Assembly: GCA_043814965.1 (NCBI GenBank)
Contig: JBDRJN010000015.1
Location: 1,503 to 65,502 of the forward strand
Direction of reading: 5' to 3'
DNA length: 64,000 nt
Source: Candidatus Omnitrophota bacterium
GTDB lineage: Bacteria > Omnitrophota > Gorgyraeia > Gorgyraeales > Gorgyraeaceae
A program made the translations under genes and the position numbers. The notes below the pieces were generated by a model. It searched no databases and had not been told where the DNA came from. It saw nothing but the letters and a program-made list of their open reading frames with translations. Below are positions 1-64,000 of the stretch, piece by piece. Numbering within the stretch: position 1 is the first letter of the stretch; each line of letters starts with the position of its first letter.

Positions 1-220
1 CATCGGTGAAGAGGCTTTGAGATTGCCAGGTAAAGAAGTAACTGCTATAAAATTAAGGCTTATACCAGATATGGGCATATTGACAGGCCTATCAAATGCC
101 CTGATACCGCCTACATATGTATGGCATGGAAAAGAGAGCCCCTATATGTGGTTACAATATGAAGGCCTGGAGAGCGGCCTTGGTTCAGAGTGTATAGTGA
201 CTTACGTTCTAGACAAATAG
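1..220 (+). CDS. 3' end of an upstream gene (partial, unknown function); open frame from position 2 to TAG at 218-220
   Basis: Frame reading IGEEALRLPGKEVTAIKLRL...VLDK* continues from before the window; no family recognised. Confidence 0.35.
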   Translation, partial: IGEEALRLPGKEVTAIKLRLIPDMGILTGLSNALIPPTYVWHGKESPYMWLQYEGLESGLGSECIVTYVLDK

Positions 221-402
221 GCCGCTCTAAAATTTTGCAATATTTTTAATAATAGATAATACTAATGAGCTACGATATGATTTGCTACCCAAGGGGCCTT
301 CTTTAATTCCTTCTTTACTTGCCCTGTCTTTCATGATAAAATAAAATTCCATCGGATCTAGTATATATGAACCTGACCATATTAACCTAATGGAGGTACA
401 TT

Positions 403-2466
403 TTGGCGGATTATACTATTAAAGATATAAGAAATATAGCATTAATATCCCATGCAGGGAGCGGTAAGACCACTCTGGCTGAAGCTATTATCCACAATGC
501 AGGGGCATCAAACCGCTTTGGAAAAATAGAGGATGGCACGACCATCAGTGATTATAGCGAAGATGAAAAAGAAAGAAAGGTCTCTATAAATTCAAGCATA
601 CTTAGTTTTAACCTACGCGGAAAACGTATTAATATAATAGATACTCCTGGATATGCTGACTTTATAGGAGAAGCTATCGCTACCTTACCAGCAGTTGACA
701 GCGCTATTGTCCTTATGGATGCCCAGGAAGGAATAGAGGTTGGAACTGAGAGAGTATGGTCTTTAGCATCCAGCTTAAATATACCAAGGGTCATATTTAT
801 AAATAAGATGAACAAGGAGAATGTTGATTTTGATAAAGTTATAGGATCCATAAAAGAAAGATTTGGCAATGGTTCGGTAGTCGTTACTATGCCAATAGGA
901 CATGGTACTGGTTTTAAGGGGGTCATAGATCTCCTTGATAAAGGAAGTATTGGTTCCACGGGTGGAACTGACAAAGAAAAGGCCGCAAAATTAAGAGATT
1001 CTTTGATCGAAGTCATAGCTGAAAACAATGACGAACTCTTAGAAAAGTATCTGGAAGGCACAGAGCTTACTCAGGATGAGATCATGAATGGGTTCAAAAA
1101 AGGGATCGCCAGCGGTAGGATATTCCCGATATTTTCTGGCTCAGCCGTAAGCGACATAGGAGTAAAAGAGTTAAATAAATATATAGTAGATGTATTTCCG
1201 TCCCCAGATGAGGCCTTGCCTAGAAAAGTGAAAGATCAATCCACAAAAGAAGAAAAGGAACTAAAGAGCGAACCTAACGGCCCATTCATTGCGCATGTAT
1301 TTAAAAGCATCTCAGATCCATACGTAGGACAGCTTACTATTTTCAGGGTATTTTCGGGCACGCTTAAATCAGACACAAGTTTTTATAATCTTACAACCCA
1401 GTCCAAAGAAAGATTTGGGCCTTTATTGGGTATGTTCGGAAAAGAGCAAAGCGCTATTACAGAGGCAATAGCAGGTGATATAGTGGCTGTTGCAAAACTT
1501 AAGAGCACTTCTACGGGGGATTCTCTTGGGACAGAAAAAGACGGGGTCTTATTTTCCGAGATGAAGTTTCCTGAGCCGGCTATCTCATTTTCAGTTAAAC
1601 CAAAGACCCGCTCAGATGAAGATAAGATCTCCACTGCCCTTCAAAAACTTTCCGCAGAGGACAATACTTTCAAGGCTTCAAGAGATGAGCAGACAAAAGA
1701 ACTTATTGTATCTGGCATGGGTGACCTGCATCTAGATATCATGATAAATCGCCTTAAGAAAAGATTTAATGTAGATGTAGAGATAGGTACTCCTAAAGTC
1801 GCTTATAAGGAGACAGTTAAAAAGAGCGCAAAGGTCCAGAATAAGCATAAAAAACAAAGCGGAGGCCATGGCCAATACGGGGATGTATGGATAGAGCTTG
1901 AGCCTCTCGAGAGGGGCAAGGGTTTTGAATTTGTTGATAAGATCGTAGGCGGAGCTATCCCTAGGAACTACATACCTGCTGTTGAAAAAGGCGTAGTAGA
2001 GGCAATGAGTAGAGGGGTAATATCCGGAAACCCAATGGTCGACGTAAGAGTGACCCTATACGATGGTTCTTATCATGACGTTGATTCGTCTGATATGTCG
2101 TTTAAAATAGCAGCAAGCGGTGCGCTTAGAAAAGCTGCGCTTGAGGCAGTGCCGATCTTGCTGGAACCTGTCATGGATGTTGATGTCATAGTGCCTGATG
2201 AGTTTATGGGTGATATTACAGGTAATCTAAATTCAAGGCGTGGAAGGATAGCTGGAATGGATGTACAGGGGAAAAGCCAGGTCATAAAGGCAAAAGTACC
2301 GCTAGCAGAGATGTTTAAGTATGCATCTGAGTTAAAATCCATGACAGGCGGAAGGGGAAGTTATAGCATGAGGTTTTCTCATTATGATGAAGTCCCTCAA
2401 AAAACAGCAGAGGGTATTATTAAAAAATATCAGGAACACAGGAAAGAAGAGCAAGAAGCCAAGTAA
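403..2466 (+). CDS. Elongation factor G family translational GTPase (EF-G paralog), TTG start
   Basis: 687 aa; G1 motif AHAGSGKTT, DTPG, NKMD; full EF-G domain architecture by length; C-term ...GRGSYSMRFSHYDEVP typical of EF-G. Confidence 0.85.
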   Translation: MADYTIKDIRNIALISHAGSGKTTLAEAIIHNAGASNRFGKIEDGTTISDYSEDEKERKVSINSSILSFNLRGKRINIIDTPGYADFIGEAIATLPAVDSAIVLMDAQEGIEVGTERVWSLASSLNIPRVIFINKMNKENVDFDKVIGSIKERFGNGSVVVTMPIGHGTGFKGVIDLLDKGSIGSTGGTDKEKAAKLRDSLIEVIAENNDELLEKYLEGTELTQDEIMNGFKKGIASGRIFPIFSGSAVSDIGVKELNKYIVDVFPSPDEALPRKVKDQSTKEEKELKSEPNGPFIAHVFKSISDPYVGQLTIFRVFSGTLKSDTSFYNLTTQSKERFGPLLGMFGKEQSAITEAIAGDIVAVAKLKSTSTGDSLGTEKDGVLFSEMKFPEPAISFSVKPKTRSDEDKISTALQKLSAEDNTFKASRDEQTKELIVSGMGDLHLDIMINRLKKRFNVDVEIGTPKVAYKETVKKSAKVQNKHKKQSGGHGQYGDVWIELEPLERGKGFEFVDKIVGGAIPRNYIPAVEKGVVEAMSRGVISGNPMVDVRVTLYDGSYHDVDSSDMSFKIAASGALRKAALEAVPILLEPVMDVDVIVPDEFMGDITGNLNSRRGRIAGMDVQGKSQVIKAKVPLAEMFKYASELKSMTGGRGSYSMRFSHYDEVPQKTAEGIIKKYQEHRKEEQEAK

Positions 2467-2467
2467 G

Positions 2468-2552
2468 GCAAAGGCCGAGAATAAGCACATTTCAATGTGC
2501 TTGTTTATGAAGGCCTTTGCGACAATAACTGTAGGGCACACTTCAGTGTGCC
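2468..2552. repeat. Nested hairpins after EF-G gene, including a degenerate REP (GTAGGGCACACTTCAGTGTGCC)
   Basis: gcaaaggcc...ggcctttgc enclosing agcacat-ttca-atgtgct; then ggcacac-ttca-gtgtgcc preceded by GTAG. Confidence 0.55.
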
Positions 2553-2567
2553 AAAAGGGGGCAACAA

Positions 2568-3308
2568 ATGTCAGGACATTCAAAGTGGGCGTCAATAAAA
2601 CATAAGAAAGCAGCAACTGATTCAAAGAGAGGAAAGGTCTTTACAAAACTAATAAAAGAGATCACTGTAGCGGCTCGTAATGGCGGAGGGGATGTAAGTA
2701 CCAATCCGCGCCTGAGGACAGCTATTGATAGGGCAAAACAAGCCAATATGCCTGCTGATAATATTGATAGGGCTGTAAAGAAAGGTACGGGAGGGCTTGA
2801 AGGAGTTACCTATGAAGAGTTTTCCATAGAAGGCTATGGCCCAGGGGGCGTTGCAATAATGGTGGATGTCTTGACTGACAACAAAAACCGTACCACAGCA
2901 GAGATCAGGAATATATTCTCCAAGAGAAATGGTAATGTTGCAGGCGCTGGAAGCGTGGCCTGGATGTTCGAGAAAAAAGGTTATATAGAGATAGACAAAA
3001 GCGCTGCCACAGAAGACAAGGTAATGGATATCGTACTTGACGCGGGAGCGCAGGACATGGAGACTCAGGATGCTGCATATTCAGTCACGACTGACCCGAA
3101 AGATTTCGAGGCTGTAAAAAAGGCTCTGGAAGATAGCAATATAAAAGTGATCAGCGCTGAAATTACTATGATACCAAAGAGTACGGTCAAACTTACGGGT
3201 GATTCTGTAAAGCAGATCCTTAATCTAGTGGAAGAGCTGGAAGATAGCGATGATTCACAAAATGTATACGCCAATTTTGACATACCAGACGAAGAGATAG
3301 GATCATAA
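2568..3308 (+). CDS. yebC: YebC/PmpR family DNA-binding transcriptional regulator
   Basis: 246 aa; MSGHSKWASIKHKKAA...RGK N-terminus diagnostic of YebC family. Confidence 0.9.
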   Translation: MSGHSKWASIKHKKAATDSKRGKVFTKLIKEITVAARNGGGDVSTNPRLRTAIDRAKQANMPADNIDRAVKKGTGGLEGVTYEEFSIEGYGPGGVAIMVDVLTDNKNRTTAEIRNIFSKRNGNVAGAGSVAWMFEKKGYIEIDKSAATEDKVMDIVLDAGAQDMETQDAAYSVTTDPKDFEAVKKALEDSNIKVISAEITMIPKSTVKLTGDSVKQILNLVEELEDSDDSQNVYANFDIPDEEIGS

Positions 3309-3314
3309 AGCATT

Positions 3315-3821
3315 ATGCGCATTCTTGGTATAGACCCAGGATTGGGGATAACAGGATATGGGCTTATCGAATTAGATAATAGATGTACTAGGCTGCTGGA
3401 AGCAGGGGTTGTCAGGACCAACCCTAACAGCAAAATAGAAAAGAGGCTTTTAGAGATATATAAAAAGATAATAAACTTGATAAATGACACAAAACCGGAT
3501 GTTGCGGTCCTGGAGGAGCTTTATTCTCACTATAAACATCCTAGGACTTCAATATTGATGGGGCATGCCAGAGGGGTCATATCTCTTGCAGTTGAAGAAA
3601 AAGGCGTAGAGCTTGTAAATTATCCAAGTACAAAAGTAAAAAAGGCTATTACCGGCAGAGGCCATGCTTCAAAATCACAGATACAAAGGACTGTAGTGAA
3701 TGTGTTAAATATCAATAGGATCCCTGAACCAGCGGATGTTACTGATGCCCTGGCTCTGGCATTGACCCATGCTAATGTATATATGCATAATCAATCGACG
3801 GTAAAGGCCAGGGCAGCGTAA
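3315..3821 (+). CDS. ruvC: Holliday junction resolvase RuvC
   Basis: 168 aa; MRILGIDPGLGITGYGLIE N-terminus; followed by ruvA, ruvB. Confidence 0.9.
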   Translation: MRILGIDPGLGITGYGLIELDNRCTRLLEAGVVRTNPNSKIEKRLLEIYKKIINLINDTKPDVAVLEELYSHYKHPRTSILMGHARGVISLAVEEKGVELVNYPSTKVKKAITGRGHASKSQIQRTVVNVLNINRIPEPADVTDALALALTHANVYMHNQSTVKARAA

Positions 3822-3846
3822 TCCCTAAAGAGGTGATTTTTAAAAT

Positions 3847-4479
3847 ATGATCTGTAAGGTTTCTGGAAAAATAATCGAAAAAAGAGAAGATTCTATAATA
3901 CTCGATATCAATAATTTCTGCTATGAGATATTGATACCAGGCGCAGTCATGAGTAACTTAGAAAAAGAGATAAAGCAGGACAACTCCATCAGCCTTATAA
4001 CCTATCATTATCATCAGATAGAACCCTCGAGGAGTTTTCCTTTTCTTATAGGTTTTCTGAATGAAATAGAGAAAGAGTTTTTCGAGAAGTTTATAACAGT
4101 CTCTGGCATAGGCCCAAAAGCAGCAGTAAGGGCCTTGAATATCCCTATACCTAAGATTGCTCAAGCTATAGATATAGGAGATGTAGTATTGTTAAAATCC
4201 CTTCCTGGCATAGGACAGCAAAGGGCAAAAGAGATCATAGCAAAACTTCAGGGAAAGATCGGTAAGTTCGGGCTTATACAGGATACCTCAGGTGAAAGTA
4301 TCCCAAGGGCCACACATAAAGAAGGCATGGTAGGCGAGGCCTTGGAGGTCTTGACCCAACTCCAGTACAAGAAGCTTGAAGCAAAAGACATGATAGACAA
4401 GGCGCTTAACCGCAATAGTGATATAAAAAGCGTAGAAGACCTATTGAACGAGGTCTATAAGCAAAAGAGCAAGAAATAA
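3847..4479 (+). CDS. ruvA: Holliday junction branch migration protein RuvA
   Basis: 210 aa; HhH region ITVSGIGPKAAVRAL; position between ruvC and ruvB. Confidence 0.85.
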   Translation: MICKVSGKIIEKREDSIILDINNFCYEILIPGAVMSNLEKEIKQDNSISLITYHYHQIEPSRSFPFLIGFLNEIEKEFFEKFITVSGIGPKAAVRALNIPIPKIAQAIDIGDVVLLKSLPGIGQQRAKEIIAKLQGKIGKFGLIQDTSGESIPRATHKEGMVGEALEVLTQLQYKKLEAKDMIDKALNRNSDIKSVEDLLNEVYKQKSKK

Positions 4480-4487
4480 CCTGGTTG

Positions 4488-4540
4488 CACGACATAAGAT
4501 GCAAGTCACATGTGTCTTGAAACTTGTGTCGTGAGACTTG
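4488..4540. repeat. Family-C palindromic repeat between ruvA and ruvB
   Basis: cacgaca...tgtcgtg outer stem, caagt-cacatgtg-...acttg inner; tail tgagacttg shared with copy at 5593-5647. Confidence 0.6.
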
Positions 4541-4550
4541 AGGCTACATT

Positions 4551-5591
4551 ATGGAAGAAAAAATAAAAGACGATCGTGAGAGATTGATCACAGCCAAAGA
4601 GACAGAAGAGGAAGTAGTCTATAATATTTCTCTTAGGCCTGAAAACCTGGATAGCTTTGTAGGGCAAAAGCATGCGATCGAAAACCTCAAGATAGCTATT
4701 GAGGCTGCGCAAAAGAGAAAAGAAAGCCTTGAGCATATACTTCTGTCAGGGCCTCCTGGCTTGGGTAAGACCACTTTAGCGCATATTATAGCGCATGAGA
4801 TGAATGCCAAGATCACTGCTACTTCAGGGCCTGCCATAGAAAGGGCTGGGGACTTGATAGGTATCCTTACGAATCTTGGAGAAGGGGATATATTATTTAT
4901 CGATGAGATACACAGGCTTTCCAAGGTCGTCGAGGAATTTATATATCCTGCGATGGAGAACTATCAGATAGATTTTTTGATAGATAAAGGGCCTTATGCC
5001 AAGACTATAAAATTTAATCTTAAAAGGTTCACTCTTATAGGCGCTACTACGCGTTCAGGGCTTTTAAGCTCGCCTCTTAGAAGTAGGTTTGGCATCTTTT
5101 ATCATCTGGATTTTTATGAAGTAGAAGACCTCATGAAGATAGTAGACCGTTCTGCTGATCTATTGGGAGTTAAATTAGGAAAGGGCGCTTCATGCGAGAT
5201 CGCAAAACGTTCCAGGGGAACCCCAAGGACCGCTAACAGGCTCCTTAGAAGAGTGAGAGACTATAGTGAAGTCAAAGGAGAGCTTGAGGTCACGAGTTCT
5301 TTAGCTGTAACTGCGCTTGAGAGCCAGAGGATAGATACTGCGGGCCTTGATGATATAGATAGAAAGGTCTTAAAAGCTGCCATAGATTTTTATAATGGAG
5401 GCCCTGTAGGCATAGAATCTCTTGCAGCGACTCTCAATGAAGAGAGTGACACCATAGTAGATGTGGTGGAACCGTTTTTGCTAAAAACAGGTTTTATAAA
5501 GCGCACTCCAAGGGGAAGAGAAGTCACTAAAAAGGCTTATGAGCATTTAAAGATACCATACAAGAAAGACAATCAGAAAGAACTGTTTTGA
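4551..5591 (+). CDS. ruvB: Holliday junction branch migration ATPase RuvB
   Basis: 346 aa; Walker [21 protein letters not shown], RuvB-specific C-terminus. Confidence 0.92.
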
Positions 5592-5592
5592 T

Positions 5593-5647
5593 GACACAAG
5601 CTGCAAGCCGCCATACACATGTGGCTTGTGTCTTGAGACTTGTAACC
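5593..5647. repeat. Family-C palindromic repeat after ruvB
   Basis: gacacaagc...gcttgtgtc 9-bp stem, inner cacatgtg palindrome, tail ttgagacttgt. Confidence 0.6.
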
Positions 5648-5654
5648 TATTTAT

Positions 5655-6215
5655 ATGAGACTATTACTCCACATCTGCTGTGGGCCTTGCGCTATTTATC
5701 CGATAAAAAAATTGGTAGGGACGGTCAATGACCGTCCCCTGCTTGGCAAGAAATTCGATAATGTCACAGGCTTTTTTTATAATCCTAATATCCATCCTCC
5801 CAGTGAATATAAAAAACGTAGAGATACCCTGAGGGCATTGGAAAAGGATATGAATATTAAAGTTATCTATCCTGAGTATATCATGGAGGAGTATTTTAAT
5901 AATATAACACTTGATGCTGGAGCAGCGGCTAGGTGTGAGAGCTGTTGGGAAGCAAGGCTTTTATATACAGCTAGATTTGCTAAAAGAGAGGGTTTTGAGG
6001 CATTCACTACAACGCTTCTTATAAGCCCTTACCAGGACCATGAGATCATTAAGAAGATAGGAGAGAGCATATCAGATAAGGAAGATATAGAGTTTTACTA
6101 TAAAGATCTCCGAAAAGGTTTTAAGGAGTCTCAAGAAGAAGCCAAGAAGAGAGACCTTTATAGGCAGAAATATTGTGGATGCGTGTTCTCAGAATTAGAA
6201 CGGGCAAAGATATAA
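5655..6215 (+). CDS. queH: Epoxyqueuosine reductase QueH (DUF208)
   Basis: 186 aa; LLLHICCGPC motif and C-terminal CGC characteristic of QueH; neighbours queA/tgt. Confidence 0.8.
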   Translation: MRLLLHICCGPCAIYPIKKLVGTVNDRPLLGKKFDNVTGFFYNPNIHPPSEYKKRRDTLRALEKDMNIKVIYPEYIMEEYFNNITLDAGAAARCESCWEARLLYTARFAKREGFEAFTTTLLISPYQDHEIIKKIGESISDKEDIEFYYKDLRKGFKESQEEAKKRDLYRQKYCGCVFSELERAKI

Positions 6216-6216
6216 T

Positions 6217-6444
6217 ATGATCGATATAAATGGATTTGGAAAATTATTAATATTAATTGGGCTAATCATAACATTAGCAGGGATTGTATTGACTGTTGCA
6301 GGGAAAGTGCCTTGGGTAGGAAGGCTTCCTGGAGATATATTGATAAAAAAAGAAAACTTCACATTTTATTTTCCCCTAGCTACATCTATTGTCCTCAGCA
6401 TTGTCCTTTCTATGATCTTTATTTTTATAGGCCGCAGACAATGA
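6217..6444 (+). CDS. Small membrane protein, DUF2905 family
   Basis: 75 aa, two predicted TM helices, GKVPWVGRLPGD motif. Confidence 0.6.
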   Translation: MIDINGFGKLLILIGLIITLAGIVLTVAGKVPWVGRLPGDILIKKENFTFYFPLATSIVLSIVLSMIFIFIGRRQ

Positions 6445-7571
6445 TAAAAAGACCCTTTTTAGCTTTTATTGTCCTAATAGCTATTTATTTTTTTATCTGC
6501 TATAGAGTGTTTGCTATGGGAGATTCGCCGCCGCAGCATAAGCCTATTTTGATCAGGGTGCTTGTAGAAAAAGACCTCAGCGAAGTCAAGTTGTATATAA
6601 AGGGGGACTATAAAATATTGGATCCAGAGAAGAAGGTCTTGGATGAAGGCAGGTCTTTAAAAGAAAAGATCACTTCTTCTAAAAATGCTTTTTCAGGCAG
6701 CATCAGGATATTACCTGGAGAAAAGACCAATATCTATATCAATAACCGCCAATTTAGGGGTGAGATAGATATCATAAGAAAAGATGACGGAAAGCTGATG
6801 GTCATCAATCATATTGATGTAGAGGAATACTTGTACGGGGTCTTGTACCATGAAGTCTCTCATAGATGGCCAATAGAGGTCTTGAAGGCCCAGGCCATAG
6901 CCGCAAGGACTTATGCCTTATATCAAAAATTTACAACTACAAATAAGTATTTTGACCTTACTTCAGATGTATATTCTCAAATGTATGGAGGCCGTACCTC
7001 AGAGACATATATCACCAGAAAAGCCGTGAACCTTACGATGGGAGAAGTGCTTACTTACGAAGGAAAGGTCTTTCCAGCATATTTTCATGCTACGTGCGGA
7101 GGCAGCACAGCTAGTTCTAATTCTATATGGAGCATAGATCTTTTGCCTTTACGCGGAGTAAAATGCGCGTATTGTGAATTCTCACCTCATTATGCATGGA
7201 AAAAGGATTTTAAATCAATAGATATAGAAGCCAGCCTAAAAAAAGCAGGTTACGATCTAACTATAGTCTCGATAGATATATTAAAAAGAGATCCCTCCGG
7301 AAGGGTTTTAGAGATGGTAATAAAAGGAAAAGATAAACTTGTAAAGTTGGATGGGAATAAATTCAGATTGATAGTAGGGCCTGATCTAATAAGAAGCGCA
7401 GATTTCAATGTAAAGGTCTCAGGCAAATATATATTTTTTGATGGCAAAGGCTGGGGGCATGGTGTCGGTATGTGCCAATGGGGGGCATATGGTATGGCAA
7501 AAGAAGGCTGGCGATCAGAAGAGATACTAGAGTATTATTATCCTGCCTCAAAATTGATAAGGCTTGAATGA
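6441..7571 (+). CDS. SpoIID/LytB domain protein (lytic transglycosylase/amidase enhancer-like); start moved to ATG overlapping upstream stop (ATGA)
   Basis: N-terminal hydrophobic anchor MIKRPFLAFIVLIAIYFF then SpoIID-type domain (QAIAARTYAL, GHGVGMCQWGA); the track start at 6312 overlaps the DUF2905 gene in another frame. Confidence 0.75.
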   Translation: MIKRPFLAFIVLIAIYFFICYRVFAMGDSPPQHKPILIRVLVEKDLSEVKLYIKGDYKILDPEKKVLDEGRSLKEKITSSKNAFSGSIRILPGEKTNIYINNRQFRGEIDIIRKDDGKLMVINHIDVEEYLYGVLYHEVSHRWPIEVLKAQAIAARTYALYQKFTTTNKYFDLTSDVYSQMYGGRTSETYITRKAVNLTMGEVLTYEGKVFPAYFHATCGGSTASSNSIWSIDLLPLRGVKCAYCEFSPHYAWKKDFKSIDIEASLKKAGYDLTIVSIDILKRDPSGRVLEMVIKGKDKLVKLDGNKFRLIVGPDLIRSADFNVKVSGKYIFFDGKGWGHGVGMCQWGAYGMAKEGWRSEEILEYYYPASKLIRLE

Positions 7572-8611
7572 TGTTAAAGTTATCGGATTTTGATTATGGC
7601 CTGCCAAAAGAATTGATCGCCCAGTATCCTGCTGATAAGAGGGATGAAAGTAGGCTTTTGGTTTTAGATAGGGCTACTGGAAATATCTCACATCGGGCCT
7701 TCAAAGATATCATAGGATACTTCAGGGAAGGCGATATTCTAGTGATAAATAATACAAAGGTCGTGCCGTCAAGGCTGGTCGGCACGAAAGAGACAGGCGG
7801 CAAGGTCGAGGCGCTTATTTTAAATAATGAGGGTGATCTTGAAAAGCTCTCTGAATACGAAACTCTTTTAAAACCAGCCAGGGGATGCAGGATAGGCGCG
7901 AAATTATTTTTTGATAATGGCAATCTAAAAGCTGAGATCACGAGGATAGAGAATGGCAGAAGGTTTTTAAAGTTTGATGGAAAAAAAGACTTATTGAAAC
8001 TCTTGGATGAAAAAGGCCAGATGCCGCTTCCTCCGTATATAAAACGCGAAGATGAAGTATCGGATAGAGATAGATACCAGACCATCTATGCTTCTAAGAT
8101 AGGTGCAGTAGCTGCGCCTACGGCAGGGTTGCATTTTACAAAAGAGGTCTTAGCTAACCTGTCTGAAAAAGGTGTCAGCTTAGAAGAGCTTACGTTGCAT
8201 GTAGGATATGGCACATTTAAGCCTGTAAAAGAAGAAGACATTGCAAGGCATAAGATGGAAGAAGAGTTCTTTGAGGTAAGAGAAGGCCTTGTCAATAGAT
8301 TGAATAAGAGGGCTGCAAGATCTATCGTTGTGGGGACTACTACCTGCAGAGCGCTTGAAACTGTTGGAAATAAGAAAAATATCAATTTTGTAGACGGTAT
8401 CTATAGCGGCTGGACAGATAAGTTTATATATCCGCCCTATAAATTTAAGAACGTAGATTGTCTTTTGACGAATTTTCATCTTCCGAAGACAACGCTTCTT
8501 ATGCTTGTCAGCGCATTCTCTGGAAGAGAGCTTTTATTTAAGGCATACAAAGAAGCAATAAAGGAGAAATACCGCTTTTATTCCTATGGCGATTGCATGT
8601 TGATAATATAG
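7568..8611 (+). CDS. queA: S-adenosylmethionine:tRNA ribosyltransferase-isomerase QueA
   Basis: 347 aa; FDYxLP, LPPYI, GTTxxRxLE motifs. Confidence 0.92.
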   Translation: MMLKLSDFDYGLPKELIAQYPADKRDESRLLVLDRATGNISHRAFKDIIGYFREGDILVINNTKVVPSRLVGTKETGGKVEALILNNEGDLEKLSEYETLLKPARGCRIGAKLFFDNGNLKAEITRIENGRRFLKFDGKKDLLKLLDEKGQMPLPPYIKREDEVSDRDRYQTIYASKIGAVAAPTAGLHFTKEVLANLSEKGVSLEELTLHVGYGTFKPVKEEDIARHKMEEEFFEVREGLVNRLNKRAARSIVVGTTTCRALETVGNKKNINFVDGIYSGWTDKFIYPPYKFKNVDCLLTNFHLPKTTLLMLVSAFSGRELLFKAYKEAIKEKYRFYSYGDCMLII

Positions 8612-8615
8612 TAGG

Positions 8616-8699
8616 AGCGGGTCCTGCCAGCTGATTTACCCCGTAAGTGCTCGCCTTCGCTGTGCGCTTCCGGGGTCCCCAAATCAGCTGTCACCCGCT
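8616..8699. repeat. GC-rich palindromic element immediately after queA stop (GTAGGAGCGGGT...ACCCGCT); REP-like
   Basis: agcgggt/acccgct and cagctgattt/aaatcagctg inverted repeats; starts with GTAG like the other REPs in the window. Confidence 0.55.
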
Positions 8700-8739
8700 A
8701 TGAATGTTATTATTTATGTTTATGTTCGATTAGGTAGTA

Positions 8740-8907
8740 TTTAGGGTCTTCGGCACATTGGAAGCTTTTCGGCAAATGTCCGCAAGGATTTACAGCGAGA
8801 AAATGGCGGAACTGACTTGTGATCAGAAGCTATAGTGAATTCCGCCAAATTTTAGAGCTGTAAACCGTAGCGGACGGCGAAAAGATTCTGTGCCGAACGG
8901 CCCTAAA
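8740..8907 (+). ncRNA. ~168-nt extended imperfect hairpin (candidate structured RNA or MITE-like element) between queA and tgt
   Basis: Nested complementary arms: tttaggg/ccctaaa, ttcggcaca/tgtgccgaa, cttttcg+gtccgc/gcggac+cgaaaag, tttacagc/gctgtaaa, aaaatggcggaa/ttccgccaaatttt; GC content above local background. Confidence 0.4.
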
Positions 8908-8925
8908 TGCTAGCTAAAATATTAA

Positions 8926-10079
<1,154 letters not shown>

Positions 10080-10080
<1 letters not shown>

Positions 10081-10367
10081 TGATGAGTCCAGCTACACCG
10101 CAGGCGCCTGCTATAGTGCAGTTAATACCGTTTATATTTATGTTTGCTATATTTTATTTTCTTCTCATAAGGCCCCGGCAGAAAAAACAAAAGGACCTCG
10201 AGAAGATGATATCAGAGCTCAAGAAGAACGATGAGGTAGTCACCTCGAGCGGCATACATGGTACTATCGTAAACGTAAAAGATGTTACTTTTACTCTCAA
10301 GATAGACGAGAATGTAAAGATCGAGATCAACAAAAACGCAGTAGCGTATGTTAAGAAGAGTAGATAG
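10080..10367 (+). CDS. yajC: Preprotein translocase subunit YajC
   Basis: 95 aa; single TM + conserved YajC core; upstream of secDF. Confidence 0.85.
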
Positions 10368-10377
10368 GGAGGAATAA

Positions 10378-12543
10378 ATGACCAAGAATTTACAATGGAA
10401 GGTAGCTTTAACTATAGGGGTAGTGATAGTAGCGCTTTTAGGCATGCTGCCTCTAAAGGAAAAGATAAATCTAGGATTGGATCTACAAGGAGGCATGCAC
10501 CTTGTCTTAAAAGTAGATACATCGAAGATCCCTGAAGAGGCAAGAGAAGATGCCCCCAATAGGGCGCTCGAGGTAATACGCAATAGGATCGATCAATTCG
10601 GAGTAAGGGAGCCTCTCATACAGAGACAAGGTACAAATTCTATAGTGGTACAGCTTCCCGGGGTAACGGATAGGGATAGGGCTATCGAACTTATAGGAAA
10701 GACTGCCCAGCTCGAGTTCAAACTTGTAGAAAACAATCCAGAGTTGAATAAAAGGGCAAGGGAAGGGGATGTCCCTGCAGGGTATGAAGTCAAGATAGTT
10801 GAAAAAGACACTCTTCTTTTACACAAAGAGTCAGCCCTTACAGGCGATACCCTTACAAAGGCAGAAGTGCAGTTTGATCAATCTGGTTTTAATCAGCCTT
10901 ATATATCTATAGAGTTTAATTCTAAAGGCGCAAGCATATTTTCGGAGCTTACAGGTAAAAGCGTGGGTGAGAGGCTTGCCATTGTCTTGGATGGCACAGT
11001 TTATTCAGCTCCCAGGATAAATGAAAAGATCCCTTCAGGGAGAGCTCAGATAACAGGCCGTTTTACAGTAGAAGAAGCAGGGGACTTGGCTATAGTCCTA
11101 AGAGCCGGCGCTCTTCCAGCGCCTATTTATATAGAAGAAGAGCGTACTGTAGGGTCTCTCTTGGGAAAAGATTCTATAGAAAGCGGTATAAGGGCTTCCA
11201 TGATAGGGGTTTTACTTGTAATAGGTTTTATGCTTTTATATTATCTTTTTGCAGGTATAGTTGCGAGCATTGCAATGTTACTTAATTTTATTATAGTACT
11301 AGGAGTGTTGGGATGGTTTCATACTACATTGACCCTTCCTGGCATAGCAGGCCTTATACTTGTCATCGGTATGGCAGTTGACGCAAATGTGCTGATATAC
11401 GAACGTATAAGAGAAGAGCTTTCGACAGGCAAACATATTCGCAGCGCTATAGGAGCTGGTTACAATAAGGCCTTTACTACGATACTTGATTCCAACATTA
11501 CGACATTGATTGCAGCAGCGCTTCTTTTTAAATTTGGCACAGGCCCTATAAGGGGATTTGGCGTAACTCTCAGTATAGGTATATTGGCCAGTATGTTCAC
11601 GGCCATATTTGTTACAAGGATAATATTTGATCTTGTGACTACTAATAAGAATTTTACAAGATTGCCGATGCTTCAGCTTTTCAAGAAAACAAATATAGAT
11701 TTTATAAGCAAAAGATGGATAGCTCTCGGGCTTTCTCTTGTAGTTTTGATAGGAGGCATGAGCGTCTTTTTTGCTAAAGGTGAAAAGGCATACGGTATTG
11801 ATTTTACTGGCGGGCAGATACAGGAATATTCATTTAAAGATCATATCAAGATAGATGATGCGAGAAAGGCTATTACGGATATAGGGATAAAGGATGCTAC
11901 CATACAGAGCGTTAAGGGTACAAATCAGATACTTATAAAGACCTCGGAAGACCAGGCCTCTAAGATACAGAAAAAATTTGAAGAGAGTTTTCCGGATAAT
12001 CCTTCAGACCTAATGAGAGTAGAAAAAGTAGGGCCATCAATAGGAAAACACCTCAGAAAAAGCGCGCGGCTGGCAATACTATGGTCTCTTATAGGTATAC
12101 TTATCTATGTCGGGGTAAGGTTCAAAAATATCCTGTTCGCAGGAGCAGGTGTCATAGCGCTTTTTCATGACGTATTTGTTGCGATGGGTTTTCTCGCATT
12201 TACAGGAAGAGAGCTCAATCTTACAATAGTGGCAGCGCTTCTTACGATAGCAGGTTATTCTATAAATGATACCATAGTAATATATGACAGGATAAGGGAG
12301 AATCTGAAGCTTTACAGAAAATCTTCCATGAAAGAGATAATAAATATGAGCGTAAATCAGACTCTTTCGAGAACTGTCCTTACGACACTCACTACGCTTC
12401 TGGCAGTATGTTCTATATTTTTATTCGGGGGAGAGGTGTTAAGGGATTTTTCATTCACTCTTCTAATAGGAATGATCTCAGGCATATACTCCACGATATA
12501 TATAGCCAGCCCGCTCATAATATTGTGGCACAGGAGGACTTGA
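10378..12543 (+). CDS. secDF: Protein translocase subunit SecDF (fused SecD-SecF)
   Basis: 721 aa; two 6-TM blocks with periplasmic domains; typical SecD and SecF motifs. Confidence 0.9.
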   Translation: MTKNLQWKVALTIGVVIVALLGMLPLKEKINLGLDLQGGMHLVLKVDTSKIPEEAREDAPNRALEVIRNRIDQFGVREPLIQRQGTNSIVVQLPGVTDRDRAIELIGKTAQLEFKLVENNPELNKRAREGDVPAGYEVKIVEKDTLLLHKESALTGDTLTKAEVQFDQSGFNQPYISIEFNSKGASIFSELTGKSVGERLAIVLDGTVYSAPRINEKIPSGRAQITGRFTVEEAGDLAIVLRAGALPAPIYIEEERTVGSLLGKDSIESGIRASMIGVLLVIGFMLLYYLFAGIVASIAMLLNFIIVLGVLGWFHTTLTLPGIAGLILVIGMAVDANVLIYERIREELSTGKHIRSAIGAGYNKAFTTILDSNITTLIAAALLFKFGTGPIRGFGVTLSIGILASMFTAIFVTRIIFDLVTTNKNFTRLPMLQLFKKTNIDFISKRWIALGLSLVVLIGGMSVFFAKGEKAYGIDFTGGQIQEYSFKDHIKIDDARKAITDIGIKDATIQSVKGTNQILIKTSEDQASKIQKKFEESFPDNPSDLMRVEKVGPSIGKHLRKSARLAILWSLIGILIYVGVRFKNILFAGAGVIALFHDVFVAMGFLAFTGRELNLTIVAALLTIAGYSINDTIVIYDRIRENLKLYRKSSMKEIINMSVNQTLSRTVLTTLTTLLAVCSIFLFGGEVLRDFSFTLLIGMISGIYSTIYIASPLIILWHRRT

Positions 12544-12555
12544 CAGCTAGAAAAA

Positions 12556-13428
12556 ATGAAAAATGATAATAAGTTCTTATATATAAGGCGTATACTTATC
12601 CTGATACTTGTATTGAATTGGGCTATAGCGCTTAGTAAGATAATTTATGGCCTTATCACAAAGTGCGTATCAATGACAGCTGATGGCGTGCATTCTTTTG
12701 GGGATGGCGCAAGCAATATAATAGGCCTCATTGGTATCTGGCTGGCGTCTAAGCCTAAGGACGAGTCCCATCCATATGGCCACAAAAAATTTGAGACATT
12801 CGCTACCCTGGGTACAGTAGCTATACTTTTTTTAGCCTCTTTTAATATCCTGAAAGAGGCCCTATCCAGGTTGTTCAATCCAGTAATGCCTGATGTGAAC
12901 CTTGTGAGTTTTATCGTGATGTTCCTCACCATGGCTATAAATATCTTTATAGTCAGGTATGAACATGCTAAAGGCAAAGAACTCTCAAGTGATATACTTA
13001 CCTGTGATGCTCTGCATACAAAAAGCGATATCTTCGCATCCATCGCTGTCATAGGCACATTGATATCTATTAAAATGGGTTTTTGGGCTATGGATATAAT
13101 AGTAGCAGCCAGTATATCTCTTTTAATAGCAAGGTCCGCATTTCTTATATTAAAAGCAAGTTCCAAGGTATTGTGCGACGGAAACGTCCTGGTGGAGACC
13201 AGGATAACAGATGTAGTAAAAAAAGTAAAAGGCGTAAAATCCATACACAACGTCAGGACCCGCGGCAGAGAGGATGATATACACGTGGATCTGCATGTGA
13301 CGATCGATAAGGATATGCATGTTGATAAGGCGCATAGTTTGAGCCACGACATACAAGAAGCTTTAAGAGGAGCTATAAAGGGTATCACAGAAGTTAGTGT
13401 TCATCTAGAGCCGCATAATCATAAATGA
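12556..13428 (+). CDS. Cation diffusion facilitator (CDF) family metal efflux transporter
   Basis: 290 aa; 6 TM + C-terminal cytoplasmic domain; HSFGD / HxxxD motifs. Confidence 0.8.
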   Translation: MKNDNKFLYIRRILILILVLNWAIALSKIIYGLITKCVSMTADGVHSFGDGASNIIGLIGIWLASKPKDESHPYGHKKFETFATLGTVAILFLASFNILKEALSRLFNPVMPDVNLVSFIVMFLTMAINIFIVRYEHAKGKELSSDILTCDALHTKSDIFASIAVIGTLISIKMGFWAMDIIVAASISLLIARSAFLILKASSKVLCDGNVLVETRITDVVKKVKGVKSIHNVRTRGREDDIHVDLHVTIDKDMHVDKAHSLSHDIQEALRGAIKGITEVSVHLEPHNHK

Positions 13429-13435
13429 GATTACC

Positions 13436-15136
13436 ATGAAACGATGGATCATTAAAGAACCAAAACCTACTTTGCAGAAAAAGCTTTCAAGTGATCTAGA
13501 CATTTCCAGTATCCTTACTCAGCTTCTTATTAATAGGAACATCAAGACATTGGAAAGCGCAAAGACGTTTTTAGGGGGAGACGCGCTTGAACTCTATGAC
13601 CCGTATCTAATGAAGGGCATGAGAGAGGCTGTCGATAGGTTAAAAAAAGCTATAGATAAAAAAGAGAAGATCCTTATCCATGGAGATTATGATGTGGATG
13701 GAGTGACAGCTGTCAGCCTGGTTATATATGTGCTGCGTAGCTTGGGGTTGGAACCAATATATTATATCCCGCATAGGGTCAGCGAGGGGTATGGCTTAAG
13801 CGAAGGAGGGGTTAAGGAGGCAATAGATAAAGAGGTAGGCCTTGTTTTGACAGTAGACTGTGGTATATGCAGTATTGAGGAAGTAAATATTTTAAAGGAT
13901 CATGGCATAGATACTATTATCACTGATCATCATGAGCCTCTCAAGGAAACTCCGAGAGCATATTCTATAATAGATCCTCACCAGAAGTCTTGCGCGTATC
14001 CCGATAAAGATCTTTCAGGGGTAAGCGTTGCTTTTAAATTGTGCGAGGCGCTATGCTCAGCGTACCATATAAAAGAAGCATGGAGGCATCTGGACCTGGT
14101 CGCCCTTGGCACTGTATCAGATGTCTGTCCTCTTGTAGGAGAAAATAGGCTTCTGGTAAAAGAAGGACTAAGGGTATTAAAAAATGGCATCAAGAACAAA
14201 GGCTTAAAAGCCCTTATTAAAGCAAGCGGACTTCATGACCGAGAGATCACTTCATATGACCTTGGCTTCATACTTGGCCCCAGGATAAACGCAACAGGAA
14301 GGATAGATACAGCAGACAGGGCAGTGGAACTTTTGATCACAGATGATGACAGTAAAGCAGAAGGCCTTGCAAAAGAACTTAACGAGGTAAATCGTGAACG
14401 CCAAAAGATAGGAAACCTTACTCTGAAAGAAGCCATGTCCAAGATCGACAGGGAAGTGAATTTCAAGGAGCATAAGGTCATAGTGCTTCACAATGAAGAT
14501 TGGCATACAGGAGTGATAGGCATTGTCGCTTCACGTATAGCTGATAAGTTTTACAGGCCATGCATAATGATATCTACTAAGGACGGCATGGGCAAAGGTT
14601 CGGGTAGATCCATAGATAGTTTCCATCTATTTGAGGCGCTTTCAGATTGCGGGGATATATTAAAGGAATATGGAGGGCATAAGTATGCATGCGGCCTTAC
14701 ACTTTTGGAGAAAAATCTAGCTAGTTTTAAGGCTACTATAAATGAGATAGCGAATAATGTTTTGACCGTCGAAGATATGATCCCTAGCCTGGATATTGAT
14801 ATGGAGATAGTGTTAAAAGACTTGAGTTATGATGTGGTAGTGGATATTGATAGATTAGAGCCTTTTGGCGCAGGCAATCCAAGGCCTTTATTCTGCTCTA
14901 AAGGCCTAAGGCTTGCGAGTTCTATAAGGATACTAAAGGGCGAGCATATCAAATTTCGCGCAACTGATGGTGTTAAGGATTTTGAAGTAATAGGATTTGG
15001 CTTGGCAAGAGAAGGTGACGCAGAGGCCATACTAAACGGAAGCCCCAGCTTCGATATCGTGTATACAGCATCTTTTAATACCTGGCAAGGCCTTGAGAAC
15101 ATACAGCTTACTTTAGAAGATATCAGGCCTTCGTGA
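13436..15136 (+). CDS. recJ: Single-stranded-DNA-specific exonuclease RecJ
   Basis: 566 aa; DHH motifs (HGDYDVDG, DHH) and DHHA1 region. Confidence 0.88.
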   Translation: MKRWIIKEPKPTLQKKLSSDLDISSILTQLLINRNIKTLESAKTFLGGDALELYDPYLMKGMREAVDRLKKAIDKKEKILIHGDYDVDGVTAVSLVIYVLRSLGLEPIYYIPHRVSEGYGLSEGGVKEAIDKEVGLVLTVDCGICSIEEVNILKDHGIDTIITDHHEPLKETPRAYSIIDPHQKSCAYPDKDLSGVSVAFKLCEALCSAYHIKEAWRHLDLVALGTVSDVCPLVGENRLLVKEGLRVLKNGIKNKGLKALIKASGLHDREITSYDLGFILGPRINATGRIDTADRAVELLITDDDSKAEGLAKELNEVNRERQKIGNLTLKEAMSKIDREVNFKEHKVIVLHNEDWHTGVIGIVASRIADKFYRPCIMISTKDGMGKGSGRSIDSFHLFEALSDCGDILKEYGGHKYACGLTLLEKNLASFKATINEIANNVLTVEDMIPSLDIDMEIVLKDLSYDVVVDIDRLEPFGAGNPRPLFCSKGLRLASSIRILKGEHIKFRATDGVKDFEVIGFGLAREGDAEAILNGSPSFDIVYTASFNTWQGLENIQLTLEDIRPS

Positions 15137-15350
15137 TCTTTCCAGCCTTGATACAACCGGTACAGACCTTTACCCTCTTGGTTGTTCCCTTTAAGATGAT
15201 CTTTACGGTTTGTAAGTTTGGTAGGAATCTTCGCTTTGTTATACCAGTGATCTTTTTACCAACCCCGCCTTTGGCCTTTGCCATACCGCGCCTGGAGATC
15301 TTTCTTCCGGCCATTGGCCCTTTGTTACATATCGCGCATACTCTTGACAT
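15123..15350 (-). CDS. rpmB: 50S ribosomal protein L28
   Basis: 75 aa; MSRVCAICNKGPMAGRKISRRG...; 3' end overlaps recJ 3' end convergently by 14 nt. Confidence 0.88.
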   Translation of the reverse strand: MSRVCAICNKGPMAGRKISRRGMAKAKGGVGKKITGITKRRFLPNLQTVKIILKGTTKRVKVCTGCIKAGKITKA

Positions 15351-15439
15351 AATTAACTCCTTTAAATTTCATTGAATTAGAGCTAAAATAATAACATAAT
15401 ACAGGAGAACATGCAAGAGGAAAATTTTCATTTAAGTAG

Positions 15440-15600
15440 TATTCGCCAGAATGCTAGGCTTTCGAAAAATCGTTCAGCCCAGCGTTAGTAATGCGTAGGT
15501 GTGGGGCTTCACTCCACTTTATTTTGACAGGCAATCTAAATTGTAGTTTGTGGATCACAAAGTGCGCAAAATAAAAAGGTTTTTCTCATGCCTATCGTCC
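15440..15600. repeat. Family-B ~160-nt element, copy 1 (homologous to 60237-60399) with imperfect terminal inverted repeats
   Basis: Shared core ...cactcc-tttattttgacaggcaaNctaaaNtgtagttt...gcgcaaaataaa...; ends tcgccagaatgctagg / cctatcgtcctggcga partly complementary. Confidence 0.55.
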
Positions 15601-15890
15601 TGGCGATACTAGTTAAATTTTCTTCTTGGAGTCGTATGACCGGAGAAGATGTAAAGAGCTATAAGGAAAGACTGTGAACGAATTTGAAAATTTAGGCTTT
15701 TATGGAGCAATTTTCGGTTTTTATGCCGCATTTTATGAGGCGAAAAGGCTCGAAGCTGTTCGAAGCCACCGCACCAGATTTTGCAGTGGCAAGTTCTTCG
15801 AGCCCCGAAAAATTCTGAATAAAAGTCGACCCGAATGAGAAATTTTCATATGAGTGAGCAGGTTTCCTTATAGCTCCGAACATATTTATT

Positions 15891-16832
15891 ATGAAGAATG
15901 AAATTAAGCAGGCATACAAGATGATGGAAGGCTGTTCCTTGTGCCCAAGGAATTGCGGGGTGAACCGCTTAAAGGGAGAGATCGGGTTCTGCAAGGCAGG
16001 CTTAAAGCCAATGTTCTCGAGCGCTCATCTACACTTTGGCGAAGAGCCGCCTATATCAGGAAAAAATGGATCCGGTACTATTTTTCTTACACATTGTAGC
16101 TTGAGGTGTTGCTTTTGCCAGAATCATCCTATAAGCCAATTAAGGCAAGACAATGTTGTAGGAATAGAACAATGTTCTATCCCTACAACAAAATTGTCAG
16201 ACATCATGTTAGGTTTAGAGAAGCAGGGAGCTCATAATATAAATTTTGTCACCCCCACTCATTATATGCCTCAAGTTTTGGAAGCTATAATGATTGCAAA
16301 AGATAAGGGCTTAACAATCCCGATAGTCTATAACTGCGGCGGGTACGAATCTTTTGAGGCTCTTAAACTTCTTAAGGGTGTAGTAGATATATATTTGCCT
16401 GACATGAAATATTCCGATGATCTAGTAGCCAAAAAGTATTCTTCGGCTCCTGATTACTTTGAGGTCAATAAGATTGCTATTAAAGAAATGTATGATCAGG
16501 TCGGGATGTTAGAAGTTGAAGATGGCATAGCGAAAAAAGGATTACTTATCAGGCACCTGGTATTGCCTGGCAATATTCAAGGCAGCGAAAAGATATTCTC
16601 ATTTATAATAAAAGAATTATCGCCTGATATTTATGTAAATATAATGGCGCAGTATTATCCATGTCATCTGGCGCATAAATTCCCAGAAATCAACCGCAGG
16701 ATCACGCATAAAGAATACATGGATACCATCAGGCTTGCCAAAAAAATGGGCTTAAAAGGCGGCTTCAGGCAGGTGCTTTCCACCATAAACAGGCTAAAGA
16801 TCCCTGAATGGACAGATGATCTAAAGGAATAA
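15891..16832 (+). CDS. Radical SAM protein, PflA/PflX-like activase family
   Basis: 313 aa; CxxxCxxC as CSLRCCFC; N-terminal extra Cys cluster CSLCPRNCGV. Confidence 0.75.
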   Translation: MKNEIKQAYKMMEGCSLCPRNCGVNRLKGEIGFCKAGLKPMFSSAHLHFGEEPPISGKNGSGTIFLTHCSLRCCFCQNHPISQLRQDNVVGIEQCSIPTTKLSDIMLGLEKQGAHNINFVTPTHYMPQVLEAIMIAKDKGLTIPIVYNCGGYESFEALKLLKGVVDIYLPDMKYSDDLVAKKYSSAPDYFEVNKIAIKEMYDQVGMLEVEDGIAKKGLLIRHLVLPGNIQGSEKIFSFIIKELSPDIYVNIMAQYYPCHLAHKFPEINRRITHKEYMDTIRLAKKMGLKGGFRQVLSTINRLKIPEWTDDLKE

Positions 16833-16847
16833 AAGAATAAAAATTCT

Positions 16848-16874
16848 TGATTTTTAGCTGTAATATGGTATAAT
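16848..16874 (+). promoter_or_regulatory. Predicted sigma70-type promoter (TTGATT-16-TATAAT) for the DUF4143 ATPase gene, followed by small palindrome tcagtTGATTGActga
   Basis: Consensus hexamers with 16-nt spacer seen directly. Confidence 0.5.
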
Positions 16875-16919
16875 TTAGTCAGTTGATTGACTGAATTAAT
16901 ATAAATTAGGAGTTTTATT

Positions 16920-18056
16920 ATGTATATTCCTCAAATCCAATTAAGTAATCTTAAAGGTATAATTAAGCCTCAAAAAGTTATAGTAATTTATGGGCCCAGG
17001 AGGTGTGGCAAGACTACTCTCTTGACGCATTTTTTAAAGGACGTAAAAGATAAATATTTATTTGTTAGTGGTGAAGATATAATAGTTCAAGATTTTTTAA
17101 GCAGCCAATCCATAGAAAAACTCCGTAGTTTCGTAGGAAGCAATAAGCTTTTAGTTATCGATGAAGCGCAAAAGATAAATTATATAGGTTTAAATCTAAA
17201 GTTGATAATCGATCATATGCCTGGGATTAAAGTTATCGCTACAGGTTCTTCATCGTTTGGCCTGGCGCATGAGATAGGAGAGCCTCTTACTGGAAGGAAG
17301 TTTACATTAAAGATGTTCCCTCTTTCTCAATTGGAATTATCTAATATTGAAACAAGGGCTGAGACAATAGCAAGGCTTGAAGAGCGCCTTATATATGGTT
17401 CTTATCCAGAGGTAGTTACAGCTGATGATATATCACAGAAAGTATTATATCTTAAAGAGATGATAAGTTCATATCTCTATAAGGATATCCTGGAGCTTGA
17501 AGGGATAAGGCATTCAAGCAAGATTGTCAGGCTATTGCAATTGTTGACCTTTCAGATAGGAAAAGAGGTCTCATATACCGAACTTGGAAGACAACTCGGT
17601 ATGAGTAAGAACACCATAGAAAAATATCTGGATCTTTTGGAAAAGGCATTCGTTATATTTAAACTGCGAGGTTTTAGCAGGAGTATCAGGAAGGAGATAT
17701 CAAAGAACCCCAGGTATTATTTTTATGACACAGGCATAAGAAATGCGTTGATCAACAATTTTAATATCCTATCTATGCGCGATGATATTGGCATGTTATG
17801 GGAGAACTATATTATTGTAGAAAGATTAAAGGCGCAGGAATATCTACACATGCAGGTAAATAATCATTTCTGGAGGACATATGACCGCAAGGAGATAGAT
17901 TTTATTGAGGAAAAAGATGGGATGCTGCATGGATATGAGATAACATGGTCAAATGCTAAGCGTAATGCGCCTAAAGAATGGCTCGATAAGTATAAAGCCG
18001 ACTATAAGGTTATTACCAAGGAAAATTATTTGGATTTTATAGTGTTAAATGTATAA
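16920..18056 (+). CDS. AAA family ATPase with C-terminal DUF4143 domain
   Basis: 378 aa; Walker A GPRRCGKTT, Walker B LLVIDEAQ; architecture typical of AAA_14+DUF4143 proteins. Confidence 0.75.
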   Translation: MYIPQIQLSNLKGIIKPQKVIVIYGPRRCGKTTLLTHFLKDVKDKYLFVSGEDIIVQDFLSSQSIEKLRSFVGSNKLLVIDEAQKINYIGLNLKLIIDHMPGIKVIATGSSSFGLAHEIGEPLTGRKFTLKMFPLSQLELSNIETRAETIARLEERLIYGSYPEVVTADDISQKVLYLKEMISSYLYKDILELEGIRHSSKIVRLLQLLTFQIGKEVSYTELGRQLGMSKNTIEKYLDLLEKAFVIFKLRGFSRSIRKEISKNPRYYFYDTGIRNALINNFNILSMRDDIGMLWENYIIVERLKAQEYLHMQVNNHFWRTYDRKEIDFIEEKDGMLHGYEITWSNAKRNAPKEWLDKYKADYKVITKENYLDFIVLNV

Positions 18057-18076
18057 AAAGATACATAAAATTTCTC

Positions 18077-18104
18077 TTGATTAAATTAGCGTTTTTGGTA
18101 TAAT
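18077..18104 (+). promoter_or_regulatory. Predicted sigma70-type promoter (TTGATT-16-TATAAT) upstream of 1656-aa gene
   Basis: Consensus hexamers seen directly. Confidence 0.5.
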
Positions 18105-18110
18105 ATACAT

Positions 18111-18145
18111 TAGCCTTCATGGGAAAAGGGAAAGGCTATTTTTTT
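18111..18145 (+). promoter_or_regulatory. Leader hairpin + T7 tract (attenuator/terminator-like), copy 1 of a conserved leader motif
   Basis: tagccttcatgggaaaagggaaaggcta + ttttttt; near-identical motif at 37003-37046. Confidence 0.5.
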
Positions 18146-18194
18146 ACCTAAAATAAACAAGGCTTTAAAAAACCATAGTAAAATAGTCCCTCAT

Positions 18195-18243
18195 CCCGAA
18201 GTTTCGGGACTCGAGACGAATTTTACTTCGTAAAATTCGAAGG
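18195..18243 (+). promoter_or_regulatory. Family-D SD-adjacent hairpin module (cccgaagtttcggg + cgaattttac-ttc-gtaaaattcg followed by aagg SD)
   Basis: Perfect 10-bp stem ending 1 nt before the SD; same module at 29693-29731 and 34258-34295. Confidence 0.5.
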
Positions 18244-18249
18244 ACAAAA

Positions 18250-21200
18250 ATGAAGAACCTTAAATCCATAAAAAAAACAGTATCCATAGTACTTGTAATT
18301 ACATTTTTCCTTACATCCAGCGCATATTCATACGAGGCAAGGCCAACTATACACCTAAGAAGCAATATCTCATTCGGGCCGGACAATAAAACAGAGTTCT
18401 CACAGCGTTTTGATGGAACCATTATAATGCAGCATTATGGCCTATCTAAGATCTTACCTAAAGTCCAGGCAATGCAGTATATTAATGAAGCCCAAAAGAA
18501 TAACATAGTCAACGTTCTTCTTGGCGATAAAAAGACACTTGTGCCTATTGCTCGGATTAATGCCATTGATTTAATTGATGATGGAGACTTGGTCGTCGGC
18601 CTAAATTATAACAATGAACCAGTCATAGCTATAAGCGACTCTTTGCTTACCCCTGAAAAACTCGGCGAGACAGAGATTGCTCCGACCGGCTTTACTCTTG
18701 AAGGCACTGAACTATTATTTTCAACAACTTTAAAATTCACTGTAAATGAGATAAATGATGCAATAAAGAAATATAACGATGGCGGTGTTTATGATTCATT
18801 TACAAAGACCATACAGAAGACAGAGCTGGTCAAATTAATAGAAGATATGGTGAGTAACAAGGAAGAATATACTCCGGAGGCCCTAAAGGATAAACTCGTT
18901 GAAGGCAATAATAAAACCGAGAGCCTTGCAGCTATCGCAGCAATATACTTACGCGGCGGGATGTTCTCTATGGGGACACCAAATATTCTTGAAAGTAACC
19001 TTGGGTTAGGCCTAGGTTTAGGACTGTCAAAACAAAAGAATAGCAGTGATTTTAATAAATTCGGTCAGTGGTATAAATGGGTATCGTCAGAAGTTGCTAT
19101 GGATGACTTGAATATGGACATGTTCAGGGATTATGATTATAGGTCAGTGGGACCAGTGTTAAAACCTGAAATGGTATTTCGTCTTGGTTTAATGTGGGGC
19201 CAAATGGCGTTACAGAAAGCAAAAGAGGCTGGCATAGAAAATAGAAAAGTACTTATAGCAAGGGATGCCAGGAAAATAGAACCAGAGTTAGTAGAGGCAT
19301 TGGCTGCATCACTGCGGTATGCGGGGCTTGATGTTGTTTATACTGCGGAAGATGGCCCGAATGCAGTAACATCTTATTCCTGGGCCGCTCAGGAGATCAA
19401 GCCTCTGATGAGTATATTTATTACTGCAAGCCATGTATCTATGCCAAAAGACCAGATCGTAAGGGGTTTTAAAGTAGCTATGTTGAATGAAGAAGGCGGC
19501 AATCTGGTCAGTTTAACTTCCAAAGAAATAAAGAACCAATCAAAAGATGCTGTTAAAGACCTGATAGAAAATCCTGAAAAGATAAAAGATTTAGAATCTC
19601 AAAAGAAAGGAAGTTTTATTGCTGCTAATGTCGATGAAAATTGCATAAGGATGTGTTCACTTGTGGGCGAAGTTGCTAGTAGTGGAGGCTCTCTCTATGA
19701 TCTGGCAAGAGAGTTAGAATCCTCTGATTCACCGGAAGATGTTATTACAAAGTGGGAAAATAAAGTCGGGCACACAGAGCCTTTAAAAGGCATGAAAGTA
19801 GTTGTGGAGGGTTCCCATACGCCGAGCGGAAACCTAGCAGCTAATACATTCAAGCAATTAGGAGCAGATGTGGTCTTGATAAACGGAGATATCCTAGAGG
19901 TAGAGGGCGAACATAATGCTGACCCATCCAAAGATAAAAATTTAACGCAGTTGAAGCAAACAATAGATACTGAAGGCGCTGATTTTGGTATAGCATTTGA
20001 TCTTGACGGCGATAGAGGTGCTATTGTTGTGCCTAAAAGATCCGAAGATGATTCTGGTATCAGTTTCGAGACTCTTGCTCCTGACAGGCTTATAGTTTCT
20101 TTGTTGCCATATTATATGGAAAAATTAGGATATGATCCTACAGTTACAGGTAAAAAAGTAGGTGTTATACGCGATGTATTAGGGACGTTCGGCGTAGATG
20201 ACCAGGCAGAGGCTTTGGGGATAGAGGCATTCCAGACAGACGCTGGCTATGTATTCTTGAAAGCAAAGAGAGCTGATCTATTACAGCAGGGCTATGGGAT
20301 ACCTATATATGGCGAACTTTCAGGCCACACCTGGCAGGATGTCACAGGGGAATTTGAGAATCCTGTGGCTGTTGCAGCTGTATTTAGCGTAATGGTAAAG
20401 GATAAAAAATATAAAGAAGATAATACCACCACATCCTTAAATCCTTTCTACGAAGCATTTACCGAAAGCACTATACCTTATAAACAGGCATCCAGGTCTC
20501 AGCCGCTCTTTGCCGGGGAATTTTTGTCAGAACTTTCGTCAATGCCGGCTAATAATACAGGATGGGCTTATAATCCTGATAATCCTACAAAACCTCCGCA
20601 ATTAATAATTGCCTTGGGAAAAGACGAAGGGATCAAGAGATTGCAGAAAGAGTTTACCGTAGGTAAATCTTATAATACACCGGCAGGGGAGTTGATTGTA
20701 AAGGAATTTAATACATATCAGGATGCAGTAGATGAAGGAGGGCTTTATAGATTTGCTGATATTGTATTTGAGCAGGATGGCAATGTCGCAGGCAGGTTTA
20801 TATTCAGGGCTTCTTCAAATGACCCGACATTTGTGTGTTCTTTCGAGACCCCGGTATGGGTAAATGAAAATACTGATTCAAAGACAGTAAACGACAGGTA
20901 TATTTCAATCGGAGGGATTGTTTTTGATTGGCTGGAGCAGAATAAGATCGCCAGGGTGACAGGAGATGTTGATTATGCCAATAAAGAATCCACGGAAAAG
21001 GTTGTTCTGGTTTATAGAGGTGCTAAAAATACAGAAACAGCAGCTGATGTAGCTGTAATTAGCAGTTCTGAAGATGCGAATATTCCAGAAGAAGAAACAA
21101 CTTTAATGCAGAATTTTGGCTTAGATGCTATACTAAGGCCAGAAACTGCAAGAGACCTTCTTACACCTTTATTAAGTAAAGATAACCCTACGATAAAGAT

Positions 21201-23220
21201 GTATACAACAAAGGATGATTTTAAAGAAGTATCTTTTGACGATACGATCCTGTCTTTTATAGAAGATAAAAATCTTATATTAGGAAGAAAAGGCGATGAA
21301 TTAGTAGTGGCTTATTCTACGCCTATTTCTAGATCAAGACGTGATTTCCTGAAAGGCTTAGGTGCTATGGCTATCGGGACAAGTCTATTGGGTTTTCTAG
21401 CATCATGCGAAGAACCTACTAAGCCAAAGGATCCTGTGATCCCGGATGAAGGAGAGCTTAATACTCATCCATATGAATTTATGAGAAAAGGGCTTTCTCT
21501 AAGTGAAGTATCTAAAAAAGCAGCGGATTGGATCCTGGGGCAAAAGTCCCCAGTTAGCTGGGTAATAAGCTATGGCTCTACGCCAGAACATGCGAGCGAT
21601 AATATAGCCTGGAGCTTTGACCAGGGAACGACAATGACTGTATTTTCACAAATGGATGGAGAATATTTAGCACTTGCAAAAATAATCGCTGATAAAATGG
21701 TTGCAGAGCAGGATACAAACGATGATACATGGTATGATGGATATATGGGTAACTATGTCCCAGAAAAGGGCAATAAGTTAGTAGGAAATATAGTTAGCGT
21801 AGGAAGAGGCCTTGTAGAAAAATATCTTGTAGAAACAAGTGAAACTAAATATATTGAAAGCGCTAAAAAAGCAGGAGATTCAATACTTTTAAGATACTGG
21901 AATACGCTAGGTAGCGATAAAGGGTTTTTTAGAGGCGGCCTTGAAAATGGCGTAGATGTTTCCTGGGCATCCACAGAGCATAATTCAAGAGCAGCTATAT
22001 TCTATTATAGATTGTGGGTAGCTACAGGAGATGATAAATACAAGGACGTGGCTTTAAAAATAGCTAATTGGCTAAAAAGTGAGATGTGGGCAGGAGATCA
22101 TTTCCATGTAGGATATGATCATGGTACTAATATAAATCTGTACTACAATCAAGATGCAGATGCACAAGTTACGCCAATTTTACTTTTCAACATGCTTAAG
22201 GAAGATGGAATAGTGGGGGATGAATTCGATCCAAATAAGTTCAATACACTTAAATATCTCGATGACAATTATAGGCATAAGATCACTTTTATTGGTACAG
22301 ATGGTTTGAAAAGGACAGTAGACCTATATGGAAAGGTTAAAGGCATCGTTCACGTATGGCCTGAAGTAAGTGATAATATTGCAGCTGTATGCCAGGCTTG
22401 GGGCAATACTATAAGAAAAGACGAGACATTAACTGACATAGCAAAGCTACAGTATGTTGATGGCGGCATACCTTATTTATTAGGTAAAGACGGAGTCCCG
22501 TATGGATGGACTGACCAGGGCCCTGGAAGTTTTCCTCATCCTTCAATAGCTTCAAGTATATCTTTTATAGCCGCAAAAGACCTTGGCCCATATTGGTTCC
22601 CTGTTATAAAAAGAAGTACAGATACTGATATTGGTACTAAGTTTGAGGATAGTGCGATCGAGGATATCGCAGTAGCAGGAACAGGTGTTGCGGCTACTTT
22701 AGTAACAGGACTTACAGGATCAGAAGTTAGTATTGAAGACATCTTAAACATAGAAGATAAAGTAGAGATCAAATTGGACGGAGAAACAGTAGAAGATATT
22801 GAATATTTAAAGCTTATGAATAAAGCAAGCTGGTTGGGTAGCACTGGTACCAAGAGCAGTGACGGAGTATATCATATCAACCTGCTTAAAGACAAGATAG
22901 ACCCTGTTGTCTTTAGCGGGGAGTATGTAGAAGATGAGCCGTATGAGTTTTTGCAACGTTCTAGAGAAGAACTCAACAAAAATAAAACCCCTGTTATTTT
23001 AGTGACAAGCGATGTACAGGAAAAAAGGCTTAAAAATGATATAAGGTTTAGAGCAATGCTTGACCATGAGGAATTATTTATAGTAAGGGCAGAGCCTGAA
23101 AGGGTGGAGTCTCTTATCGCTCTAGGCACAGACGGCATATCTTTTGATGTTAGCCAGATCAGTGTTACTAAACTGATAGAGAATAAAGACATAATCATGT
23201 CTTATCTGCACCAGAAGTAA
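18250..23220 (+). CDS. Giant exported protein (1656 aa): Sec signal peptide; degenerate alpha-D-phosphohexomutase (PGM/PMM)-like domain; internal Tat-motif/lipobox segment; C-terminal (alpha/alpha)6-like domain
   Basis: N-term MKNLKSIKKTVSIVLVITFFLTSSAYS; PGM/PMM-like motifs IARDARK (cf GRDGR), ITASHVSMP (cf TASHNP), FDLDGDRG (cf FDGDGDR), GELSGH (cf GEESGH), RASSNDP (cf RASNTTP); internal SRSRRDFLKGLGAMAIGTSLLGFLASC. Confidence 0.6.
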   Translation: MKNLKSIKKTVSIVLVITFFLTSSAYSYEARPTIHLRSNISFGPDNKTEFSQRFDGTIIMQHYGLSKILPKVQAMQYINEAQKNNIVNVLLGDKKTLVPIARINAIDLIDDGDLVVGLNYNNEPVIAISDSLLTPEKLGETEIAPTGFTLEGTELLFSTTLKFTVNEINDAIKKYNDGGVYDSFTKTIQKTELVKLIEDMVSNKEEYTPEALKDKLVEGNNKTESLAAIAAIYLRGGMFSMGTPNILESNLGLGLGLGLSKQKNSSDFNKFGQWYKWVSSEVAMDDLNMDMFRDYDYRSVGPVLKPEMVFRLGLMWGQMALQKAKEAGIENRKVLIARDARKIEPELVEALAASLRYAGLDVVYTAEDGPNAVTSYSWAAQEIKPLMSIFITASHVSMPKDQIVRGFKVAMLNEEGGNLVSLTSKEIKNQSKDAVKDLIENPEKIKDLESQKKGSFIAANVDENCIRMCSLVGEVASSGGSLYDLARELESSDSPEDVITKWENKVGHTEPLKGMKVVVEGSHTPSGNLAANTFKQLGADVVLINGDILEVEGEHNADPSKDKNLTQLKQTIDTEGADFGIAFDLDGDRGAIVVPKRSEDDSGISFETLAPDRLIVSLLPYYMEKLGYDPTVTGKKVGVIRDVLGTFGVDDQAEALGIEAFQTDAGYVFLKAKRADLLQQGYGIPIYGELSGHTWQDVTGEFENPVAVAAVFSVMVKDKKYKEDNTTTSLNPFYEAFTESTIPYKQASRSQPLFAGEFLSELSSMPANNTGWAYNPDNPTKPPQLIIALGKDEGIKRLQKEFTVGKSYNTPAGELIVKEFNTYQDAVDEGGLYRFADIVFEQDGNVAGRFIFRASSNDPTFVCSFETPVWVNENTDSKTVNDRYISIGGIVFDWLEQNKIARVTGDVDYANKESTEKVVLVYRGAKNTETAADVAVISSSEDANIPEEETTLMQNFGLDAILRPETARDLLTPLLSKDNPTIKMYTTKDDFKEVSFDDTILSFIEDKNLILGRKGDELVVAYSTPISRSRRDFLKGLGAMAIGTSLLGFLASCEEPTKPKDPVIPDEGELNTHPYEFMRKGLSLSEVSKKAADWILGQKSPVSWVISYGSTPEHASDNIAWSFDQGTTMTVFSQMDGEYLALAKIIADKMVAEQDTNDDTWYDGYMGNYVPEKGNKLVGNIVSVGRGLVEKYLVETSETKYIESAKKAGDSILLRYWNTLGSDKGFFRGGLENGVDVSWASTEHNSRAAIFYYRLWVATGDDKYKDVALKIANWLKSEMWAGDHFHVGYDHGTNINLYYNQDADAQVTPILLFNMLKEDGIVGDEFDPNKFNTLKYLDDNYRHKITFIGTDGLKRTVDLYGKVKGIVHVWPEVSDNIAAVCQAWGNTIRKDETLTDIAKLQYVDGGIPYLLGKDGVPYGWTDQGPGSFPHPSIASSISFIAAKDLGPYWFPVIKRSTDTDIGTKFEDSAIEDIAVAGTGVAATLVTGLTGSEVSIEDILNIEDKVEIKLDGETVEDIEYLKLMNKASWLGSTGTKSSDGVYHINLLKDKIDPVVFSGEYVEDEPYEFLQRSREELNKNKTPVILVTSDVQEKRLKNDIRFRAMLDHEELFIVRAEPERVESLIALGTDGISFDVSQISVTKLIENKDIIMSYLHQK

Positions 23221-23242
23221 TAACAATAAGAATGTTTTAATA

Positions 23243-23283
23243 AAAGGCTAAGCTTATAAAAAGGCTTAGCCTTTTTATTTTCT
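23243..23283 (+). terminator. Rho-independent terminator after the 1656-aa gene
   Basis: aaaggctaagc...gcttagccttt stem followed by ttatttt. Confidence 0.65.
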
Positions 23284-23287
23284 AAAA

Positions 23288-23317
23288 CAGTAGGACACAT
23301 CTAAATATGCCCTACTG
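23288..23317. repeat. REP-like hairpin caGTAGGacacatctaaatatgcCCTACtg (left flank of RAYT gene)
   Basis: 7-bp inverted arms with GTAG at the 5' end; 22-nt core repeated at 23946-23967. Confidence 0.55.
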
Positions 23318-23414
23318 TAATTCTATGTAAATAAATTAGTTATGTAAATTGGTTATATTTTTTTCTAACTCGTTGAAAGAAAATGCATATTTTAATTGTC
23401 TTATATAGTAGGGG

Positions 23415-23903
23415 GTGATAGTTATGGGAGATATAAGACGATACAAAGAAGATGGATATATTTATTTTATAACAACTAATACATACTCTAATAAAGGAAT
23501 ATTTTTAAAAGAAAAGCCGAGTTTATTCCTAAAATCTATTATTTCTTATTATAGGTTTGTATTTAGATTCAAACTGTATACATATTGTATTATGCCAGAT
23601 CACATACATATGCTTATACAGCCTCTTACTAAACAATACGACATATCAACTATAATGAAAGAGATCAAGGGTACGTTTGCAAGAGAATATAATATTATGA
23701 TACGTAAGAGAGGAGATATTTGGCAGAGGAAGTTCTACGATTCTATAATAAGAGATGAAGAGAGCTTGCTTATTAGAATTAATTATACTTTTGAAAATCC
23801 AGTAAGGAAAGGAATAGTCAATAAAGCCACGGAATATAAATTTTCGAGTGCTAGGTCATATATTTTAGGAGAGGAAGATTATGTTACTGATAGATATAAT
23901 TAA
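23415..23903 (+). mobile_element. REP-associated tyrosine transposase (RAYT; IS200/IS605-like Y1 HUH transposase)
   Basis: 162 aa; HUH motif PDHIHMLI; catalytic-Tyr region INYTFENPVRKGIV (RAYT signature Y-x-x-x-N-P-V-R-x-G-[LI]-V); flanked by REP-derived repeats; codon usage more AT-rich than neighbours. Confidence 0.75.
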
Positions 23904-23945
23904 CCAATTGACCGAACATTATATATTTGTTATAGTTATATACGA

Positions 23946-23967
23946 ACACATCTAGATATGACCTACT
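23946..23967. repeat. Partial REP copy acacatctagatatgacctact (right flank of RAYT; 20/22 identical to 23296-23317)
   Basis: Direct comparison of the two flanks. Confidence 0.55.
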
Positions 23968-23978
23968 TAGGAGGGGAG

Positions 23979-26048
23979 ATGAAAGATTTGTCTGTATCAG
24001 CGCAATTTATTAAAGGCGTAGGGCCTTTAAGGATAAAGCTTTTAAGGCGCCTTGGCATAGAGACCGTAGAGAACCTATTGTATTTTCTTCCCCGTAGATA
24101 CGAAGATAGAAGCAATATTAAAAGCATAAAAGATCTTACGCCTGGTAGTTTTGAGACAATGAAAGTAAAGGTCCTTACTTTTGGCGACAGGACTTCAAAA
24201 AAAGGCATGAATATATTTAAACTCGCGCTGGGGGATGCTACAGGAGTTATCCACGCTGTGTGGTTCAATCAGCCTTTCATGAAAGATAAGTTCAAGGCAG
24301 GTGATGAGCTTATTATATACGGAAAGGTCGAGAAGAATATCTACTTACAGGTAAATAATCCTGAATACGAAGTCATTTCCGGCACAAAAGACGATTCTAT
24401 ACACATAGGCCGCATTGTCCCTATATATCCCTTGACTGAAAACTTGAACCAGCACTGGATAAGGAGCATATTGCATAATGCAGTCACTAACCATGTGAAT
24501 GACATAAAAGAGATGCTTCCATATGAGATAAGACAGAAAAACAATTTGATATTGCTTAAAGAGGCAGTAAGGAATATCCATTTTCCAGTAAGCGAGGTTG
24601 TGTTGGAAAAAGCAAAATATAGGCTTATCTTTGATGAGTTCTTGTTGCTGCAGTTAGGCATAACCCTAAAAAAGGCAAGGGTCAAGCTGGACCTCGATGG
24701 CATCTCCCATAATAAAGAAGGAGATATGCTGGATAGGTTTAGAAAATCTTTGCCATTTATATATACAAACTCTCAGGAAAGGGTTTCAGGAGAGATAAGA
24801 GATGACATGAAAAGCCCCAAGCCTATGAACAGGCTTCTCCAGGGCGATGTCGGCAGCGGAAAGACAATAGTTGCTATAGAGTCATTGGTCCGAACTGTCC
24901 AAAATGGTTTTCAGGGCGCTATTATGGTACCCACTGAAATACTTGCTTATCAGCATTATAAGAACATCAAGAGCCTTTTAAAGGATTTTGATATAGATGT
25001 AGTTTTATTGTCAGGAGACTTGAAACAAAGTGAAGCAAGAAGGCGTAAGCACATGATAGAGGTGGGAGAGGCAGATATAGTGGTCGGGACCCACTCACTC
25101 ATACAGGAAGGAGTCAGGTTTAAAAAACTTTCTCTTATAGTGATAGATGAACAGCATAAGTTTGGCGTGATGCAAAGAGCATTTCTAAAATCAAAATCAA
25201 ATAATCCAGACATATTGGTAATGACAGCCACTCCTATACCGAGAAGCCTTGCATTGACCATATATGGAGACCTTGATATATCAGTTATAGACGAGCTTCC
25301 GCCTGGAAGGCGCGAGATAAAGACATTGTATTTTGAGGGAAAAAATAGGACCAAGTCTTACGATATCGCAGAAGAACAAGTGAAGATAGGCAGGCAAGTG
25401 TATATAGTGTACCCTGTAATAGAAGAAAAATCCTCGAGCGATCTCAGGGCTGCAAAAAAGATGTACAAGGAATTATCAGATAATTTTAAGGATCTTAAGG
25501 TAGGGCTTATACACGGAAAGATGAAATCATCCGAAAAAGAATCTATAATGAAAGATTTCAAGGAAAAAAATATTGATATATTGGTCTCGACAGTTGTGGT
25601 AGAAGTAGGCCTCGATATCCCTAATGCAACAGTGATGATAATAGAACATGCTGAGAGGTTTGGCCTGAGTCAACTTCATCAGCTGCGCGGAAGGATAGGA
25701 AGGGATAAATATATATCTTACTGCATATTAATAGGAAACCCCAAGACAGATGAGGCAAGAAAAAGATTGGAGGCAATGCTTAGTACGCAGGATGGTTTTA
25801 AGATAGCTGAATATGACCTTGATATCAGGGGGCCTGGGGAATTTTTTGGTACTAGACAACATGGCCTTCCAGAGATTAAAATAGGGAATATAATAAGGGA
25901 TAGGCTGATATTGGAAGACGCGAGAAAAGAGGCTATTGGTTTGATACAAAAGGACAGGTTTTTACGAATGGGCCAAAACAGGCTTTTAAAAGAGTCCTTA
26001 GAAAAAAAGTTTGGCGTGGACAATCTGGAATTAGTCAACGTAGGATAA
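23979..26048 (+). CDS. recG: ATP-dependent DNA helicase RecG (start placed at second ATG with GGAGGGG SD; track ORF begins 23958 inside the REP copy)
   Basis: Wedge/OB domain, helicase motifs GDVGSGKT, DEQH, C-terminal RecG region; N-term MKDLSVSAQFIKGVGPLRIKLL typical. Confidence 0.88.
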   Translation: MKDLSVSAQFIKGVGPLRIKLLRRLGIETVENLLYFLPRRYEDRSNIKSIKDLTPGSFETMKVKVLTFGDRTSKKGMNIFKLALGDATGVIHAVWFNQPFMKDKFKAGDELIIYGKVEKNIYLQVNNPEYEVISGTKDDSIHIGRIVPIYPLTENLNQHWIRSILHNAVTNHVNDIKEMLPYEIRQKNNLILLKEAVRNIHFPVSEVVLEKAKYRLIFDEFLLLQLGITLKKARVKLDLDGISHNKEGDMLDRFRKSLPFIYTNSQERVSGEIRDDMKSPKPMNRLLQGDVGSGKTIVAIESLVRTVQNGFQGAIMVPTEILAYQHYKNIKSLLKDFDIDVVLLSGDLKQSEARRRKHMIEVGEADIVVGTHSLIQEGVRFKKLSLIVIDEQHKFGVMQRAFLKSKSNNPDILVMTATPIPRSLALTIYGDLDISVIDELPPGRREIKTLYFEGKNRTKSYDIAEEQVKIGRQVYIVYPVIEEKSSSDLRAAKKMYKELSDNFKDLKVGLIHGKMKSSEKESIMKDFKEKNIDILVSTVVVEVGLDIPNATVMIIEHAERFGLSQLHQLRGRIGRDKYISYCILIGNPKTDEARKRLEAMLSTQDGFKIAEYDLDIRGPGEFFGTRQHGLPEIKIGNIIRDRLILEDARKEAIGLIQKDRFLRMGQNRLLKESLEKKFGVDNLELVNVG

Positions 26049-26052
26049 TAAT

Positions 26053-26601
26053 ATGAAGATCATCAGCGGAAATCTTAAAGGTAGAACCATAGACATGCCT
26101 AAAGGCATAAGGCCCACATCTGACAAAGTAAGAGAGGCGCTTTTTGAGATATTAAAGCAGCGCATAGAAGGAGCTTCTTTTTTAGACCTCTACTGCGGAA
26201 GCGGGGCTATTGGCATAGAGGCATTATCGAGAGGCGCCAAAGCAGTGAGTTTTGTCGATACTAATATCAGTTCTATAAAGATACTTAGGAAAAACTTGGC
26301 TAGGGTAGGCATATCGGGTCTATCTAGCATTTATATATATAAAAATAATAGTATAAAGGCTATAAGAGAATTCTATAAGGATAAAAAGAAATTTGATATA
26401 GTCTTTCTTGATCCGCCATATTATCATGAGATCGCTAAAAATACCTTGATAGAGCTTTCTAACTATGATATACTGACCCGCAATGCCGTAATAGTGGCAG
26501 AGGTATTCAAGAAAGAAGACCTGCCGGATGAGATTAGAAGTATCACTAAATTCAAGACATCGTTATACGGCGATACTAAATTGGAGTTTTTTAAACCATG
26601 A
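26053..26601 (+). CDS. rsmD: 16S rRNA (guanine966-N2)-methyltransferase RsmD
   Basis: 182 aa; DLYCGSGAIGIEALSRGA, DPPY motif. Confidence 0.85.
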   Translation: MKIISGNLKGRTIDMPKGIRPTSDKVREALFEILKQRIEGASFLDLYCGSGAIGIEALSRGAKAVSFVDTNISSIKILRKNLARVGISGLSSIYIYKNNSIKAIREFYKDKKKFDIVFLDPPYYHEIAKNTLIELSNYDILTRNAVIVAEVFKKEDLPDEIRSITKFKTSLYGDTKLEFFKP

Positions 26602-27080
26602 AAAACATAGCTATATATCCAGGCAGTTTTGACCCAGTGACTTATGGCCATATAGATATTGTCAAGAGGGCCCTCAAGATATTTGACAAGGTCATAGTGG
26701 CAGTCGCGCATAATACAGAAAAAAAGCCGCTTTTTAGTGTCAAAGAAAGGGTCCAGATGCTTAAAGAGACCCTCTCAGGCGTCAAGAATATCGAGATAGA
26801 TGATTTTGACGTACTGGTAGTGGACTATATCAAGAAGAAAAAAGCGCGTGTTGTGATAAGGGGCTTGAGGATGATATCTGATTTTGAGTATGAGTTTCAG
26901 ATGGCATTGACCAATAGAAAATTAAGGAATGATGTCGAGACGATATTTATGATGCCGTCAGAGGCATATTCATATCTATCAAGCAAGCTCATAAAAGAAG
27001 TCGCATCTCTAGGCGCAGGCCTAAAGGGCTTTGTGCCAAAGTCCGTAGAGAAGAAGCTCAAGGCTAAGCTTAGAAAATAG
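26598..27080 (+). CDS. coaD: Phosphopantetheine adenylyltransferase CoaD
   Basis: 160 aa; YPGSFDPVTYGHIDI (T/HxGH) motif. Confidence 0.9.
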   Translation: MKNIAIYPGSFDPVTYGHIDIVKRALKIFDKVIVAVAHNTEKKPLFSVKERVQMLKETLSGVKNIEIDDFDVLVVDYIKKKKARVVIRGLRMISDFEYEFQMALTNRKLRNDVETIFMMPSEAYSYLSSKLIKEVASLGAGLKGFVPKSVEKKLKAKLRK

Positions 27081-27093
27081 AGGGACTAAAAAA

Positions 27094-28119
27094 ATGGAAT
27101 TCCTGGACAATCTGTACAAAAAGGCAAAGGAAGGGAAAAAGAAGATAATATTTCCCGAGGGAGAGGAAATACGCGTATTGGAGGCCATAGAAGAGATCGT
27201 AGAAAAAGATATTGCTAGGCCTGTATTGATAGGCAATCCAAAAAAGATATTAAGCCTGTCAAAAAACCTTTCCATGGACCTGGCTTCCATAGATATCATA
27301 GACATAGCCAATCTTAAAGACCTTGATAAATACATAGAACTATATTGTGAAATACGCAAGCATAAATCAATAAAAAAAGAAGAAGCCAGAAAGATCATTA
27401 CGCAGAATCCTGTTTTTTATGCAGCGCTTGCTGTAAGAAGGGGTGACGTAGATGGATTTGTAGCAGGCTCATCTACTACTACTAGAGACGTAGCAAAGGC
27501 AGCTATATACTGTATAGGCCCCTCAGAAGATACGCCTACTATCTCGAGCTCTACTATATTGATATTGCCTGATAAGACATTGGGTTCTAATGGAGTATTT
27601 ATATATGCAGATGCAGGCATAATACCAGATCCTACAAGTGAACAATTAATGGATATCGCAATAGCTAGCGTAAAGATGGCAAGGCTTGTTTTGGATGACG
27701 AGCCAAAAGTAGCAATGCTCAGTTATTCTACCAAAGGGAGCGGCGGGTCAGGAGATAGTATAAAAAAGGTCCAGGAAGCGACAAGACTTATCATCGAAAA
27801 ATGCCCAGATCTACTCATAGATGGCGAGATACAGATAGATTGCGCAGTTGTCCCTGAAGTAGCCAAGAGAAAAGATCCCTCTAGCAAGATCAAGGGCCGT
27901 GCAAATATCTTTATATTTCCTAATCTCGATGCAGGGAATATATCGTACAAACTGACAGAACGTCTCGGCAAGGCTTATGCTATAGGGCCTATACTCCAAG
28001 GCCTCAATAAACCAGCCAGTGATCTATCGAGAGGTTGTAATTCAAAAGATATTGTAAATGCATGCACAGTCGTAGCGCTTATGGCACAAGATGCCACACA
28101 CCTAGCTAATAGACCATGA
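27094..28119 (+). CDS. Phosphate acetyl/butyryl-transferase (Pta/Ptb family)
   Basis: 341 aa; Pta-PTB fold motifs (GNISYKL, SRG); adjacent to kinase. Confidence 0.8.
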   Translation: MEFLDNLYKKAKEGKKKIIFPEGEEIRVLEAIEEIVEKDIARPVLIGNPKKILSLSKNLSMDLASIDIIDIANLKDLDKYIELYCEIRKHKSIKKEEARKIITQNPVFYAALAVRRGDVDGFVAGSSTTTRDVAKAAIYCIGPSEDTPTISSSTILILPDKTLGSNGVFIYADAGIIPDPTSEQLMDIAIASVKMARLVLDDEPKVAMLSYSTKGSGGSGDSIKKVQEATRLIIEKCPDLLIDGEIQIDCAVVPEVAKRKDPSSKIKGRANIFIFPNLDAGNISYKLTERLGKAYAIGPILQGLNKPASDLSRGCNSKDIVNACTVVALMAQDATHLANRP

Positions 28120-29171
28120 TAATACTTGTATTAAACAGTGGAAGCTCGTCAATAAAATATAAGCTCTTTGATATATCGGAAGATTCAGAGACTTTCCTCG
28201 ACAAGGGGATAGTCGAGAGGATAGGTGAAAAAGTCCCCAGCCATAAAGACGCGCTTTCCATGATCCTCAGCAAGATGGATAAGCCAATAGAGGCAGTAGG
28301 GCATAGAGTGGTCCACGGAGGAGATATTTTTAGAGAATCTACTATTATAGATAACGAAGTCATAAGGGCCATAGAATCTTTTAATGAACTAGCTCCGCTT
28401 CACAATCCTCCAAGTATCTTTACTATAAATGAATCAAGAAAAGTGCTTAAGAACGTAAAACATGTAGCAGTGTTTGATACCTCATTTTATCAGACTATGC
28501 CGGAACATGTGTATCTATATGCAATACCTTATGAGTATTATAAGAAATACAAGATCCGTAAATATGGTTTTCATGGGACCAGCCATAGATATGTAGCAAT
28601 AAAAGCCAGTTCTATGTTAAATACTTCTCTAGACAAACTAAAACTTGTCACATGCCATCTTGGTAATGGCTGCAGCATCACTGCGATAAAATACGGCAAG
28701 GCTATAGATACTAGCATGGGTTTTACTCCACTGGGAGGGCTTATTATGGGCACTCGCTCAGGCGACCTGGACCCTACCATAGTATCTTTCATAATGGAGA
28801 AAGAACATCTTGATATAAAAGAGGCTATAGATATATTGAATAAAAAAAGCGGTATCTTAGGTATATCAGAGATAAGTAATGACATGAGAGAGATAATAAA
28901 AAAGAAAGATACTGACAAGAGGGCAAAGCTTACCATGGATATGTTTTTTTATAGGATAAGAAAATATATAGGCGCATACATAGGGATAATGGGAGGAGTG
29001 GATGGAGTCGTATTTACTGGAGGCATAGGAGAGAACCAACCAGACCTTATGAAAGATGAGTTTGGCGACATGGTGGATGATAAAAATAAGATACTTGTCA
29101 TACCTACAGACGAAGAACTGATGATAGCAAAAGATACATATAAAATAGTCAAGGATCAACACCAAAATTAG
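28116..29171 (+). CDS. Acetate/butyrate kinase family protein; length (351 aa) closer to butyrate kinase than canonical ~400-aa AckA
   Basis: N-term MIILVLNSGSSSIKYKLF; ASKHG-family motifs; coupled to pta-like gene. Confidence 0.8.
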   Translation: MIILVLNSGSSSIKYKLFDISEDSETFLDKGIVERIGEKVPSHKDALSMILSKMDKPIEAVGHRVVHGGDIFRESTIIDNEVIRAIESFNELAPLHNPPSIFTINESRKVLKNVKHVAVFDTSFYQTMPEHVYLYAIPYEYYKKYKIRKYGFHGTSHRYVAIKASSMLNTSLDKLKLVTCHLGNGCSITAIKYGKAIDTSMGFTPLGGLIMGTRSGDLDPTIVSFIMEKEHLDIKEAIDILNKKSGILGISEISNDMREIIKKKDTDKRAKLTMDMFFYRIRKYIGAYIGIMGGVDGVVFTGGIGENQPDLMKDEFGDMVDDKNKILVIPTDEELMIAKDTYKIVKDQHQN

Positions 29172-29196
29172 TAGGGGACACTTAAGTGTCCCCTAC
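29171..29196. repeat. REP hairpin GTAGGGGACACTTAAGTGTCCCCTAC
   Basis: Perfect 11-bp stem, TTAA loop; overlaps ack stop and the track's GTG start of yceD. Confidence 0.7.
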
Positions 29197-29236
29197 TAAA
29201 GTCCGTTGCGGCAAATTTTGTAAGGCATACTTTAGT

Positions 29237-29659
29237 ATGCCAAAAACTATGAAGATAAAAATAGACGATATACCAAAGGAAGGGCTAGAGCTGGAAGGAG
29301 AGGTAGAACCAAACAATATCTCTATAGAGCTGGATGACCAAGGTGTTGTGTTCAATGACCGCATAAAGGTTTTATTAAGAGCTACTAAGTTGCAGGAAGA
29401 TATATTATTGGATATAAAACTGGAAGCTCCATGCGAACTGACGTGCGCGAGATGCCTTGCCAGGATCCAGAATATCTTTAAGAAAGAATTTAGCATAAGC
29501 CATGAAGTTGCTTCTGGAGATATCTTGGATATAGACGAAGATGTAAGACAGGAATTGGTCCTGGATTATCCTGTGAAGACATTATGTAAGAATGATTGCA
29601 AGGGGTTGTGCCCTAATTGCGGGCAAAACCTTAATGTAGGAGAATGTAGCTGTAGTTAA
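29237..29659 (+). CDS. yceD: YceD/DUF177 family protein (start placed at first ATG downstream of REP; track ORF starts GTG 29186 inside the REP)
   Basis: CxxC...CxxC pairs (CARC, CPNC); conserved position upstream of rpmF-plsX. Confidence 0.7.
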   Translation: MPKTMKIKIDDIPKEGLELEGEVEPNNISIELDDQGVVFNDRIKVLLRATKLQEDILLDIKLEAPCELTCARCLARIQNIFKKEFSISHEVASGDILDIDEDVRQELVLDYPVKTLCKNDCKGLCPNCGQNLNVGECSCS

Positions 29660-29692
29660 ATTAGCCCCTCACAGCCTCACATTAAACAAAGG

Positions 29693-29731
29693 CCGTTCGG
29701 GACTCAATTTTGCTACTCAAAATTTCGGAGG
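29693..29731 (+). promoter_or_regulatory. Family-D SD-adjacent hairpin module upstream of rpmF (ttcgggactcaattttg-ctact-caaaatttcGGAGG)
   Basis: Same architecture as 18195-18243 and 34258-34295. Confidence 0.45.
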
Positions 29732-29739
29732 AAACAAAG

Positions 29740-29940
29740 ATGCCATTACCAAAACGTAGACATTCAAGTTCGAGGCAGGGAAAGAGGCGCGGTGAACAAA
29801 AGATACACGTAGCAAGTATTTCGGTCTGCCCTAACTGTAAAGCGCCTAAATTACCTCATAGGGTGTGCAAGGCCTGTGGTTTTTATAACGGCAGGCAAGT
29901 CATTCAGATAAAGAAGAAAGAGAAAAAAGAGACAAAATAA
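29740..29940 (+). CDS. rpmF: 50S ribosomal protein L32 (start at ATG after GGAGG; track uses upstream TTG 29710)
   Basis: MPLPKRRHSSSRQGKRR..., C-terminal CPNCxxxxxxHRVCxxCG zinc ribbon. Confidence 0.85.
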   Translation: MPLPKRRHSSSRQGKRRGEQKIHVASISVCPNCKAPKLPHRVCKACGFYNGRQVIQIKKKEKKETK

Positions 29941-29943
29941 CAT

Positions 29944-30930
29944 ATGATAAAGATAGCCCTGGATGCAATGGGAAGCGATAATGCGCCTTTCAATGATGTT
30001 GAAGGCGCTGTGTTGGCAGCTCGGGAACTTAAATATCAAGTCGTCCTGGTAGGAAAACAGGATGTCATAGAAGAAGAGCTGACTAAGCACAGGCCTGTCC
30101 CTGACAATATCTCTATCCATCATGCAAGCGAAGTGATAGCTATGCAAGAACAGCCTGTCTTAAGCGTAAGAAGGAAGAAGCAGTCTTCTATAGTGGTCCT
30201 TGCCAATCTTCTTAAAGAAAATAAAGTCGATGCCATAGTATCTGCCGGCAATACCGGGGCAATGGTGTGCGCTGCTACTCTTAAGTGCAGGCTTTTGCCA
30301 GGAGTAGAAAGGGCAGGCATAGGGGTCTTGATGCCTACTTTAAAAGGTACTGTTCTCATGATAGACGGAGGCGCCAATATAGATGCAAGGCCTACGCATT
30401 TACTTCAATATGCTATCATGGGCAGCGCTTATTCTGAATATATACTAAATAAAAGGGCACCTAAGGTAGGGCTTTTAAATGTAGGCGCGGAAGAGTCTAA
30501 GGGCACTGGTTCTTTAAAAGAGGCATATACGCTGGTTGAAAGATCCGGCCTTAATTTTATCGGGAATGTCGAAGGCAGGGATATCTTTATAGGCGATTGC
30601 GATGTGATAGTATGCGATGGGTTGGTGGGCAATGTCGCGCTTAAAGTATCAGAGAGCACTGCGCATGCAATAATAGAGATGTTAAAGAGGGAGATCAAGA
30701 GCAGGGCCTTATCAAAGATAGGAGCGCTCTTTGCCAAAAAATCCTTCGACTCCCTAAAGAAAAAAATGGATTATGTTGAGTACGGTGGAGCCCCGCTTCT
30801 TGGGATAAATGGTGTATGTATAATATGCCACGGGTCATCGCCTCCCAAAGCCATAAAAAATGCTATACGAGTAGCAGGCGAAGAAGTTATAAAGAACGTT
30901 AACCAGCATATAATTGAAAAGATCGGATAA
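29944..30930 (+). CDS. plsX: Phosphate acyltransferase PlsX
   Basis: 328 aa; MIKIALDAMGSD N-terminus. Confidence 0.9.
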   Translation: MIKIALDAMGSDNAPFNDVEGAVLAARELKYQVVLVGKQDVIEEELTKHRPVPDNISIHHASEVIAMQEQPVLSVRRKKQSSIVVLANLLKENKVDAIVSAGNTGAMVCAATLKCRLLPGVERAGIGVLMPTLKGTVLMIDGGANIDARPTHLLQYAIMGSAYSEYILNKRAPKVGLLNVGAEESKGTGSLKEAYTLVERSGLNFIGNVEGRDIFIGDCDVIVCDGLVGNVALKVSESTAHAIIEMLKREIKSRALSKIGALFAKKSFDSLKKKMDYVEYGGAPLLGINGVCIICHGSSPPKAIKNAIRVAGEEVIKNVNQHIIEKIG

Positions 30931-30945
30931 ATTTGAAAGGAATGT

Positions 30946-31926
30946 ATGATGCAGAAAGCAGGCATATTAGGACTAGGTTCCTATGTTCCAGAAAAAAGAC
31001 TCACCAATAAAGACCTGGAAAAGATAGTCGATACATCAGATGATTGGATAGTGACTCGTACAGGCATAAAAGAGCGCCGTATTGCGCCGGACAATATGGC
31101 CTCCAGCGACCTTGGTTATGAAGCAGCAAAATTAGCTTTAAAAGATGCAAACCTTTTACCAGAAGAGGTCGACCTGATAATAGTAGCTACTATTACTCCT
31201 GATATGGCTTTTCCAGCAACAGCCTGTATTATACAGGATAAGCTTGGCGCAAAAAACGCAGCAGCATTTGATATAAATGCTGCATGCAGCGGTTTTGTAT
31301 TTGGCCTAATATTAGCAAGGCAGTTTATAGCTACTGATACTTATCAAAATGTATTAGTGATAGGCTCGGAAAAATTAACCAGCATTGTTGATTGGGAAGA
31401 CCGTTCAACATGTATATTGTTCGGGGATGGCGCGGGCGCGTGTGTTGTCGGCAGGTCAGAAGATAAGACAATTTTATCAAGCTTCATGGGAGCGGATGGG
31501 TCTGGGGGGCGCTTATTAAGCGTACCAGCCGGAGGTTCAAGGCTTCCTGCAACGCCCGAGACAATTAAAGATAGGCTGCATTTTCTTAAGATGGAAGGTA
31601 ACGAGGTATTTAAACTTGCGGTGAAGGTTATGGCTGAGTCAGTCTATAGGGCCATTAAAAAAATAGGCATAAAAGTAAGCGATATAGACCTATTAATACC
31701 TCATCAGGCAAATATAAGGATACTTCTGGCTGTTGCTAAAAGAGTAGGGATAGGAAAAGAGAAGATCTTTATGAATATAGAGAAATATGGCAATATGTCA
31801 GCTGCATCTACCGCGGTTGCCTTGGTGGAGGCAGCTCAGGAAGGCAGGATGAAAAAAGGAGACCATGTAGTCCTTGTTGCGTTTGGCGGCGGCCTGACCT
31901 ATGGTTCATGCGTAATCCAATGGTAA
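30946..31926 (+). CDS. fabH: 3-oxoacyl-ACP synthase III FabH
   Basis: 326 aa; active-site AACSGF, HQAN, N...GN motifs. Confidence 0.9.
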   Translation: MMQKAGILGLGSYVPEKRLTNKDLEKIVDTSDDWIVTRTGIKERRIAPDNMASSDLGYEAAKLALKDANLLPEEVDLIIVATITPDMAFPATACIIQDKLGAKNAAAFDINAACSGFVFGLILARQFIATDTYQNVLVIGSEKLTSIVDWEDRSTCILFGDGAGACVVGRSEDKTILSSFMGADGSGGRLLSVPAGGSRLPATPETIKDRLHFLKMEGNEVFKLAVKVMAESVYRAIKKIGIKVSDIDLLIPHQANIRILLAVAKRVGIGKEKIFMNIEKYGNMSAASTAVALVEAAQEGRMKKGDHVVLVAFGGGLTYGSCVIQW

Positions 31927-31996
31927 GACAAGTCACAAGATACAAGTTGCAAGTCACAAGTACAAAGCATGTGACTTGTGTCTTGAAACTTGTGGT
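31927..31996. repeat. Family-C palindromic repeat (caagtcacaag x2 + tgtgacttgtgtcttgaaacttgtg)
   Basis: Shares catgtg-cttgtgtcttgaRacttgt core with 4488-4540 and 5593-5647. Confidence 0.6.
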
Positions 31997-32008
31997 AATG
32001 GGTAGATT

Positions 32009-32938
32009 ATGAAAGTTGCTTATACCTTTCCCGGCCAAGGCGCTCAATATGTGGGCATGGGGAAAGATCTATACGGGAGTTCTCCCGAGGCCAGGAGTAT
32101 TTTTGATAAAGCAGAAGAGATATTGCCGGAAGTAGGGATCAAAAAACTTTCTTTTGAAGGCCCTATAGAAGATCTTACCTCGACTAAAAACAGTCAAGTG
32201 ACGATACTAGTCACAAGTATTGCCTGCCTGGAATATTTAAAAGCCAAGATAGGCAGTGAATTAGAGATAGTTGCATGCGCTGGGCTAAGCCTGGGGGAAT
32301 TGACGTCTCTGGTCGCGGCAGGGAGTATATCATTTGAAGATGCTGTAAAGCTTGTCAGGACTAGAGGTGAGCTGATGGAAGAAGCCTCTATAAATAACCC
32401 TGGCAGTATGGCGTCTATCATAGGCCTTGATATTGCGAAACTAAAAGAGGTATGTCAAAAGTCCGGGGCAGAGATCGCAAACCTTAATTGCCCGGGCCAG
32501 GTTGTAATATCCGGGAAAAAAAAGTGTGTGGATGATGCGATGAAACTTGCAAATGAATCAGGAGCAAAGAAATCCATACTCTTGAATGTAAGCGGCGCTT
32601 TTCATTCAAGTCTCATGAAAGAGGCCTCCGAAAAATTCAGGATAGAATTGGAAAAAGTGGAGTTTTTTAAACCAGCTATCAATGTAGTGGCCAATGTCAC
32701 CGGAGATGTGGAATCCACGCCCGAAGAGATAAGAGAGAACCTGGTAAAACAGCTTTATAGCCCTGTCTTATGGGAAGATTGCGTAAAAAAGATTTCATCG
32801 ATGGGCGTAAGTACGTTCTTTGAGATAGGGCCTGGAAAAGTGCTGAAAGGACTTATAAAAAGAATTGACCCTGGCTTAAAGGTAGTTAATATAGAGAAGT
32901 CGGAAGGCATAAAAAATTTATTATCAGGCAACGGCTAA
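32009..32938 (+). CDS. fabD: Malonyl-CoA:ACP transacylase FabD
   Basis: 309 aa; FPGQGAQ, GLSLGE motifs. Confidence 0.9.
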   Translation: MKVAYTFPGQGAQYVGMGKDLYGSSPEARSIFDKAEEILPEVGIKKLSFEGPIEDLTSTKNSQVTILVTSIACLEYLKAKIGSELEIVACAGLSLGELTSLVAAGSISFEDAVKLVRTRGELMEEASINNPGSMASIIGLDIAKLKEVCQKSGAEIANLNCPGQVVISGKKKCVDDAMKLANESGAKKSILLNVSGAFHSSLMKEASEKFRIELEKVEFFKPAINVVANVTGDVESTPEEIRENLVKQLYSPVLWEDCVKKISSMGVSTFFEIGPGKVLKGLIKRIDPGLKVVNIEKSEGIKNLLSGNG

Positions 32939-32986
32939 GGTAACGAAACGGGCATCGTAGCCCTGACCTTAACCTTATCAAAATAT

Positions 32987-34225
32987 ATGAAACGTCGCGT
33001 TGTAATAACAGGATTAGGCATTATAGCTCCCAATGGAGTTGGCAAAAGGGCTTTTTGGGATGCTCTTAAAAAAGGCGCCTCAGGCATAAGGAATATCACA
33101 CGTTTTGACGCGTCACCTTTTCCCACTAAGTTCGCGGGGGAAGCTGATTTTGACACTAGTCAATTTATATCCCATAAAAATCTAAAAAGGATGGACAGGA
33201 CCAGCCACCTGGCTGTATCAGCAGCCAAGATGGCTGTAGAGGATGCTCGTCTTAATATAAAGGAAGAAGACCCTGAAAGGATAGGGGTTGTCATAGGTAC
33301 TGCCATGGCAGGCCATGGTATGATATTAAAGGAACATGATAATTTTATCAATAAAGGGCCTATGAAGATAAGCACCTTTACAGCTATTGCATCTTTTCCG
33401 GATGCTCCTTCCAGTCAGATATCTATAGAATTAGGCGTAAACGGGCCTAGTTTTTCTATTGCAACAGCATGTTCATCTGCGTCAGATGCCATGGGTTATG
33501 CATTTAATGCTATAAGGAATAACGAGCTTGATATCATTGTAATGGGGGGCGCAGATAGTCCGATTTTTTCACCTATACTTGGGGCATTTTGTATGTTGAG
33601 AGCGCTTTCCACTAGAAACGATGAGCCAGCCAAGGCATCAAGGCCATTTGATAAGACGAGAGACGGGTTTGTGCTGGGAGAAGGAGCTGGTATATTGATA
33701 TTGGAAAATTTGGATCACGCGCTTAAAAGAGATGCGACTATATATGGCGAGATCCTAGGGTTTGGCATGACATGTGACGCATACCATATGACAAAACCCG
33801 AACCATCAGGAAAGCAGGCTATAAGAGCTCTAAGGAATGCATTGAAAGATGCAGGCGTCAGGCCGGAAGAGGTAGATTATATAAATGCTCATGGCACATC
33901 CACTCCTTTAAACGATAAAAATGAGACTTATGTAATCAAAGAAGTCTTTGGGGAGTATGCTTATAAAATGCCTATAAGTTCTATGAAGTCTATGATAGGG
34001 CATTTAATAGGCGCAGCAGGCAGCGTAGAGCTTATAGGCGCTTTGGTAGCGCTCAATGAAAGCGTTATTCCGCCAACTATCAATTATGAACATCCAGACC
34101 CAGATTGCGACCTTGATTATGTGCCAAATAAGGCTTACAATAGAGAGGTAAATGTCATACTTAAAAATTCTTTTGGTTTTGGAGGCAAGAATTCAGCTCT
34201 AGTAGTAAAAAAATTTAAAGAATGA
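32987..34225 (+). CDS. fabF: 3-oxoacyl-ACP synthase II (KAS II), copy 1
   Basis: 412 aa; active site ATACSS, HGTST, GHLIGAAG. Confidence 0.88.
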   Translation: MKRRVVITGLGIIAPNGVGKRAFWDALKKGASGIRNITRFDASPFPTKFAGEADFDTSQFISHKNLKRMDRTSHLAVSAAKMAVEDARLNIKEEDPERIGVVIGTAMAGHGMILKEHDNFINKGPMKISTFTAIASFPDAPSSQISIELGVNGPSFSIATACSSASDAMGYAFNAIRNNELDIIVMGGADSPIFSPILGAFCMLRALSTRNDEPAKASRPFDKTRDGFVLGEGAGILILENLDHALKRDATIYGEILGFGMTCDAYHMTKPEPSGKQAIRALRNALKDAGVRPEEVDYINAHGTSTPLNDKNETYVIKEVFGEYAYKMPISSMKSMIGHLIGAAGSVELIGALVALNESVIPPTINYEHPDPDCDLDYVPNKAYNREVNVILKNSFGFGGKNSALVVKKFKE

Positions 34226-34257
34226 TGTCCCTCGCTGCATAATAGAGAGAACTATGG

Positions 34258-34295
34258 CGGCTCGGGACGAATTTTGTTTCACAAAATTCGGAGGT
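34258..34295 (+). promoter_or_regulatory. Family-D SD-adjacent hairpin module upstream of fabG (ctcgggacgaattttg-tttca-caaaattcGGAGG)
   Basis: 9-bp perfect stem abutting the SD. Confidence 0.5.
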
Positions 34296-34299
34296 AGAT

Positions 34300-35049
34300 A
34301 TGTGTGAAGTGGCATTGGAAGGCAAAGTCGCTCTTATAACAGGCGGAGCCAGGGGTATAGGCAGGGATATAGCGCTTAGGTTTGCAGGCGAAGGAGCGGA
34401 TGTTGCCTTGTGCGATGTAGACCTGGAAGCAGCTCAGGCAGCTGCCAGGGAGATACAGGATCTTGGGCGCAGCTCATTGGCATTTAAGGTGGATGTGACA
34501 AGCTCAAAAGATGTTCAAGATATGGTGGATAAAATTCTTGACAAATTTAATAAAATAGATATACTTATTAACAACGCTGGCATAACCAGAGATAATCTTG
34601 TGCTCAGGATGTCGGAAGAAGACTGGGACAAGGTCATCGCGGTAAATCTTAAAGGCGCGTTTTTATGCACTAAGATAGTATCAAAGGCGATGCTTAAGCA
34701 GCGTTCGGGAAAGATAGTGAGTCTCGCGTCGATCATTGGGATCATGGGTAATGCTGGACAAGCTAATTATGCGGCGAGTAAGGCAGGCATAATAGGCCTT
34801 ACAAAGAGCGTTGCAAAAGAACTTGCGCCTCGCGGTATCACGGTCAATGCTATAGCTCCTGGTTTTATAAGGACAGCGATGACTGATAAATTGCCGGAGG
34901 ATATCCAGAAGAAGATGCTGGATGCAATACCTTTAAAGAGGTTCGGGGAGGCAAAGGACGTAGCGGATCTCGCTTTATTTCTTTCGAGTGAGGACTCTTC
35001 ATATATAACCGGCCAGGTCATAAAGATCGATGGCGGTATGGTGATGTAA
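34300..35049 (+). CDS. fabG: 3-oxoacyl-ACP reductase FabG
   Basis: 249 aa; TGGARGIG, NNAG, YxxxK SDR motifs. Confidence 0.9.
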   Translation: MCEVALEGKVALITGGARGIGRDIALRFAGEGADVALCDVDLEAAQAAAREIQDLGRSSLAFKVDVTSSKDVQDMVDKILDKFNKIDILINNAGITRDNLVLRMSEEDWDKVIAVNLKGAFLCTKIVSKAMLKQRSGKIVSLASIIGIMGNAGQANYAASKAGIIGLTKSVAKELAPRGITVNAIAPGFIRTAMTDKLPEDIQKKMLDAIPLKRFGEAKDVADLALFLSSEDSSYITGQVIKIDGGMVM

Positions 35050-35170
35050 GCGAATCAGCCTTAAGCTGATGAGCTTATCCGCCAGGATCTATGGCGGATA
35101 AAGTTCCTGCTATGAAGCAGGCGCGTATAAAAAAATCAATAAACAAGTACCTATTTAAGGAGGGAACAAA

Positions 35171-35410
35171 ATGGCAGTTGCAGAGAAAGTAAAATCAATA
35201 ATAGCAGAACAACTTGGCGTAAAACCAGAAGAAGTGACCCCTGAGGCTTCTTTTATCGATGATCTAGGGGCAGATTCACTGGATACAGTAGAACTTGTCA
35301 TGGCTTTGGAAGAGGAGTTCGGCACAGAGATCCCTGACGAAGATGCTGAAAAGATCACTACCGTAGGGGACGCTATTAAATACATAGAAGAAAAATCCCA
35401 GAATAAATAG
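35171..35410 (+). CDS. acpP: Acyl carrier protein
   Basis: 79 aa; [21 protein letters not shown]. Confidence 0.92.
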
Positions 35411-35498
35411 TTATCTTAAGTCATGTCATTTATGCAAGGGTTAGAAGATAAAATTTATTAGAGTACTCTCTTCTAACCCTTTATTTTTGAGGTCAAAT

Positions 35499-36734
35499 AT
35501 GTCTCGTAGAGTAGTTGTCACAGGTTTAGGTGTAGTTACCCCTGTTGGAAACAATAAAGAGGATTTTTGGTCATCTCTAGTCAATGGGAAAAACGGTATA
35601 GGCCCTATGACTTCCTATGACTGCAAAGATTATGATTCTCGTATTGCAGGGCAAGTAAAGGACTTTGTGCCTGCTTCTTTTATTTCCAAAAAAGAACTTA
35701 GAAGGATGGAGAAATTTGTCCAGTTCGCGGTCACTGCCTCAAAGGAGGCAGTGGATGATTCAGGGCTTGATATCTCCAAAGAAGACCCTTTTAGAGTAGG
35801 GGTGCTGGTAGGCTCAGGTATTGGAAGCCTTGGCATAATAGAGGCCCAGCATAAGGTGATCCTTGAGAAAGGCCCATCCCGCATCACACCATTTTTGATC
35901 CCAATGCTTATAGTAAATATGGCGTCAGGTCATATCTCGATAATATTTAGTATAAAAGGCCCAAATTCCTGCACAACCACAGCTTGTGCTTCTGGCACTC
36001 ATGCTATAGGAGATGCTTTTAGGATAATCCATCATGGCGATGCGGATGTCATGATAGCAGGCGGCACAGAGAGCTGTATCACAGCGTTAGGAGTAGGGGG
36101 CTTTTGCGCATTAAAAGCGCTTTCTACCAGAAACGATGATCCGACCAGAGCATCCAGGCCGTTTGATAGAGAGAGAGATGGTTTTGTAATTGGAGAAGGA
36201 GCAGGCATAGTAGTGCTTGAAGAATACAAACATGCCAAAAAAAGAGGCGCCAAGATATATGGCGAGATCATCGGTTATGGTATGACAGGAGATGGATATC
36301 ATATGACAGCTCCTGATCCTTCAGGAGAGTCTGCAGCTAGATGCATGACTAATTGCCTGAACGACGGTAAAGTAAAGCTGGAAGAAGTCAGCTATATAAA
36401 TGCGCACGGTACATCTACTCAGCTCAATGACAAGACCGAGACGCTTGCCATCAAGAAGGTCTTTGGCAGTCTTGCCAAAAAAGTAGCAGTATCTTCTACA
36501 AAATCCATGACAGGCCATCTATTGGGAGCCGCAGGAGGAGTAGAGTTTGTTATATGCGCTCTTTCAATAGAAAGAAAAGTCATCCCGCCCACTATAAATT
36601 ATGAGTTTCCGGACCCAGATTGCGACCTTGACTATGTGCCCAATAAGGCAAGAGACTATGATGTAAAAGTCGCTATGTCAAATTCTCTCGGCTTTGGCGG
36701 CCATAATGCAACGATCTGCATAAAAAAGCTATAG
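35499..36734 (+). CDS. fabF: 3-oxoacyl-ACP synthase II (KAS), copy 2 (start at ATG for MSRRVVVTG; track used upstream TTG)
   Basis: TTACASG, HGTST, GHLLGAAG; paralog of 32987-34225. Confidence 0.85.
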   Translation: MSRRVVVTGLGVVTPVGNNKEDFWSSLVNGKNGIGPMTSYDCKDYDSRIAGQVKDFVPASFISKKELRRMEKFVQFAVTASKEAVDDSGLDISKEDPFRVGVLVGSGIGSLGIIEAQHKVILEKGPSRITPFLIPMLIVNMASGHISIIFSIKGPNSCTTTACASGTHAIGDAFRIIHHGDADVMIAGGTESCITALGVGGFCALKALSTRNDDPTRASRPFDRERDGFVIGEGAGIVVLEEYKHAKKRGAKIYGEIIGYGMTGDGYHMTAPDPSGESAARCMTNCLNDGKVKLEEVSYINAHGTSTQLNDKTETLAIKKVFGSLAKKVAVSSTKSMTGHLLGAAGGVEFVICALSIERKVIPPTINYEFPDPDCDLDYVPNKARDYDVKVAMSNSLGFGGHNATICIKKL

Positions 36735-36817
36735 TATCTTTTTCGCAAAATAAAGATGCTTTTTAAGGCTCTCACCAGTAGAGGACTATTAACTTACATG
36801 GTTCACCCTCGCATATA

Positions 36818-36846
36818 CTGGTAGGGGAGCCTTAAGGCTCCCCTAC
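36818..36846. repeat. REP hairpin GTAGGGGAGCCTTAAGGCTCCCCTAC (copy a)
   Basis: Perfect 11-bp stem with TTAA loop. Confidence 0.75.
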
Positions 36847-36885
36847 ATTAGATAAGTCGGTAGTCGGTGGGGGGGTCCGGTAGCC

Positions 36886-36914
36886 TGTAGTAGGGGAGCT
36901 TTAAAGCTCCCCTA
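36886..36914. repeat. REP hairpin variant GTAGGGGAGCTTTAAAGCTCCCCTAC (copy b)
   Basis: Same arms, TTTAAA loop. Confidence 0.75.
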
Positions 36915-37002
36915 CCGAAGAAAAGGTTCAGAAAAATAACATAATTTTACTTGCCAATAGAGGCATTTTTTGCTATATTAATGCCTATATAGAACACACC
37001 AT

Positions 37003-37046
37003 ATTGTCCTTCATGTCATGGGAAAAAAGAGAAGGGTTATTTTTTT
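37003..37046 (+). promoter_or_regulatory. Leader hairpin + T7 tract, copy 2 of the conserved leader motif (ccttcatgtcatgggaaaaaagagaaggg + ttattttttt)
   Basis: Shares ccttcatg..gggaaaa..gg.ttattttttt with 18111-18145. Confidence 0.5.
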
Positions 37047-37140
37047 CCGCTATTATATTAAACTTTAAAAAAACTTAATAATAGTGATCTTTATGAAAAA
37101 TGAGAGATTTTCTACCCATATATATTAAGGAGATAAAAAG

Positions 37141-40100
37141 ATGAGAAACTTTGTAAAGATATCAGGTATTTCAATAATATTTGCTATGGTCATTGCCTTT
37201 GCTATCCCTCAGGTTTTAGGGGAAGGGCCTAGTAAGTGGCCAGTAGAGTTATCCAAAAAGGAGTTCTATAAAGAAGATTATATTACTTTACTCGGCATGT
37301 TTAGTAAGACGATAGAAATAACAAAGACTTATTATGACCCAGGGCCTATCAAGATGGGCGATGTCAGCGGTGATGGTGTAAGTGATATAAGCTTTATAGC
37401 TACTAATAGTACCACTGGATATAACAGTGTATATCTACTCAATAAAGATGGTGTTATTTATGATGGATGGCCTAAAGAACTTGATTGTAATTCTGGAGTT
37501 GCACCAGCGCTTGTAGATCTAGACGAAGATGGTAATATGGAGATTATAGTCAATACAACCTCTGATGGCATAAAGATCTATACGTGGGAATTTGATGGAA
37601 GCCTGGTCAAGAACTTTCCAATAAAAATACCTGGGACTGAAGGTTCTAGCAGTATTGATGAAAAAGGCAGATACTATTTAACCACCACTAGTTATAGTAT
37701 ACCTGCGATAGGAGATGTAGATGGGGATGGCATAGAAGATCTAGTTGTTACAGGGACTACTATAAAGGATTATGGAAATCAGCTAAAAAATGAGACTATA
37801 AATAAGATCTGGGCAGTCAGCCTGGGAAGCGGTCAGATGACATTAAGTGGCTGGCCTGTAACCCTGGAAAAAGGCGAAAACTTACCCTATTGGAATTCTC
37901 CAGCTATAGCTGATATAGATAATGATGGCACAATGGAAGTAATTATAGGTATAAATAGGCCTTGTGGTGATAAGTTAGATAAAGATACATACCGCGTATA
38001 TGTATTTAACTGCGATGGAAAGCCTTTTAATGAGAATTGGCCGAAGGATCTAAAGCTTGATAACATTACTTTAGAAAAGACATTAGGCATTACCTCGGAC
38101 TTTTATAGAAGTAAGGATAGTAAGTTTGGTTTTATGACTTCCCCGGTTGTTGCAGATGTAAACGGGGACAATAAGGAAGAGATAGTTATAGCTGGTTCTT
38201 ATCTAAATTATTTTATAGCGCCTAATGAATTAGGATTGGGCTCAGAATATGACACACCTTTTATAGAAGCTAATTCAATATTGTATGTCATGGACAAAGA
38301 TGCTTTTATACTGGAGGGATGGCCCAGGATAATAGGGACCAGCCTGATACATCAGGCATTCAAATACATTGACCCGTCTATAAGTATAGGTGATGTAGAT
38401 TACGATAGCATTCCTGATATATCTTTACCAGGGTACGATGGCAATATCCATATATTGAATTATATGGCAGATGAGATTCTCAAGATAGAAAGCCTTGATT
38501 TTTATAAAAAATATTTTTATACATTAATAGGCGATATAAATAATGACTTTAAAGTCGATATAGTAGCCCCTGCATTAGAAAATATAATATGCGCTTTTGA
38601 TACAGATGGAAAATACCTTAATGATTTTACGCCTAAAAGGATGGAGGGAGATACTGATTTTGTAAACCCATTGATCGTAGCATGCCCTGCCATAGACAAT
38701 ATAGAGATGAGGGATTATCTCAGTATAATCTCTCCTTCATCTAAAAATAAAAACGTATCTAACTATCCTGCAGGCATAATAAATAAATGGGATGCTGGCG
38801 ATACTGGTTTGATCGGAGATATCAAAGAGACATCTATTATAGATTGGCCCCAGTTTGCATATGACGCCAAGAACACCAACTGGCACTTGTCTAATGAAAA
38901 GACCAACCGCTCCGGGGATGATAAAGATGATAAATTGCAGAAAAAAAATACTATCAGCGGTTATGTGGCGTCTTCTATCCAAGATGACTATGGCAGAAGA
39001 CTGTTTTATTTTGAAGGAGTAAAAGTCCGGGCAATAGTCTGGGATCCTATATTAAAAGTATATGGCCCTATACATTCTGAGGTTTTTACTGGGCCTGATG
39101 GTACATATGAGTTTCCAGAAGAGGACATGGTTCCTGGAACTATTTATTCGATCGTAGCTAATCCTTTGGAAAAGGCGCCTTATCCAAAATTGGAGTATAA
39201 AGAAAAATACGTAGGCGATGTAGTAGAATTTGCGTTTGGCCCGATATATAAACACTCTGATTGTTTTGGCCAGGCCTTTGATAGAGAAACAGGCAAGGCA
39301 CTAGAAGGCGTGACTGTAAAACTAAGGGCAGACTCTGATTTTAAGATCTATTCCGGGGTTTCTAATAATAATGGGTGGTTCTTGATCCAGGGCTTACCTT
39401 ATCTTTCTTTTTATGATGTTTTTGCTTCAAAGAAAGGATATAAAGAAGAACAGAGGGGGCCGATAGATATCAAACAGGATCCTTTTTACAGGATAACAAA
39501 TCCTGACCTTTCTCTTGTCCCTATTCCAAAAGGCAGTATCTCAGGTAAAGTAATGGATGGAGCTATCGGAGTAGAGGGTATGGTTGTTGAAGCTATTGAT
39601 AAAGACGGGGATATATATTCAGATACTACTGATGCATCAGGCGAGTATGAGATAAAAGATCTATTGGAGAATTATAACTATACCGTTACCGTGGGTGAAA
39701 AAGAAGGTTATAAGGGCTCTATCCCTACAAAACATGAAGTAACTGTAGTAGGTAATATCTTAAATATTGATTTTACTCTTCAAAAGACAAGTTATAGCAT
39801 CTCCGGAGTGATATACAATGAAGATGGTTCAAAAAGATTACATCCTAGCACAGTTAAATTAGAAGGTACTTCTGCTAGCGTACTGACCATGGAAGATCCT
39901 GACAAACCAGGAGAGTTTGGATACTATGAAGTCGCAGGCCTGGAAGAAGACGGATATTATATCCTTACTGTTAGTAGTGATGGTTATATACCTGTAAGCC
40001 GAGGCTTTATTGATCTAAGAGAAGATACAAAGTTTGATTTTCATCTTAAAAAGCCCCCTGAAAGATATAATATTACTGTAAATGTGCGGGATGAAAATAA

Positions 40101-40806
40101 TAAACTAGTGCCTCGAGCGCATGTAGGTATAGTGGGGTTTGGTTATGATATAGATGTTGGATATGATGGCATATTGGAGTGGGAAGGATTATTTGGAGGG
40201 GAAAAGACTTTTTGGGCTTCAAAGGATGGGAAATACGGCGAGACCAAGGCTGTGATCGAGGAGAATGGAGTAGTTGTAGATATAGTATTAAAGGAAAATA
40301 GATACTCTCTTTCAGGCATTGTAACTGAAAGAGGCGCTAATATTCCTTTAAAAGATGTAATAATAAAAATAAAACTACCAAATGGCATTGAAAAAGCTGC
40401 AAGGTCAAATTCCAATGGTTATTACCTTATTAAGGACATGCCTAATGGTAAATATATGGCATCGTGTACCAAAGAAAGAGAAGGAGGTATATGGTATCAT
40501 GGGTATAGATTGGAAGTTGTTATTTCAGGGAAGAATAAGACACTGGATCTAACGCTTGCTAAGGGAGAATATCTATATACTGTTACTGGTAGAGTAGTTG
40601 ATGAAGATGGCGACCCTGTAAAAGGCGCTACTGTAAGGCCAGATGGGCTTGGACAGAGGCTTACTACAGATAGATCAGGCGAATATTCATTATTATTGCC
40701 TGCTAAGACATATTTATTTATAGCTGAGCTGAATGGTAAAAGAGGAGAGAGGTCTATCACTGTAAAAGAAGAAAATACCAGAGTGGAAGACATTATTATC
40801 AGATAG
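37141..40806 (+). CDS. Giant surface protein (1221 aa): signal peptide, FG-GAP/VCBS-type beta-propeller repeats, C-terminal carboxypeptidase-regulatory-like (CarboxypepD_reg) repeats
   Basis: N-term MRNFVKISGISIIFAMVIAFAIPQVLG; repeats GDVSGDGVSDISF, VDLDEDGNMEII, GDVDGDGIEDLVV, ADIDNDGTMEVII, ADVNGDNKEEIVIAG; C-term units DGTYEFPE, SGEYEIKDL..YNYTVTV, SGEYSLLLPAKTYLFIA. Confidence 0.7.
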   Translation: MRNFVKISGISIIFAMVIAFAIPQVLGEGPSKWPVELSKKEFYKEDYITLLGMFSKTIEITKTYYDPGPIKMGDVSGDGVSDISFIATNSTTGYNSVYLLNKDGVIYDGWPKELDCNSGVAPALVDLDEDGNMEIIVNTTSDGIKIYTWEFDGSLVKNFPIKIPGTEGSSSIDEKGRYYLTTTSYSIPAIGDVDGDGIEDLVVTGTTIKDYGNQLKNETINKIWAVSLGSGQMTLSGWPVTLEKGENLPYWNSPAIADIDNDGTMEVIIGINRPCGDKLDKDTYRVYVFNCDGKPFNENWPKDLKLDNITLEKTLGITSDFYRSKDSKFGFMTSPVVADVNGDNKEEIVIAGSYLNYFIAPNELGLGSEYDTPFIEANSILYVMDKDAFILEGWPRIIGTSLIHQAFKYIDPSISIGDVDYDSIPDISLPGYDGNIHILNYMADEILKIESLDFYKKYFYTLIGDINNDFKVDIVAPALENIICAFDTDGKYLNDFTPKRMEGDTDFVNPLIVACPAIDNIEMRDYLSIISPSSKNKNVSNYPAGIINKWDAGDTGLIGDIKETSIIDWPQFAYDAKNTNWHLSNEKTNRSGDDKDDKLQKKNTISGYVASSIQDDYGRRLFYFEGVKVRAIVWDPILKVYGPIHSEVFTGPDGTYEFPEEDMVPGTIYSIVANPLEKAPYPKLEYKEKYVGDVVEFAFGPIYKHSDCFGQAFDRETGKALEGVTVKLRADSDFKIYSGVSNNNGWFLIQGLPYLSFYDVFASKKGYKEEQRGPIDIKQDPFYRITNPDLSLVPIPKGSISGKVMDGAIGVEGMVVEAIDKDGDIYSDTTDASGEYEIKDLLENYNYTVTVGEKEGYKGSIPTKHEVTVVGNILNIDFTLQKTSYSISGVIYNEDGSKRLHPSTVKLEGTSASVLTMEDPDKPGEFGYYEVAGLEEDGYYILTVSSDGYIPVSRGFIDLREDTKFDFHLKKPPERYNITVNVRDENNKLVPRAHVGIVGFGYDIDVGYDGILEWEGLFGGEKTFWASKDGKYGETKAVIEENGVVVDIVLKENRYSLSGIVTERGANIPLKDVIIKIKLPNGIEKAARSNSNGYYLIKDMPNGKYMASCTKEREGGIWYHGYRLEVVISGKNKTLDLTLAKGEYLYTVTGRVVDEDGDPVKGATVRPDGLGQRLTTDRSGEYSLLLPAKTYLFIAELNGKRGERSITVKEENTRVEDIIIR

Positions 40807-40830
40807 CACGCTGTGTTATTAAATAACATG

Positions 40831-40870
40831 TAGCCTTGTAGGGGAGCCTTAAGGCTCCCCTACAAGGCTA
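40831..40870. repeat. Extended REP hairpin tagccttGTAGGGGAGCCTTAAGGCTCCCCTACaaggcta (18-bp stem)
   Basis: Perfect inverted repeat seen directly; immediately after giant gene stop. Confidence 0.8.
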
Positions 40871-41076
40871 CACAGGTTCCCCTACATATTTAGGAGATAA
40901 TAATTAGATTATTATAGTATCAACTAGTTGCAGTTATTAGAGTTACAAAAACTATATAAACTATGCAAAAAAAGTATTTTCTATCCTTGAATTTTTAGAA
41001 ATATGTGGCATACTTGAAATAGAGAAATAGGAGGCAGAAACACTGAGACTTTGAAAACTTAATGTTTAACCAGTCA

Positions 41077-41217
41077 AAGGGCAAACCCAGAGTAATCTGG
41101 GGGCGCAAAGCTACGGGTCCTTGGTTATAAGGATGGCCGAGTTACCAAGGATAGCCGAGCTAGTTGATTGATGTGAAGGAGGAAGGATCAAATATCTCGG
41201 CTTTTTTGTTGCTTAAA
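41077..41217 (+). ncRNA. sRNA-like unit 1 (conserved 5' block aagggcaaacccagagtaatctggggGcgcaaagctacgggtcc, ends in intrinsic terminator)
   Basis: Block duplicated at 41337-41379; 3' gccgag...ctcggc + T6. Confidence 0.45.
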
Positions 41218-41336
41218 AAGGAGGCAGCGAAATAATAAGAGGAGGCAGGGTAAGACGCTTTAAGGAGGCACACTTTTTAGTTAATCCTTAAGACAATTGA
41301 ATATTAGGTATTATTTATAATAATACTTTCAGTAAA

Positions 41337-41504
41337 AAGGCAAACCCAGAGTAATCTGGGGACGCAAAGCTACGGGTCCTAAATCAGGAAGTAGCTGACA
41401 CTTAAGTGTCAGCTGCAGTTGATTAGGGCAGCCGGGTCGCCAAGAAAGTTAATTTATTTTTAGGATAGCCGAGCTTACGTTTAATACAAAGCTCGGCTTT
41501 TTTA
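41337..41504 (+). ncRNA. sRNA-like unit 2 (same 5' block, internal perfect hairpin agctgacacTTAAgtgtcagct, ends in terminator agccgagctt...aagctcggct + T6)
   Basis: Tandem paralog of unit 1. Confidence 0.45.
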
Positions 41505-41749
41505 TTTAAGTGAGGACGTAAGCTATGGAACGAAGTGAACATAACTTACTGTCCGAACTTATCCCGAGCCGCCATGGGTAAGTATGATGCGGCGAGGGAG
41601 AAATTAGAGAGAAAGGAAAACGCAATGACTAGAGTAATAGGATCCGAACTCATATATAACCCATATCCGATAATAGATGAGAGGCTTTTTCTCATTTTTA
41701 TAATAGTAGCAGGTTTACTAATAGCAGTATAACCAAAAGGGGGCTCATC

Positions 41750-44700
41750 ATGAAAACGATCATTAAAAACTCAAAAATTTTCACGATCTTTATTGTAACT
41801 GCCATGGCATTTTTGATCATGTCTTCGCATGCTTTTTCGTATGACCCGAATGATCTATTCTGGTATGGGAATGATATGCATCCCCAGCAGAATAAAGACA
41901 ATCTCAATCTCTATCCAGATGATTATACGCCAGAAGGCGAGCCTTGGCGCGAGATTAGTTATGAATACGGCTATTATGACGAAAATCGTGAACGCGACGA
42001 ATATGGTAGGATCGAGGTTGATCAATACGGATTCGGGTATGGCCATGACAATCTACCAGATGATGAACCATGCTATTATCTATGGCCTTTACGAGAAACA
42101 GAAAGACGCGGCCTTAATTGTCCAAAAGCCTGGGACCTTTGGGTCAGAGGCAAAGGTATTGTAACTGCAGTGATTGATTCAGGAGCGTATATAGATCACC
42201 CTGACTTGGTCCAAGCTGATGGGAGATCAGCTATTCTTGAGTACAGGCCAGGTGAGTTTGCAGTAAAGAATTTTATAACCGGCACTACAGATGTAACTGA
42301 CAATCTTGGGCAGGGTACTGCTATAGCAGGGATAATAGCTGCTGGTATGAATAACTGGGGTGCTCAGACTGGTTGTATCGGAGTTGCACCTGAGAGTAAG
42401 CTCATGATATTAAAAGTAATAGATCACCCTACGCTAAACAATGACTTGAATAATACCAAATCACTGGAAGATTTAGTAGAAGAAGCTATTTATTATGCTG
42501 CTGGTAGGAGAGATGATGGATCAGGAGTTCCTCCGGAACATATTGCAGATATTATTAATATCGGAGTCAGAGTTAATCCTACAGTCGGCATTAAAGAGGC
42601 ATTAAAATATGCAAATAGCCTGGGATGTATTATAGTCGCTCCTGCAGGTGGAGATCTAGCAGCTTTAGATGGTGTTATTGGTGTAGGCGCAACCTACCAT
42701 GATGGAACTCATCTTGGAGAGGATAAAAAGACCGGGACCAAAATCCAAGGAGCTAGTGTCTATGCGCCAGGCATAGAAATAGTCTCTTTATGCCCCCCGA
42801 GGGGATCAGGGGAACCAGGAAAACCAACCTTTGATGAACTTGTAAAAGCTTTGCCAAATAGAAGGCAGATCTTTGAATTCCAAAGATATGATTATGGCCA
42901 TTATTTTCACCTTATGCCTTATATTCAAAAAGAAGATGGCCATGCGCTTGCAGCAGCTCACATATCAGGCGTCATAGCGCTAATACAAGAATATAAAGAA
43001 ACGATAGATAAGGGGGATCTATGGGGCGTTGTAAAAAAATACACACCTGAAGAGATAGAGACCCTCTTAAAATTTGCAGCAGTAGAGAAGGGTATCCCTG
43101 ATATTAGAAAGGCTTTAGACCTGGTAGGTTCTAGGGCTGTGATACCGATAGCCAAGATCGTATTGGATAACAAAGGATCGTTTAGAGGGACTATAGATAT
43201 TAAAGGTATATTAAAAGGAAATCCAGGCAGTACTTATGTACTTGAATATGTGAATAATGACCCCTCAAAAGGTGTACAGGGTGTTATAACGGACGGATCC
43301 CTGGCTTCAGAGGAAATAAAGGAGCTTTACCTTGGCAAGCTGGATACTGCAAAATTAGAAGACGGCAGCTATACCTTGAGGTTATATCTACATACAAGTA
43401 TCATGGCCTTAAAAGACGAGGTGGTTATAAATATCAACAATTCTTGTTTGGAAGGTTGGCCTATAGTATTAAAGGGCGCAGAAGGAAATTATATCGGGCT
43501 ATCTGCGCTAGGTTTAGGGTCTCCCACCATAGCTGATCTGAATAATGACAGTAAGAAAGAGGTTATACTAATAGGTAATATAAACGAAAGAGGGATTATT
43601 GATATCAGGGATTATAAAGGCGAGAGGTTTAATTGTATGCCTGAATCAAAGGATGAATACGCATGGAAAGAATACGGGCCCATCACAGCAAGTGACGGAA
43701 GCTCGGATGACAATTTTGGTATATCAGTTTTTATGGATGCTCAATTTGCTGTAGTCGGAGCTCCTAAAGATGGCAGAGGATTGTATTCGGGCTCAGCGTA
43801 TATATTAAGGAATAACTATAGTAGCGGTTGGGCAGAGGAAAAAAAGCTTATTCCAATCGATGGAGCCGGAGGGGACAGGTTTGGCATATCTGTAGCTGGC
43901 GCAAGACTTGTTACAACTGAAAGAGTTATTATAGGAGCCGGTAATTCCGGAGGAAAGGGCGCTGCGTATATATTCAGGAATGATAGTAAAACATGGCCGC
44001 AGGAACGGAAACTTATAGCTCCTAATGGTAGGCCCGGAGACATGTTCGGTAAGTCAGTAGCTATGGACATTACCAATTTTGAATTTAGCATGCTGGGAGA
44101 ACATAATAGATTGAGAGCAGTTGTAGGCGCGCCATGGAGCGAAGGCCGTTCACTGCAAACTGGCTCAGTATATATCTTTGTACGTGATGATTTTATATGG
44201 AACCCTGCACCAGAACAGATATTAACTGCAGAAGATGGAGAGGAGAGGGATGAATTCGGAGAAGCAGTCTCTATGTATGAAGATGTTATCTTGGTAGGCG
44301 CTCCATCTAAGTCAAATGGAAAAGGGGCCGCGTATATATATAGGTATAGTTTAGAGACGCGTAAATGGGAGTATGAACAAAAATTAACAATAACTAATGG
44401 AGAAGACGGAGATAAATTTGGCTGTTCAGTTGCGCTGGAAAAAGATTATGCTGTAATAGGCGCATGGGGCCGTAATAATGATAAGGGAGCTGTATATGTA
44501 TATAAATATGATGCTAATATGAAAACTTGGGGACAGGAACCAGAACAGGTGTTGGAATTAGAAGGCCTTAGTTCCCAGGCTAGATTTGGTAATTCAGTCT
44601 CAATCACTAGAGATCCTAGTGATGAGAATAGAACAAGCGATAGGATAGTGGTAGGGTCTAATTCTATGGAAGGCAAATCTAATTCTGTATATGTTCATAA

Positions 44701-47700
44701 ATATTACGGCAGTAAATGGGAATTAGAAGGAGCTCTTAGGCCAAAGGATAATGAACCTAGTTTTGGTATATATGTTTCGATATATGGCCAGAATATTATT
44801 ACAAGCGCTGTAAATAAAGATGTAAATAAAGGCGCAGCATATATGTTTGGATACTCAAAGAAAGAGCCTGAAGTCAAAGTCTTTGGCTGGCCCAAGATGA
44901 ATCGTTTATTTCATTCCAAAGCATTAGCCTATGATCTGGATAATGACAGTGACCTTGAGATATTGGCAGCGACTGGAGATGAAGCTTATGCATGGAATAT
45001 TGATGGTACAGGAGTGGCTGGGTGGCCTTTTAGGGAAGGAAGGTATCTTTCTCCTATAACTATAAGCGACTTAGATAATGATGAAAGACCTGAGATAATT
45101 ACTGCAGGCGTAGATGAAAATAACATACCTACTATATATGCCTTAAATCCTGATGGTACGCTAAAGGCCAGTATAATGAGAAGAGCTGGTGATACGCTTG
45201 AATTTTATAGTCTAAACACGCCTCCTTCTATAGCTGACTTAGATGGAAAAGGGGCTAAAGAGATAACCACACTTTCTAGCTATAACGGAATTGGTACGCC
45301 GTGTGTACGCGTATTTAGTGAATCAGGTATGTTATGGAAGGATAAGTTTGATATTGCTCCAGCAAACTTTGGGGTAACCGATAATATAGAGGGTGCAGAT
45401 TATATACAGAACTACCTTACGCAATCAATGATAGGCAATGTAGATAATACCAAGGAACTTGAAGTTATAGTAACAGGCTATATTGTTTTTTATAAGACAT
45501 CTTCAAGGTTAGTAGAATATCCTGACCAATACACGGGAGACTTTGTAAGATGCTACAGGCATGATGGCGAGATAAAGTGGACTAGATTCATAGAGAGCGG
45601 TAAAAATAATACAACGCATGATTATAATATCAGTTCTATGGGGGACATTGATGAGGATGGCTGCGCCGATATAGTTTTTATAAGTTCTAACGGAAATATG
45701 TATCTATTAGGAGGAAGCGATGGGAGCGCGATCAAGAAGATCGTACCGAAAAAAGAGACTGACCAATTTCATTCTTCAACAGTTGCGGATTCAAAGATCA
45801 TAGCCGCTACTAAAAATAATGAGATAAAATTATATGATTTCAAGGGGGATCTTATCAAGGTTCTTTCAATGCAACCTGGGACGATAAATGAAGGTATGAT
45901 GCCTTTTAGTTTGAAATCGCCTGCACTTGGAGACCTGGATAATGATAATAAGCTTGATATAGTGGCACCCACTTATAGTCTTGTAGAGGAGTCTTTTGAT
46001 AAGATATATGCCTTTACACTGGAAGAATCAAAATACGACCCTAATACAGTAGAGTGGGGCAGTTACCAGAACGAGGGTAATACTGGGCTCCATAATCAGA
46101 CCAATTATATGGCGCTTAATATTCCTAACAGGACCGTATCCGTAGGGGAAGAGGTAAATATCAATTTCGCGGATCATCTTTCATGTTTTCCAGTTGATAT
46201 GAAGGTCGAGTTTTCAGCAGAGTCGGAGCTTATACCTCCGGGGATTGTCAGCGCGCCAAGCTTTATCTGGACTCCTTTAGAAGAGAATGAGGGTAAGACA
46301 TATCCTGTCATTGCGCGCGCGAAAGAGATCAACGGCAAATTAGGAACAGCCTGTACTTTTAATATAACTGTAAAGACCAATAGGCTTGCTATACATGGAA
46401 TGGTCTATGATGGTTATCTTGTGGGCATAGAAGGAATGGATGTATATTTAAGAGAACTTGACAGTGATGGTAACGTAATAAATTCAAAGAGCACTTATTC
46501 CTGGATAGACGGCAGTTATAAAATGACAAATTTCATAAAACCAGGTAATAAAATACAGGTTAGAGTCCCAGATTTAGTGATAGGAGGAGAGACTATCTAC
46601 ACAGAAGCAACAGTTACTAGAGACATAAATGAGGTTAATTATGTACATAGCATAGATGTATATCTTAAACGCGCAAAAGATGACAAAGGGTATGATATCC
46701 TGTATTCAAACTTGCTTGGGACTGTGGTGGATGAAAGTGGCAAAACTATAGGAGGGGCGACCTGTACTATAAAGCTAGGCAGCAATACAATAACTATATG
46801 TTCTACTAAGAACTCTACATCAAATGTTATGTATTACTGGCGTGACTCTTCAAATAATGTACAGCGTAAGACTGTACCTCAGAATTTCTACATAAGGGGT
46901 CTTAAGCTTGAAACTATGTATAATATCTCGTTCGAAAAAGAAGGATACGAGACAGTTGAGCTTAGCCGCGCCTCAGGCAGGGAAGAATACCAGATGCTTC
47001 TTGCGCCTATAGTAATGAAGCTTGTTTCGGGTAATGATGAAAAAGGCGAGACAACGCAGAGCGAGAAGACACAGCGCATAACAGGTGATATTAAGGGATA
47101 TGCAAAATCTTTTATTCAGGCACAAGAGTTTACGCCATCATTTTTCCCTATATCAGGGATCAAGATGCGAGCAGTTAAATGCCGCTATAATAAGGAAGTA
47201 AAAGAAGAAGATGCATATAGCGAAATAACCACAACGGATGAGAAGGGTTTTTATAAATTTGAAGGCTTGGTTTGGGATCAAGTATTAAATAACGACGAGA
47301 CAGTAAACAAAGGGAAAAGCGATTGGTACCTTATTACAGCTAATTATGACAGAGATAACAAGGTTTATCCAGAATATAATTCTGTTACATTAGATGCGTC
47401 CGGAGGAGTTCAGTTAGGCAGTAAGATAACAGAACCATTGCTACCAAATGAAACACAAGATTTTTCATTTAAGCCAATAGACGATGGTAATAATCAATAT
47501 TTTGTTTGTTTTGGCAGAGTTTTAGATTCTACAACAGGAGCTGACGGCCTGGGTTTAGCTAATATAACATTTAAGGTTAATGGATTGCAGGGTGCCACGA
47601 GTTATTCTGCGACGACATTTACATATACTAAAGAATCAGACTATAGAAACCAGTACAAAATACAAGGATGGTTTTTTATACCAGCAGTACCTGTTGTTAA

Positions 47701-49144
47701 AGGATTAGACCAATATACTGTTGAGATATCAAAAGATGGATATAAGACTAAAGAAGGTAATAAGAGTTATAAAGATGACGATATGATTGTAGACCCAAAA
47801 CATGCTAAAGCAGACGGATTTAAAATATCAGGCCCTGATAAAGGCAATGTAACTCTTTATCCAGCTCCAAAATATACCATTTCCGGAACAGTAACAGATG
47901 ATAAAGAGGATGCTCTTGAAGAAGTTACAGTTATTGCAAAAGATAAAAACAATGAAACTTACTCAGATACTACTGGAAGTGACGGTACCTATACTATAGG
48001 GGACCTATCAGAGGGAGACTACACTGTTACTGCTGGTACATCGGAAGGCTACAAAAGTCCTGAATCAAAATCTGTTACGCTTGATGGAGATAAGGATAAT
48101 ATAAATTTCACATTTATTAAACTATCAACAATCAGCGGTAAAGTATTGGATACGTATGATAAAAAATCTATTTCTAATGCAATATTGGAGCTAAAGAGTA
48201 AAGATGCAGACTGGACCACAGGCACTACTTCAGGCAGTGATGGGTCATACGAACTTAGCAATGTTCCAAAAGGCGCGTATACCCTTACTGCCTCAAAGCC
48301 GAATTCGCCTTACTCCAAGGAAGACGTATCCATTGACCTCAATATAGAAGGCAATGTTACTCAGGATGTGCTACTTAAGGCCTTCATTGATTTTGATATC
48401 ATGATAACTGATAAAGAAACAGGTACTGCTATAATGGGGGCTAATGTTACAGTGGATGGTAAGCCTGTAGGTACTACTGATTCATTGGGCTTATGTAGAG
48501 CTAATGCAGAAAAAGGCGAGCACGAGCTGAGTGCTTCAAAAGATAACTATATATCTAATAGTATGTCTATAAAGATAATAGAGCCTGTTACTATAACAGC
48601 GCTTAAGCTTTTATCTAATGCTCCGCGTATATTCGGGAAGGTCCTGGATCCTGATGGAAATCCGATCGGAGGAGTTATGATTACTATCCGTACTCCTGAC
48701 AGGAAAGTGATACGTTGCGGCACTAATAGTAGTGGGCTTTATGACTCTGGTACCATGACTTTAAAAGGAAAATATCAGGTGATATTTACGCCGCTACAGA
48801 AATATTACAATAGAACATCAAAGGTATTAGAGATCAATGAACGCACGGAATTGAATGTTGATATCCCATGGAAAGAAACAAAAATGAGAATTGTAATACA
48901 AGATGAAGATGGAAAAAGGATTAGGCAAGATTTTACCCTTGAAGCAAACAGCAAAGAAGGATGGAAACTTAATGCTAATGGGAAAAGAGGTAATTATTTA
49001 GCTATAGTAAGATATGCAAAAGATGAAGATACTTTGTATACATTTAATGTAAAGGGTGTTGATGGGTATCAAGATGGAAAAAATACTTTATTAGGAAAAG
49101 ACATAAGGTTCTTTAGAACGCTTTACATAACTTTAGAGAAATAG
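41750..49144 (+). CDS. Giant surface protein (2464 aa): signal peptide, N-terminal subtilisin-like (S8) domain with apparent catalytic-triad substitutions, 7 FG-GAP repeats (integrin-alpha-like propeller), second VCBS-type propeller, many CarboxypepD_reg-like repeats
   Basis: S8-like motifs VIDSGAYIDHPDL (Asp), NLGQGTAIAGIIAAG (HGT->QGT), GHALAAAHISG (GTSMAAP->GHALAAA); FG-GAP units FGISV..VGAP..GSAYIL, FGISVAGA..GAAYIF, FGKSVAM..GSVYIF, FGEAVSM..VGAP..GAAYIY, FGCSVAL..GAVYVY, FGNSVSI..SVYVH, FGIYVSI..GAAYMF. Confidence 0.7.
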   Translation: MKTIIKNSKIFTIFIVTAMAFLIMSSHAFSYDPNDLFWYGNDMHPQQNKDNLNLYPDDYTPEGEPWREISYEYGYYDENRERDEYGRIEVDQYGFGYGHDNLPDDEPCYYLWPLRETERRGLNCPKAWDLWVRGKGIVTAVIDSGAYIDHPDLVQADGRSAILEYRPGEFAVKNFITGTTDVTDNLGQGTAIAGIIAAGMNNWGAQTGCIGVAPESKLMILKVIDHPTLNNDLNNTKSLEDLVEEAIYYAAGRRDDGSGVPPEHIADIINIGVRVNPTVGIKEALKYANSLGCIIVAPAGGDLAALDGVIGVGATYHDGTHLGEDKKTGTKIQGASVYAPGIEIVSLCPPRGSGEPGKPTFDELVKALPNRRQIFEFQRYDYGHYFHLMPYIQKEDGHALAAAHISGVIALIQEYKETIDKGDLWGVVKKYTPEEIETLLKFAAVEKGIPDIRKALDLVGSRAVIPIAKIVLDNKGSFRGTIDIKGILKGNPGSTYVLEYVNNDPSKGVQGVITDGSLASEEIKELYLGKLDTAKLEDGSYTLRLYLHTSIMALKDEVVININNSCLEGWPIVLKGAEGNYIGLSALGLGSPTIADLNNDSKKEVILIGNINERGIIDIRDYKGERFNCMPESKDEYAWKEYGPITASDGSSDDNFGISVFMDAQFAVVGAPKDGRGLYSGSAYILRNNYSSGWAEEKKLIPIDGAGGDRFGISVAGARLVTTERVIIGAGNSGGKGAAYIFRNDSKTWPQERKLIAPNGRPGDMFGKSVAMDITNFEFSMLGEHNRLRAVVGAPWSEGRSLQTGSVYIFVRDDFIWNPAPEQILTAEDGEERDEFGEAVSMYEDVILVGAPSKSNGKGAAYIYRYSLETRKWEYEQKLTITNGEDGDKFGCSVALEKDYAVIGAWGRNNDKGAVYVYKYDANMKTWGQEPEQVLELEGLSSQARFGNSVSITRDPSDENRTSDRIVVGSNSMEGKSNSVYVHKYYGSKWELEGALRPKDNEPSFGIYVSIYGQNIITSAVNKDVNKGAAYMFGYSKKEPEVKVFGWPKMNRLFHSKALAYDLDNDSDLEILAATGDEAYAWNIDGTGVAGWPFREGRYLSPITISDLDNDERPEIITAGVDENNIPTIYALNPDGTLKASIMRRAGDTLEFYSLNTPPSIADLDGKGAKEITTLSSYNGIGTPCVRVFSESGMLWKDKFDIAPANFGVTDNIEGADYIQNYLTQSMIGNVDNTKELEVIVTGYIVFYKTSSRLVEYPDQYTGDFVRCYRHDGEIKWTRFIESGKNNTTHDYNISSMGDIDEDGCADIVFISSNGNMYLLGGSDGSAIKKIVPKKETDQFHSSTVADSKIIAATKNNEIKLYDFKGDLIKVLSMQPGTINEGMMPFSLKSPALGDLDNDNKLDIVAPTYSLVEESFDKIYAFTLEESKYDPNTVEWGSYQNEGNTGLHNQTNYMALNIPNRTVSVGEEVNINFADHLSCFPVDMKVEFSAESELIPPGIVSAPSFIWTPLEENEGKTYPVIARAKEINGKLGTACTFNITVKTNRLAIHGMVYDGYLVGIEGMDVYLRELDSDGNVINSKSTYSWIDGSYKMTNFIKPGNKIQVRVPDLVIGGETIYTEATVTRDINEVNYVHSIDVYLKRAKDDKGYDILYSNLLGTVVDESGKTIGGATCTIKLGSNTITICSTKNSTSNVMYYWRDSSNNVQRKTVPQNFYIRGLKLETMYNISFEKEGYETVELSRASGREEYQMLLAPIVMKLVSGNDEKGETTQSEKTQRITGDIKGYAKSFIQAQEFTPSFFPISGIKMRAVKCRYNKEVKEEDAYSEITTTDEKGFYKFEGLVWDQVLNNDETVNKGKSDWYLITANYDRDNKVYPEYNSVTLDASGGVQLGSKITEPLLPNETQDFSFKPIDDGNNQYFVCFGRVLDSTTGADGLGLANITFKVNGLQGATSYSATTFTYTKESDYRNQYKIQGWFFIPAVPVVKGLDQYTVEISKDGYKTKEGNKSYKDDDMIVDPKHAKADGFKISGPDKGNVTLYPAPKYTISGTVTDDKEDALEEVTVIAKDKNNETYSDTTGSDGTYTIGDLSEGDYTVTAGTSEGYKSPESKSVTLDGDKDNINFTFIKLSTISGKVLDTYDKKSISNAILELKSKDADWTTGTTSGSDGSYELSNVPKGAYTLTASKPNSPYSKEDVSIDLNIEGNVTQDVLLKAFIDFDIMITDKETGTAIMGANVTVDGKPVGTTDSLGLCRANAEKGEHELSASKDNYISNSMSIKIIEPVTITALKLLSNAPRIFGKVLDPDGNPIGGVMITIRTPDRKVIRCGTNSSGLYDSGTMTLKGKYQVIFTPLQKYYNRTSKVLEINERTELNVDIPWKETKMRIVIQDEDGKRIRQDFTLEANSKEGWKLNANGKRGNYLAIVRYAKDEDTLYTFNVKGVDGYQDGKNTLLGKDIRFFRTLYITLEK

Positions 49145-49145
49145 C

Positions 49146-49265
49146 TGTTAGGGGAGCCTTAAGGCTCCCCTACAATGTGGATAATTAGAATATGGGGGAC
49201 GCGTTACAAAAACATACACTTTGGCGCCTGATCCGCGCTAGGGTGGCCTCCTTCAAATAACGCGT
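49146..49265 (+). repeat. 120-nt composite repeat copy 1: REP hairpin (tAGGGGAGCCTTAAGGCTCCCCTAc) + 67-nt long-range hairpin (gacgcgtta...taacgcg)
   Basis: ~95% identical to 52796-52917. Confidence 0.7.
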
Positions 49266-49273
49266 TCTCCACT

Positions 49274-49301
49274 TTGAAAAACGAATAAAATATGATATAA
49301 T
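49274..49301 (+). promoter_or_regulatory. Predicted sigma70-type promoter TTGAAA-16-TATAAT for the 1148-aa gene
   Basis: Hexamers seen directly. Confidence 0.45.
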
Positions 49302-49369
49302 ATATCAATATTATATCGTTCAAAAATAGAGTAATATTAAACATGGTTTTTAACAAAAAGGAGGGTAAT

Positions 49370-52300
49370 ATGTATACTCTAACTAGGAATAAAAGGATGA
49401 TTTTAGGGGCAGGGGTTTTCCTGTTGCTTTTATCCGCTGTGCCAGCTATGGCAGTAGAAGGCGAATGGGAGAGAAAGCTTGAAGAGACACAGGTTATAGA
49501 TGGCGGCGGAGGCGGTTTTATTGGTTTAGGCCGCGGCATACCTCAGACAATCATCACTAGCACTATAGACATAAATCCTATTATAGTAAAAGATGTTGAC
49601 CTGGATGGTAGGGAGGAGATAGCTTTTACAGGCACACCTAGCAATAGCGGCCTGGGAAATAACCCTTCAGTTAACCTTTATTTACTAGATTCTAATGGAG
49701 ATAATTATATCCCGCCTGATGCGCCTTATGGTACAGTTAGCAAATGGCCTATAGAAAAAAAGGGAGGGGGGATAGTACCAGCGCTACACGATATCAATAA
49801 TGACAATATATCAGAAGTCATTGTTACAGGCGTAGATAATCAAGGCATCAGGATCTATGCTTACACCCCTGAAGGGAATATCTTATCAAAATATCCTAAA
49901 TTAATACCAGGGACAGCTTATTGTACAACTTATGGGACTTCTGTAGTGGCAGATATTGACCTTGATGAAAGGCCTGATCTGGTTATTACAGGAAGCTCAG
50001 CAAGGGGAGGTAATAAAGTCTATGCAGTTAATTTCGAAACAGGTAACTCTCTAGAAGGCTGGGAAGGCGGAAGGCCTTTACCTATAGGAGAAGAACTTGC
50101 ATCAAATATCTCCCCAGTCATAGCTGATATGGATGGAGATAAATACCCTGAGATAATTATAGGTACTTTTACGCATGGAGGAAAGGGGACTAACACTCCA
50201 AAGCTGCATATCTTAAGTCATGATGGAAAACTCACCACTATAACTGAGGGCCTTGAGTTATCCAAAAAATTGAAAACAGATCTAAACATTAAAGATGGGG
50301 ATAGGTTTTTTGAAAAATCAGCCAATAGTTTTGGTTTTATGACCTCTCCTGCAGTAATGGATGTAAATGGTAAAAAGTTTATAGCAGCGGTTGCTACTTA
50401 CATAAAGCCTATTGATAAAAATGAAAGAGAGATAGGTTCGATACTATATATCCTGGATGAAAAAGGATATTGCTATCCTGGAGAGTTGGTGAATTTTGAT
50501 ACATATTTTTATCCAACGCCTTATGCGTATCCAAGCGTTACTATAGGTGAAGTGACAAAGGAGAAGAGACCTTATATAGTCATTACTTGTAATGGCAAGA
50601 TATCCATGTTTTATGATTTTGGCGGAAAGATCGGCGATGATATACCAGCCCATCCTATTGGTGGCGGGCACTTTGCTGCAGTACTGGGAAGCGATAATAA
50701 GATAGCTACATTGACTTTTAATGGCTATGTAGCTTGCTATGACGCTGTAACAGGGCTTATGGAAAATAATTTTCCTAAGAAAATGGCAGTAGATACTCCT
50801 CGTTCTAACGGCCTGCCATATCTAGCATTATTAAGGAATATGGATAGCCGCAGCGATGTCATAATAGCTCCTTCATATGGCAATAGCTCTACGCCTAGTG
50901 GAGTTGTATATGCATTTAAGACTAGTGCCAGTGGAGGCTTATTAGGATTTGGCTCGGGCATGAAAGAGGATAATAGGCAATGGCCTATGATAAATCTGAA
51001 CCCAGTAAATACAAGATATGAATCAGCAGGTAGTAGCGGCATGGACATTATGCTTACGCCGCCTCCTCCTGTAAAGGAGCCGATAGATATCAGCGGTAAA
51101 GTAAAGGCAAACACACCTTATTATAAGGGGCATGAGTTTCATTTAGAAGGGATAATAGTTCGCGCGGCTGGTTACTATGATGACAGTATAAAACATGAAA
51201 CTACAACTGCTGCTGACGGGTCTTATAAATTTGAGGGCTTAGAAACTACAGATTATACTGTTGTTGCTAATCCTGAGGGAAAATATGGCTATAAAAGTGA
51301 ATCAAGAGCCCCGGTAGGAAATGATAACAATGTGAACTTCTCACTTTCTCCAAAAGAAGGCTTTTTTGTCCTTTATGGCCAAGTCGTAGATGCAAAATCC
51401 AGAGAAGGTATCGATGGCGTAACAGTGGATACGACCGTTAAAGGTGGGTCTTATTCTGCAGTTACAGCTGATGAAGGGTATTATTTAATATCAGAGATAC
51501 CTCGCGGAGAAGATACATATGCAGTCAACGCCTCAAAGGATGGCTATGTAGGCAAGACACAAAGTATGCCAGGTCAGATCATGCAAGATTTTAATAGCAT
51601 GGAATTCAAGATATTAGAGGACAAGACCTATACTTATACTATTACTGGGATAACATATGATTCCAATAATAACACATTAAGCGGGGTAACTATTGGATTA
51701 GAGGGGAAAAGTGTAACTGCGACAACTCAAACAGATGGTAGTTATAGCCTTAGCGTGGAACTTGCAAACGGAGACTATTATATTACTGCTAAGAAAAATT
51801 ACTATGTTAATACTACCGGGAAGCAGCATATAGTGATAGCTGATGATAGTTATACTACTATTACAGCGGTTAATTTCAATTTTGCTTCAGAGACAGTCAA
51901 GGTATCGGGATACGTCAAGGAAAAAGATAGTAATACACCTTTAAAGAATGCTCTTATAACAGCTACTATCACTTTAAATGGCAGGACCGATACAAAGCAG
52001 ACTTATTCTAGTTTTCAAGCAAAGACACTCGGGTATTATGAATTTTCAAGCATTCCAAAAGGAGCTAATATCAGAGTTGTTGCTGGGCTGGATGGATATA
52101 ATGCCAGCGATCCTTTAAATGTAGGTGTAGTGGAGAATAAAAAACTACAGGATATCTTTCTTGAAAAGGGCAAGTATATTGTTAGCGGAAAGGTATGCAA
52201 AGAAGAAAACAATGAAGGCATCGCCAGCGCGGCCATTACTATTTATGTAGTCAAAGACAATAAGCGCAGTAAGTTTGATAGCTTGCGTTCTGGAAGCGGC

Positions 52301-52789
52301 GGGGCCTATTCAGTGAAACTGCCAGCAGGTGATTATATATTCAATGTCTCAGCTCCTAAGAATCTTAAACCTGAGCGCGCGCCTATAGAAAAGACAGTAA
52401 CCTCACCCGGCAATGGTAGTCTTACGCTGGATCTAAAGCTTAAAGAAGTTGAACCTGAAGTGCTCTATGATTCTCAAGGTAGAAGGTTATATACTACCAA
52501 TGGCGATGTTTATTATTACTACTATGACAGTAAAGGAAGAAAAATTCGTAAAAAGCATAGTTACTTTACTGTTAAATTCATAAACCAAACTACAAAAGAA
52601 GTATATAAAGCGGATATTAAAAGCAGTAATTACTATTCTATATTAGCACCAGAAGGCAAATATGATATAAAAATAAACGATCATTGGCAACGAAGTAAAG
52701 ATAAAAAAGCATGGCCATCTGTAATAACCGTAAACAAGGATAGAAAAGGTAGGATGGACTGGTATCTAGAGGTGCCGAAAACAGAATAA
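49370..52789 (+). CDS. Giant surface protein (1139 aa from ATG after AGGAGGG SD): signal peptide, VCBS/FG-GAP-type propeller, CarboxypepD_reg-like repeats
   Basis: MYTLTRNKRMILGAGVFLLLLSAVPAMA; KDVDLDGREEIAFTG, HDINNDNISEVIVTG, ADIDLDERPDLVITG, ADMDGDKYPEIIIG; C-term DGSYKFEGLETTDYTVVA, DGSYSLSVELANGDYYITA etc. Confidence 0.7.
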   Translation: MYTLTRNKRMILGAGVFLLLLSAVPAMAVEGEWERKLEETQVIDGGGGGFIGLGRGIPQTIITSTIDINPIIVKDVDLDGREEIAFTGTPSNSGLGNNPSVNLYLLDSNGDNYIPPDAPYGTVSKWPIEKKGGGIVPALHDINNDNISEVIVTGVDNQGIRIYAYTPEGNILSKYPKLIPGTAYCTTYGTSVVADIDLDERPDLVITGSSARGGNKVYAVNFETGNSLEGWEGGRPLPIGEELASNISPVIADMDGDKYPEIIIGTFTHGGKGTNTPKLHILSHDGKLTTITEGLELSKKLKTDLNIKDGDRFFEKSANSFGFMTSPAVMDVNGKKFIAAVATYIKPIDKNEREIGSILYILDEKGYCYPGELVNFDTYFYPTPYAYPSVTIGEVTKEKRPYIVITCNGKISMFYDFGGKIGDDIPAHPIGGGHFAAVLGSDNKIATLTFNGYVACYDAVTGLMENNFPKKMAVDTPRSNGLPYLALLRNMDSRSDVIIAPSYGNSSTPSGVVYAFKTSASGGLLGFGSGMKEDNRQWPMINLNPVNTRYESAGSSGMDIMLTPPPPVKEPIDISGKVKANTPYYKGHEFHLEGIIVRAAGYYDDSIKHETTTAADGSYKFEGLETTDYTVVANPEGKYGYKSESRAPVGNDNNVNFSLSPKEGFFVLYGQVVDAKSREGIDGVTVDTTVKGGSYSAVTADEGYYLISEIPRGEDTYAVNASKDGYVGKTQSMPGQIMQDFNSMEFKILEDKTYTYTITGITYDSNNNTLSGVTIGLEGKSVTATTQTDGSYSLSVELANGDYYITAKKNYYVNTTGKQHIVIADDSYTTITAVNFNFASETVKVSGYVKEKDSNTPLKNALITATITLNGRTDTKQTYSSFQAKTLGYYEFSSIPKGANIRVVAGLDGYNASDPLNVGVVENKKLQDIFLEKGKYIVSGKVCKEENNEGIASAAITIYVVKDNKRSKFDSLRSGSGGAYSVKLPAGDYIFNVSAPKNLKPERAPIEKTVTSPGNGSLTLDLKLKEVEPEVLYDSQGRRLYTTNGDVYYYYYDSKGRKIRKKHSYFTVKFINQTTKEVYKADIKSSNYYSILAPEGKYDIKINDHWQRSKDKKAWPSVITVNKDRKGRMDWYLEVPKTE

Positions 52790-52795
52790 GTGTAG

Positions 52796-52917
52796 TAGTA
52801 GGGGAGCCTTAAGGCTCCCCTACAATGTGGATAACTAGAATATAGGGGGACGCGTTACAAAAACATACACTTTGGCGTCTGATCCGCGTCAAGGTGGCCT
52901 CCTTCAAATAACGCGCC
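52796..52917 (+). repeat. 120-nt composite repeat copy 2 (REP hairpin + long-range hairpin); followed by C6T6 tract (terminator-like)
   Basis: Sequence identity with 49146-49265; ends ...taacgcgccccccttttttat. Confidence 0.7.
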
Positions 52918-52954
52918 CCCCTTTTTTATCAATATTGAATTAATGCGTTTTAAG

Positions 52955-52983
52955 TTGTCATATTGGATATTTTGTGCTAAACT
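52955..52983 (+). promoter_or_regulatory. Predicted promoter TTGTCA-17-TAAACT upstream of gspE-like gene
   Basis: Hexamer spacing seen directly; weaker -10. Confidence 0.35.
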
Positions 52984-53009
52984 TTTTAAAAATAAGGTAG
53001 GTATTGTAT

Positions 53010-54722
53010 ATGGCTGATAAAGTCAACAAGAAGATATCGCGTCTAGGTGATAAATTAGTAGAAAAAGGCCTTATCACAGATGACCAGCTAAAGCTAGCAC
53101 TTACTGAACAGAAAAAGACAGGGGATTTTCTGGGAAGCATATTGGTCGGCCTGGGGACTATCAGGGAAGAGGACCTCTATCTATCGCTCTCAGAGCAGTT
53201 AGATATCCCGTATATAAAGATAAAAGAATCCCGCATAGCAACTGACGCCCTAAGCAAGGTCTCTGCGAAGCTAGCATCCCAATATAAGATAATGCCAATA
53301 AAATTTGAGAAAAATGTCCTTACAGTAGCTGTCAGGGACCCTCTCAATATAAAGATGCTGGATGACCTGAAACTTATTTTAGGGTGTAATATTACTGCGG
53401 TCCTGGCATGCGAGACTGATATCCTCGAGGCTATCAAACGATACTACGGGATAGGAGCTGATACTATACAGGAGATGATGGATACTAAGCCAGCTGCTGA
53501 AGAGCCCGAGATAGTCATAGGAAAGACCGAGGATATACAAGATGTCTCAGGAGACGCATCTATAATAAGATTTGTAAATCAGATACTGATGCAGGCTATA
53601 AAAGACAAGGCCACTGATATACATATAGAACCCTATGAAAATGAGCTAAAGGTAAGATATAGGGTCGATGGCGTGTTATATGATATACCTATACCGCAGG
53701 ATATAAAGTATTTTGCTTCAAGTATCGCTTCCAGGATAAAAGTAATGTCAAACCTGGACATATCTGAAAAAAGGCTTCCTCAAGACGGCAGGGTAAAGAT
53801 AAAGATGGGAAGAGATGAGATGGACTTGAGGATCTCGACTTTACCAACACAATTTGGAGAGAGTGTCAATATAAGGCTGCTTACAGGGACGCAGTTTTAT
53901 AGCCTGGAAAAATTGGGCCTTTTTCCGGATGATATGAAGATAATAGAGCGGCTTATAAAGAAGCCTCACGGCATTATATTTACCACAGGGCCTACTGGAA
54001 GCGGCAAGACCACGACATTGTACTCGTGTATATCCAAGATAAATACAAATGACAAAAAGATCATAACCATAGAAGATCCTATAGAATACCAGCTTAAAGG
54101 AGTGACCCAGATACAGGTCAATCCAAAGACAGGCCTTACATTTGCCCAAGGCCTCAGGTCAATGCTGAGGCATGACCCTGATATTATGATGGTAGGTGAA
54201 GTAAGAGACTATGAGACAGCAGAGATCACTATAAGGGCAGCTTTGACAGGGCATCTTGTGTTCTCAACTATTCATACCAATGATGCGGCGGGAGGAGTGG
54301 CAAGGCTTCTCGATATAGGAGTGGAGCCGTATCTTGTCGCTAGTTCCGTAGATTGTTTTCTGGCGCAGCGCCTTGTAAGGGTGATATGCTCAAAATGTAA
54401 GACCAAGGTAAAGATAGATGAGTCTATTTTAAGGGATTTTGGAGCGGAGGAAAAAATAGATATGGTAGATGGTTTTATATATGAAGGAAAAGGCTGTGAA
54501 GAATGCAAGTTCAGCGGATATAAAGGAAGGACTGGCATATATGAGTTTTTAGCTATGGGCGAGGATATACGCAGCCTGGTCATTAAAAGAGCCCCTGCAA
54601 GCCAGATCAAGCAAAAAGCGCTGGAGCTCGGCATGCACACCCTTCGCATGGACGGATGGGAAAAAATAAAAAAAGGCATTACAACTATAAATGAAGTAAT
54701 AAGGGTTACAGGTCAGGATTAA
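53010..54722 (+). CDS. gspE: Type II secretion / type IV pilus assembly ATPase (GspE/PilB family) with N-terminal T2SSE_N domain
   Basis: Walker A GPTGSGKTTTLY, Asp/His boxes, tetracysteine CSKC...CEEC; N-domain LGDKLVEKGLITDDQL. Confidence 0.88.
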   Translation: MADKVNKKISRLGDKLVEKGLITDDQLKLALTEQKKTGDFLGSILVGLGTIREEDLYLSLSEQLDIPYIKIKESRIATDALSKVSAKLASQYKIMPIKFEKNVLTVAVRDPLNIKMLDDLKLILGCNITAVLACETDILEAIKRYYGIGADTIQEMMDTKPAAEEPEIVIGKTEDIQDVSGDASIIRFVNQILMQAIKDKATDIHIEPYENELKVRYRVDGVLYDIPIPQDIKYFASSIASRIKVMSNLDISEKRLPQDGRVKIKMGRDEMDLRISTLPTQFGESVNIRLLTGTQFYSLEKLGLFPDDMKIIERLIKKPHGIIFTTGPTGSGKTTTLYSCISKINTNDKKIITIEDPIEYQLKGVTQIQVNPKTGLTFAQGLRSMLRHDPDIMMVGEVRDYETAEITIRAALTGHLVFSTIHTNDAAGGVARLLDIGVEPYLVASSVDCFLAQRLVRVICSKCKTKVKIDESILRDFGAEEKIDMVDGFIYEGKGCEECKFSGYKGRTGIYEFLAMGEDIRSLVIKRAPASQIKQKALELGMHTLRMDGWEKIKKGITTINEVIRVTGQD

Positions 54723-54723
54723 T

Positions 54724-55926
54724 TTGAATAAAGAAATCACTAAGACAATAGTCATACCTCGCCATTTAGCATTCATAAGGTTTCTGGATATCCCTTCAGT
54801 GGATGATTCTGAGATAAAAGATGTATTAAGGTTCCAGGCCATAAAAGAACTGCCTTATCCCAAAGAGGACATAGTCATCGGTTATAAAAAACTAGGGTCC
54901 TATAAACAGGGAAGTATTTCTATCATGCTTGTGGTGGCTACCAAGGAGATACTGGAAGATGCTATAGAAAATGAAGCTCGGCTGGGAGCTGGCCAGGATT
55001 GCATAGTAAGGCTGTATACAGAGTTATTGTATGAGTTTTTATTAAAACAGAATGTCATAAAAGAGGACAAAGTAAATCTTGTTATCAATATAGGAGAGAA
55101 GTCTTCTGAGATAATTGTGATGGATAAAAAGCGCCTTATCGTCTCGAGGGGGTTTTCAGACAATAAGAGGCTGCTCGAGGAGATAAAGCATTCATTATTA
55201 GCATACAAAAGGGATAGATTGAACCCGCCTATAGAAAATATAATCATAAGGCGTTTTTTATCCAGAGACACGGAAGATATCAAACTCTACATCGAAGAAG
55301 AGTTCCAGGGTGTACCATTAGAGAGTTATGAATTTAAAAAAGACCTCGAGGCATTAGATTTTTCATTGGATATCAATCTTGCTCCAGAAGAGATAAGACA
55401 GAACCTGGAAAAGACCAAAAAAAAGAAAGAATCTATCATAATATATGGGCTTATCTTTGCTATAATAGCGCTGGTCTTTTCTTTGCTGAATTACAAGCTT
55501 TACGAAAAGAGAAAATTCATAGATATCCTTTCTGATAGATTGACGAAGCTTCAGACAAAGACGCATAATCTCAGCAAGCTCTCCAAAAAAACAGATTTTT
55601 TAAGCAAGCAGGAATTGGAAGGCCTTGTGATGGTGGATATCCTGGGTTACTCTGATAGGGCAGTGCCTTCCAGCATATTTTTATCAGGATTGGAATATGC
55701 GGGGAACAACGAAGTCTCTTACAGGGGGTTTGCGAAGGATACATCTTCTGTGCTTGACCTTGTCAGGATACTGGAGGATTCAGAATATTTCAACAAGGCT
55801 GAAGTCAAGTATGCCACCAAAAAAAGATATAGGGGCAAGGAGATAGTTGATTTCGACATACAGTGCCATATAGACATGGATAATGTCTCAAAGAAATACA
55901 ATATAGATATAATAAAGGAAAGATGA
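54724..55926 (+). CDS. GspL-like / PilM-PilN fusion (cytoplasmic actin-like domain, one TM, periplasmic coiled-coil)
   Basis: 400 aa; N-terminal PilM-like region; TM IIIYGLIFAIIALVFSLLNY around residue 240; TTG start. Confidence 0.6.
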   Translation: MNKEITKTIVIPRHLAFIRFLDIPSVDDSEIKDVLRFQAIKELPYPKEDIVIGYKKLGSYKQGSISIMLVVATKEILEDAIENEARLGAGQDCIVRLYTELLYEFLLKQNVIKEDKVNLVINIGEKSSEIIVMDKKRLIVSRGFSDNKRLLEEIKHSLLAYKRDRLNPPIENIIIRRFLSRDTEDIKLYIEEEFQGVPLESYEFKKDLEALDFSLDINLAPEEIRQNLEKTKKKKESIIIYGLIFAIIALVFSLLNYKLYEKRKFIDILSDRLTKLQTKTHNLSKLSKKTDFLSKQELEGLVMVDILGYSDRAVPSSIFLSGLEYAGNNEVSYRGFAKDTSSVLDLVRILEDSEYFNKAEVKYATKKRYRGKEIVDFDIQCHIDMDNVSKKYNIDIIKER

Positions 55927-56435
55927 TAAAGCTAAATATCTCAAAAAGAGAAAAAAACATACTGATCGTCACGATCGCGGTCGTATCCATGGTCCTGATA
56001 TACAATCTTGTGTTGGATGGTGTCTTTAAGAGTTGGGTAGGGTATAATAAAAAGATATCAGATGACATAAAAGACCTTGAAAAGAATATAGAGTTATTGA
56101 AAAACAGGAACCTTGTCATCAGGCACTACAATTCATATGTCTCCAATATCAATACCATGCCCAAGATACTCTCTATAATAGAACAAAATGCATCATCGTT
56201 GGGCATTACCACATCCAATATAAGGCCCAGGCCTGTCATAGATCATGGTATATGCAAGGAATATATAGTAGAGCTTCATATTGAGGGAGGGCTTGGCAGT
56301 ATAACCAAGCTTATGTCCCAGCTTATAGAGCATCCTGTCATCATAAGCATAAAGAAGTTTGAATTGAGAAGGACCGAGCAAGAGAGCTCTATTTTTAAAG
56401 GTATATTTGTCATGTCCAAAGCAGTCCTCCAGTAG
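55923..56435 (+). CDS. GspM/PilO-like bitopic inner-membrane protein
   Basis: 170 aa; N-terminal TM ILIVTIAVVSMVLIYNLVL then periplasmic domain; overlaps upstream stop (translational coupling). Confidence 0.5.
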   Translation: MIKLNISKREKNILIVTIAVVSMVLIYNLVLDGVFKSWVGYNKKISDDIKDLEKNIELLKNRNLVIRHYNSYVSNINTMPKILSIIEQNASSLGITTSNIRPRPVIDHGICKEYIVELHIEGGLGSITKLMSQLIEHPVIISIKKFELRRTEQESSIFKGIFVMSKAVLQ

Positions 56436-56557
56436 GCCCAAGTTTTTATTACCCATTATACGGCAAAAGTTAAGAAAAAAATCCAACCTGCCTTGACATA
56501 GGCTTTTTAGTAGAGTATACTTACTCTCTGAGTAGAGAGTAAGCTATTACTATCTAT

Positions 56558-56809
56558 ATGGAGAGCAATAGAATTATGGAAAATAATATTTATTTAATAA
56601 AGGACCTGGCTAGATTAAGCGGGCAGACTATTCATACTATAAAATATTATCTTAATATAGGCCTTATAAAGGAAATAGGCAGAAGCCCTGAGACCAATTT
56701 CAGGTATTTTAACAAAAAGAACCTTGAAGAACTTCTCAGGATAAGGACACTGCGGCGGGAGCATAAGTCTCTCGCTGAGATAAGAGAGATACTAGAAGGG
56801 AGAATGTAG
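56558..56809 (+). CDS. Small MerR-family HTH protein (83 aa, HTH only)
   Basis: YLIKDLARLSGQTIHTIKYYLNIGLI matches MerR N-terminal HTH; stop abuts exeA-like start. Confidence 0.55.
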   Translation: MESNRIMENNIYLIKDLARLSGQTIHTIKYYLNIGLIKEIGRSPETNFRYFNKKNLEELLRIRTLRREHKSLAEIREILEGRM

Positions 56810-57637
56810 TTGTCATACTACGAGATACTCAGCCTCAAGAAAGAACCTTTTTCTACAAGCCCTGACCCTTATTTTATGTATCCATCTTTGTCCCACCAGC
56901 AAGTGATCAAAAGACTAGAGACAGTTATCAGGCTCAAAAGGGGTTTAAGCCTGGTCCTGGGAGATGTAGGAGTAGGTAAGACTACGCTAGGGAGATCGCT
57001 TTTGCAGATACTTAGCAAAGAAGATTCTTTTATGCCTCACATGATACTTGACCCTGTATATGACTCTGAGTTCCAATTTGTCGTGTATCTTGCTAAGTTA
57101 TTTGGCATCAAGTCTTCTTTTAGGTCCACGCTTGATTACAAAGAGGCTATAGAAAGGTTTTTGTTTAAAAAATGCGTTGATGAAAAAAGCACCGTCATCT
57201 TAGTAATAGACGAAGCGCAAAAACTATATCCCTCCACACTCGAGATACTTCGTACATTGCTGAACTTTGAGACCAATGAATACAAACTTATACAACTTGT
57301 TATCATAGGCCAGATGGAACTTTTGCCGAAACTAAAAAGAATAAAGAACTTTTCCGACAGGGTAAGCCTGAAATATATACTTAATCCATTTGATATAAAC
57401 GAGACAAAAGACATGATAAGGTTCCGCTTGAAACAGGCAGGTTATAATTCAGGAAAAAGCTTCTTTACAGAAGAAGCCATGAATATGATATACGAATACA
57501 CGCAGGGCTATCCCAGGAAGATCGCAAACCTGTGCCATAGCGCGCTAGAGGAATTAGTCATGAAAGAGTCGCGGTCAGTCGATGAAAACCTGATACAAGA
57601 ATTGATAGAAAGGGATAAGGTAGTGGCATTGGCCTAG
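56810..57637 (+). CDS. ExeA/GspA-like AAA ATPase (AAA_22), cytoplasmic form lacking TM/peptidoglycan-binding domain
   Basis: N-term SYYEILSLKKEPFSTSPDPYFMYPSLSHQQ (ExeA signature F-L-x-PF-x-PDP-FLY), Walker A GDVGVGKTT, Walker B VILVIDEAQ; TTG start. Confidence 0.75.
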   Translation: MSYYEILSLKKEPFSTSPDPYFMYPSLSHQQVIKRLETVIRLKRGLSLVLGDVGVGKTTLGRSLLQILSKEDSFMPHMILDPVYDSEFQFVVYLAKLFGIKSSFRSTLDYKEAIERFLFKKCVDEKSTVILVIDEAQKLYPSTLEILRTLLNFETNEYKLIQLVIIGQMELLPKLKRIKNFSDRVSLKYILNPFDINETKDMIRFRLKQAGYNSGKSFFTEEAMNMIYEYTQGYPRKIANLCHSALEELVMKESRSVDENLIQELIERDKVVALA

Positions 57638-57638
57638 T

Positions 57639-58136
57639 ATGAGAAACATTACACCCGAAGGAAAATTACTGAACCTTATAAAACAAGCTCAACATAAGCC
57701 CAGGCTTAAAAAGGATCTAAAGATCTTTACTAAGCTTACGATAGCCTTGAGCGGGGTCATAGTCGTTATAGTCATCCTGCTGATAGTAGATATGACTAGG
57801 TTCGAATATGAGCTTCCCAGCGTAGATATAAATTTTGATGAAAACTATGAGACCATAGATATATTAAAACCCAGCGATGTTGATTTTAAGATAGATGTAG
57901 AAAAGACCAATGTCAAGAATATATCGGATATCAAAAACAATATACAAAGCAGTATAAAACTAGTCGGTATCATCACCGGAGAGGAATCCCAGGCTATCGT
58001 AGAAGACCTCCAGACGAAGGAGACGCTTTTTCTTGGAGTGGGTGATAGCATAAAAGATTGTAAGGTCTCTAATATATTCAAGGACAGCGTAGTCTTGGAT
58101 TATAATGGAGAAAAGATAACCATAGCTATTCAATAA
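57639..58136 (+). CDS. GspC/PilP/ExeB-like bitopic periplasmic protein (secretin-interacting HR-domain-like)
   Basis: 165 aa; TM LTIALSGVIVVIVILLIV; C-terminal beta-rich LVGIITGEESQAIVED...LFLGVGDSI...VVLDYNGEKITI. Confidence 0.45.
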   Translation: MRNITPEGKLLNLIKQAQHKPRLKKDLKIFTKLTIALSGVIVVIVILLIVDMTRFEYELPSVDINFDENYETIDILKPSDVDFKIDVEKTNVKNISDIKNNIQSSIKLVGIITGEESQAIVEDLQTKETLFLGVGDSIKDCKVSNIFKDSVVLDYNGEKITIAIQ

Positions 58137-58151
58137 ATAAAGGATATTTAT

Positions 58152-60218
58152 ATGAAGATATCAAAAAGCAGCGTCTTTATAATAATAGGATTTTTGATAA
58201 TGAACTCTCTTTTTTCTTTGGACATCACATATGCCAAGGACTATTCCCCCGAACTTATATCTTTAGATATAAAAGGCATGGATATAAGAGATGTGCTGAA
58301 GCTATTATCACAGAAGAGCGGTTTGAATATCATAGCAGACAGAGAAGTCAGAGGAGACGTGCAGCTATATGTAAATGACCTGGATATCATGCAGGTATTG
58401 GATATACTGGTCTCTACCAATGGCCTTGCGTATGAGCAGCAGGGCACCCTCATAAGAGTGATGACAGACAAGAAATATGATACGCTTCACGGTAAATCAT
58501 TCGACGATACTACTGTCACTGAAATAATAAAACTAAACCATATCAATGCCCAGGATGTATCCAACACCATAAACGAGATAAAGACCAGTATCGGCAAGAT
58601 CATACCTGACGAGAGGTCCAACACCGTAGTCTTGATAGACAATCCGTCTACGGTCGACAGGATGAAGCAGATCATAATGGAGATGGATGTAGCCTTGACG
58701 ACAGAGGTGTTTGATCTTAATTTTGCAAATGCCAGTGACGTAAAAGGCAAAATAGAGAACATCGTCTCCAAGGATATAGGAGAAGTGAGTATAGACGAGA
58801 GGACCAATAAACTAGTAGTAAAAGATACACCTAAGAAGATAGAAGAGATAAAGAATATCATAAAGGTATTCGACGATAAGACACTGGAGGTCTCCATAGA
58901 GACGCATATCATACAGGTGAGCCTTGCAGATAAATACAGCCATGGTATCAATTGGTATGATATTGCTAGGCTTGGAGACTTTAAATTTACAATAGATACT
59001 AACCTTTCTACGGGGCTGACAAATGTGACGCCTTCTGATTTTAGCGTGGCTAGCAGCGGTAATTTCACAGCGATAATGGGCTTACTGGATACATTTGGGA
59101 AGACCAATGTCCTTTCCAAGCCCAGGATCACTGTTGCTAATAAGCAAGAGGCTAAGATCCTGGTGGGATCCAAAGAAGCCTATGTTACTAGCGAAGTGAC
59201 TACGACCGAAGGAGGGACTTATCACACAACAGATAATGTTCAGTTTGTTGATGTTGGAGTGAGTTTATCAGTAACGCCTGAGATAAACAGGGCAGGATAT
59301 ATTACGCTAAAGGTCAGGCCAGAGGTCTCGAGCTCTGATTCTACCAAGACCGTAGAGCTCAAAAATCCTGATGGCTCTACGCGTACGATTGTCCCCTATG
59401 TGACTACTGCTGAGACCGAGACAACAGTTGTTATAAAAGACGGCACTACTCTTATATTAGGCGGATTGATGAAAGATACTGTCATAGACAATAAACAAAA
59501 AGTACCTATCCTGGGAGATATACCTTTATTGGGAGGGTTATTCAGGTCATCCGGAAAAAGTAAAGAGAAGACAGAGCTGGTCATATTTATCACGCCTCAT
59601 ATCATCGGAGGAGACGAGACTACTGGAGAAGTAAAGAATGGACTTAAGGATTTTAATAGGCAAGAGGAAAAAAATAAAGTGGATAGGGAATTACCTATCA
59701 TAGGCGGGGTGAGCGAAAGAAGTGATGCGCGGGAAAGCAGGACACCGATATGGCGTACTGCCAAAAGAAAACCTGACGCGAAACCAGTGACTAAAAAAGA
59801 TGCTTCTCGGGCGCCTAAAGCAGCTGCTGAGAGAAAAGATAAAGCAAGTGAATGGGCTCCTCTTCTTGGCGCGGAAAAACCAAAAGAAGTTCCAATGCCT
59901 ACAATGGCTAAAGAGGAGAAAAAAGGATCTCCGCCTCAAAGATCTACCAACGAAGATTATGATCTACTGGTAGATCAGGAGATAAAGAGAGTTGTCAAAG
60001 ACCAGGGCAATATAGGGGCCAAGGGTATTGTAGAACTCCAGTTTACACTGGACAGGGAAGGTTTTTTGATAAAAGGCCCTATCGTACTTAATAAACCTGA
60101 GCTCACGCTTGTAAGAAACAGTGTAAACGCTGTTAAAGCTGCTTCTCCATTCCCTCCATTCTATGAAGGCATGAGCGAGGATGAAAGAGAGTTTTATGTA
60201 AAGGTAGTGTACGAATAG
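58152..60218 (+). CDS. Secretin (GspD/PilQ family) with N0/STN-like and N1 domains and an unusual C-terminal Pro/Lys/Ala-rich linker + TonB_C-like domain
   Basis: 688 aa; signal peptide; N0 ISLDIKGMDIRDVLKLLSQKSGLNII; secretin core ...VPILGDIPLLGGLFRS...TELVIFITPHII; tail KRKPDAKPVTKKDASRAPKAAAERKDK then AKGIVELQFTLDREGFLIKGPIVLNKPELTLVRNSVNAVKAASPFPPF. Confidence 0.8.
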   Translation: MKISKSSVFIIIGFLIMNSLFSLDITYAKDYSPELISLDIKGMDIRDVLKLLSQKSGLNIIADREVRGDVQLYVNDLDIMQVLDILVSTNGLAYEQQGTLIRVMTDKKYDTLHGKSFDDTTVTEIIKLNHINAQDVSNTINEIKTSIGKIIPDERSNTVVLIDNPSTVDRMKQIIMEMDVALTTEVFDLNFANASDVKGKIENIVSKDIGEVSIDERTNKLVVKDTPKKIEEIKNIIKVFDDKTLEVSIETHIIQVSLADKYSHGINWYDIARLGDFKFTIDTNLSTGLTNVTPSDFSVASSGNFTAIMGLLDTFGKTNVLSKPRITVANKQEAKILVGSKEAYVTSEVTTTEGGTYHTTDNVQFVDVGVSLSVTPEINRAGYITLKVRPEVSSSDSTKTVELKNPDGSTRTIVPYVTTAETETTVVIKDGTTLILGGLMKDTVIDNKQKVPILGDIPLLGGLFRSSGKSKEKTELVIFITPHIIGGDETTGEVKNGLKDFNRQEEKNKVDRELPIIGGVSERSDARESRTPIWRTAKRKPDAKPVTKKDASRAPKAAAERKDKASEWAPLLGAEKPKEVPMPTMAKEEKKGSPPQRSTNEDYDLLVDQEIKRVVKDQGNIGAKGIVELQFTLDREGFLIKGPIVLNKPELTLVRNSVNAVKAASPFPPFYEGMSEDEREFYVKVVYE

Positions 60219-60236
60219 ACATTTGCCCATAGTTTT

Positions 60237-60399
60237 TTCTTGCTAGTGAGGGGTCTTCAAAAAGACGTTCGGCCAAATTTAGTGATTTGTAGATGTGGGC
60301 CTCACTCCTTTTTATTTTGACAGGCAAACTAAAATGTAGTTTGGTAAGATTCTGGTCCGCAAAATAAAGAGGCTTTTTTAGACCCCTCACTAGCAAGAA
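60237..60399. repeat. Family-B ~163-nt element copy 2, closed by perfect 19-bp terminal inverted repeats (ttcttgctagtgaggggtc / gacccctcactagcaagaa)
   Basis: Core homologous to 15440-15600; perfect TIRs seen directly. Confidence 0.65.
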
Positions 60400-60523
60400 A
60401 AAATATAAAGCAATAAATTGCGGTTTTTAGCTTGACGTATAGATAATAATAGTTATAATAAAACGAGTGTTTTTGCAAAAAAATTACAGATGGCTCGATA
60501 GCCTATAATCTAAGGAGGAATCA

Positions 60524-61675
60524 ATGGATTATTTTCTTACTGAACAACAGATAATGATACGCGACCTGGCCAGGCAGATCGCAACTGAAAAGATAAGGCC
60601 TGTAGCAGCCAAATATGACGAAGAGGGCATATTTCCTTGGGATATAGTAAAGATCCTCGCAGATAGTGACCTCTGTGGTATATATATAGATGAAAAATAT
60701 GGCGGTATAGGCGGCGGAGTAATGGACCTGGTCGTTGCAACTGAAGAGTTGTCAAAAGTATGCGGAGGCATATCCCTGGCTGTGGCTGCTACTGCGCTCG
60801 GGACTTTTCCAATAATACTATTTGGCACTGAAGAACAAAAGCAAAAATACCTGCCTGATATTGCCAGTGGTAAAAAATTAGCTGCATTTGGATTGACAGA
60901 GGCAGGCGCAGGAAGCGATGCGGCAAGTATCCAGACCACTGCAGAGAAAAAAGGAGACCACTATATATTAAACGGTACAAAACAATGGATAACTAATGGC
61001 GGAGAGGCTGAGGTATATACAGTCGTGGCATCAGTCGATAGGTCAAAAGGCGCCAGAGGCGCGGCATGTTTTATAGTCGAGAAAGGCACGCCTGGATTTG
61101 AATTTGGTAAAAAAGAAGACAAGATGGGCATCAGGGCATCCGCTACAAGAGAGCTTGTATTCACAGACTGCAAGATCCCGAAAGAAAATATATTAGGTAA
61201 AGAGGGACAGGGTTTCATAGTAGCTATGAAGACATTTGACCAGTCAAGGCCGGGAGTAGCGTCTCAGGCCCTTGGCATCGCTCAAGGAGCATTAGACCTG
61301 ACGTTAGCTTATGTAAAAGAAAGAAAACAGTTCGGAAAGAGTATCTCCAGTTTTCAGGGTGTACAGTTCATGCTGGCTGATATGGGTACACAGATAGAGG
61401 CTGCAAGGGCATTGGTATATGCTGCTGCAAAGATGATAGATAGCGGAGCTAAAAGAATAGCAAAAGAAAGCGCCATGGCAAAATTATTTGCTTCAGATGT
61501 GGCAATGAGCGTTACTACTGATTGCGTACAGTTATTCGGCGGCTATGGGTATATGAAGGATTATCCAATAGAAAAATACATGAGAGACGCAAAGATCACC
61601 CAGATATATGAAGGCACTAACCAGATACAGCGCAGCGTCATAGCTCTCAACATGATAAAGGAGAAGGCAGCGTAA
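60524..61675 (+). CDS. Acyl-CoA dehydrogenase (short-chain/butyryl-CoA dehydrogenase-like)
   Basis: 383 aa; ACAD motifs GLTEAGAGSD, catalytic E near C-terminus (YEGTNQIQ); followed by etfBA. Confidence 0.88.
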   Translation: MDYFLTEQQIMIRDLARQIATEKIRPVAAKYDEEGIFPWDIVKILADSDLCGIYIDEKYGGIGGGVMDLVVATEELSKVCGGISLAVAATALGTFPIILFGTEEQKQKYLPDIASGKKLAAFGLTEAGAGSDAASIQTTAEKKGDHYILNGTKQWITNGGEAEVYTVVASVDRSKGARGAACFIVEKGTPGFEFGKKEDKMGIRASATRELVFTDCKIPKENILGKEGQGFIVAMKTFDQSRPGVASQALGIAQGALDLTLAYVKERKQFGKSISSFQGVQFMLADMGTQIEAARALVYAAAKMIDSGAKRIAKESAMAKLFASDVAMSVTTDCVQLFGGYGYMKDYPIEKYMRDAKITQIYEGTNQIQRSVIALNMIKEKAA

Positions 61676-61711
61676 TTTCGGGTTACGGGATACGGTGAAC
61701 GGGGATAAGTC

Positions 61712-62521
61712 ATGAATATTATAGTTTGTATAAAGCAGGTACCTGATACTACGAATGTAAGGATAGACCCTGAGACCAATACATTGATCAGGACAGGAGT
61801 GGAAAGCATAATCAATCCTTTCGATATGTATGCTATCGAAGAAGGTATCCGCATCAAGGAAAAATTAGGAGGAAACGTTATTGTGATCACTATGGGGCCT
61901 CCTCAGGCAGAGAGCGCTTTGAGGGAGCCTATTTCTTTAGGGGCAGATGAGGCATATCTGGTATCAGACAGGGCTTTTGCGGGAAGTGATACATGGGCAA
62001 CTAGCTATACTTTGGCAAAAGCTATCCAAAAGATAGGCGGATATTATATAATCATCTGCGGTAAGCAGGCCATAGACGGTGATACTGCGCAGGTCGGGCC
62101 TGGGATATCAGCTCATCTTGATATACCACAGATCACTTATGTAAAAAAGATAGAGGAATTAGTCCTAGATGGCAATAATAATCGCGATCATTACGGCAAT
62201 ATCCGGGCTGAAGGGATGACAGAAGAAGGGTATGATATCATCGAATCACCCCTTCCCTGCCTATTGACAGTGGTTAAAGAAATAAATGAACCAAGATTAC
62301 CTTCTTTAAAAGGTAAGATGAAAGCAAAGAAGGCTGAGATAAAAAAGATCGAAGCAAAAGATTTGGATTTAGACCCATCCTTACTAGGTTTAAACGGTTC
62401 TCCTACAAAAGTAGTAAAGATATTCACACCTTCTCCTAGAAAAGGCGGCCAGATGTTGGAGGGGGAAGCAGTTGAGGTTAGCGAAAAGTTAGTTAACTTA
62501 TTAAAGGAGGAAATAGTATAA
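61712..62521 (+). CDS. etfB: Electron transfer flavoprotein beta subunit
   Basis: 269 aa; MNIIVCIKQVPDT N-terminus. Confidence 0.88.
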   Translation: MNIIVCIKQVPDTTNVRIDPETNTLIRTGVESIINPFDMYAIEEGIRIKEKLGGNVIVITMGPPQAESALREPISLGADEAYLVSDRAFAGSDTWATSYTLAKAIQKIGGYYIIICGKQAIDGDTAQVGPGISAHLDIPQITYVKKIEELVLDGNNNRDHYGNIRAEGMTEEGYDIIESPLPCLLTVVKEINEPRLPSLKGKMKAKKAEIKKIEAKDLDLDPSLLGLNGSPTKVVKIFTPSPRKGGQMLEGEAVEVSEKLVNLLKEEIV

Positions 62522-62552
62522 AAGTATAGAGGCATAAAAGTTTGTTGGTTTA

Positions 62553-62587
62553 ACTTTTAGACTTTTAGACTTTTAGACTTTTAGACT
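62553..62587. repeat. Tandem 8-nt repeat (acttttag x4 + partial) immediately upstream of etfA start
   Basis: Seen directly; related motif acttttaaac x2 at 63835-63870 upstream of smc. Confidence 0.7.
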
Positions 62588-62591
62588 AAAA

Positions 62592-63800
62592 ATGTCAATA
62601 AGAGTAATTAATGAAAAATGCACAGGCTGCAAATTATGTATAAAGGCATGCCCTTTTAACGCGATCGAGGTAATAAATAAAAAAGCTGTCATTGATCTTG
62701 ATAAGTGTACCTTATGCGGCGCATGTATCGAATCGTGTAAATTCAATGCAATAGTGCTTGATAAACTAAGCCCTACTGATATAGATTTTTCAAAGAAACT
62801 TGACCAGTATAAAGATGTCTGGGTATTCTGCGAGCAGAAGAATGGTGTGATCCAGAGCGTGAGCTACGAGCTCTTGGGTAAAGGCAGAGAGCTTGCTGAT
62901 ACCCTGGGAGTGGACCTATGCGGAGTCCTTTTGGGAGACAATATAAAAGGAGAGGCTATCAAGATCGTACAAAGAGGCGCCAATAAAGTCTATCTGGTAG
63001 ATGCGCCAAAGCTCAAACATTATCAGAGTGAGCCCTACACCAAAGTCCTTGTAAAACTTATCAAAGAGTATAGGCCTGAGATAGTACTTTGCGGCGCTAC
63101 TTCTATAGGCCGGTCCCTGATATCAAGGGTCGCCATAGGAATACATGCAGGACTTACAGCGGATTGCACAGGGCTTGATATTGATAAAAAAGAAAGGCTT
63201 CTTTTACAGACCAGGCCCGCGTTTGGCGGAAACATCATGGCAACTATCATATGCCCCAATCACAGGCCTCAGATGTCAACTGTGAGGCACAAGGTCATGA
63301 AAGAGGCTGAAATAGATCCTCACCATAGGGGCAAGATCATTGAAAATAGCTATGACGAGGAGACATATTTTTCGCGCACAAAACTCCTGGATGTCGTAGA
63401 GGAGATAGAAGAGACAGTAAACCTGACAGAGGCTGATATCATCGTGTCTGGCGGTAGGGGGCTTCAAAAAGCAGAGAATTTTTCTTTGGTAGAAGGCTTG
63501 GCTAAGGTACTGGGAGGTGCAGTGGGGTCTTCCAGGGCTGGGGTGGATGCTGGATGGAAGAGTTACTCTCATCAGGTAGGCCAGACCGGAAAGACAGTCT
63601 GTCCGAAGATATATATAGCATGCGGCATCTCAGGCCAGATACAACATCTTGTCGGCATGCAGTCCTCAAAGATAATAGTCGCTATAAATAAAGACCCGCA
63701 TGCCCCGATATTCAGCGTTGCAACATACGGCATAGTGGGGGATCTATTTGAGATATTGCCGAACCTGACAGAGAAATTTAGAGCAGTATTGAAGAAATAA
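62592..63800 (+). CDS. etfA: Electron transfer flavoprotein alpha subunit with N-terminal 2x[4Fe-4S] ferredoxin domain
   Basis: 402 aa; two CxxCxxCxxxCP clusters (CTGCKLCIKACP, CTLCGACIESC) then EtfA FAD-binding domain. Confidence 0.88.
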   Translation: MSIRVINEKCTGCKLCIKACPFNAIEVINKKAVIDLDKCTLCGACIESCKFNAIVLDKLSPTDIDFSKKLDQYKDVWVFCEQKNGVIQSVSYELLGKGRELADTLGVDLCGVLLGDNIKGEAIKIVQRGANKVYLVDAPKLKHYQSEPYTKVLVKLIKEYRPEIVLCGATSIGRSLISRVAIGIHAGLTADCTGLDIDKKERLLLQTRPAFGGNIMATIICPNHRPQMSTVRHKVMKEAEIDPHHRGKIIENSYDEETYFSRTKLLDVVEEIEETVNLTEADIIVSGGRGLQKAENFSLVEGLAKVLGGAVGSSRAGVDAGWKSYSHQVGQTGKTVCPKIYIACGISGQIQHLVGMQSSKIIVAINKDPHAPIFSVATYGIVGDLFEILPNLTEKFRAVLKK

Positions 63801-63874
63801 TATAAAAGTATAAAGTTATAAAGGTTAGCTGTTTTACTTTTAAACTTCTTACTTTTAAACCTTTAAACTAAAAA

Positions 63875-64000
63875 ATGTACTTTAAACGCCTAGAACTATA
63901 CGGATTCAAATCTTTTGCTGAAAAGACACGCCTAGATTTTGAACCAGGCATAACAGCTGTGGTAGGCCCTAATGGCTGCGGCAAATCCAATATAGCAGAT
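63875..64000 (+). CDS. smc: Chromosome segregation protein SMC (5' partial; runs off window)
   Basis: [42 protein letters not shown]; not in the ORF track because there is no stop in the window. Confidence 0.8.

Follow-up and report, generated by a model that had tools for sequence, protein, structure and literature searches.

A putative subtilisin-type pseudoprotease at the N terminus of a 2464-residue propeller and beta-sandwich protein of Candidatus Omnitrophota

Results

Organization of the locus

The window, by which we mean the whole 64-kb stretch of DNA analyzed here, lies on a 122-kb contig of a Candidatus Omnitrophota metagenome-assembled genome (MAG). It holds a gene for a 2464-aa protein, two paralogues that flank this gene and, further downstream, a set of secretion-type genes.

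37141..40806, + strand: upstream paralogue, 1221 aa, with signal peptide, VCBS propeller and CarboxypepD_reg array; S8 domain absent
40828..40873, no strand assigned: perfect 23-bp palindromic hairpin directly past the stop codon of the 1221-aa gene
41737..41743, + strand: Shine-Dalgarno-like AAGGGGG, read directly from the sequence, with the ATG 6 nt further on
41750..49144, + strand: complete coding sequence of the 2464-aa protein, ATG start
49343..52789, + strand: downstream paralogue, 1148 aa, with signal peptide, VCBS propeller and CarboxypepD_reg array; S8 domain absent
53004..60218, + strand: partial type II secretion/type IV pilus-like cluster, made up of the six genes below
53004-54722, + strand: PilB/GspE-type ATPase with MshE-type c-di-GMP-binding N-domain
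54724-55926, + strand: PilM-PilN fusion
55923-56435, + strand: PilO
56810-57637, + strand: ExeA/MshM-like AAA protein
57639-58136, + strand: GspC-like protein
58152-60218, + strand: secretin

The open reading frame at 41750-49144 (+) comprises 2464 codons with zero internal stops. NCBI MFH1479025.1, a protein of a Candidatus Omnitrophota MAG, has the same sequence as its product. Because the reading frame is uninterrupted, we rejected a frameshifted or pseudogenized gene. The palindromic hairpin is probably a terminator separating transcription units; scanning the gaps next to the paralogues for terminators and promoters returned nothing decisive on operon structure.

The secretion cluster starts 3.9 kb downstream of the 2464-aa gene. 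Its ATPase is predicted to bind c-di-GMP, scoring 63.5 bits against the MshE-type binding motif (cutoff 38). Pfam scans of the large ORFs of the window detected no GspF/PilC platform protein, and the window contains no prepilin-motif ORF; the rest of the 122-kb contig, or another part of the genome, may carry genes for a GspF-like protein and for prepilins. No further S8 gene was found in the 64-kb window.

Domain organization and fold

The 2464-aa protein is divided as follows.

41750..41839, + strand: Sec-type signal peptide, aa 1-30, with an A-F-S motif ahead of Y31 (cleavage site placed by eye)
41840..42112, + strand: low-complexity linker rich in acidic and aromatic residues, aa 31-121, where relatives have a fervidolysin-type prodomain
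42113..43129, + strand: pseudo-subtilase of Peptidase_S8 fold, aa 122-460 (Pfam, phmmer, MAFFT, AlphaFold, Foldseek, profile)
43142..43444, + strand: post-S8 beta-sandwich, aa 465-565, common to active Omnitrophota relatives
43445..43669, + strand: first VCBS/FG-GAP_3-type blade (GWP ... DLNNDSKKE), aa 566-640
43670..44866, + strand: seven-bladed FG-GAP_2 integrin-alpha-like beta-propeller, aa 641-1039, an insertion relative to relatives
44867..46069, + strand: remaining VCBS/FG-GAP_3-type blades, about six, aa 1040-1440 (structure model not confident)
46070..49141, + strand: C-terminal beta-sandwich array, about 9-10 modules by eye

The signal peptide is the only hydrophobic segment of the protein. 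Pfam gave no match to a SecA-like domain, and no cell-surface anchor or sorting signal was recognized at the C terminus.

The first-pass annotation had placed a subtilisin-like S8 module at the N terminus, and every approach taken here agrees with it. Pfam Peptidase_S8 (PF00082) matches aa 134-444 with an E value of 6.5e-17 (62.2 bits against a cutoff of 21.8). A profile built from 51 homologues, with the query left out, aligns to aa 102-476 (187 bits, E 3e-59), and the posterior probability is at its top level in each of the three catalytic motifs. Structure prediction, which the same annotation had proposed as a check, yielded a subtilisin fold: the AlphaFold model of aa 91-477 has a pLDDT of 79.4 and a pTM of 0.83, and the blocks around the D143, Q188 and G301 positions reach pLDDT 92-93. 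Searched against the PDB with Foldseek, this model retrieved subtilisins with E values down to 7e-19 and target-normalized TM scores of 0.79-0.81. Residues 122-460 are confirmed as a genuine subtilisin-type domain whose fold is kept.

Of 54 columns with a conservation of 80% or more, the query retains 41. The 13 lost columns include the catalytic His and Ser, the oxyanion Asn, the Thr and Pro of the Ser motif, and the Ser of NMSLG, a conserved motif opposite which the query reads NIGVR. There is also an 8-residue insertion at the GSGS site of the relatives and, unique to the query, a 40-residue insertion at aa ~350-392 that is modeled with low confidence. We take the NMSLG-aligned and GSGS-site segments to be the two canonical substrate-binding strands, the first presumably being the S125-L126-G127 strand in subtilisin BPN' numbering. 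If they are so identified, both strands are altered, and peptide binding in the old cleft is thus without specific support.

Loss of the catalytic residues

Four codons mark the former active site.

42176..42178, + strand: D143, codon GAT, catalytic Asp kept
42311..42313, + strand: Q188, codon CAG, in place of the catalytic His
42650..42652, + strand: G301, codon GGA, in place of the oxyanion-hole Asn
42944..42946, + strand: A399, codon GCG, in place of the nucleophilic Ser

An intact VIDSG motif and substitutions of both the catalytic His and the catalytic Ser had been read from the sequence at first pass, and all three readings hold. With solved subtilases, phmmer pairs VIDSG with VIDTG, GQGTAIAG with GHGTHVAG and GHALAAAH with GTSMAAPH. 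In a MAFFT alignment with the 51 closest database homologues, D143 stands opposite Asp, Q188 opposite His, G301 opposite Asn and A399 opposite Ser, each in 51/51. The flanks of the Ser motif have changed as well, H398 standing opposite Thr in 49/51 and A403 opposite Pro in 44/51, and the oxyanion motif AAGN reads PAGG in the query. Pairwise HMMER alignments of about 200 homologues give the same picture at the aligned positions, with Asp in 201/201, His opposite Q188 in 197/200 and Ser opposite A399 in 90/90.

Alignment to an HMM had been suggested as the way to establish which residues correspond to the triad. Four independent alignments now confirm these residues, and no alternative alignment giving His or Ser at the catalytic positions was found; because the four coincide, we rejected any other register that would restore both. 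The query has neither the Asp-His-Ser triad nor the oxyanion Asn by which an active S8 peptidase is recognized. Judged by its sequence, this S8 domain without three of its four catalytic residues is a real pseudoprotease.

Several homologues also looked substituted. P0036 was set aside as a misalignment, since it has HGTH, and P0071 as a duplicated 240-aa fragment. Homologue P0112 reads D-R-D-S at the catalytic positions.

Errors made in sequencing or assembling the MAG could explain the substitutions, as could a pseudogene, given that they come from one metagenome-assembled contig with no second copy in any database. However, five or more nucleotide changes, each independent of the others, would be needed to give the CAG, GGA and GCG codons and the CAT codon of H398, and a single sequencing error is thereby ruled out. 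Many coherent differences stand alongside them, including loss of the prodomain and two insertions, and the unbroken frame of 2464 codons begins with a signal peptide and follows a good ribosome-binding site. We therefore consider an artefact the least credible of all the explanations weighed here.

It is also extremely unlikely that the domain is still an enzyme, acting through non-canonical residues (such as H398 beside A399, or else a Cys or Ser close by) or catalyzing a different reaction. Such activity could draw on the retained D143, on H398 adjoining the former nucleophile position and on the Cys at 209, 293 and 348. Yet Ala occupies the nucleophile position at the helix N terminus, the domain lacks both a general base and an oxyanion Asn, and an alternative arrangement occurs in none of the ~200 homologues. 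No non-canonical catalytic mechanism of this kind is known in S8. That proteolysis is not the role of this domain is well supported.

Descent from active Omnitrophota peptidases

The closest relatives of the pseudo-S8 domain are Omnitrophota S8-propeller peptidases, among them the MAG-derived S8 peptidases MBI4436660.1 and MBZ0167326.1, which have intact triads, as well as the database proteins P0060, P0068, P0135 and P0198. These proteins keep the Asp, His, Asn and Ser, and most of those scanned have a prodomain. Eight nearest relatives were scanned with Pfam: their S8 scores are 196-220 bits versus 62 for the query, and six of the eight carry a Fervidolysin_NPro-like prodomain. The post-S8 beta-sandwich is common to most nearest relatives, and GWP/FG-GAP_3 blades come next in several.

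In the 2464-aa protein, no Inhibitor_I9 or Fervidolysin_NPro-like match was obtained at E <= 0.01. Its aa 31-121 do not align to the prodomains of the relatives, and AlphaFold models aa 91-110 with pLDDT <50. The relatives differ in turn by having neither the FG-GAP_2 insertion nor the long CarboxypepD_reg array. Their gene neighborhoods are unrelated: the contigs of P0068 and P0198 have other neighbors and no secretion cluster. The query descends from this family of active Omnitrophota S8-propeller proteases, having lost the prodomain and gained the FG-GAP propeller. The first-pass annotation had missed this descent, as well as the losses of the oxyanion Asn and of the prodomain.

No orthologue was found by pattern scan and tblastn in 185,579 species genomes. 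An exhaustive phmmer search of 1.84 billion representative proteins returned only the query itself below E 1e-30, the next-best match scoring 70 bits. A full-length search gave the query itself and otherwise only FG-GAP matches of <=109 bits, and a word-based search with the N-terminus gave only ~30%-identity matches. Looking up the exact protein sequence retrieved no recorded contig. A single MAG, with no second database copy, is the whole sample behind this protein.

Across the S8 domain, the query is 31.7% identical to its relatives, versus 49.6% among the relatives themselves. For the adjacent beta-sandwich, the corresponding values are 26.7% and 27.1%. The S8 domain alone has therefore diverged faster in the query than in the relatives, a pattern that fits neutral decay and new function equally well.

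Under neutral decay, the inactive S8 domain would be a tolerated, still-folding spacer, and function would reside in the propellers and the stalk. Several observations point this way: the disproportionate divergence is confined to S8, the Pfam score has dropped, the motifs of the substrate-binding segments have changed, the 40-residue insertion is poorly modeled, and the protein, a singleton, lacks conserved orthologues. Against these stand an ORF that is intact across 7.4 kb, the retention of 41 of 54 family-conserved and mainly structural positions, and a confident fold prediction for both the core and the elements of the former active site. Moreover, the identity of the S8 domain to its relatives is about that of the neighboring, presumably functional beta-sandwich, which suggests structural constraint rather than free decay. 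We regard a decaying relic as rather unlikely, though it deserves to be taken seriously.

Propellers and C-terminal array

A seven-bladed FG-GAP propeller had been described after the S8 module, and this stands. The region scores 227 bits with Pfam FG-GAP_2 and contains seven motifs, six located by pattern search and the seventh by eye at aa ~1003. Its model shows 28 beta-strands at pLDDT 75-95, and its best structural matches are integrin alpha-subunit headpieces (E ~3e-12). The second, VCBS-type propeller described earlier is likewise present, as VCBS/FG-GAP_3-type blades recognized by Pfam and by their motifs; the VCBS propeller is modeled at pLDDT <50, so that only the FG-GAP_2 part is confident. 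From the BLAST register and the order of the motifs, the FG-GAP_2 propeller appears to be inserted within the VCBS propeller.

The many CarboxypepD_reg repeats reported at first pass need qualification. There is indeed a C-terminal CarboxypepD_reg/prealbumin-like array, but Pfam finds only three canonical repeats, at aa 2044-2121, 2128-2204 and 2294-2371. A repeat HMM that we built ourselves recovered three clean CarboxypepD_reg repeats and otherwise only fragments. We counted the other, divergent beta-sandwich modules by eye.

Tandem riboswitches in the leader

The 944-bp leader of the 2464-aa gene holds two complete c-di-GMP-I-type riboswitches.

41071..41150, + strand: c-di-GMP-I-clan aptamer 1, best Rfam model RF03167 (63.2 bits against a gathering score of 59)
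41153..41207, + strand: intrinsic-terminator-like hairpin 1 (AGCCGAG...CUCGGCU, then U6), would-be expression platform of riboswitch 1
41330..41445, + strand: c-di-GMP-I-clan aptamer 2, RF03167 (59.4 bits)
41467..41503, + strand: intrinsic-terminator-like hairpin 2 (AGCCGAGCUU...AAGCUCGGCU, then U6), would-be expression platform of riboswitch 2

The aptamers belong to the c-di-GMP-I clan (CL00126): they score above gathering, lie upstream on the strand of the gene, and are each followed by a hairpin and U6. Both hairpins were skipped by a + strand pattern scan for loops of 3-8 bases because their loops are longer. The P2 loop of aptamer 2 contains an extra inserted hairpin of ~36 nt. Both aptamers have A at position 37, where the RF03167 (GGC variant) model has G. 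From alternative pairing energies we infer, with low confidence, a geometry more like that of an OFF switch. Neither these tandem riboswitches nor the apparent insertion of the FG-GAP propeller had been noticed in the first-pass annotation.

Tandem c-di-GMP-I riboswitches are known as 347 doublets and are thought to be more digital in response (Sherlock et al. 2022, PMC9481103). Like those doublets, the leader described here comprises two complete class-I-type riboswitches with their own terminators, followed by a gene for a large surface-type protein. It differs in its phylum, Omnitrophota, and in that its best model is the GGC variant RF03167. We found no paper reporting c-di-GMP-I-type riboswitches in Omnitrophota.

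Discussion

We propose that the 2464-aa protein is a non-catalytic, Sec-exported, adhesin-like multidomain protein of Omnitrophota with an S8-derived binding or structural head, an interpretation that we consider probable. The ancestors of its S8 domain were Omnitrophota surface proteases composed of a prodomain, S8, a beta-sandwich and a VCBS propeller. In the lineage leading to the query, the catalytic His became Q188, the oxyanion Asn G301 and the nucleophilic Ser A399, and the Thr and Pro of the Ser motif were lost, as was the prodomain. With catalytic residues and prodomain gone, neither serine-protease hydrolysis nor processing of itself or of the rest of the protein is to be expected. 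The S8 fold has been kept, and the domain would now evolve as a structural module.

In this protein the pseudo-S8 domain would form a binding or structural head at one end, in keeping with the binding or scaffolding role suggested at first pass. The body would consist of the beta-sandwich, the FG-GAP propeller inserted in the VCBS propeller, and some ten beta-sandwich modules that form a stalk. We infer these roles for the head, the adhesin function and the export route, whereas the fold, the missing residues, the descent, the order of domains, the aptamers and the neighboring genes are shown by the analysis. Transcription into the gene would be gated by the two serial c-di-GMP-I-type riboswitches, and the terminator that belongs to each should make the response to the second messenger sharp. 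Export or display would probably proceed via the adjacent secretin/ATPase cluster, whose ATPase also has a c-di-GMP-binding domain; the tie between protein and cluster is one of adjacency.

It is useful to contrast this protein with known S8 pseudoproteases. CspA of C. difficile is a functional S8 pseudoprotease with Q757 for His and A1064 for Ser (PMC7200643), the same His-to-Gln and Ser-to-Ala pair as in the query. CspA and CspC, which act in spore germination, resemble the domain described here in having an S8 fold, a substituted triad and a non-proteolytic action, shown or proposed. However, Csp proteins are spore proteins of ~55-60 kDa with an uncleaved prodomain and an active partner, CspB, whereas the present domain has neither prodomain nor oxyanion Asn, heads a 2464-aa exported propeller/beta-sandwich protein and belongs to another phylum.

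By analogy with CspC and CspA, the domain might be a regulatory pseudoprotease that controls an active subtilase elsewhere, senses a small molecule or acts as a decoy for protease inhibitors. The precedent of S8 sensors and regulators, including the shared substitutions of CspA (PMC7200643), speaks for this, as do the active S8-propeller relatives in other Omnitrophota. But the 64-kb window has no second S8 gene, and the domain does not stand by itself but is joined to an extracellular-type body of 2000 residues. Furthermore, the prodomain that Csp pseudoproteases keep is absent, and the similarity to CspC is of generic S8 level, with structure 6mw4 matching the query in phmmer at E 5e-4 and ranking under many ordinary subtilisins. 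We judge a regulatory role very improbable.

Omnitrophota are also known for giant proteins, of which an example from Velamenicoccus archaeovorus has 39,678 aa and others exceed 85,000 aa (West-Roberts et al., bioRxiv 10.1101/2023.11.21.568195). According to the same study, these giants have many transmembrane segments and SecA-like domains, often carry an N-terminal S8 domain presumed to be autocatalytic, and lie near type II secretion-like loci and PilZ genes. The Archaeovorin and Dockerin types are linked to c-di-GMP via PilZ and GGDEF, and prey attachment has been proposed for them (bioRxiv 10.1101/2023.11.21.568195). The protein described here shares with the giants its phylum, the N-terminal S8 domain found in some of them and a nearby type II secretion-like locus. 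Unlike them, it has 2464 aa, a signal peptide as its only hydrophobic segment, no SecA-like domain and an S8 domain that is not autocatalytic.

Integrin-like FG-GAP/VCBS adhesins and integrin alpha heads offer another comparison, since they too combine a seven-bladed FG-GAP propeller with an Ig-like or prealbumin-like beta-sandwich stalk. Here, however, no beta-subunit partner, RTX/type I secretion signal or cell-wall anchor was recognized, and the FG-GAP propeller is apparently inserted in a second, VCBS-type propeller. A bolder proposal, which we offer as speculative and unlikely, is that the dead subtilase has become a receptor that holds, without cleaving it, a protein or peptide feature in the envelope of a host or prey cell. 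It would then form the tip of an integrin-like adhesin that c-di-GMP switches sharply through the riboswitches and the MshE-type ATPase. If true, this would define a protease-derived adhesin head, and the assumed self-processing would not apply to every N-terminal S8 domain of the large Omnitrophota proteins.

Two facts limit the significance of these findings: the protein is a singleton, known from one MAG, and S8 pseudoproteases form an established category, with CspA of C. difficile as precedent. Within these limits, an adhesin-like protein with an S8-derived head may be relevant in several ways. First, it provides a clean natural case of the passage from protease to pseudoenzyme, in which active ancestors can be identified, the prodomain is gone and divergence is faster in the catalytic domain alone. 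Second, Omnitrophota are uncultured, very small bacteria that are believed to prey on other microbes and to attach to them, and the leading candidates for this interaction are the large proteins that they secrete. A working idea holds that N-terminal S8 domains cut the Omnitrophota giants into pieces (bioRxiv 10.1101/2023.11.21.568195). The S8 head described here would be unable to cut, which counsels caution against equating a "Peptidase_S8" annotation with activity. Finally, the combination of tandem c-di-GMP-type riboswitches with a predicted c-di-GMP-binding ATPase may provide a testable handle on attachment in a phylum that is almost without genetics.

The S8 domain is a pseudoprotease

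The giant protein is encoded, as the first-pass annotation had it, by a single uninterrupted frame of 2464 codons beginning with ATG (41750..49144, + strand), with a Shine-Dalgarno-like AAGGGGG 6 nt 5′ of the start. It corresponds to NCBI MFH1479025.1, on a 122,557-bp contig of a Candidatus Omnitrophota MAG, where it is annotated solely as a "carboxypeptidase regulatory-like domain-containing protein." The protein has a single hydrophobic segment, which lies at the N-terminus and resembles a signal peptide (aa 4–30), and the acidic and aromatic low-complexity region that follows (aa 31–121) aligns to nothing. Pfam places Peptidase_S8 at aa 134–444 (E 6.5e-17, 62 bits), with FG-GAP_2 (227 bits), FG-GAP_3, and CarboxypepD_reg as further domains. 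Neither Pfam nor alignment with relatives revealed a prodomain, and the C-terminus shows no recognizable anchor or sorting motif.

Where solved subtilases read VIDTG, GHGTHVAG, and GTSMAAPH, the giant reads VIDSG, GQGTAIAG, and GHALAAAH. The catalytic His and Ser had been proposed to be substituted, and four independent alignments concur in placing Q188 at the His position and A399 at the Ser position, and none puts a His or Ser at those positions. Across the 51 best-matching homologues from the database, the residues opposite D143, Q188, G301, and A399 are D, H, N, and S in 51/51 cases each, with Thr opposite H398 in 49/51 and Pro opposite A403 in 44/51. Pairwise alignments with ∼200 homologues gave D in 201/201, H in 197/200, and S in 90/90 at the catalytic positions. 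When the query was left out, a profile of the 51 homologues recognized aa 102–476 as one domain (187 bits), with posterior probability at its maximum over all three catalytic motifs. It is unlikely that the lost residues are an artefact. The codons at the altered positions (CAG, GGA, GCG, and CAT) need several independent substitutions, which makes a sequencing slip an implausible cause; those for Gln and Ala in place of His and Ser lie at 42311–42313 and 42944–42946. These results establish the domain as a subtilase homologue unable to use the Asp-His-Ser mechanism. The oxyanion-hole Asn is also gone, with G301 in its place, and non-canonical catalysis is improbable. The S8 domain is thus a real pseudoprotease, that is, a non-peptidase S8 homologue. 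The first-pass reading of a module that does not act by proteolysis is well supported.

Structure prediction indicates that the subtilase fold is retained. AlphaFold modeled aa 91–477 with a mean pLDDT of 79 and a pTM of 0.83, reaching pLDDT 92–93 in the blocks containing D143, Q188, and G301; low confidence was limited to the N-terminal linker and a query-specific insertion (aa ∼350–392). Foldseek against the PDB returned subtilases only, including BprV and savinase (TM normalized to target, 0.79–0.81). Among the 54 columns conserved at 80% or more in homologues, 41 are retained. The 13 that differ take in the catalytic His, Asn, and Ser positions, two further residues of the Ser motif (Thr and Pro), and the serine within a conserved NMSLG motif; three of the remainder are V/I/T exchanges. 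Thus, the losses cover the catalytic machinery, while most other family-conserved positions have been kept. The NMSLG of relatives has become NIGVR in the giant, which also carries an insertion at their GSGS site; we take these two sites to be canonical substrate-binding segments of S8.

Accelerated divergence is confined to the S8 domain

An exhaustive search of 1.84 billion representatives returned only the giant itself below E 1e-30, the next-best match scoring 70 bits. No orthologue appeared in a species-genome scan, and searches with the full-length protein gave FG-GAP matches only. The nearest relatives of its first 565 residues include the Omnitrophota S8 peptidases MBI4436660.1 and MBZ0167326.1. 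Relatives score 196–220 bits against Pfam S8, compared with 62 for the giant, and retain all four residues (D, H, N, and S). In most, the fervidolysin-type N-terminal prodomain that the giant lacks is present, and the catalytic domain is followed by a beta-sandwich matching the giant's aa 465–565; in several, GWP and FG-GAP_3/VCBS blades follow.

The adjacent beta-sandwich provides an internal control for the rate of S8 divergence. Over nine relatives, beta-sandwich identity is 26.7% between the giant and the relatives and 27.1% among the relatives themselves, whereas identity in the catalytic domain drops from 49.6% among relatives to 31.7% with the giant. Thus, the acceleration is confined to the S8 domain. 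Judged by these identities, such a localized speed-up is what would be expected after catalytic constraint ends. A tolerated relic is the main rival to a binding or structural role. The accelerated divergence fits both readings alike, as do the change of NMSLG to NIGVR and the insertion at GSGS.

Two other database proteins have substituted general bases: P0112 (468 aa), with D-R-D-S (GRGTHVAG, APAGDD), and P0071 (240 aa), a fragment with an internal duplication that reads GQGTHVAG. Sporadically, then, S8 domains that are dead or atypical do recur among the giant's S8 relatives.

As a class, S8 pseudoproteases are already established, in the form of the C. difficile germinant-sensing proteins CspC and CspA (PMC7200643). 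CspA carries Gln for His (Q757) and Ala for Ser (A1064) (PMC7200643), the identical pair found in the giant (Q188 and A399), apparently a convergent route to inactivation. However, the giant's S8 domain has neither prodomain nor partner protease, and its similarity to the Csp proteins is only generic; it therefore falls outside that family, and a Csp-like regulatory role is unlikely. No second S8 gene was found in the 64-kb window.

Propellers and C-terminal array

The first-pass annotation had also described a 7-bladed FG-GAP propeller, a second propeller of VCBS type, and many CarboxypepD_reg repeats. The first is borne out by seven FG-GAP_2 motifs (six by pattern search and one, EPSFGIYV at aa ∼1003, by eye), by 28 modeled strands, or seven blades of four, over aa ∼641–1039 (pLDDT 75–95), and by top structural matches to the head propellers of integrin alpha-subunits. 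DxDxDG-like motifs at aa 596, 1062, 1107, 1163, 1299, and 1395, with a seventh identified by eye at aa ∼1231, together with the FG-GAP_3 match, confirm the second. Since one of these motifs lies at aa 596, one VCBS-type motif precedes the FG-GAP_2 propeller:

43445–46069 (aa 566–1440): VCBS-type blades, one before the FG-GAP_2 propeller and about six after

BLAST aligned residues 463–609 and 1062–1422 of the giant with 514–656 and 643–985 of one relative (P0135). The alignment spans the gap, which suggests that the FG-GAP_2 propeller (∼450 residues) was inserted into a VCBS propeller that is contiguous in the rest of the family, so that one propeller lies within another; the structure model of the VCBS part is too weak to confirm this nesting. 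The CarboxypepD_reg array is present in the C-terminal ∼1000 residues, but only three repeats are canonical, the rest being several divergent beta-sandwich modules. It shares 23–29% identity with the arrays of both flanking proteins.

A predicted tandem riboswitch leader

Two c-di-GMP-I clan matches lie in the 944-bp gap upstream of the giant gene, both with RF03167 (the GGC variant, gathering score 59) as best model:

40828–40873: perfect 23-bp inverted repeat, GTGTAGCCTTGTAGGGGAGCCTT/AAGGCTCCCCTACAAGGCTACAT, 22 nt past the stop of the 1221-aa gene
41071–41150, + strand: aptamer 1, 63.2 bits
41153–41207, + strand: stable hairpin and U6 after aptamer 1
41330–41445, + strand: aptamer 2, 59.4 bits
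41467–41503, + strand: stable hairpin and U6 after aptamer 2

Because a hairpin and six U follow each aptamer, the leader holds two complete predicted riboswitches in series. At model position 37, both aptamers have A where the RF03167 consensus has G. We take this A, from the Vc2 structure, to be the intercalating A47 of canonical c-di-GMP-I aptamers, which would make c-di-GMP the likely ligand of both putative riboswitches. Neither aptamer overlaps its terminator; base pairing is instead possible between the 5′ strand of P2 and the 5′ half of each terminator (−10.8 and −14.6 kcal/mol). OFF switches are usually laid out in this way, which hints, at low confidence, that these are OFF switches. 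Riboswitch doublets are common in the c-di-GMP-I class and are thought to make the response sharper (PMC9481103). The 23-bp palindrome, probably a terminator, divides the giant-gene unit from the upstream gene; it also gave a spurious weak match to a microRNA model.

Genomic neighborhood

Housekeeping and fatty-acid synthesis genes lie 5′ of the locus. The giant gene itself is flanked by two paralogues, and a secretion or pilus cluster follows:

37141–40806, + strand: 1221-aa paralogue with signal peptide, VCBS propeller, and CarboxypepD_reg array, without S8
49343–52789, + strand: 1148-aa paralogue of the same composition
53004–54722, + strand: PilB/GspE-type ATPase with an N-terminal MshEN domain and MshE-type c-di-GMP-binding motif (63.5 bits, cutoff 38)

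The paralogues' propellers weakly match NCBIfam NF052323, a "T9SS-dependent M6-like inactivated metalloprotease," at 50 and 33 bits where the cutoff is 600, which probably reflects nothing beyond the common propeller. Besides the ATPase, the 3′ side encodes a PilM-PilN fusion, PilO, an ExeA/MshM-like AAA protein and, further on, a GspC-like protein and a secretin. The cluster (53004–60218) is incomplete inside the window: Pfam scans of the large ORFs in the 64 kb revealed no GspF/PilC platform protein, and no ORF in any frame carries a prepilin (GFTLIE-type) motif. Given the MshEN-type N-terminus of the ATPase, the giant gene and the adjoining machine may both respond to c-di-GMP.

Elsewhere, a 1656-aa protein (18250–23220) has matches limited to phosphoglucomutase/phosphomannomutase domains I and II (aa 291–593), its other ∼1300 residues being without annotation; PGM/PMM domains are listed as recurrent modules in very long Omnitrophota proteins (bioRxiv 10.64898/2026.06.07.730766). 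Between its gene and recG lies an IS200-like Y1 transposase ORF (23415–23903, 162 aa, GTG start). All credible genes of the window, including every ORF with a family match (1–64000), are encoded on the + strand; the GC skew of 32/32 2-kb windows is positive (0.07–0.25). The whole 64 kb appears co-oriented, probably in the direction of replication.

Implications for giant Omnitrophota proteins

West-Roberts et al. reported that Omnitrophota giant proteins carry N-terminal S8 domains, for which autocatalytic cleavage was proposed, and that type II secretion-like loci and PilZ genes adjoin them (bioRxiv 10.1101/2023.11.21.568195). Like those giants, the 2464-aa protein has an S8 head and a secretion neighborhood; it is far smaller and has no transmembrane or SecA-like features. 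Term searches of two Omnitrophota papers turned up neither riboswitches nor any inactive or pseudo-enzyme domain. The present case adds to an established class a pseudo-S8 domain in an unusual architecture and phylum, together with its regulatory context. The weight of the finding is limited by the protein's singleton status.

We propose that the S8 domain could serve as a binding or structural head at the end of an exported protein. The giant would then be an integrin-like adhesin under c-di-GMP control, and it may use the adjoining secretin system. Overall, our work indicates that the S8 head of a large Omnitrophota protein can be dead.

Follow-up and report, generated by a model that had tools for sequence, protein, structure and literature searches.

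A GspD-like secretin of Omnitrophota that carries a TolA/TonB-fold domain on a disordered C-terminal tail

Type II and type III secretion, type IV and Tad pili and filamentous phage export all rely on secretins as their gates in the outer membrane. The positioning and anchoring of these gates are mostly attributed to AMIN domains at the N-terminus, to GspAB, or to pilotins binding the S domain. What, then, is the additional region of a secretin that continues far beyond its barrel in the Omnitrophota, which are ultra-small, probably predatory or episymbiotic bacteria, and what might this region do there? We address this question for a gene in a 64,000-nucleotide stretch of Omnitrophota DNA (the window), for which a first-pass annotation had proposed that a Pro/Lys/Ala-rich linker leads to a TonB_C-like domain coupling the secretin to the peptidoglycan or the inner membrane. 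The structural part of that proposal, an in-frame secretin followed by a low-complexity linker and a TonB_C/TolA-III-like domain, stands, whereas its functional reading is not established. The gene and its secretin core comprise the following features.

58152..60218, + strand: whole gene, a single open reading frame for the 688-aa secretin::TolA/TonB-CTD fusion, stop codon included
58152..58235, + strand: probable Sec signal peptide, aa ~1-28 with approximate cleavage site, read by eye from the hydrophobic N-terminus MKISKSSVFIIIGFLIMNSLFSLDITYA
58266..58460, + strand: N0/STN domain, aa 39-103, from Pfam type_II_gspD_N0 and STN, both sub-threshold
58518..58886, + strand: two Secretin_N (N1/N3-type) ring domains, aa ~123-245, from Pfam Secretin_N
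59085..59606, + strand: secretin beta-barrel and gate domain, aa 312-485, from Pfam Secretin

The frame at 58152-60218 (+) runs from ATG to stop over 688 aa with zero internal stops, and >120 full-length homologues align to its product at 47-62% identity and 95-100% coverage. The Pfam Secretin match (PF00263) to the barrel at aa 312-485 reaches E 9.1e-50 (169 bits against a cutoff of 27.5) and ends in ...TELVIFITPHII, after which 203 residues remain, in line with the earlier description of a complete secretin core followed by ~200 aa. Secretin_N is matched with E 2.1e-24 (85.9 bits against a cutoff of 28.2) over two stretches, the stronger at aa 123-181, and the N0 region yields sub-threshold matches to type_II_gspD_N0 (aa 39-89, 23 bits) and STN (aa 58-103, 21 bits) in a block whose conservation is among the highest of the family (0.94 for aa 41-60, 0.75-0.79 for aa 61-100). 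With barrel and Secretin_N above their cutoffs and N0/STN below, the 688-aa protein is a member of the secretin superfamily. A PDB sequence search with the protein matched 22 secretin chains, of which the closest solved structures are the T2SS secretins GspD/XcpQ (5wln, 5wq8 and 5wq7; best E 4e-41 to 2e-35). All three NCBIfam equivalog cutoffs are missed, GspD being the nearest (TIGR02517, 249 bits against 351; PilQ TIGR02515, 239 against 284; MshL TIGR02519, 203 against 250). As read from sequence, the secretin would work like GspD yet forms a separate clade.

The genes upstream of the secretin, all on the same strand, are as follows.

53004-54722, + strand: GspE/MshE-type ATPase, from Pfam T2SSE and MshEN
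54724-55926, + strand: GspL-like PilM/PilN fusion, from Pfam PilN
55923-56435, + strand: GspM/PilO-like protein, from Pfam PilO
56810..57637, + strand: short ExeA/GspA/MshM-like AAA+ ATPase, 275 aa, from Pfam AAA_22 and a TIGR03015-like NCBIfam match
57639..58136, + strand: TM-anchored GspC/GspB/PilP-like protein, 165 aa, with a C-terminal HR-type domain, from Pfam, NCBIfam and synteny

The order of the GspE/L/M-like block is kept in related loci, and the GspC/PilP-like gene, whose 165-aa product matches Pfam T2SSC at aa 103-163 (25.7 bits) and, weakly, T2SSB and NCBIfam GspC, lies directly upstream of the secretin and is syntenic in all related loci. A canonical bridge from inner-membrane platform to secretin, of the GspC/PilP type with an HR domain, is thus already encoded immediately upstream. 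Operons of relatives hold GspF, GspG (T2SSG, 104 bits) and GspJ/K-like genes alongside the secretin. The Pfam names MshEN, PilN and PilO could suggest an MSHA or type IVa pilus system; this reading was set aside because the relatives carry these GspF, GspG and GspJ/K-like genes and the secretin aligns best with GspD. Large FG-GAP/S8-peptidase proteins are encoded directly upstream of the T2SS genes in the window and are candidate T2SS substrates; preprints propose an export role for secretion loci beside Omnitrophota giant genes.

Beyond the barrel, four further features make up the tail.

59607..59702, + strand: semi-conserved helix after the barrel, aa 486-517, with weak resemblance to the first GspD S-domain helix, from consensus EGDKTTEEAKKYMDEWDKKAEEAKIEKPEEPE, model and alignments
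59703..59942, + strand: variable disordered Lys/Glu/Ala/Pro-rich linker, aa 518-597, from low conservation and low pLDDT
59841..59873, + strand: linear motif KASEWAPLLGA within the linker, family consensus P-K-x-K-W-T/A-P-I/L-L/F-G-A
59943..60215, + strand: TolA-III/TonB_C-fold domain, aa 598-688, alpha-beta-beta-alpha-beta

To our reading, sequence and model together show each subunit to continue past the barrel with an S-domain-like helix, a predicted disordered linker and a folded 90-aa TolA-III/TonB domain. The Pfam check of the last segment was borne out in part: TonB_C (PF03544) matches aa 622-687 at 17.9 bits when the full protein is scanned, and the isolated tail scores 22.4 bits (E 1.7e-4), slightly below the curated gathering cutoff of 24.6 bits. 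By itself the score of the window copy is suggestive; taken with the matches of its family it lies far beyond chance. TonB_C is matched by 31 of 33 non-redundant orthologous tails (E < 0.01, best 2.5e-8), the sole further Pfam family that matches them being TonB_2 (PF13103), and three relatives exceed the cutoff, namely the free form described below (33.4 bits), P0123 (64.4) and P0162 (80.2). About one third of the homologues carry a precomputed PF03544 annotation. A PDB search with a profile of the tails returned TonB, HasB and TonB2 only. The AlphaFold model of the domain has an alpha-beta-beta-alpha-beta topology at pLDDT 88-98, and every confident match in the fold searches is TolA/TonB, which excludes the possibility that no such fold exists and agrees with the earlier comparison of this ~90-aa segment to TonB and TolA. 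Conservation of the domain, at 0.6-0.78 per column, is near the level of the barrel. Its assignment to the TolA-III/TonB-CTD structural superfamily, from profile matches and the predicted structure, is solid.

Two observations on annotation may be added here. The NCBI pipeline labels several such secretins 'energy transducer TonB', a recurring database error, and a recent survey of Omnitrophota genomes reports, next to secretion loci, 'TonB C-terminal domain' genes without an explanation.

A survey of homologues for the same C-terminal extension yielded 137 fusions with both barrel end and tail from NCBI, JGI, ENA and Logan assemblies. In all 18 related loci where core and tail are both present, the two share one frame; these loci come from 17 of 19 species-level genomes and one further MAG, all Omnitrophota. 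The secretin-tail design is conserved across Omnitrophota, inside a conserved type II secretion operon. These data bear on the possibility that a missed frameshift, an assembly chimera or a mis-called stop had joined a secretin to a separate TonB-like gene, a suspicion that could draw on the free-standing tail gene found at the same position in some genomes and on a word-indexed homologue search in which the tail alone gave two short fragments only. It was full-length and exhaustive profile searches that revealed the family. Against such an artefact stand the uninterrupted frame, the 137 independent fusions, the frame shared in 18 independent related loci and the conserved motif inside the linker, so that we regard this explanation as vanishingly improbable and refuted by the conservation data.

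The free form is a protein of 149-150 aa that consists of a signal peptide, the Trp motif of the linker, which forms the mature N-terminus, and the domain. It occupies the same genomic slot in two lineages (four contigs), in genomes whose locus is without the T2SS operon. Since a free periplasmic form is encoded even at loci without the operon, the module can presumably act unattached to a secretin, and its function may not be specific to secretins. One further variant bears three tandem tail domains. A Tad/CpaC-type secretin class of Omnitrophota, the P0162 family, carries two TonB_C domains, scores 63 bits (E 2e-12) against the tail profile and is encoded next to RcpC and a CpaE-CpaF-like fusion. 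This Tad-type class acquired its TonB_C domains independently of the T2SS-type secretins, which suggests that a TonB_C-type tail is a general secretin accessory in Omnitrophota.

The segment that joins barrel and domain falls into two parts. The post-barrel helix is modelled at aa 493-509 with pLDDT ~60 (AlphaFold2); phmmer alignments to GspD chains remain ungapped as far as aa ~516, those to PilQ end at aa 485-487, and against V. cholerae and E. coli GspD the helix pairs with the first one of the S domain without gaps, at low identity. No second helix of S-domain type follows aa ~493-509 in the secretin tail. We considered whether the tail might be an assembly or piloting module, a modified S domain in which the helix packs on the neighbouring barrel and the TolA/TonB-like domain replaces the pilotin-binding helix, recruiting an outer-membrane lipoprotein or chaperone or acting as a built-in pilotin. 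The extension sits exactly at the S-domain position of GspD and aligns without gaps across the first helix of that domain; the corresponding segment is semi-conserved, the very short linkers of some members would bring the domain against the barrel wall, and no pilotin-like gene was noticed in the secretin operon. However, the similarity of the helix is weak, with few identical residues, the disordered spacer of 90-150 aa in most members would be needless near the barrel, and a free periplasmic form and variants with two or three domains are unlike a stoichiometric S domain. Tad-type secretins, to our knowledge, do not use S-domain/pilotin piloting, which also counts against this proposal, and we consider it distinctly unlikely.

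The linker proper has a column conservation of 0.16-0.32 and zero predicted secondary structure at pLDDT 51-60 (AlphaFold2). Helix and linker together (aa 486-597) contain 15% Lys and 10% Pro with a net charge of +7, and the low-complexity Pro/Lys/Ala-rich sequence quoted in the first-pass annotation is present. The same annotation had called the linker periplasm-spanning, and this did not survive as a conserved need: the helix-plus-linker segment measures anywhere between 8 and 158 aa in the fusion family (median 93), and six members have linkers <40 aa. A spread of 8-158 aa is hard to square with one fixed geometric target. Within the linker, the motif KW(T/A)P(I/L)(L/F)G is conserved in the family, its consensus having been derived position by position over 118 distinct contexts, in which it precedes the domain by a median of 29 aa; a Trp motif is found in 96 of the 137 fusions, and W568 is kept in 73% of the non-redundant set. 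The AF2 model of aa 481-688 gives no support for docking in cis, on the domain, of either the Trp motif or the post-barrel helix, both of which lie at pLDDT ~55-64 (Trp motif ~59).

What might such a tail do? Our preferred reading, to which we assign a probability of about 50%, is that the gene encodes a genuine T2SS GspD-like secretin specific to the Omnitrophota lineage and that its tail is an envelope tether or adaptor, most likely a passive periplasmic tether. Solved structures of GspD have the end of the barrel and the S domain facing the periplasm, and because of this topology and the Sec signal peptide of the free form we place the tail in the periplasm. If it is there on every subunit, the assembled ring would carry as many tethered domains around its periplasmic rim as it has subunits, a number that is 12-15 in the matched solved secretins. 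Members of this fold family are established binders of a peptide strand, be it the TonB box, the N-terminus of TolB or phage g3p, and the best structural matches to the tail are complexes of these very types. By analogy with the capture of the TolB N-terminus by TolA-III and of the TonB box by TonB, the domain would probably seize a partner through beta-strand addition of a short, extended peptide, with contact to peptidoglycan as a less likely alternative. In either case it would hold or arrange the secretin within the envelope, serving as a passive tether or adaptor with no energy transduction. One candidate ligand is the KW(T/A)P(I/L)(L/F)G motif of the linker, in trans from a neighbouring subunit; further candidates are a peptidoglycan-associated protein and some periplasmic stretch of the GspC/L/M assembly platform. 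Such a role would be comparable to that of the AMIN domains in PilQ and to the one that the LysM and BON domains on Tad secretins of other lineages may, by extension, have.

A direct bond to the cell wall is the alternative closest to the original suggestion, in which the tail substitutes for the missing wall-binding domain of ExeA. The tail would then bind peptidoglycan itself, replacing the GspA/ExeA domain, and fix the secretin or help its passage through the sacculus. This idea follows from the absence of a periplasmic wall-binding domain in the ExeA-like ATPase and of AMIN from the secretin, and the premise was confirmed: in Pfam the product of 56810-57637 matches AAA_22 only (E 4e-17; TIGR03015-like NCBIfam match, 183 bits), with no TM segment and no match to a peptidoglycan-binding domain, and the ExeA/GspA-like match spans ~270-275 aa in related loci with a complete gene. 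The Pfam scan of the 688-aa secretin found no AMIN, LysM or other domain that binds the wall. With a linker of 8 aa, the domain would also sit close to the outer membrane and the wall, away from the inner membrane. The TonB C-terminus reportedly has affinity for peptidoglycan, as Kaserer et al. are said to have found in 2008; our literature search for a link of TonB to peptidoglycan or LysM returned nothing. In MSHA-type loci, too, it is normal for GspA/MshM-type ATPases to be short and to have no domain that binds the wall, and what is missing here would therefore not be a loss peculiar to this lineage for which something must compensate. Other secretins do bear modules that bind the wall or envelope, among them the AMIN domains of PilQ, which bind peptidoglycan and position the pilus machine (PMC5285504), and the BON or LysM domains that domain lists give for Tad secretins of other lineages at comparable positions. 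A complete peptidoglycan synthesis pathway is retained in Omnitrophota (10.64898/2026.06.07.730766). Against direct binding to the wall, however, speaks the peptide strand that is the established ligand of the fold family, and no similarity of the tail domain to a dedicated wall-binding domain was found in sequence or fold, all confident fold matches being TolA/TonB. We judge a peptidoglycan anchor to be unlikely.

The kinship with TonB and TolA raises a further possibility, that of an energised or competitive link to TonB/ExbBD or TolQRA, in which the tail engages TonB-box or TolB-box proteins or is itself pulled, so that gating or secretion is coupled to the proton-motive force or TonB-dependent receptors are recruited beside the secretin. 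The nearest stand-alone relatives of the tail, of ~200-240 aa, have a His-containing N-terminal TM helix and are TonB/TolA-type transducers, a few divergent fusions retain the TonB 'YP' motif, and PocAB-TonB3 is needed for production and localisation of type IV pili in P. aeruginosa (PMC5285504). The fusion, however, starts with a signal peptide and continues into secretin domains, and so has no His-containing TM helix of TonB/TolA type for contact with ExbBD or TolQR. Neither the 64-kb window nor the syntenic locus L001 contains a gene for ExbB, ExbD, TolQ, TolR, TolB-Pal or a TonB-dependent receptor. ExbBD is also missing next to P0159, the one stand-alone TonB-like relative examined, although that absence says little. 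The YP motif, present in 4/137 fusions only, is missing from the other 133, the window copy included. The tail is thus without every energy-coupling feature of TonB and TolA (TM helix, motor-gene neighbours and YP motif), and we hold an energised link to be very improbable.

A bolder proposal would be a long shot: the tail domains and the linker 'box' could bind in trans around the ring, or bind the free form, to make a regulated, Omnitrophota-specific periplasmic collar or gate-lock shared by T2SS and Tad secretins, or the tails could be outer-membrane receptors for a TolA/TonB-type motor driven by the proton-motive force. If true, the collar or the energised secretin would be a new principle of how secretins are organised or powered, and could tie into export of the upstream FG-GAP/S8 proteins.

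Under the preferred tether or adaptor reading, the Omnitrophota solution to anchoring would differ from the usual ones in that a TolA/TonB-type peptide-binding domain is hung from the outer membrane instead of the inner, and the known uses of the TonB_C/TolA-III fold would widen to an 'upside-down' arrangement. The tail is also a concrete, testable module for the study of Omnitrophota envelope organisation.

We know of no characterised GspD with a TolA/TonB-fold tail. Searches of the literature for a secretin-TonB_C fusion, including Omnitrophota secretins, T2SS and type IV pili, found nothing relevant, and the two Omnitrophota giant-gene preprints that mention T2SS-like loci do not mention a secretin tail. 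Compared with GspD of V. cholerae (5wq8) and E. coli K-12 (5wq7) and XcpQ of P. aeruginosa (5wln), the Omnitrophota protein shares N0, Secretin_N and the barrel and has a weakly similar helix at the S-domain site, and the operons of its relatives hold GspE, F, G, J/K-like, L-like, M-like and C-like genes, but the rest of the S domain is swapped for the disordered linker and the TolA/TonB-fold domain. With GspA-GspB (ExeA-ExeB) it has in common, directly upstream of the secretin, an AAA+ GspA-like gene and one for a small TM protein that bears an HR-like domain, although the GspA-like protein here lacks both TM segment and peptidoglycan-binding domain.

Relative to TolA-III and the TonB CTD (TonB_C and TonB_2 in Pfam), the polarity is inverted, the domain hanging from an outer-membrane protein; the SHLS-type TM helix is absent, this secretin clade has no YP motif, and the number of copies would equal that of the ring subunits. 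AMIN modules of PilQ and BON/LysM modules of Tad secretins are both N-terminal. Like them, the tail would be an extra periplasmic module for attachment or positioning in the envelope; theirs, in contrast, are unrelated folds with peptidoglycan or lipid as ligand, and here the module is a C-terminal peptide-binding fold. The Tad-type P0162 family shares with our secretin the phylum, the TonB_C subfamily and the position after the barrel, and differs in being of the T2SS-T3SS_pil_N/CpaC-RcpA type (836-1109 aa, in an RcpC/CpaE-CpaF locus) and in having a long C-terminal region with a weak TPR match in addition to its two TonB_C domains.

The secretin gene is a single ORF that runs from ATG to stop with zero internal stops, and the barrel of its product terminates at ...TELVIFITPHII, exactly as the first-pass annotation had quoted it, after which the protein continues for another 203 residues. 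The gene and the parts of its product are as follows.

58152-60218 (+), secretin::tail gene, 688 aa
aa 39-103, N0/STN, weak Pfam matches
Secretin_N, two copies, Pfam E 2e-24
aa 312-485, secretin barrel, Pfam E 9e-50
aa 486-517, semi-conserved segment, consensus EGDKTTEEAKKYMDEWDKKAEEAKIEKPEEPE
aa 518-597, variable linker without predicted structure, pLDDT 51-60
aa 564-574 (window 59841-59873), Trp motif KASEWAPLLGA; family consensus P-K-x-K-W-(T/A)-P-(I/L)-(L/F)-G-A
aa 598-688, folded domain (the tail), pLDDT 92-98

Searching with the full-length protein gave more than 120 homologues of 608-737 aa (47-62% identity), most of them with 95-100% query coverage, and those with names come nearly all from Candidatus Omnitrophota MAGs. 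Essentially all of them share a C-terminus of ~75 aa (...GEVELQFTLDKEGFLxRGPVVLNKPDLxLVRAAVNCVKxAxPFPPFPK...VVVRYE), and about one-third have a precomputed PF03544 match. Several secretins of 640-665 aa (P0056, P0077, P0093, P0107) have been named 'energy transducer TonB' by the NCBI pipeline. When each species was represented by a single genome, a scan yielded 19 loci, all 19 from Omnitrophota, a few of them auto-labelled Planctomycetia. Barrel and tail lie in one frame by tblastn in each of the 18 related loci where both are present (17 of the 19 species-level loci plus L001, the closest relative), and 137 collected proteins hold the barrel end together with the tail. The unbroken ORF, the shared frame, the 137 fusions and the common tail sequence exclude a frameshift or chimera, including the possibility raised in the first-pass annotation that the extension is a separate ORF behind a missed frameshift.

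Pfam TonB_C matches the window protein at aa 622-687, the segment in which the earlier annotation had seen a TonB/TolA pattern, scoring 17.9 bits when the entire protein is scanned and 22.4 bits (E 1.7e-4) when the tail is scanned by itself, slightly below the curated cutoff of 24.6 bits; the NCBIfam matches, tolA_full and tonB_Cterm, are both weak. Judged from the window sequence by itself, the TonB_C assignment would therefore be borderline. Several relatives pass the cutoff outright (33.4, 64.4 and 80.2 bits), and when 33 non-redundant tails were scanned singly, 31 matched TonB_C (best E 2.5e-8) and seven matched TonB_2, with no other family among them. Searched against the PDB, the tail profile found only the Helicobacter pylori TonB-CTD (6sly, E 6.6e-5; 5lw8), HasB and Vibrio anguillarum TonB2. 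An AlphaFold2 (AF2) model built with the alignment of these 33 tails (pLDDT 87.7, pTM 0.76) has the topology helix-strand-strand-helix-strand, and its best 19 Foldseek matches in the PDB are all TonB-CTD, HasB, TolA-III or FusB. TonB_C is the nearest family in sequence and, given the long first helix of the tail domain, TolA-III the nearest in shape; on these profile matches and the model we classify the tail as a member of the TolA/TonB C-terminal superfamily. The proposed secretin with a C-terminal TonB_C-like domain is thus real.

We mapped conservation on 45 non-redundant full-length sequences and modelled the post-barrel region (aa 481-688) with AF2 from 47 tails, including divergent ones; together these divide the extension into the four parts listed above from aa 486 onward. 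Within the semi-conserved segment aa 493-509 is modelled as a helix at low confidence. Alignments by phmmer to GspD chains (5wq8, 5wq7, 9k8v, 6i1y) run ungapped across aa 486-517 into the first S-domain helix, and those to PilQ chains end at aa 485-487, the PilQ C-terminus. Across the family the segment between barrel and domain (equivalent to aa 486-597) spans 8 to 158 aa with a median of 93, the eight-residue case being P0172; its pooled composition, computed over helix plus linker (aa 486-597), is 19% K, 13% E, 10% A and 7% P, with a median net charge of +4. The Trp motif, KW(T/A)P(I/L)(L/F)G, occurs in 96 of 137 fusions and lies a median of 29 aa ahead of the domain; W568 is conserved at 73% in the non-redundant set, and the rest of the disordered linker around the motif is unconserved. 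Docking of the motif onto the domain in cis was not seen in the AF2 model. A second Trp segment, RTPIWRT (aa 531-537), is lineage-specific and lies within an insertion missing from most homologues.

The kept gene order around the fusion is GspE/MshE-type ATPase, GspL-like PilM/PilN fusion, GspM/PilO-like protein, MerR, short GspA/ExeA/MshM-like AAA+ ATPase and secretin::tail, with a TM-anchored GspC/GspB/PilP-like HR-domain protein between the AAA+ ATPase and secretin::tail, and acyl-CoA dehydrogenase and EtfBA after it. Further features of the region are listed here by window position.

37141-40806, large ORF, 1221 aa, upstream of the T2SS genes
41750-49144, large ORF, 2464 aa, S8 peptidase (subtilase) domain, upstream of the T2SS genes
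49343-52789, large ORF, 1148 aa, immediately ahead of the T2SS genes
56558-56809, MerR-family regulator, 83 aa, in the operon, flanked by the GspM-like and GspA-like genes, a site kept wherever the locus reaches that far

Eight relatives have, between the ATPase and GspL-like genes, a block of ~3 kb (L004:670-3889, as against 53004-55926 in the window) whose products are GspF, GspG (T2SSG, 104 bits) and GspJ/K-like proteins, namely two or three pseudopilins and a GspK-like protein; the block identifies the machine as a type II secretion system; an MSHA pilus was rejected on the same genes. The block is also missing at that site in L001 and in another related locus, L015, and tblastn found no copy in the whole 64 kb of the window, so the platform and pseudopilin genes are elsewhere or lost. 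The three large ORFs, across which FG-GAP repeats, CarboxypepD_reg, SdrD_B and SpaA-like domains are found, are plausible T2SS substrates and may be secreted adhesins or proteases; in L001, too, the operon is preceded by a related S8/FG-GAP gene. The remainder of the window holds housekeeping genes, amid which are an IS200-like Y1 transposase ORF (23415-23903, 162 aa) and a 1656-aa ORF (18250-23220) that matches only at aa ~291-593 (phosphoglucomutase/phosphomannomutase domains I and II), with more than 1000 residues lacking any match.

The tail also exists as a stand-alone protein, a 149-150-aa ORF found in two lineages on four contigs (one in L019; the other, P0129, on three contigs from separate samples). 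It lies between FabF and acyl-CoA dehydrogenase (L019:4236-4688; L022:358-807; also L023 and L024), where the intervening genes are gone; in the window, this interval is occupied by the three large genes together with the entire secretion operon. Each free form has a Sec-type signal peptide (...AHA/QKK; ...VHA/ERK), immediately followed by KSKWTPLF(G/S)R and then the domain (33.4 bits against TonB_C), a layout that makes the Trp motif and the domain an autonomous module. The signal peptide predicts export to the periplasm, and the Trp motif would form the mature N-terminus. Directly 3' of the free tail gene, L022:871-1251 encodes a 126-aa signal-peptide protein without a Pfam match; on visual inspection, the C-terminal half of this protein looks similar to the HR-type domain in the window GspC/PilP-like protein.

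A conserved and modular fold on a disordered tether at the barrel end, the tail has none of the features that equip TonB or TolA for energy transduction: the fusion has no TM helix of the TonB/TolA type, exbBD/tolQR genes are absent near the fusion gene, and a YP motif occurs in only 4 of 137 fusions. The tail is probably periplasmic, as suggested by the place of the S-domain in solved structures of GspD and by the free form's signal peptide, and would most likely serve there as a passive tether or adaptor. A strictly periplasm-spanning role, as first envisaged, is unlikely as the conserved function because linkers shrink to 8-40 aa and a GspC/PilP-type connector is encoded next door. It is possible that the tail instead binds peptidoglycan directly and so stands in for the wall-binding domain that the ExeA-like ATPase lacks, as the first-pass annotation had suggested; such binding would suit the very short linkers of some fusions and a secretin without AMIN, other secretins bear wall-binding modules (PMC5285504), and Omnitrophota have a complete wall pathway (10.64898/2026.06.07.730766). 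In the best-matching structures (TolA-III with TolB, 6s3w; TolA-III with phage g3p; TonB with the TonB box) the fold takes up an extended peptide through strand addition. By analogy, a ligand that is a protein or a peptide seems favoured for the tether or adaptor; candidates would be the Trp motif that the linker itself carries, bound in trans, a periplasmic stretch of the assembly platform, or a protein associated with the wall.

Literature searches returned no description of a secretin-TonB_C fusion. Two Omnitrophota giant-gene preprints note T2SS-like loci and not this architecture, and one of the two (2026) mentions, without explanation, 'TonB C-terminal domain' genes beside giant-gene/secretion loci, which may be the same fusion or the free form. 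The combination is present in precomputed Pfam annotations and hence open to view; apparently it has gone unrecognised and is in part mis-named. We regard the fusion as an accessory of secretins that is real, unusual and found across the phylum, with the free form, the linker motif, tandem forms and a second secretin class as by-products of interest.

The last two emerged when the tail profile was run exhaustively against 1.8 billion representatives, a search that gave 1582 matches at E <= 1e-3 that we sorted with a local HMM of the barrel. Among them are at least 15 divergent full-length secretin-tail fusions, the named ones from Omnitrophota, and P0123 (851 aa, from a Logan contig), a member of the same GspD-like secretin family whose barrel is followed by three TolA/TonB-like domains in tandem. 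The closest non-secretin relatives of the tail, ~200-240 aa with an N-terminal TM helix containing His, are ordinary TonB/TolA-type proteins. The second class consists of Omnitrophota Tad-type secretins (T2SS-T3SS_pil_N plus Secretin; P0162 and six further clusters; members include P0274-P0279 and P0285) of 836-1109 aa, in which the barrel is followed by a pair of TonB_C domains (80 bits) and then by a long C-terminal region that matches TPR weakly; their genes (P0162 at L026:1851-5126) have RcpC on one side and, on the other, a gene in which CpaE-like (ParA-type) and T2SSE ATPase domains are fused. This is an independent second fusion, so two unrelated secretin classes in Omnitrophota have gained one kind of C-terminal module, whereas Tad secretins of other lineages among the same profile matches carry BON or LysM instead of TonB_C.
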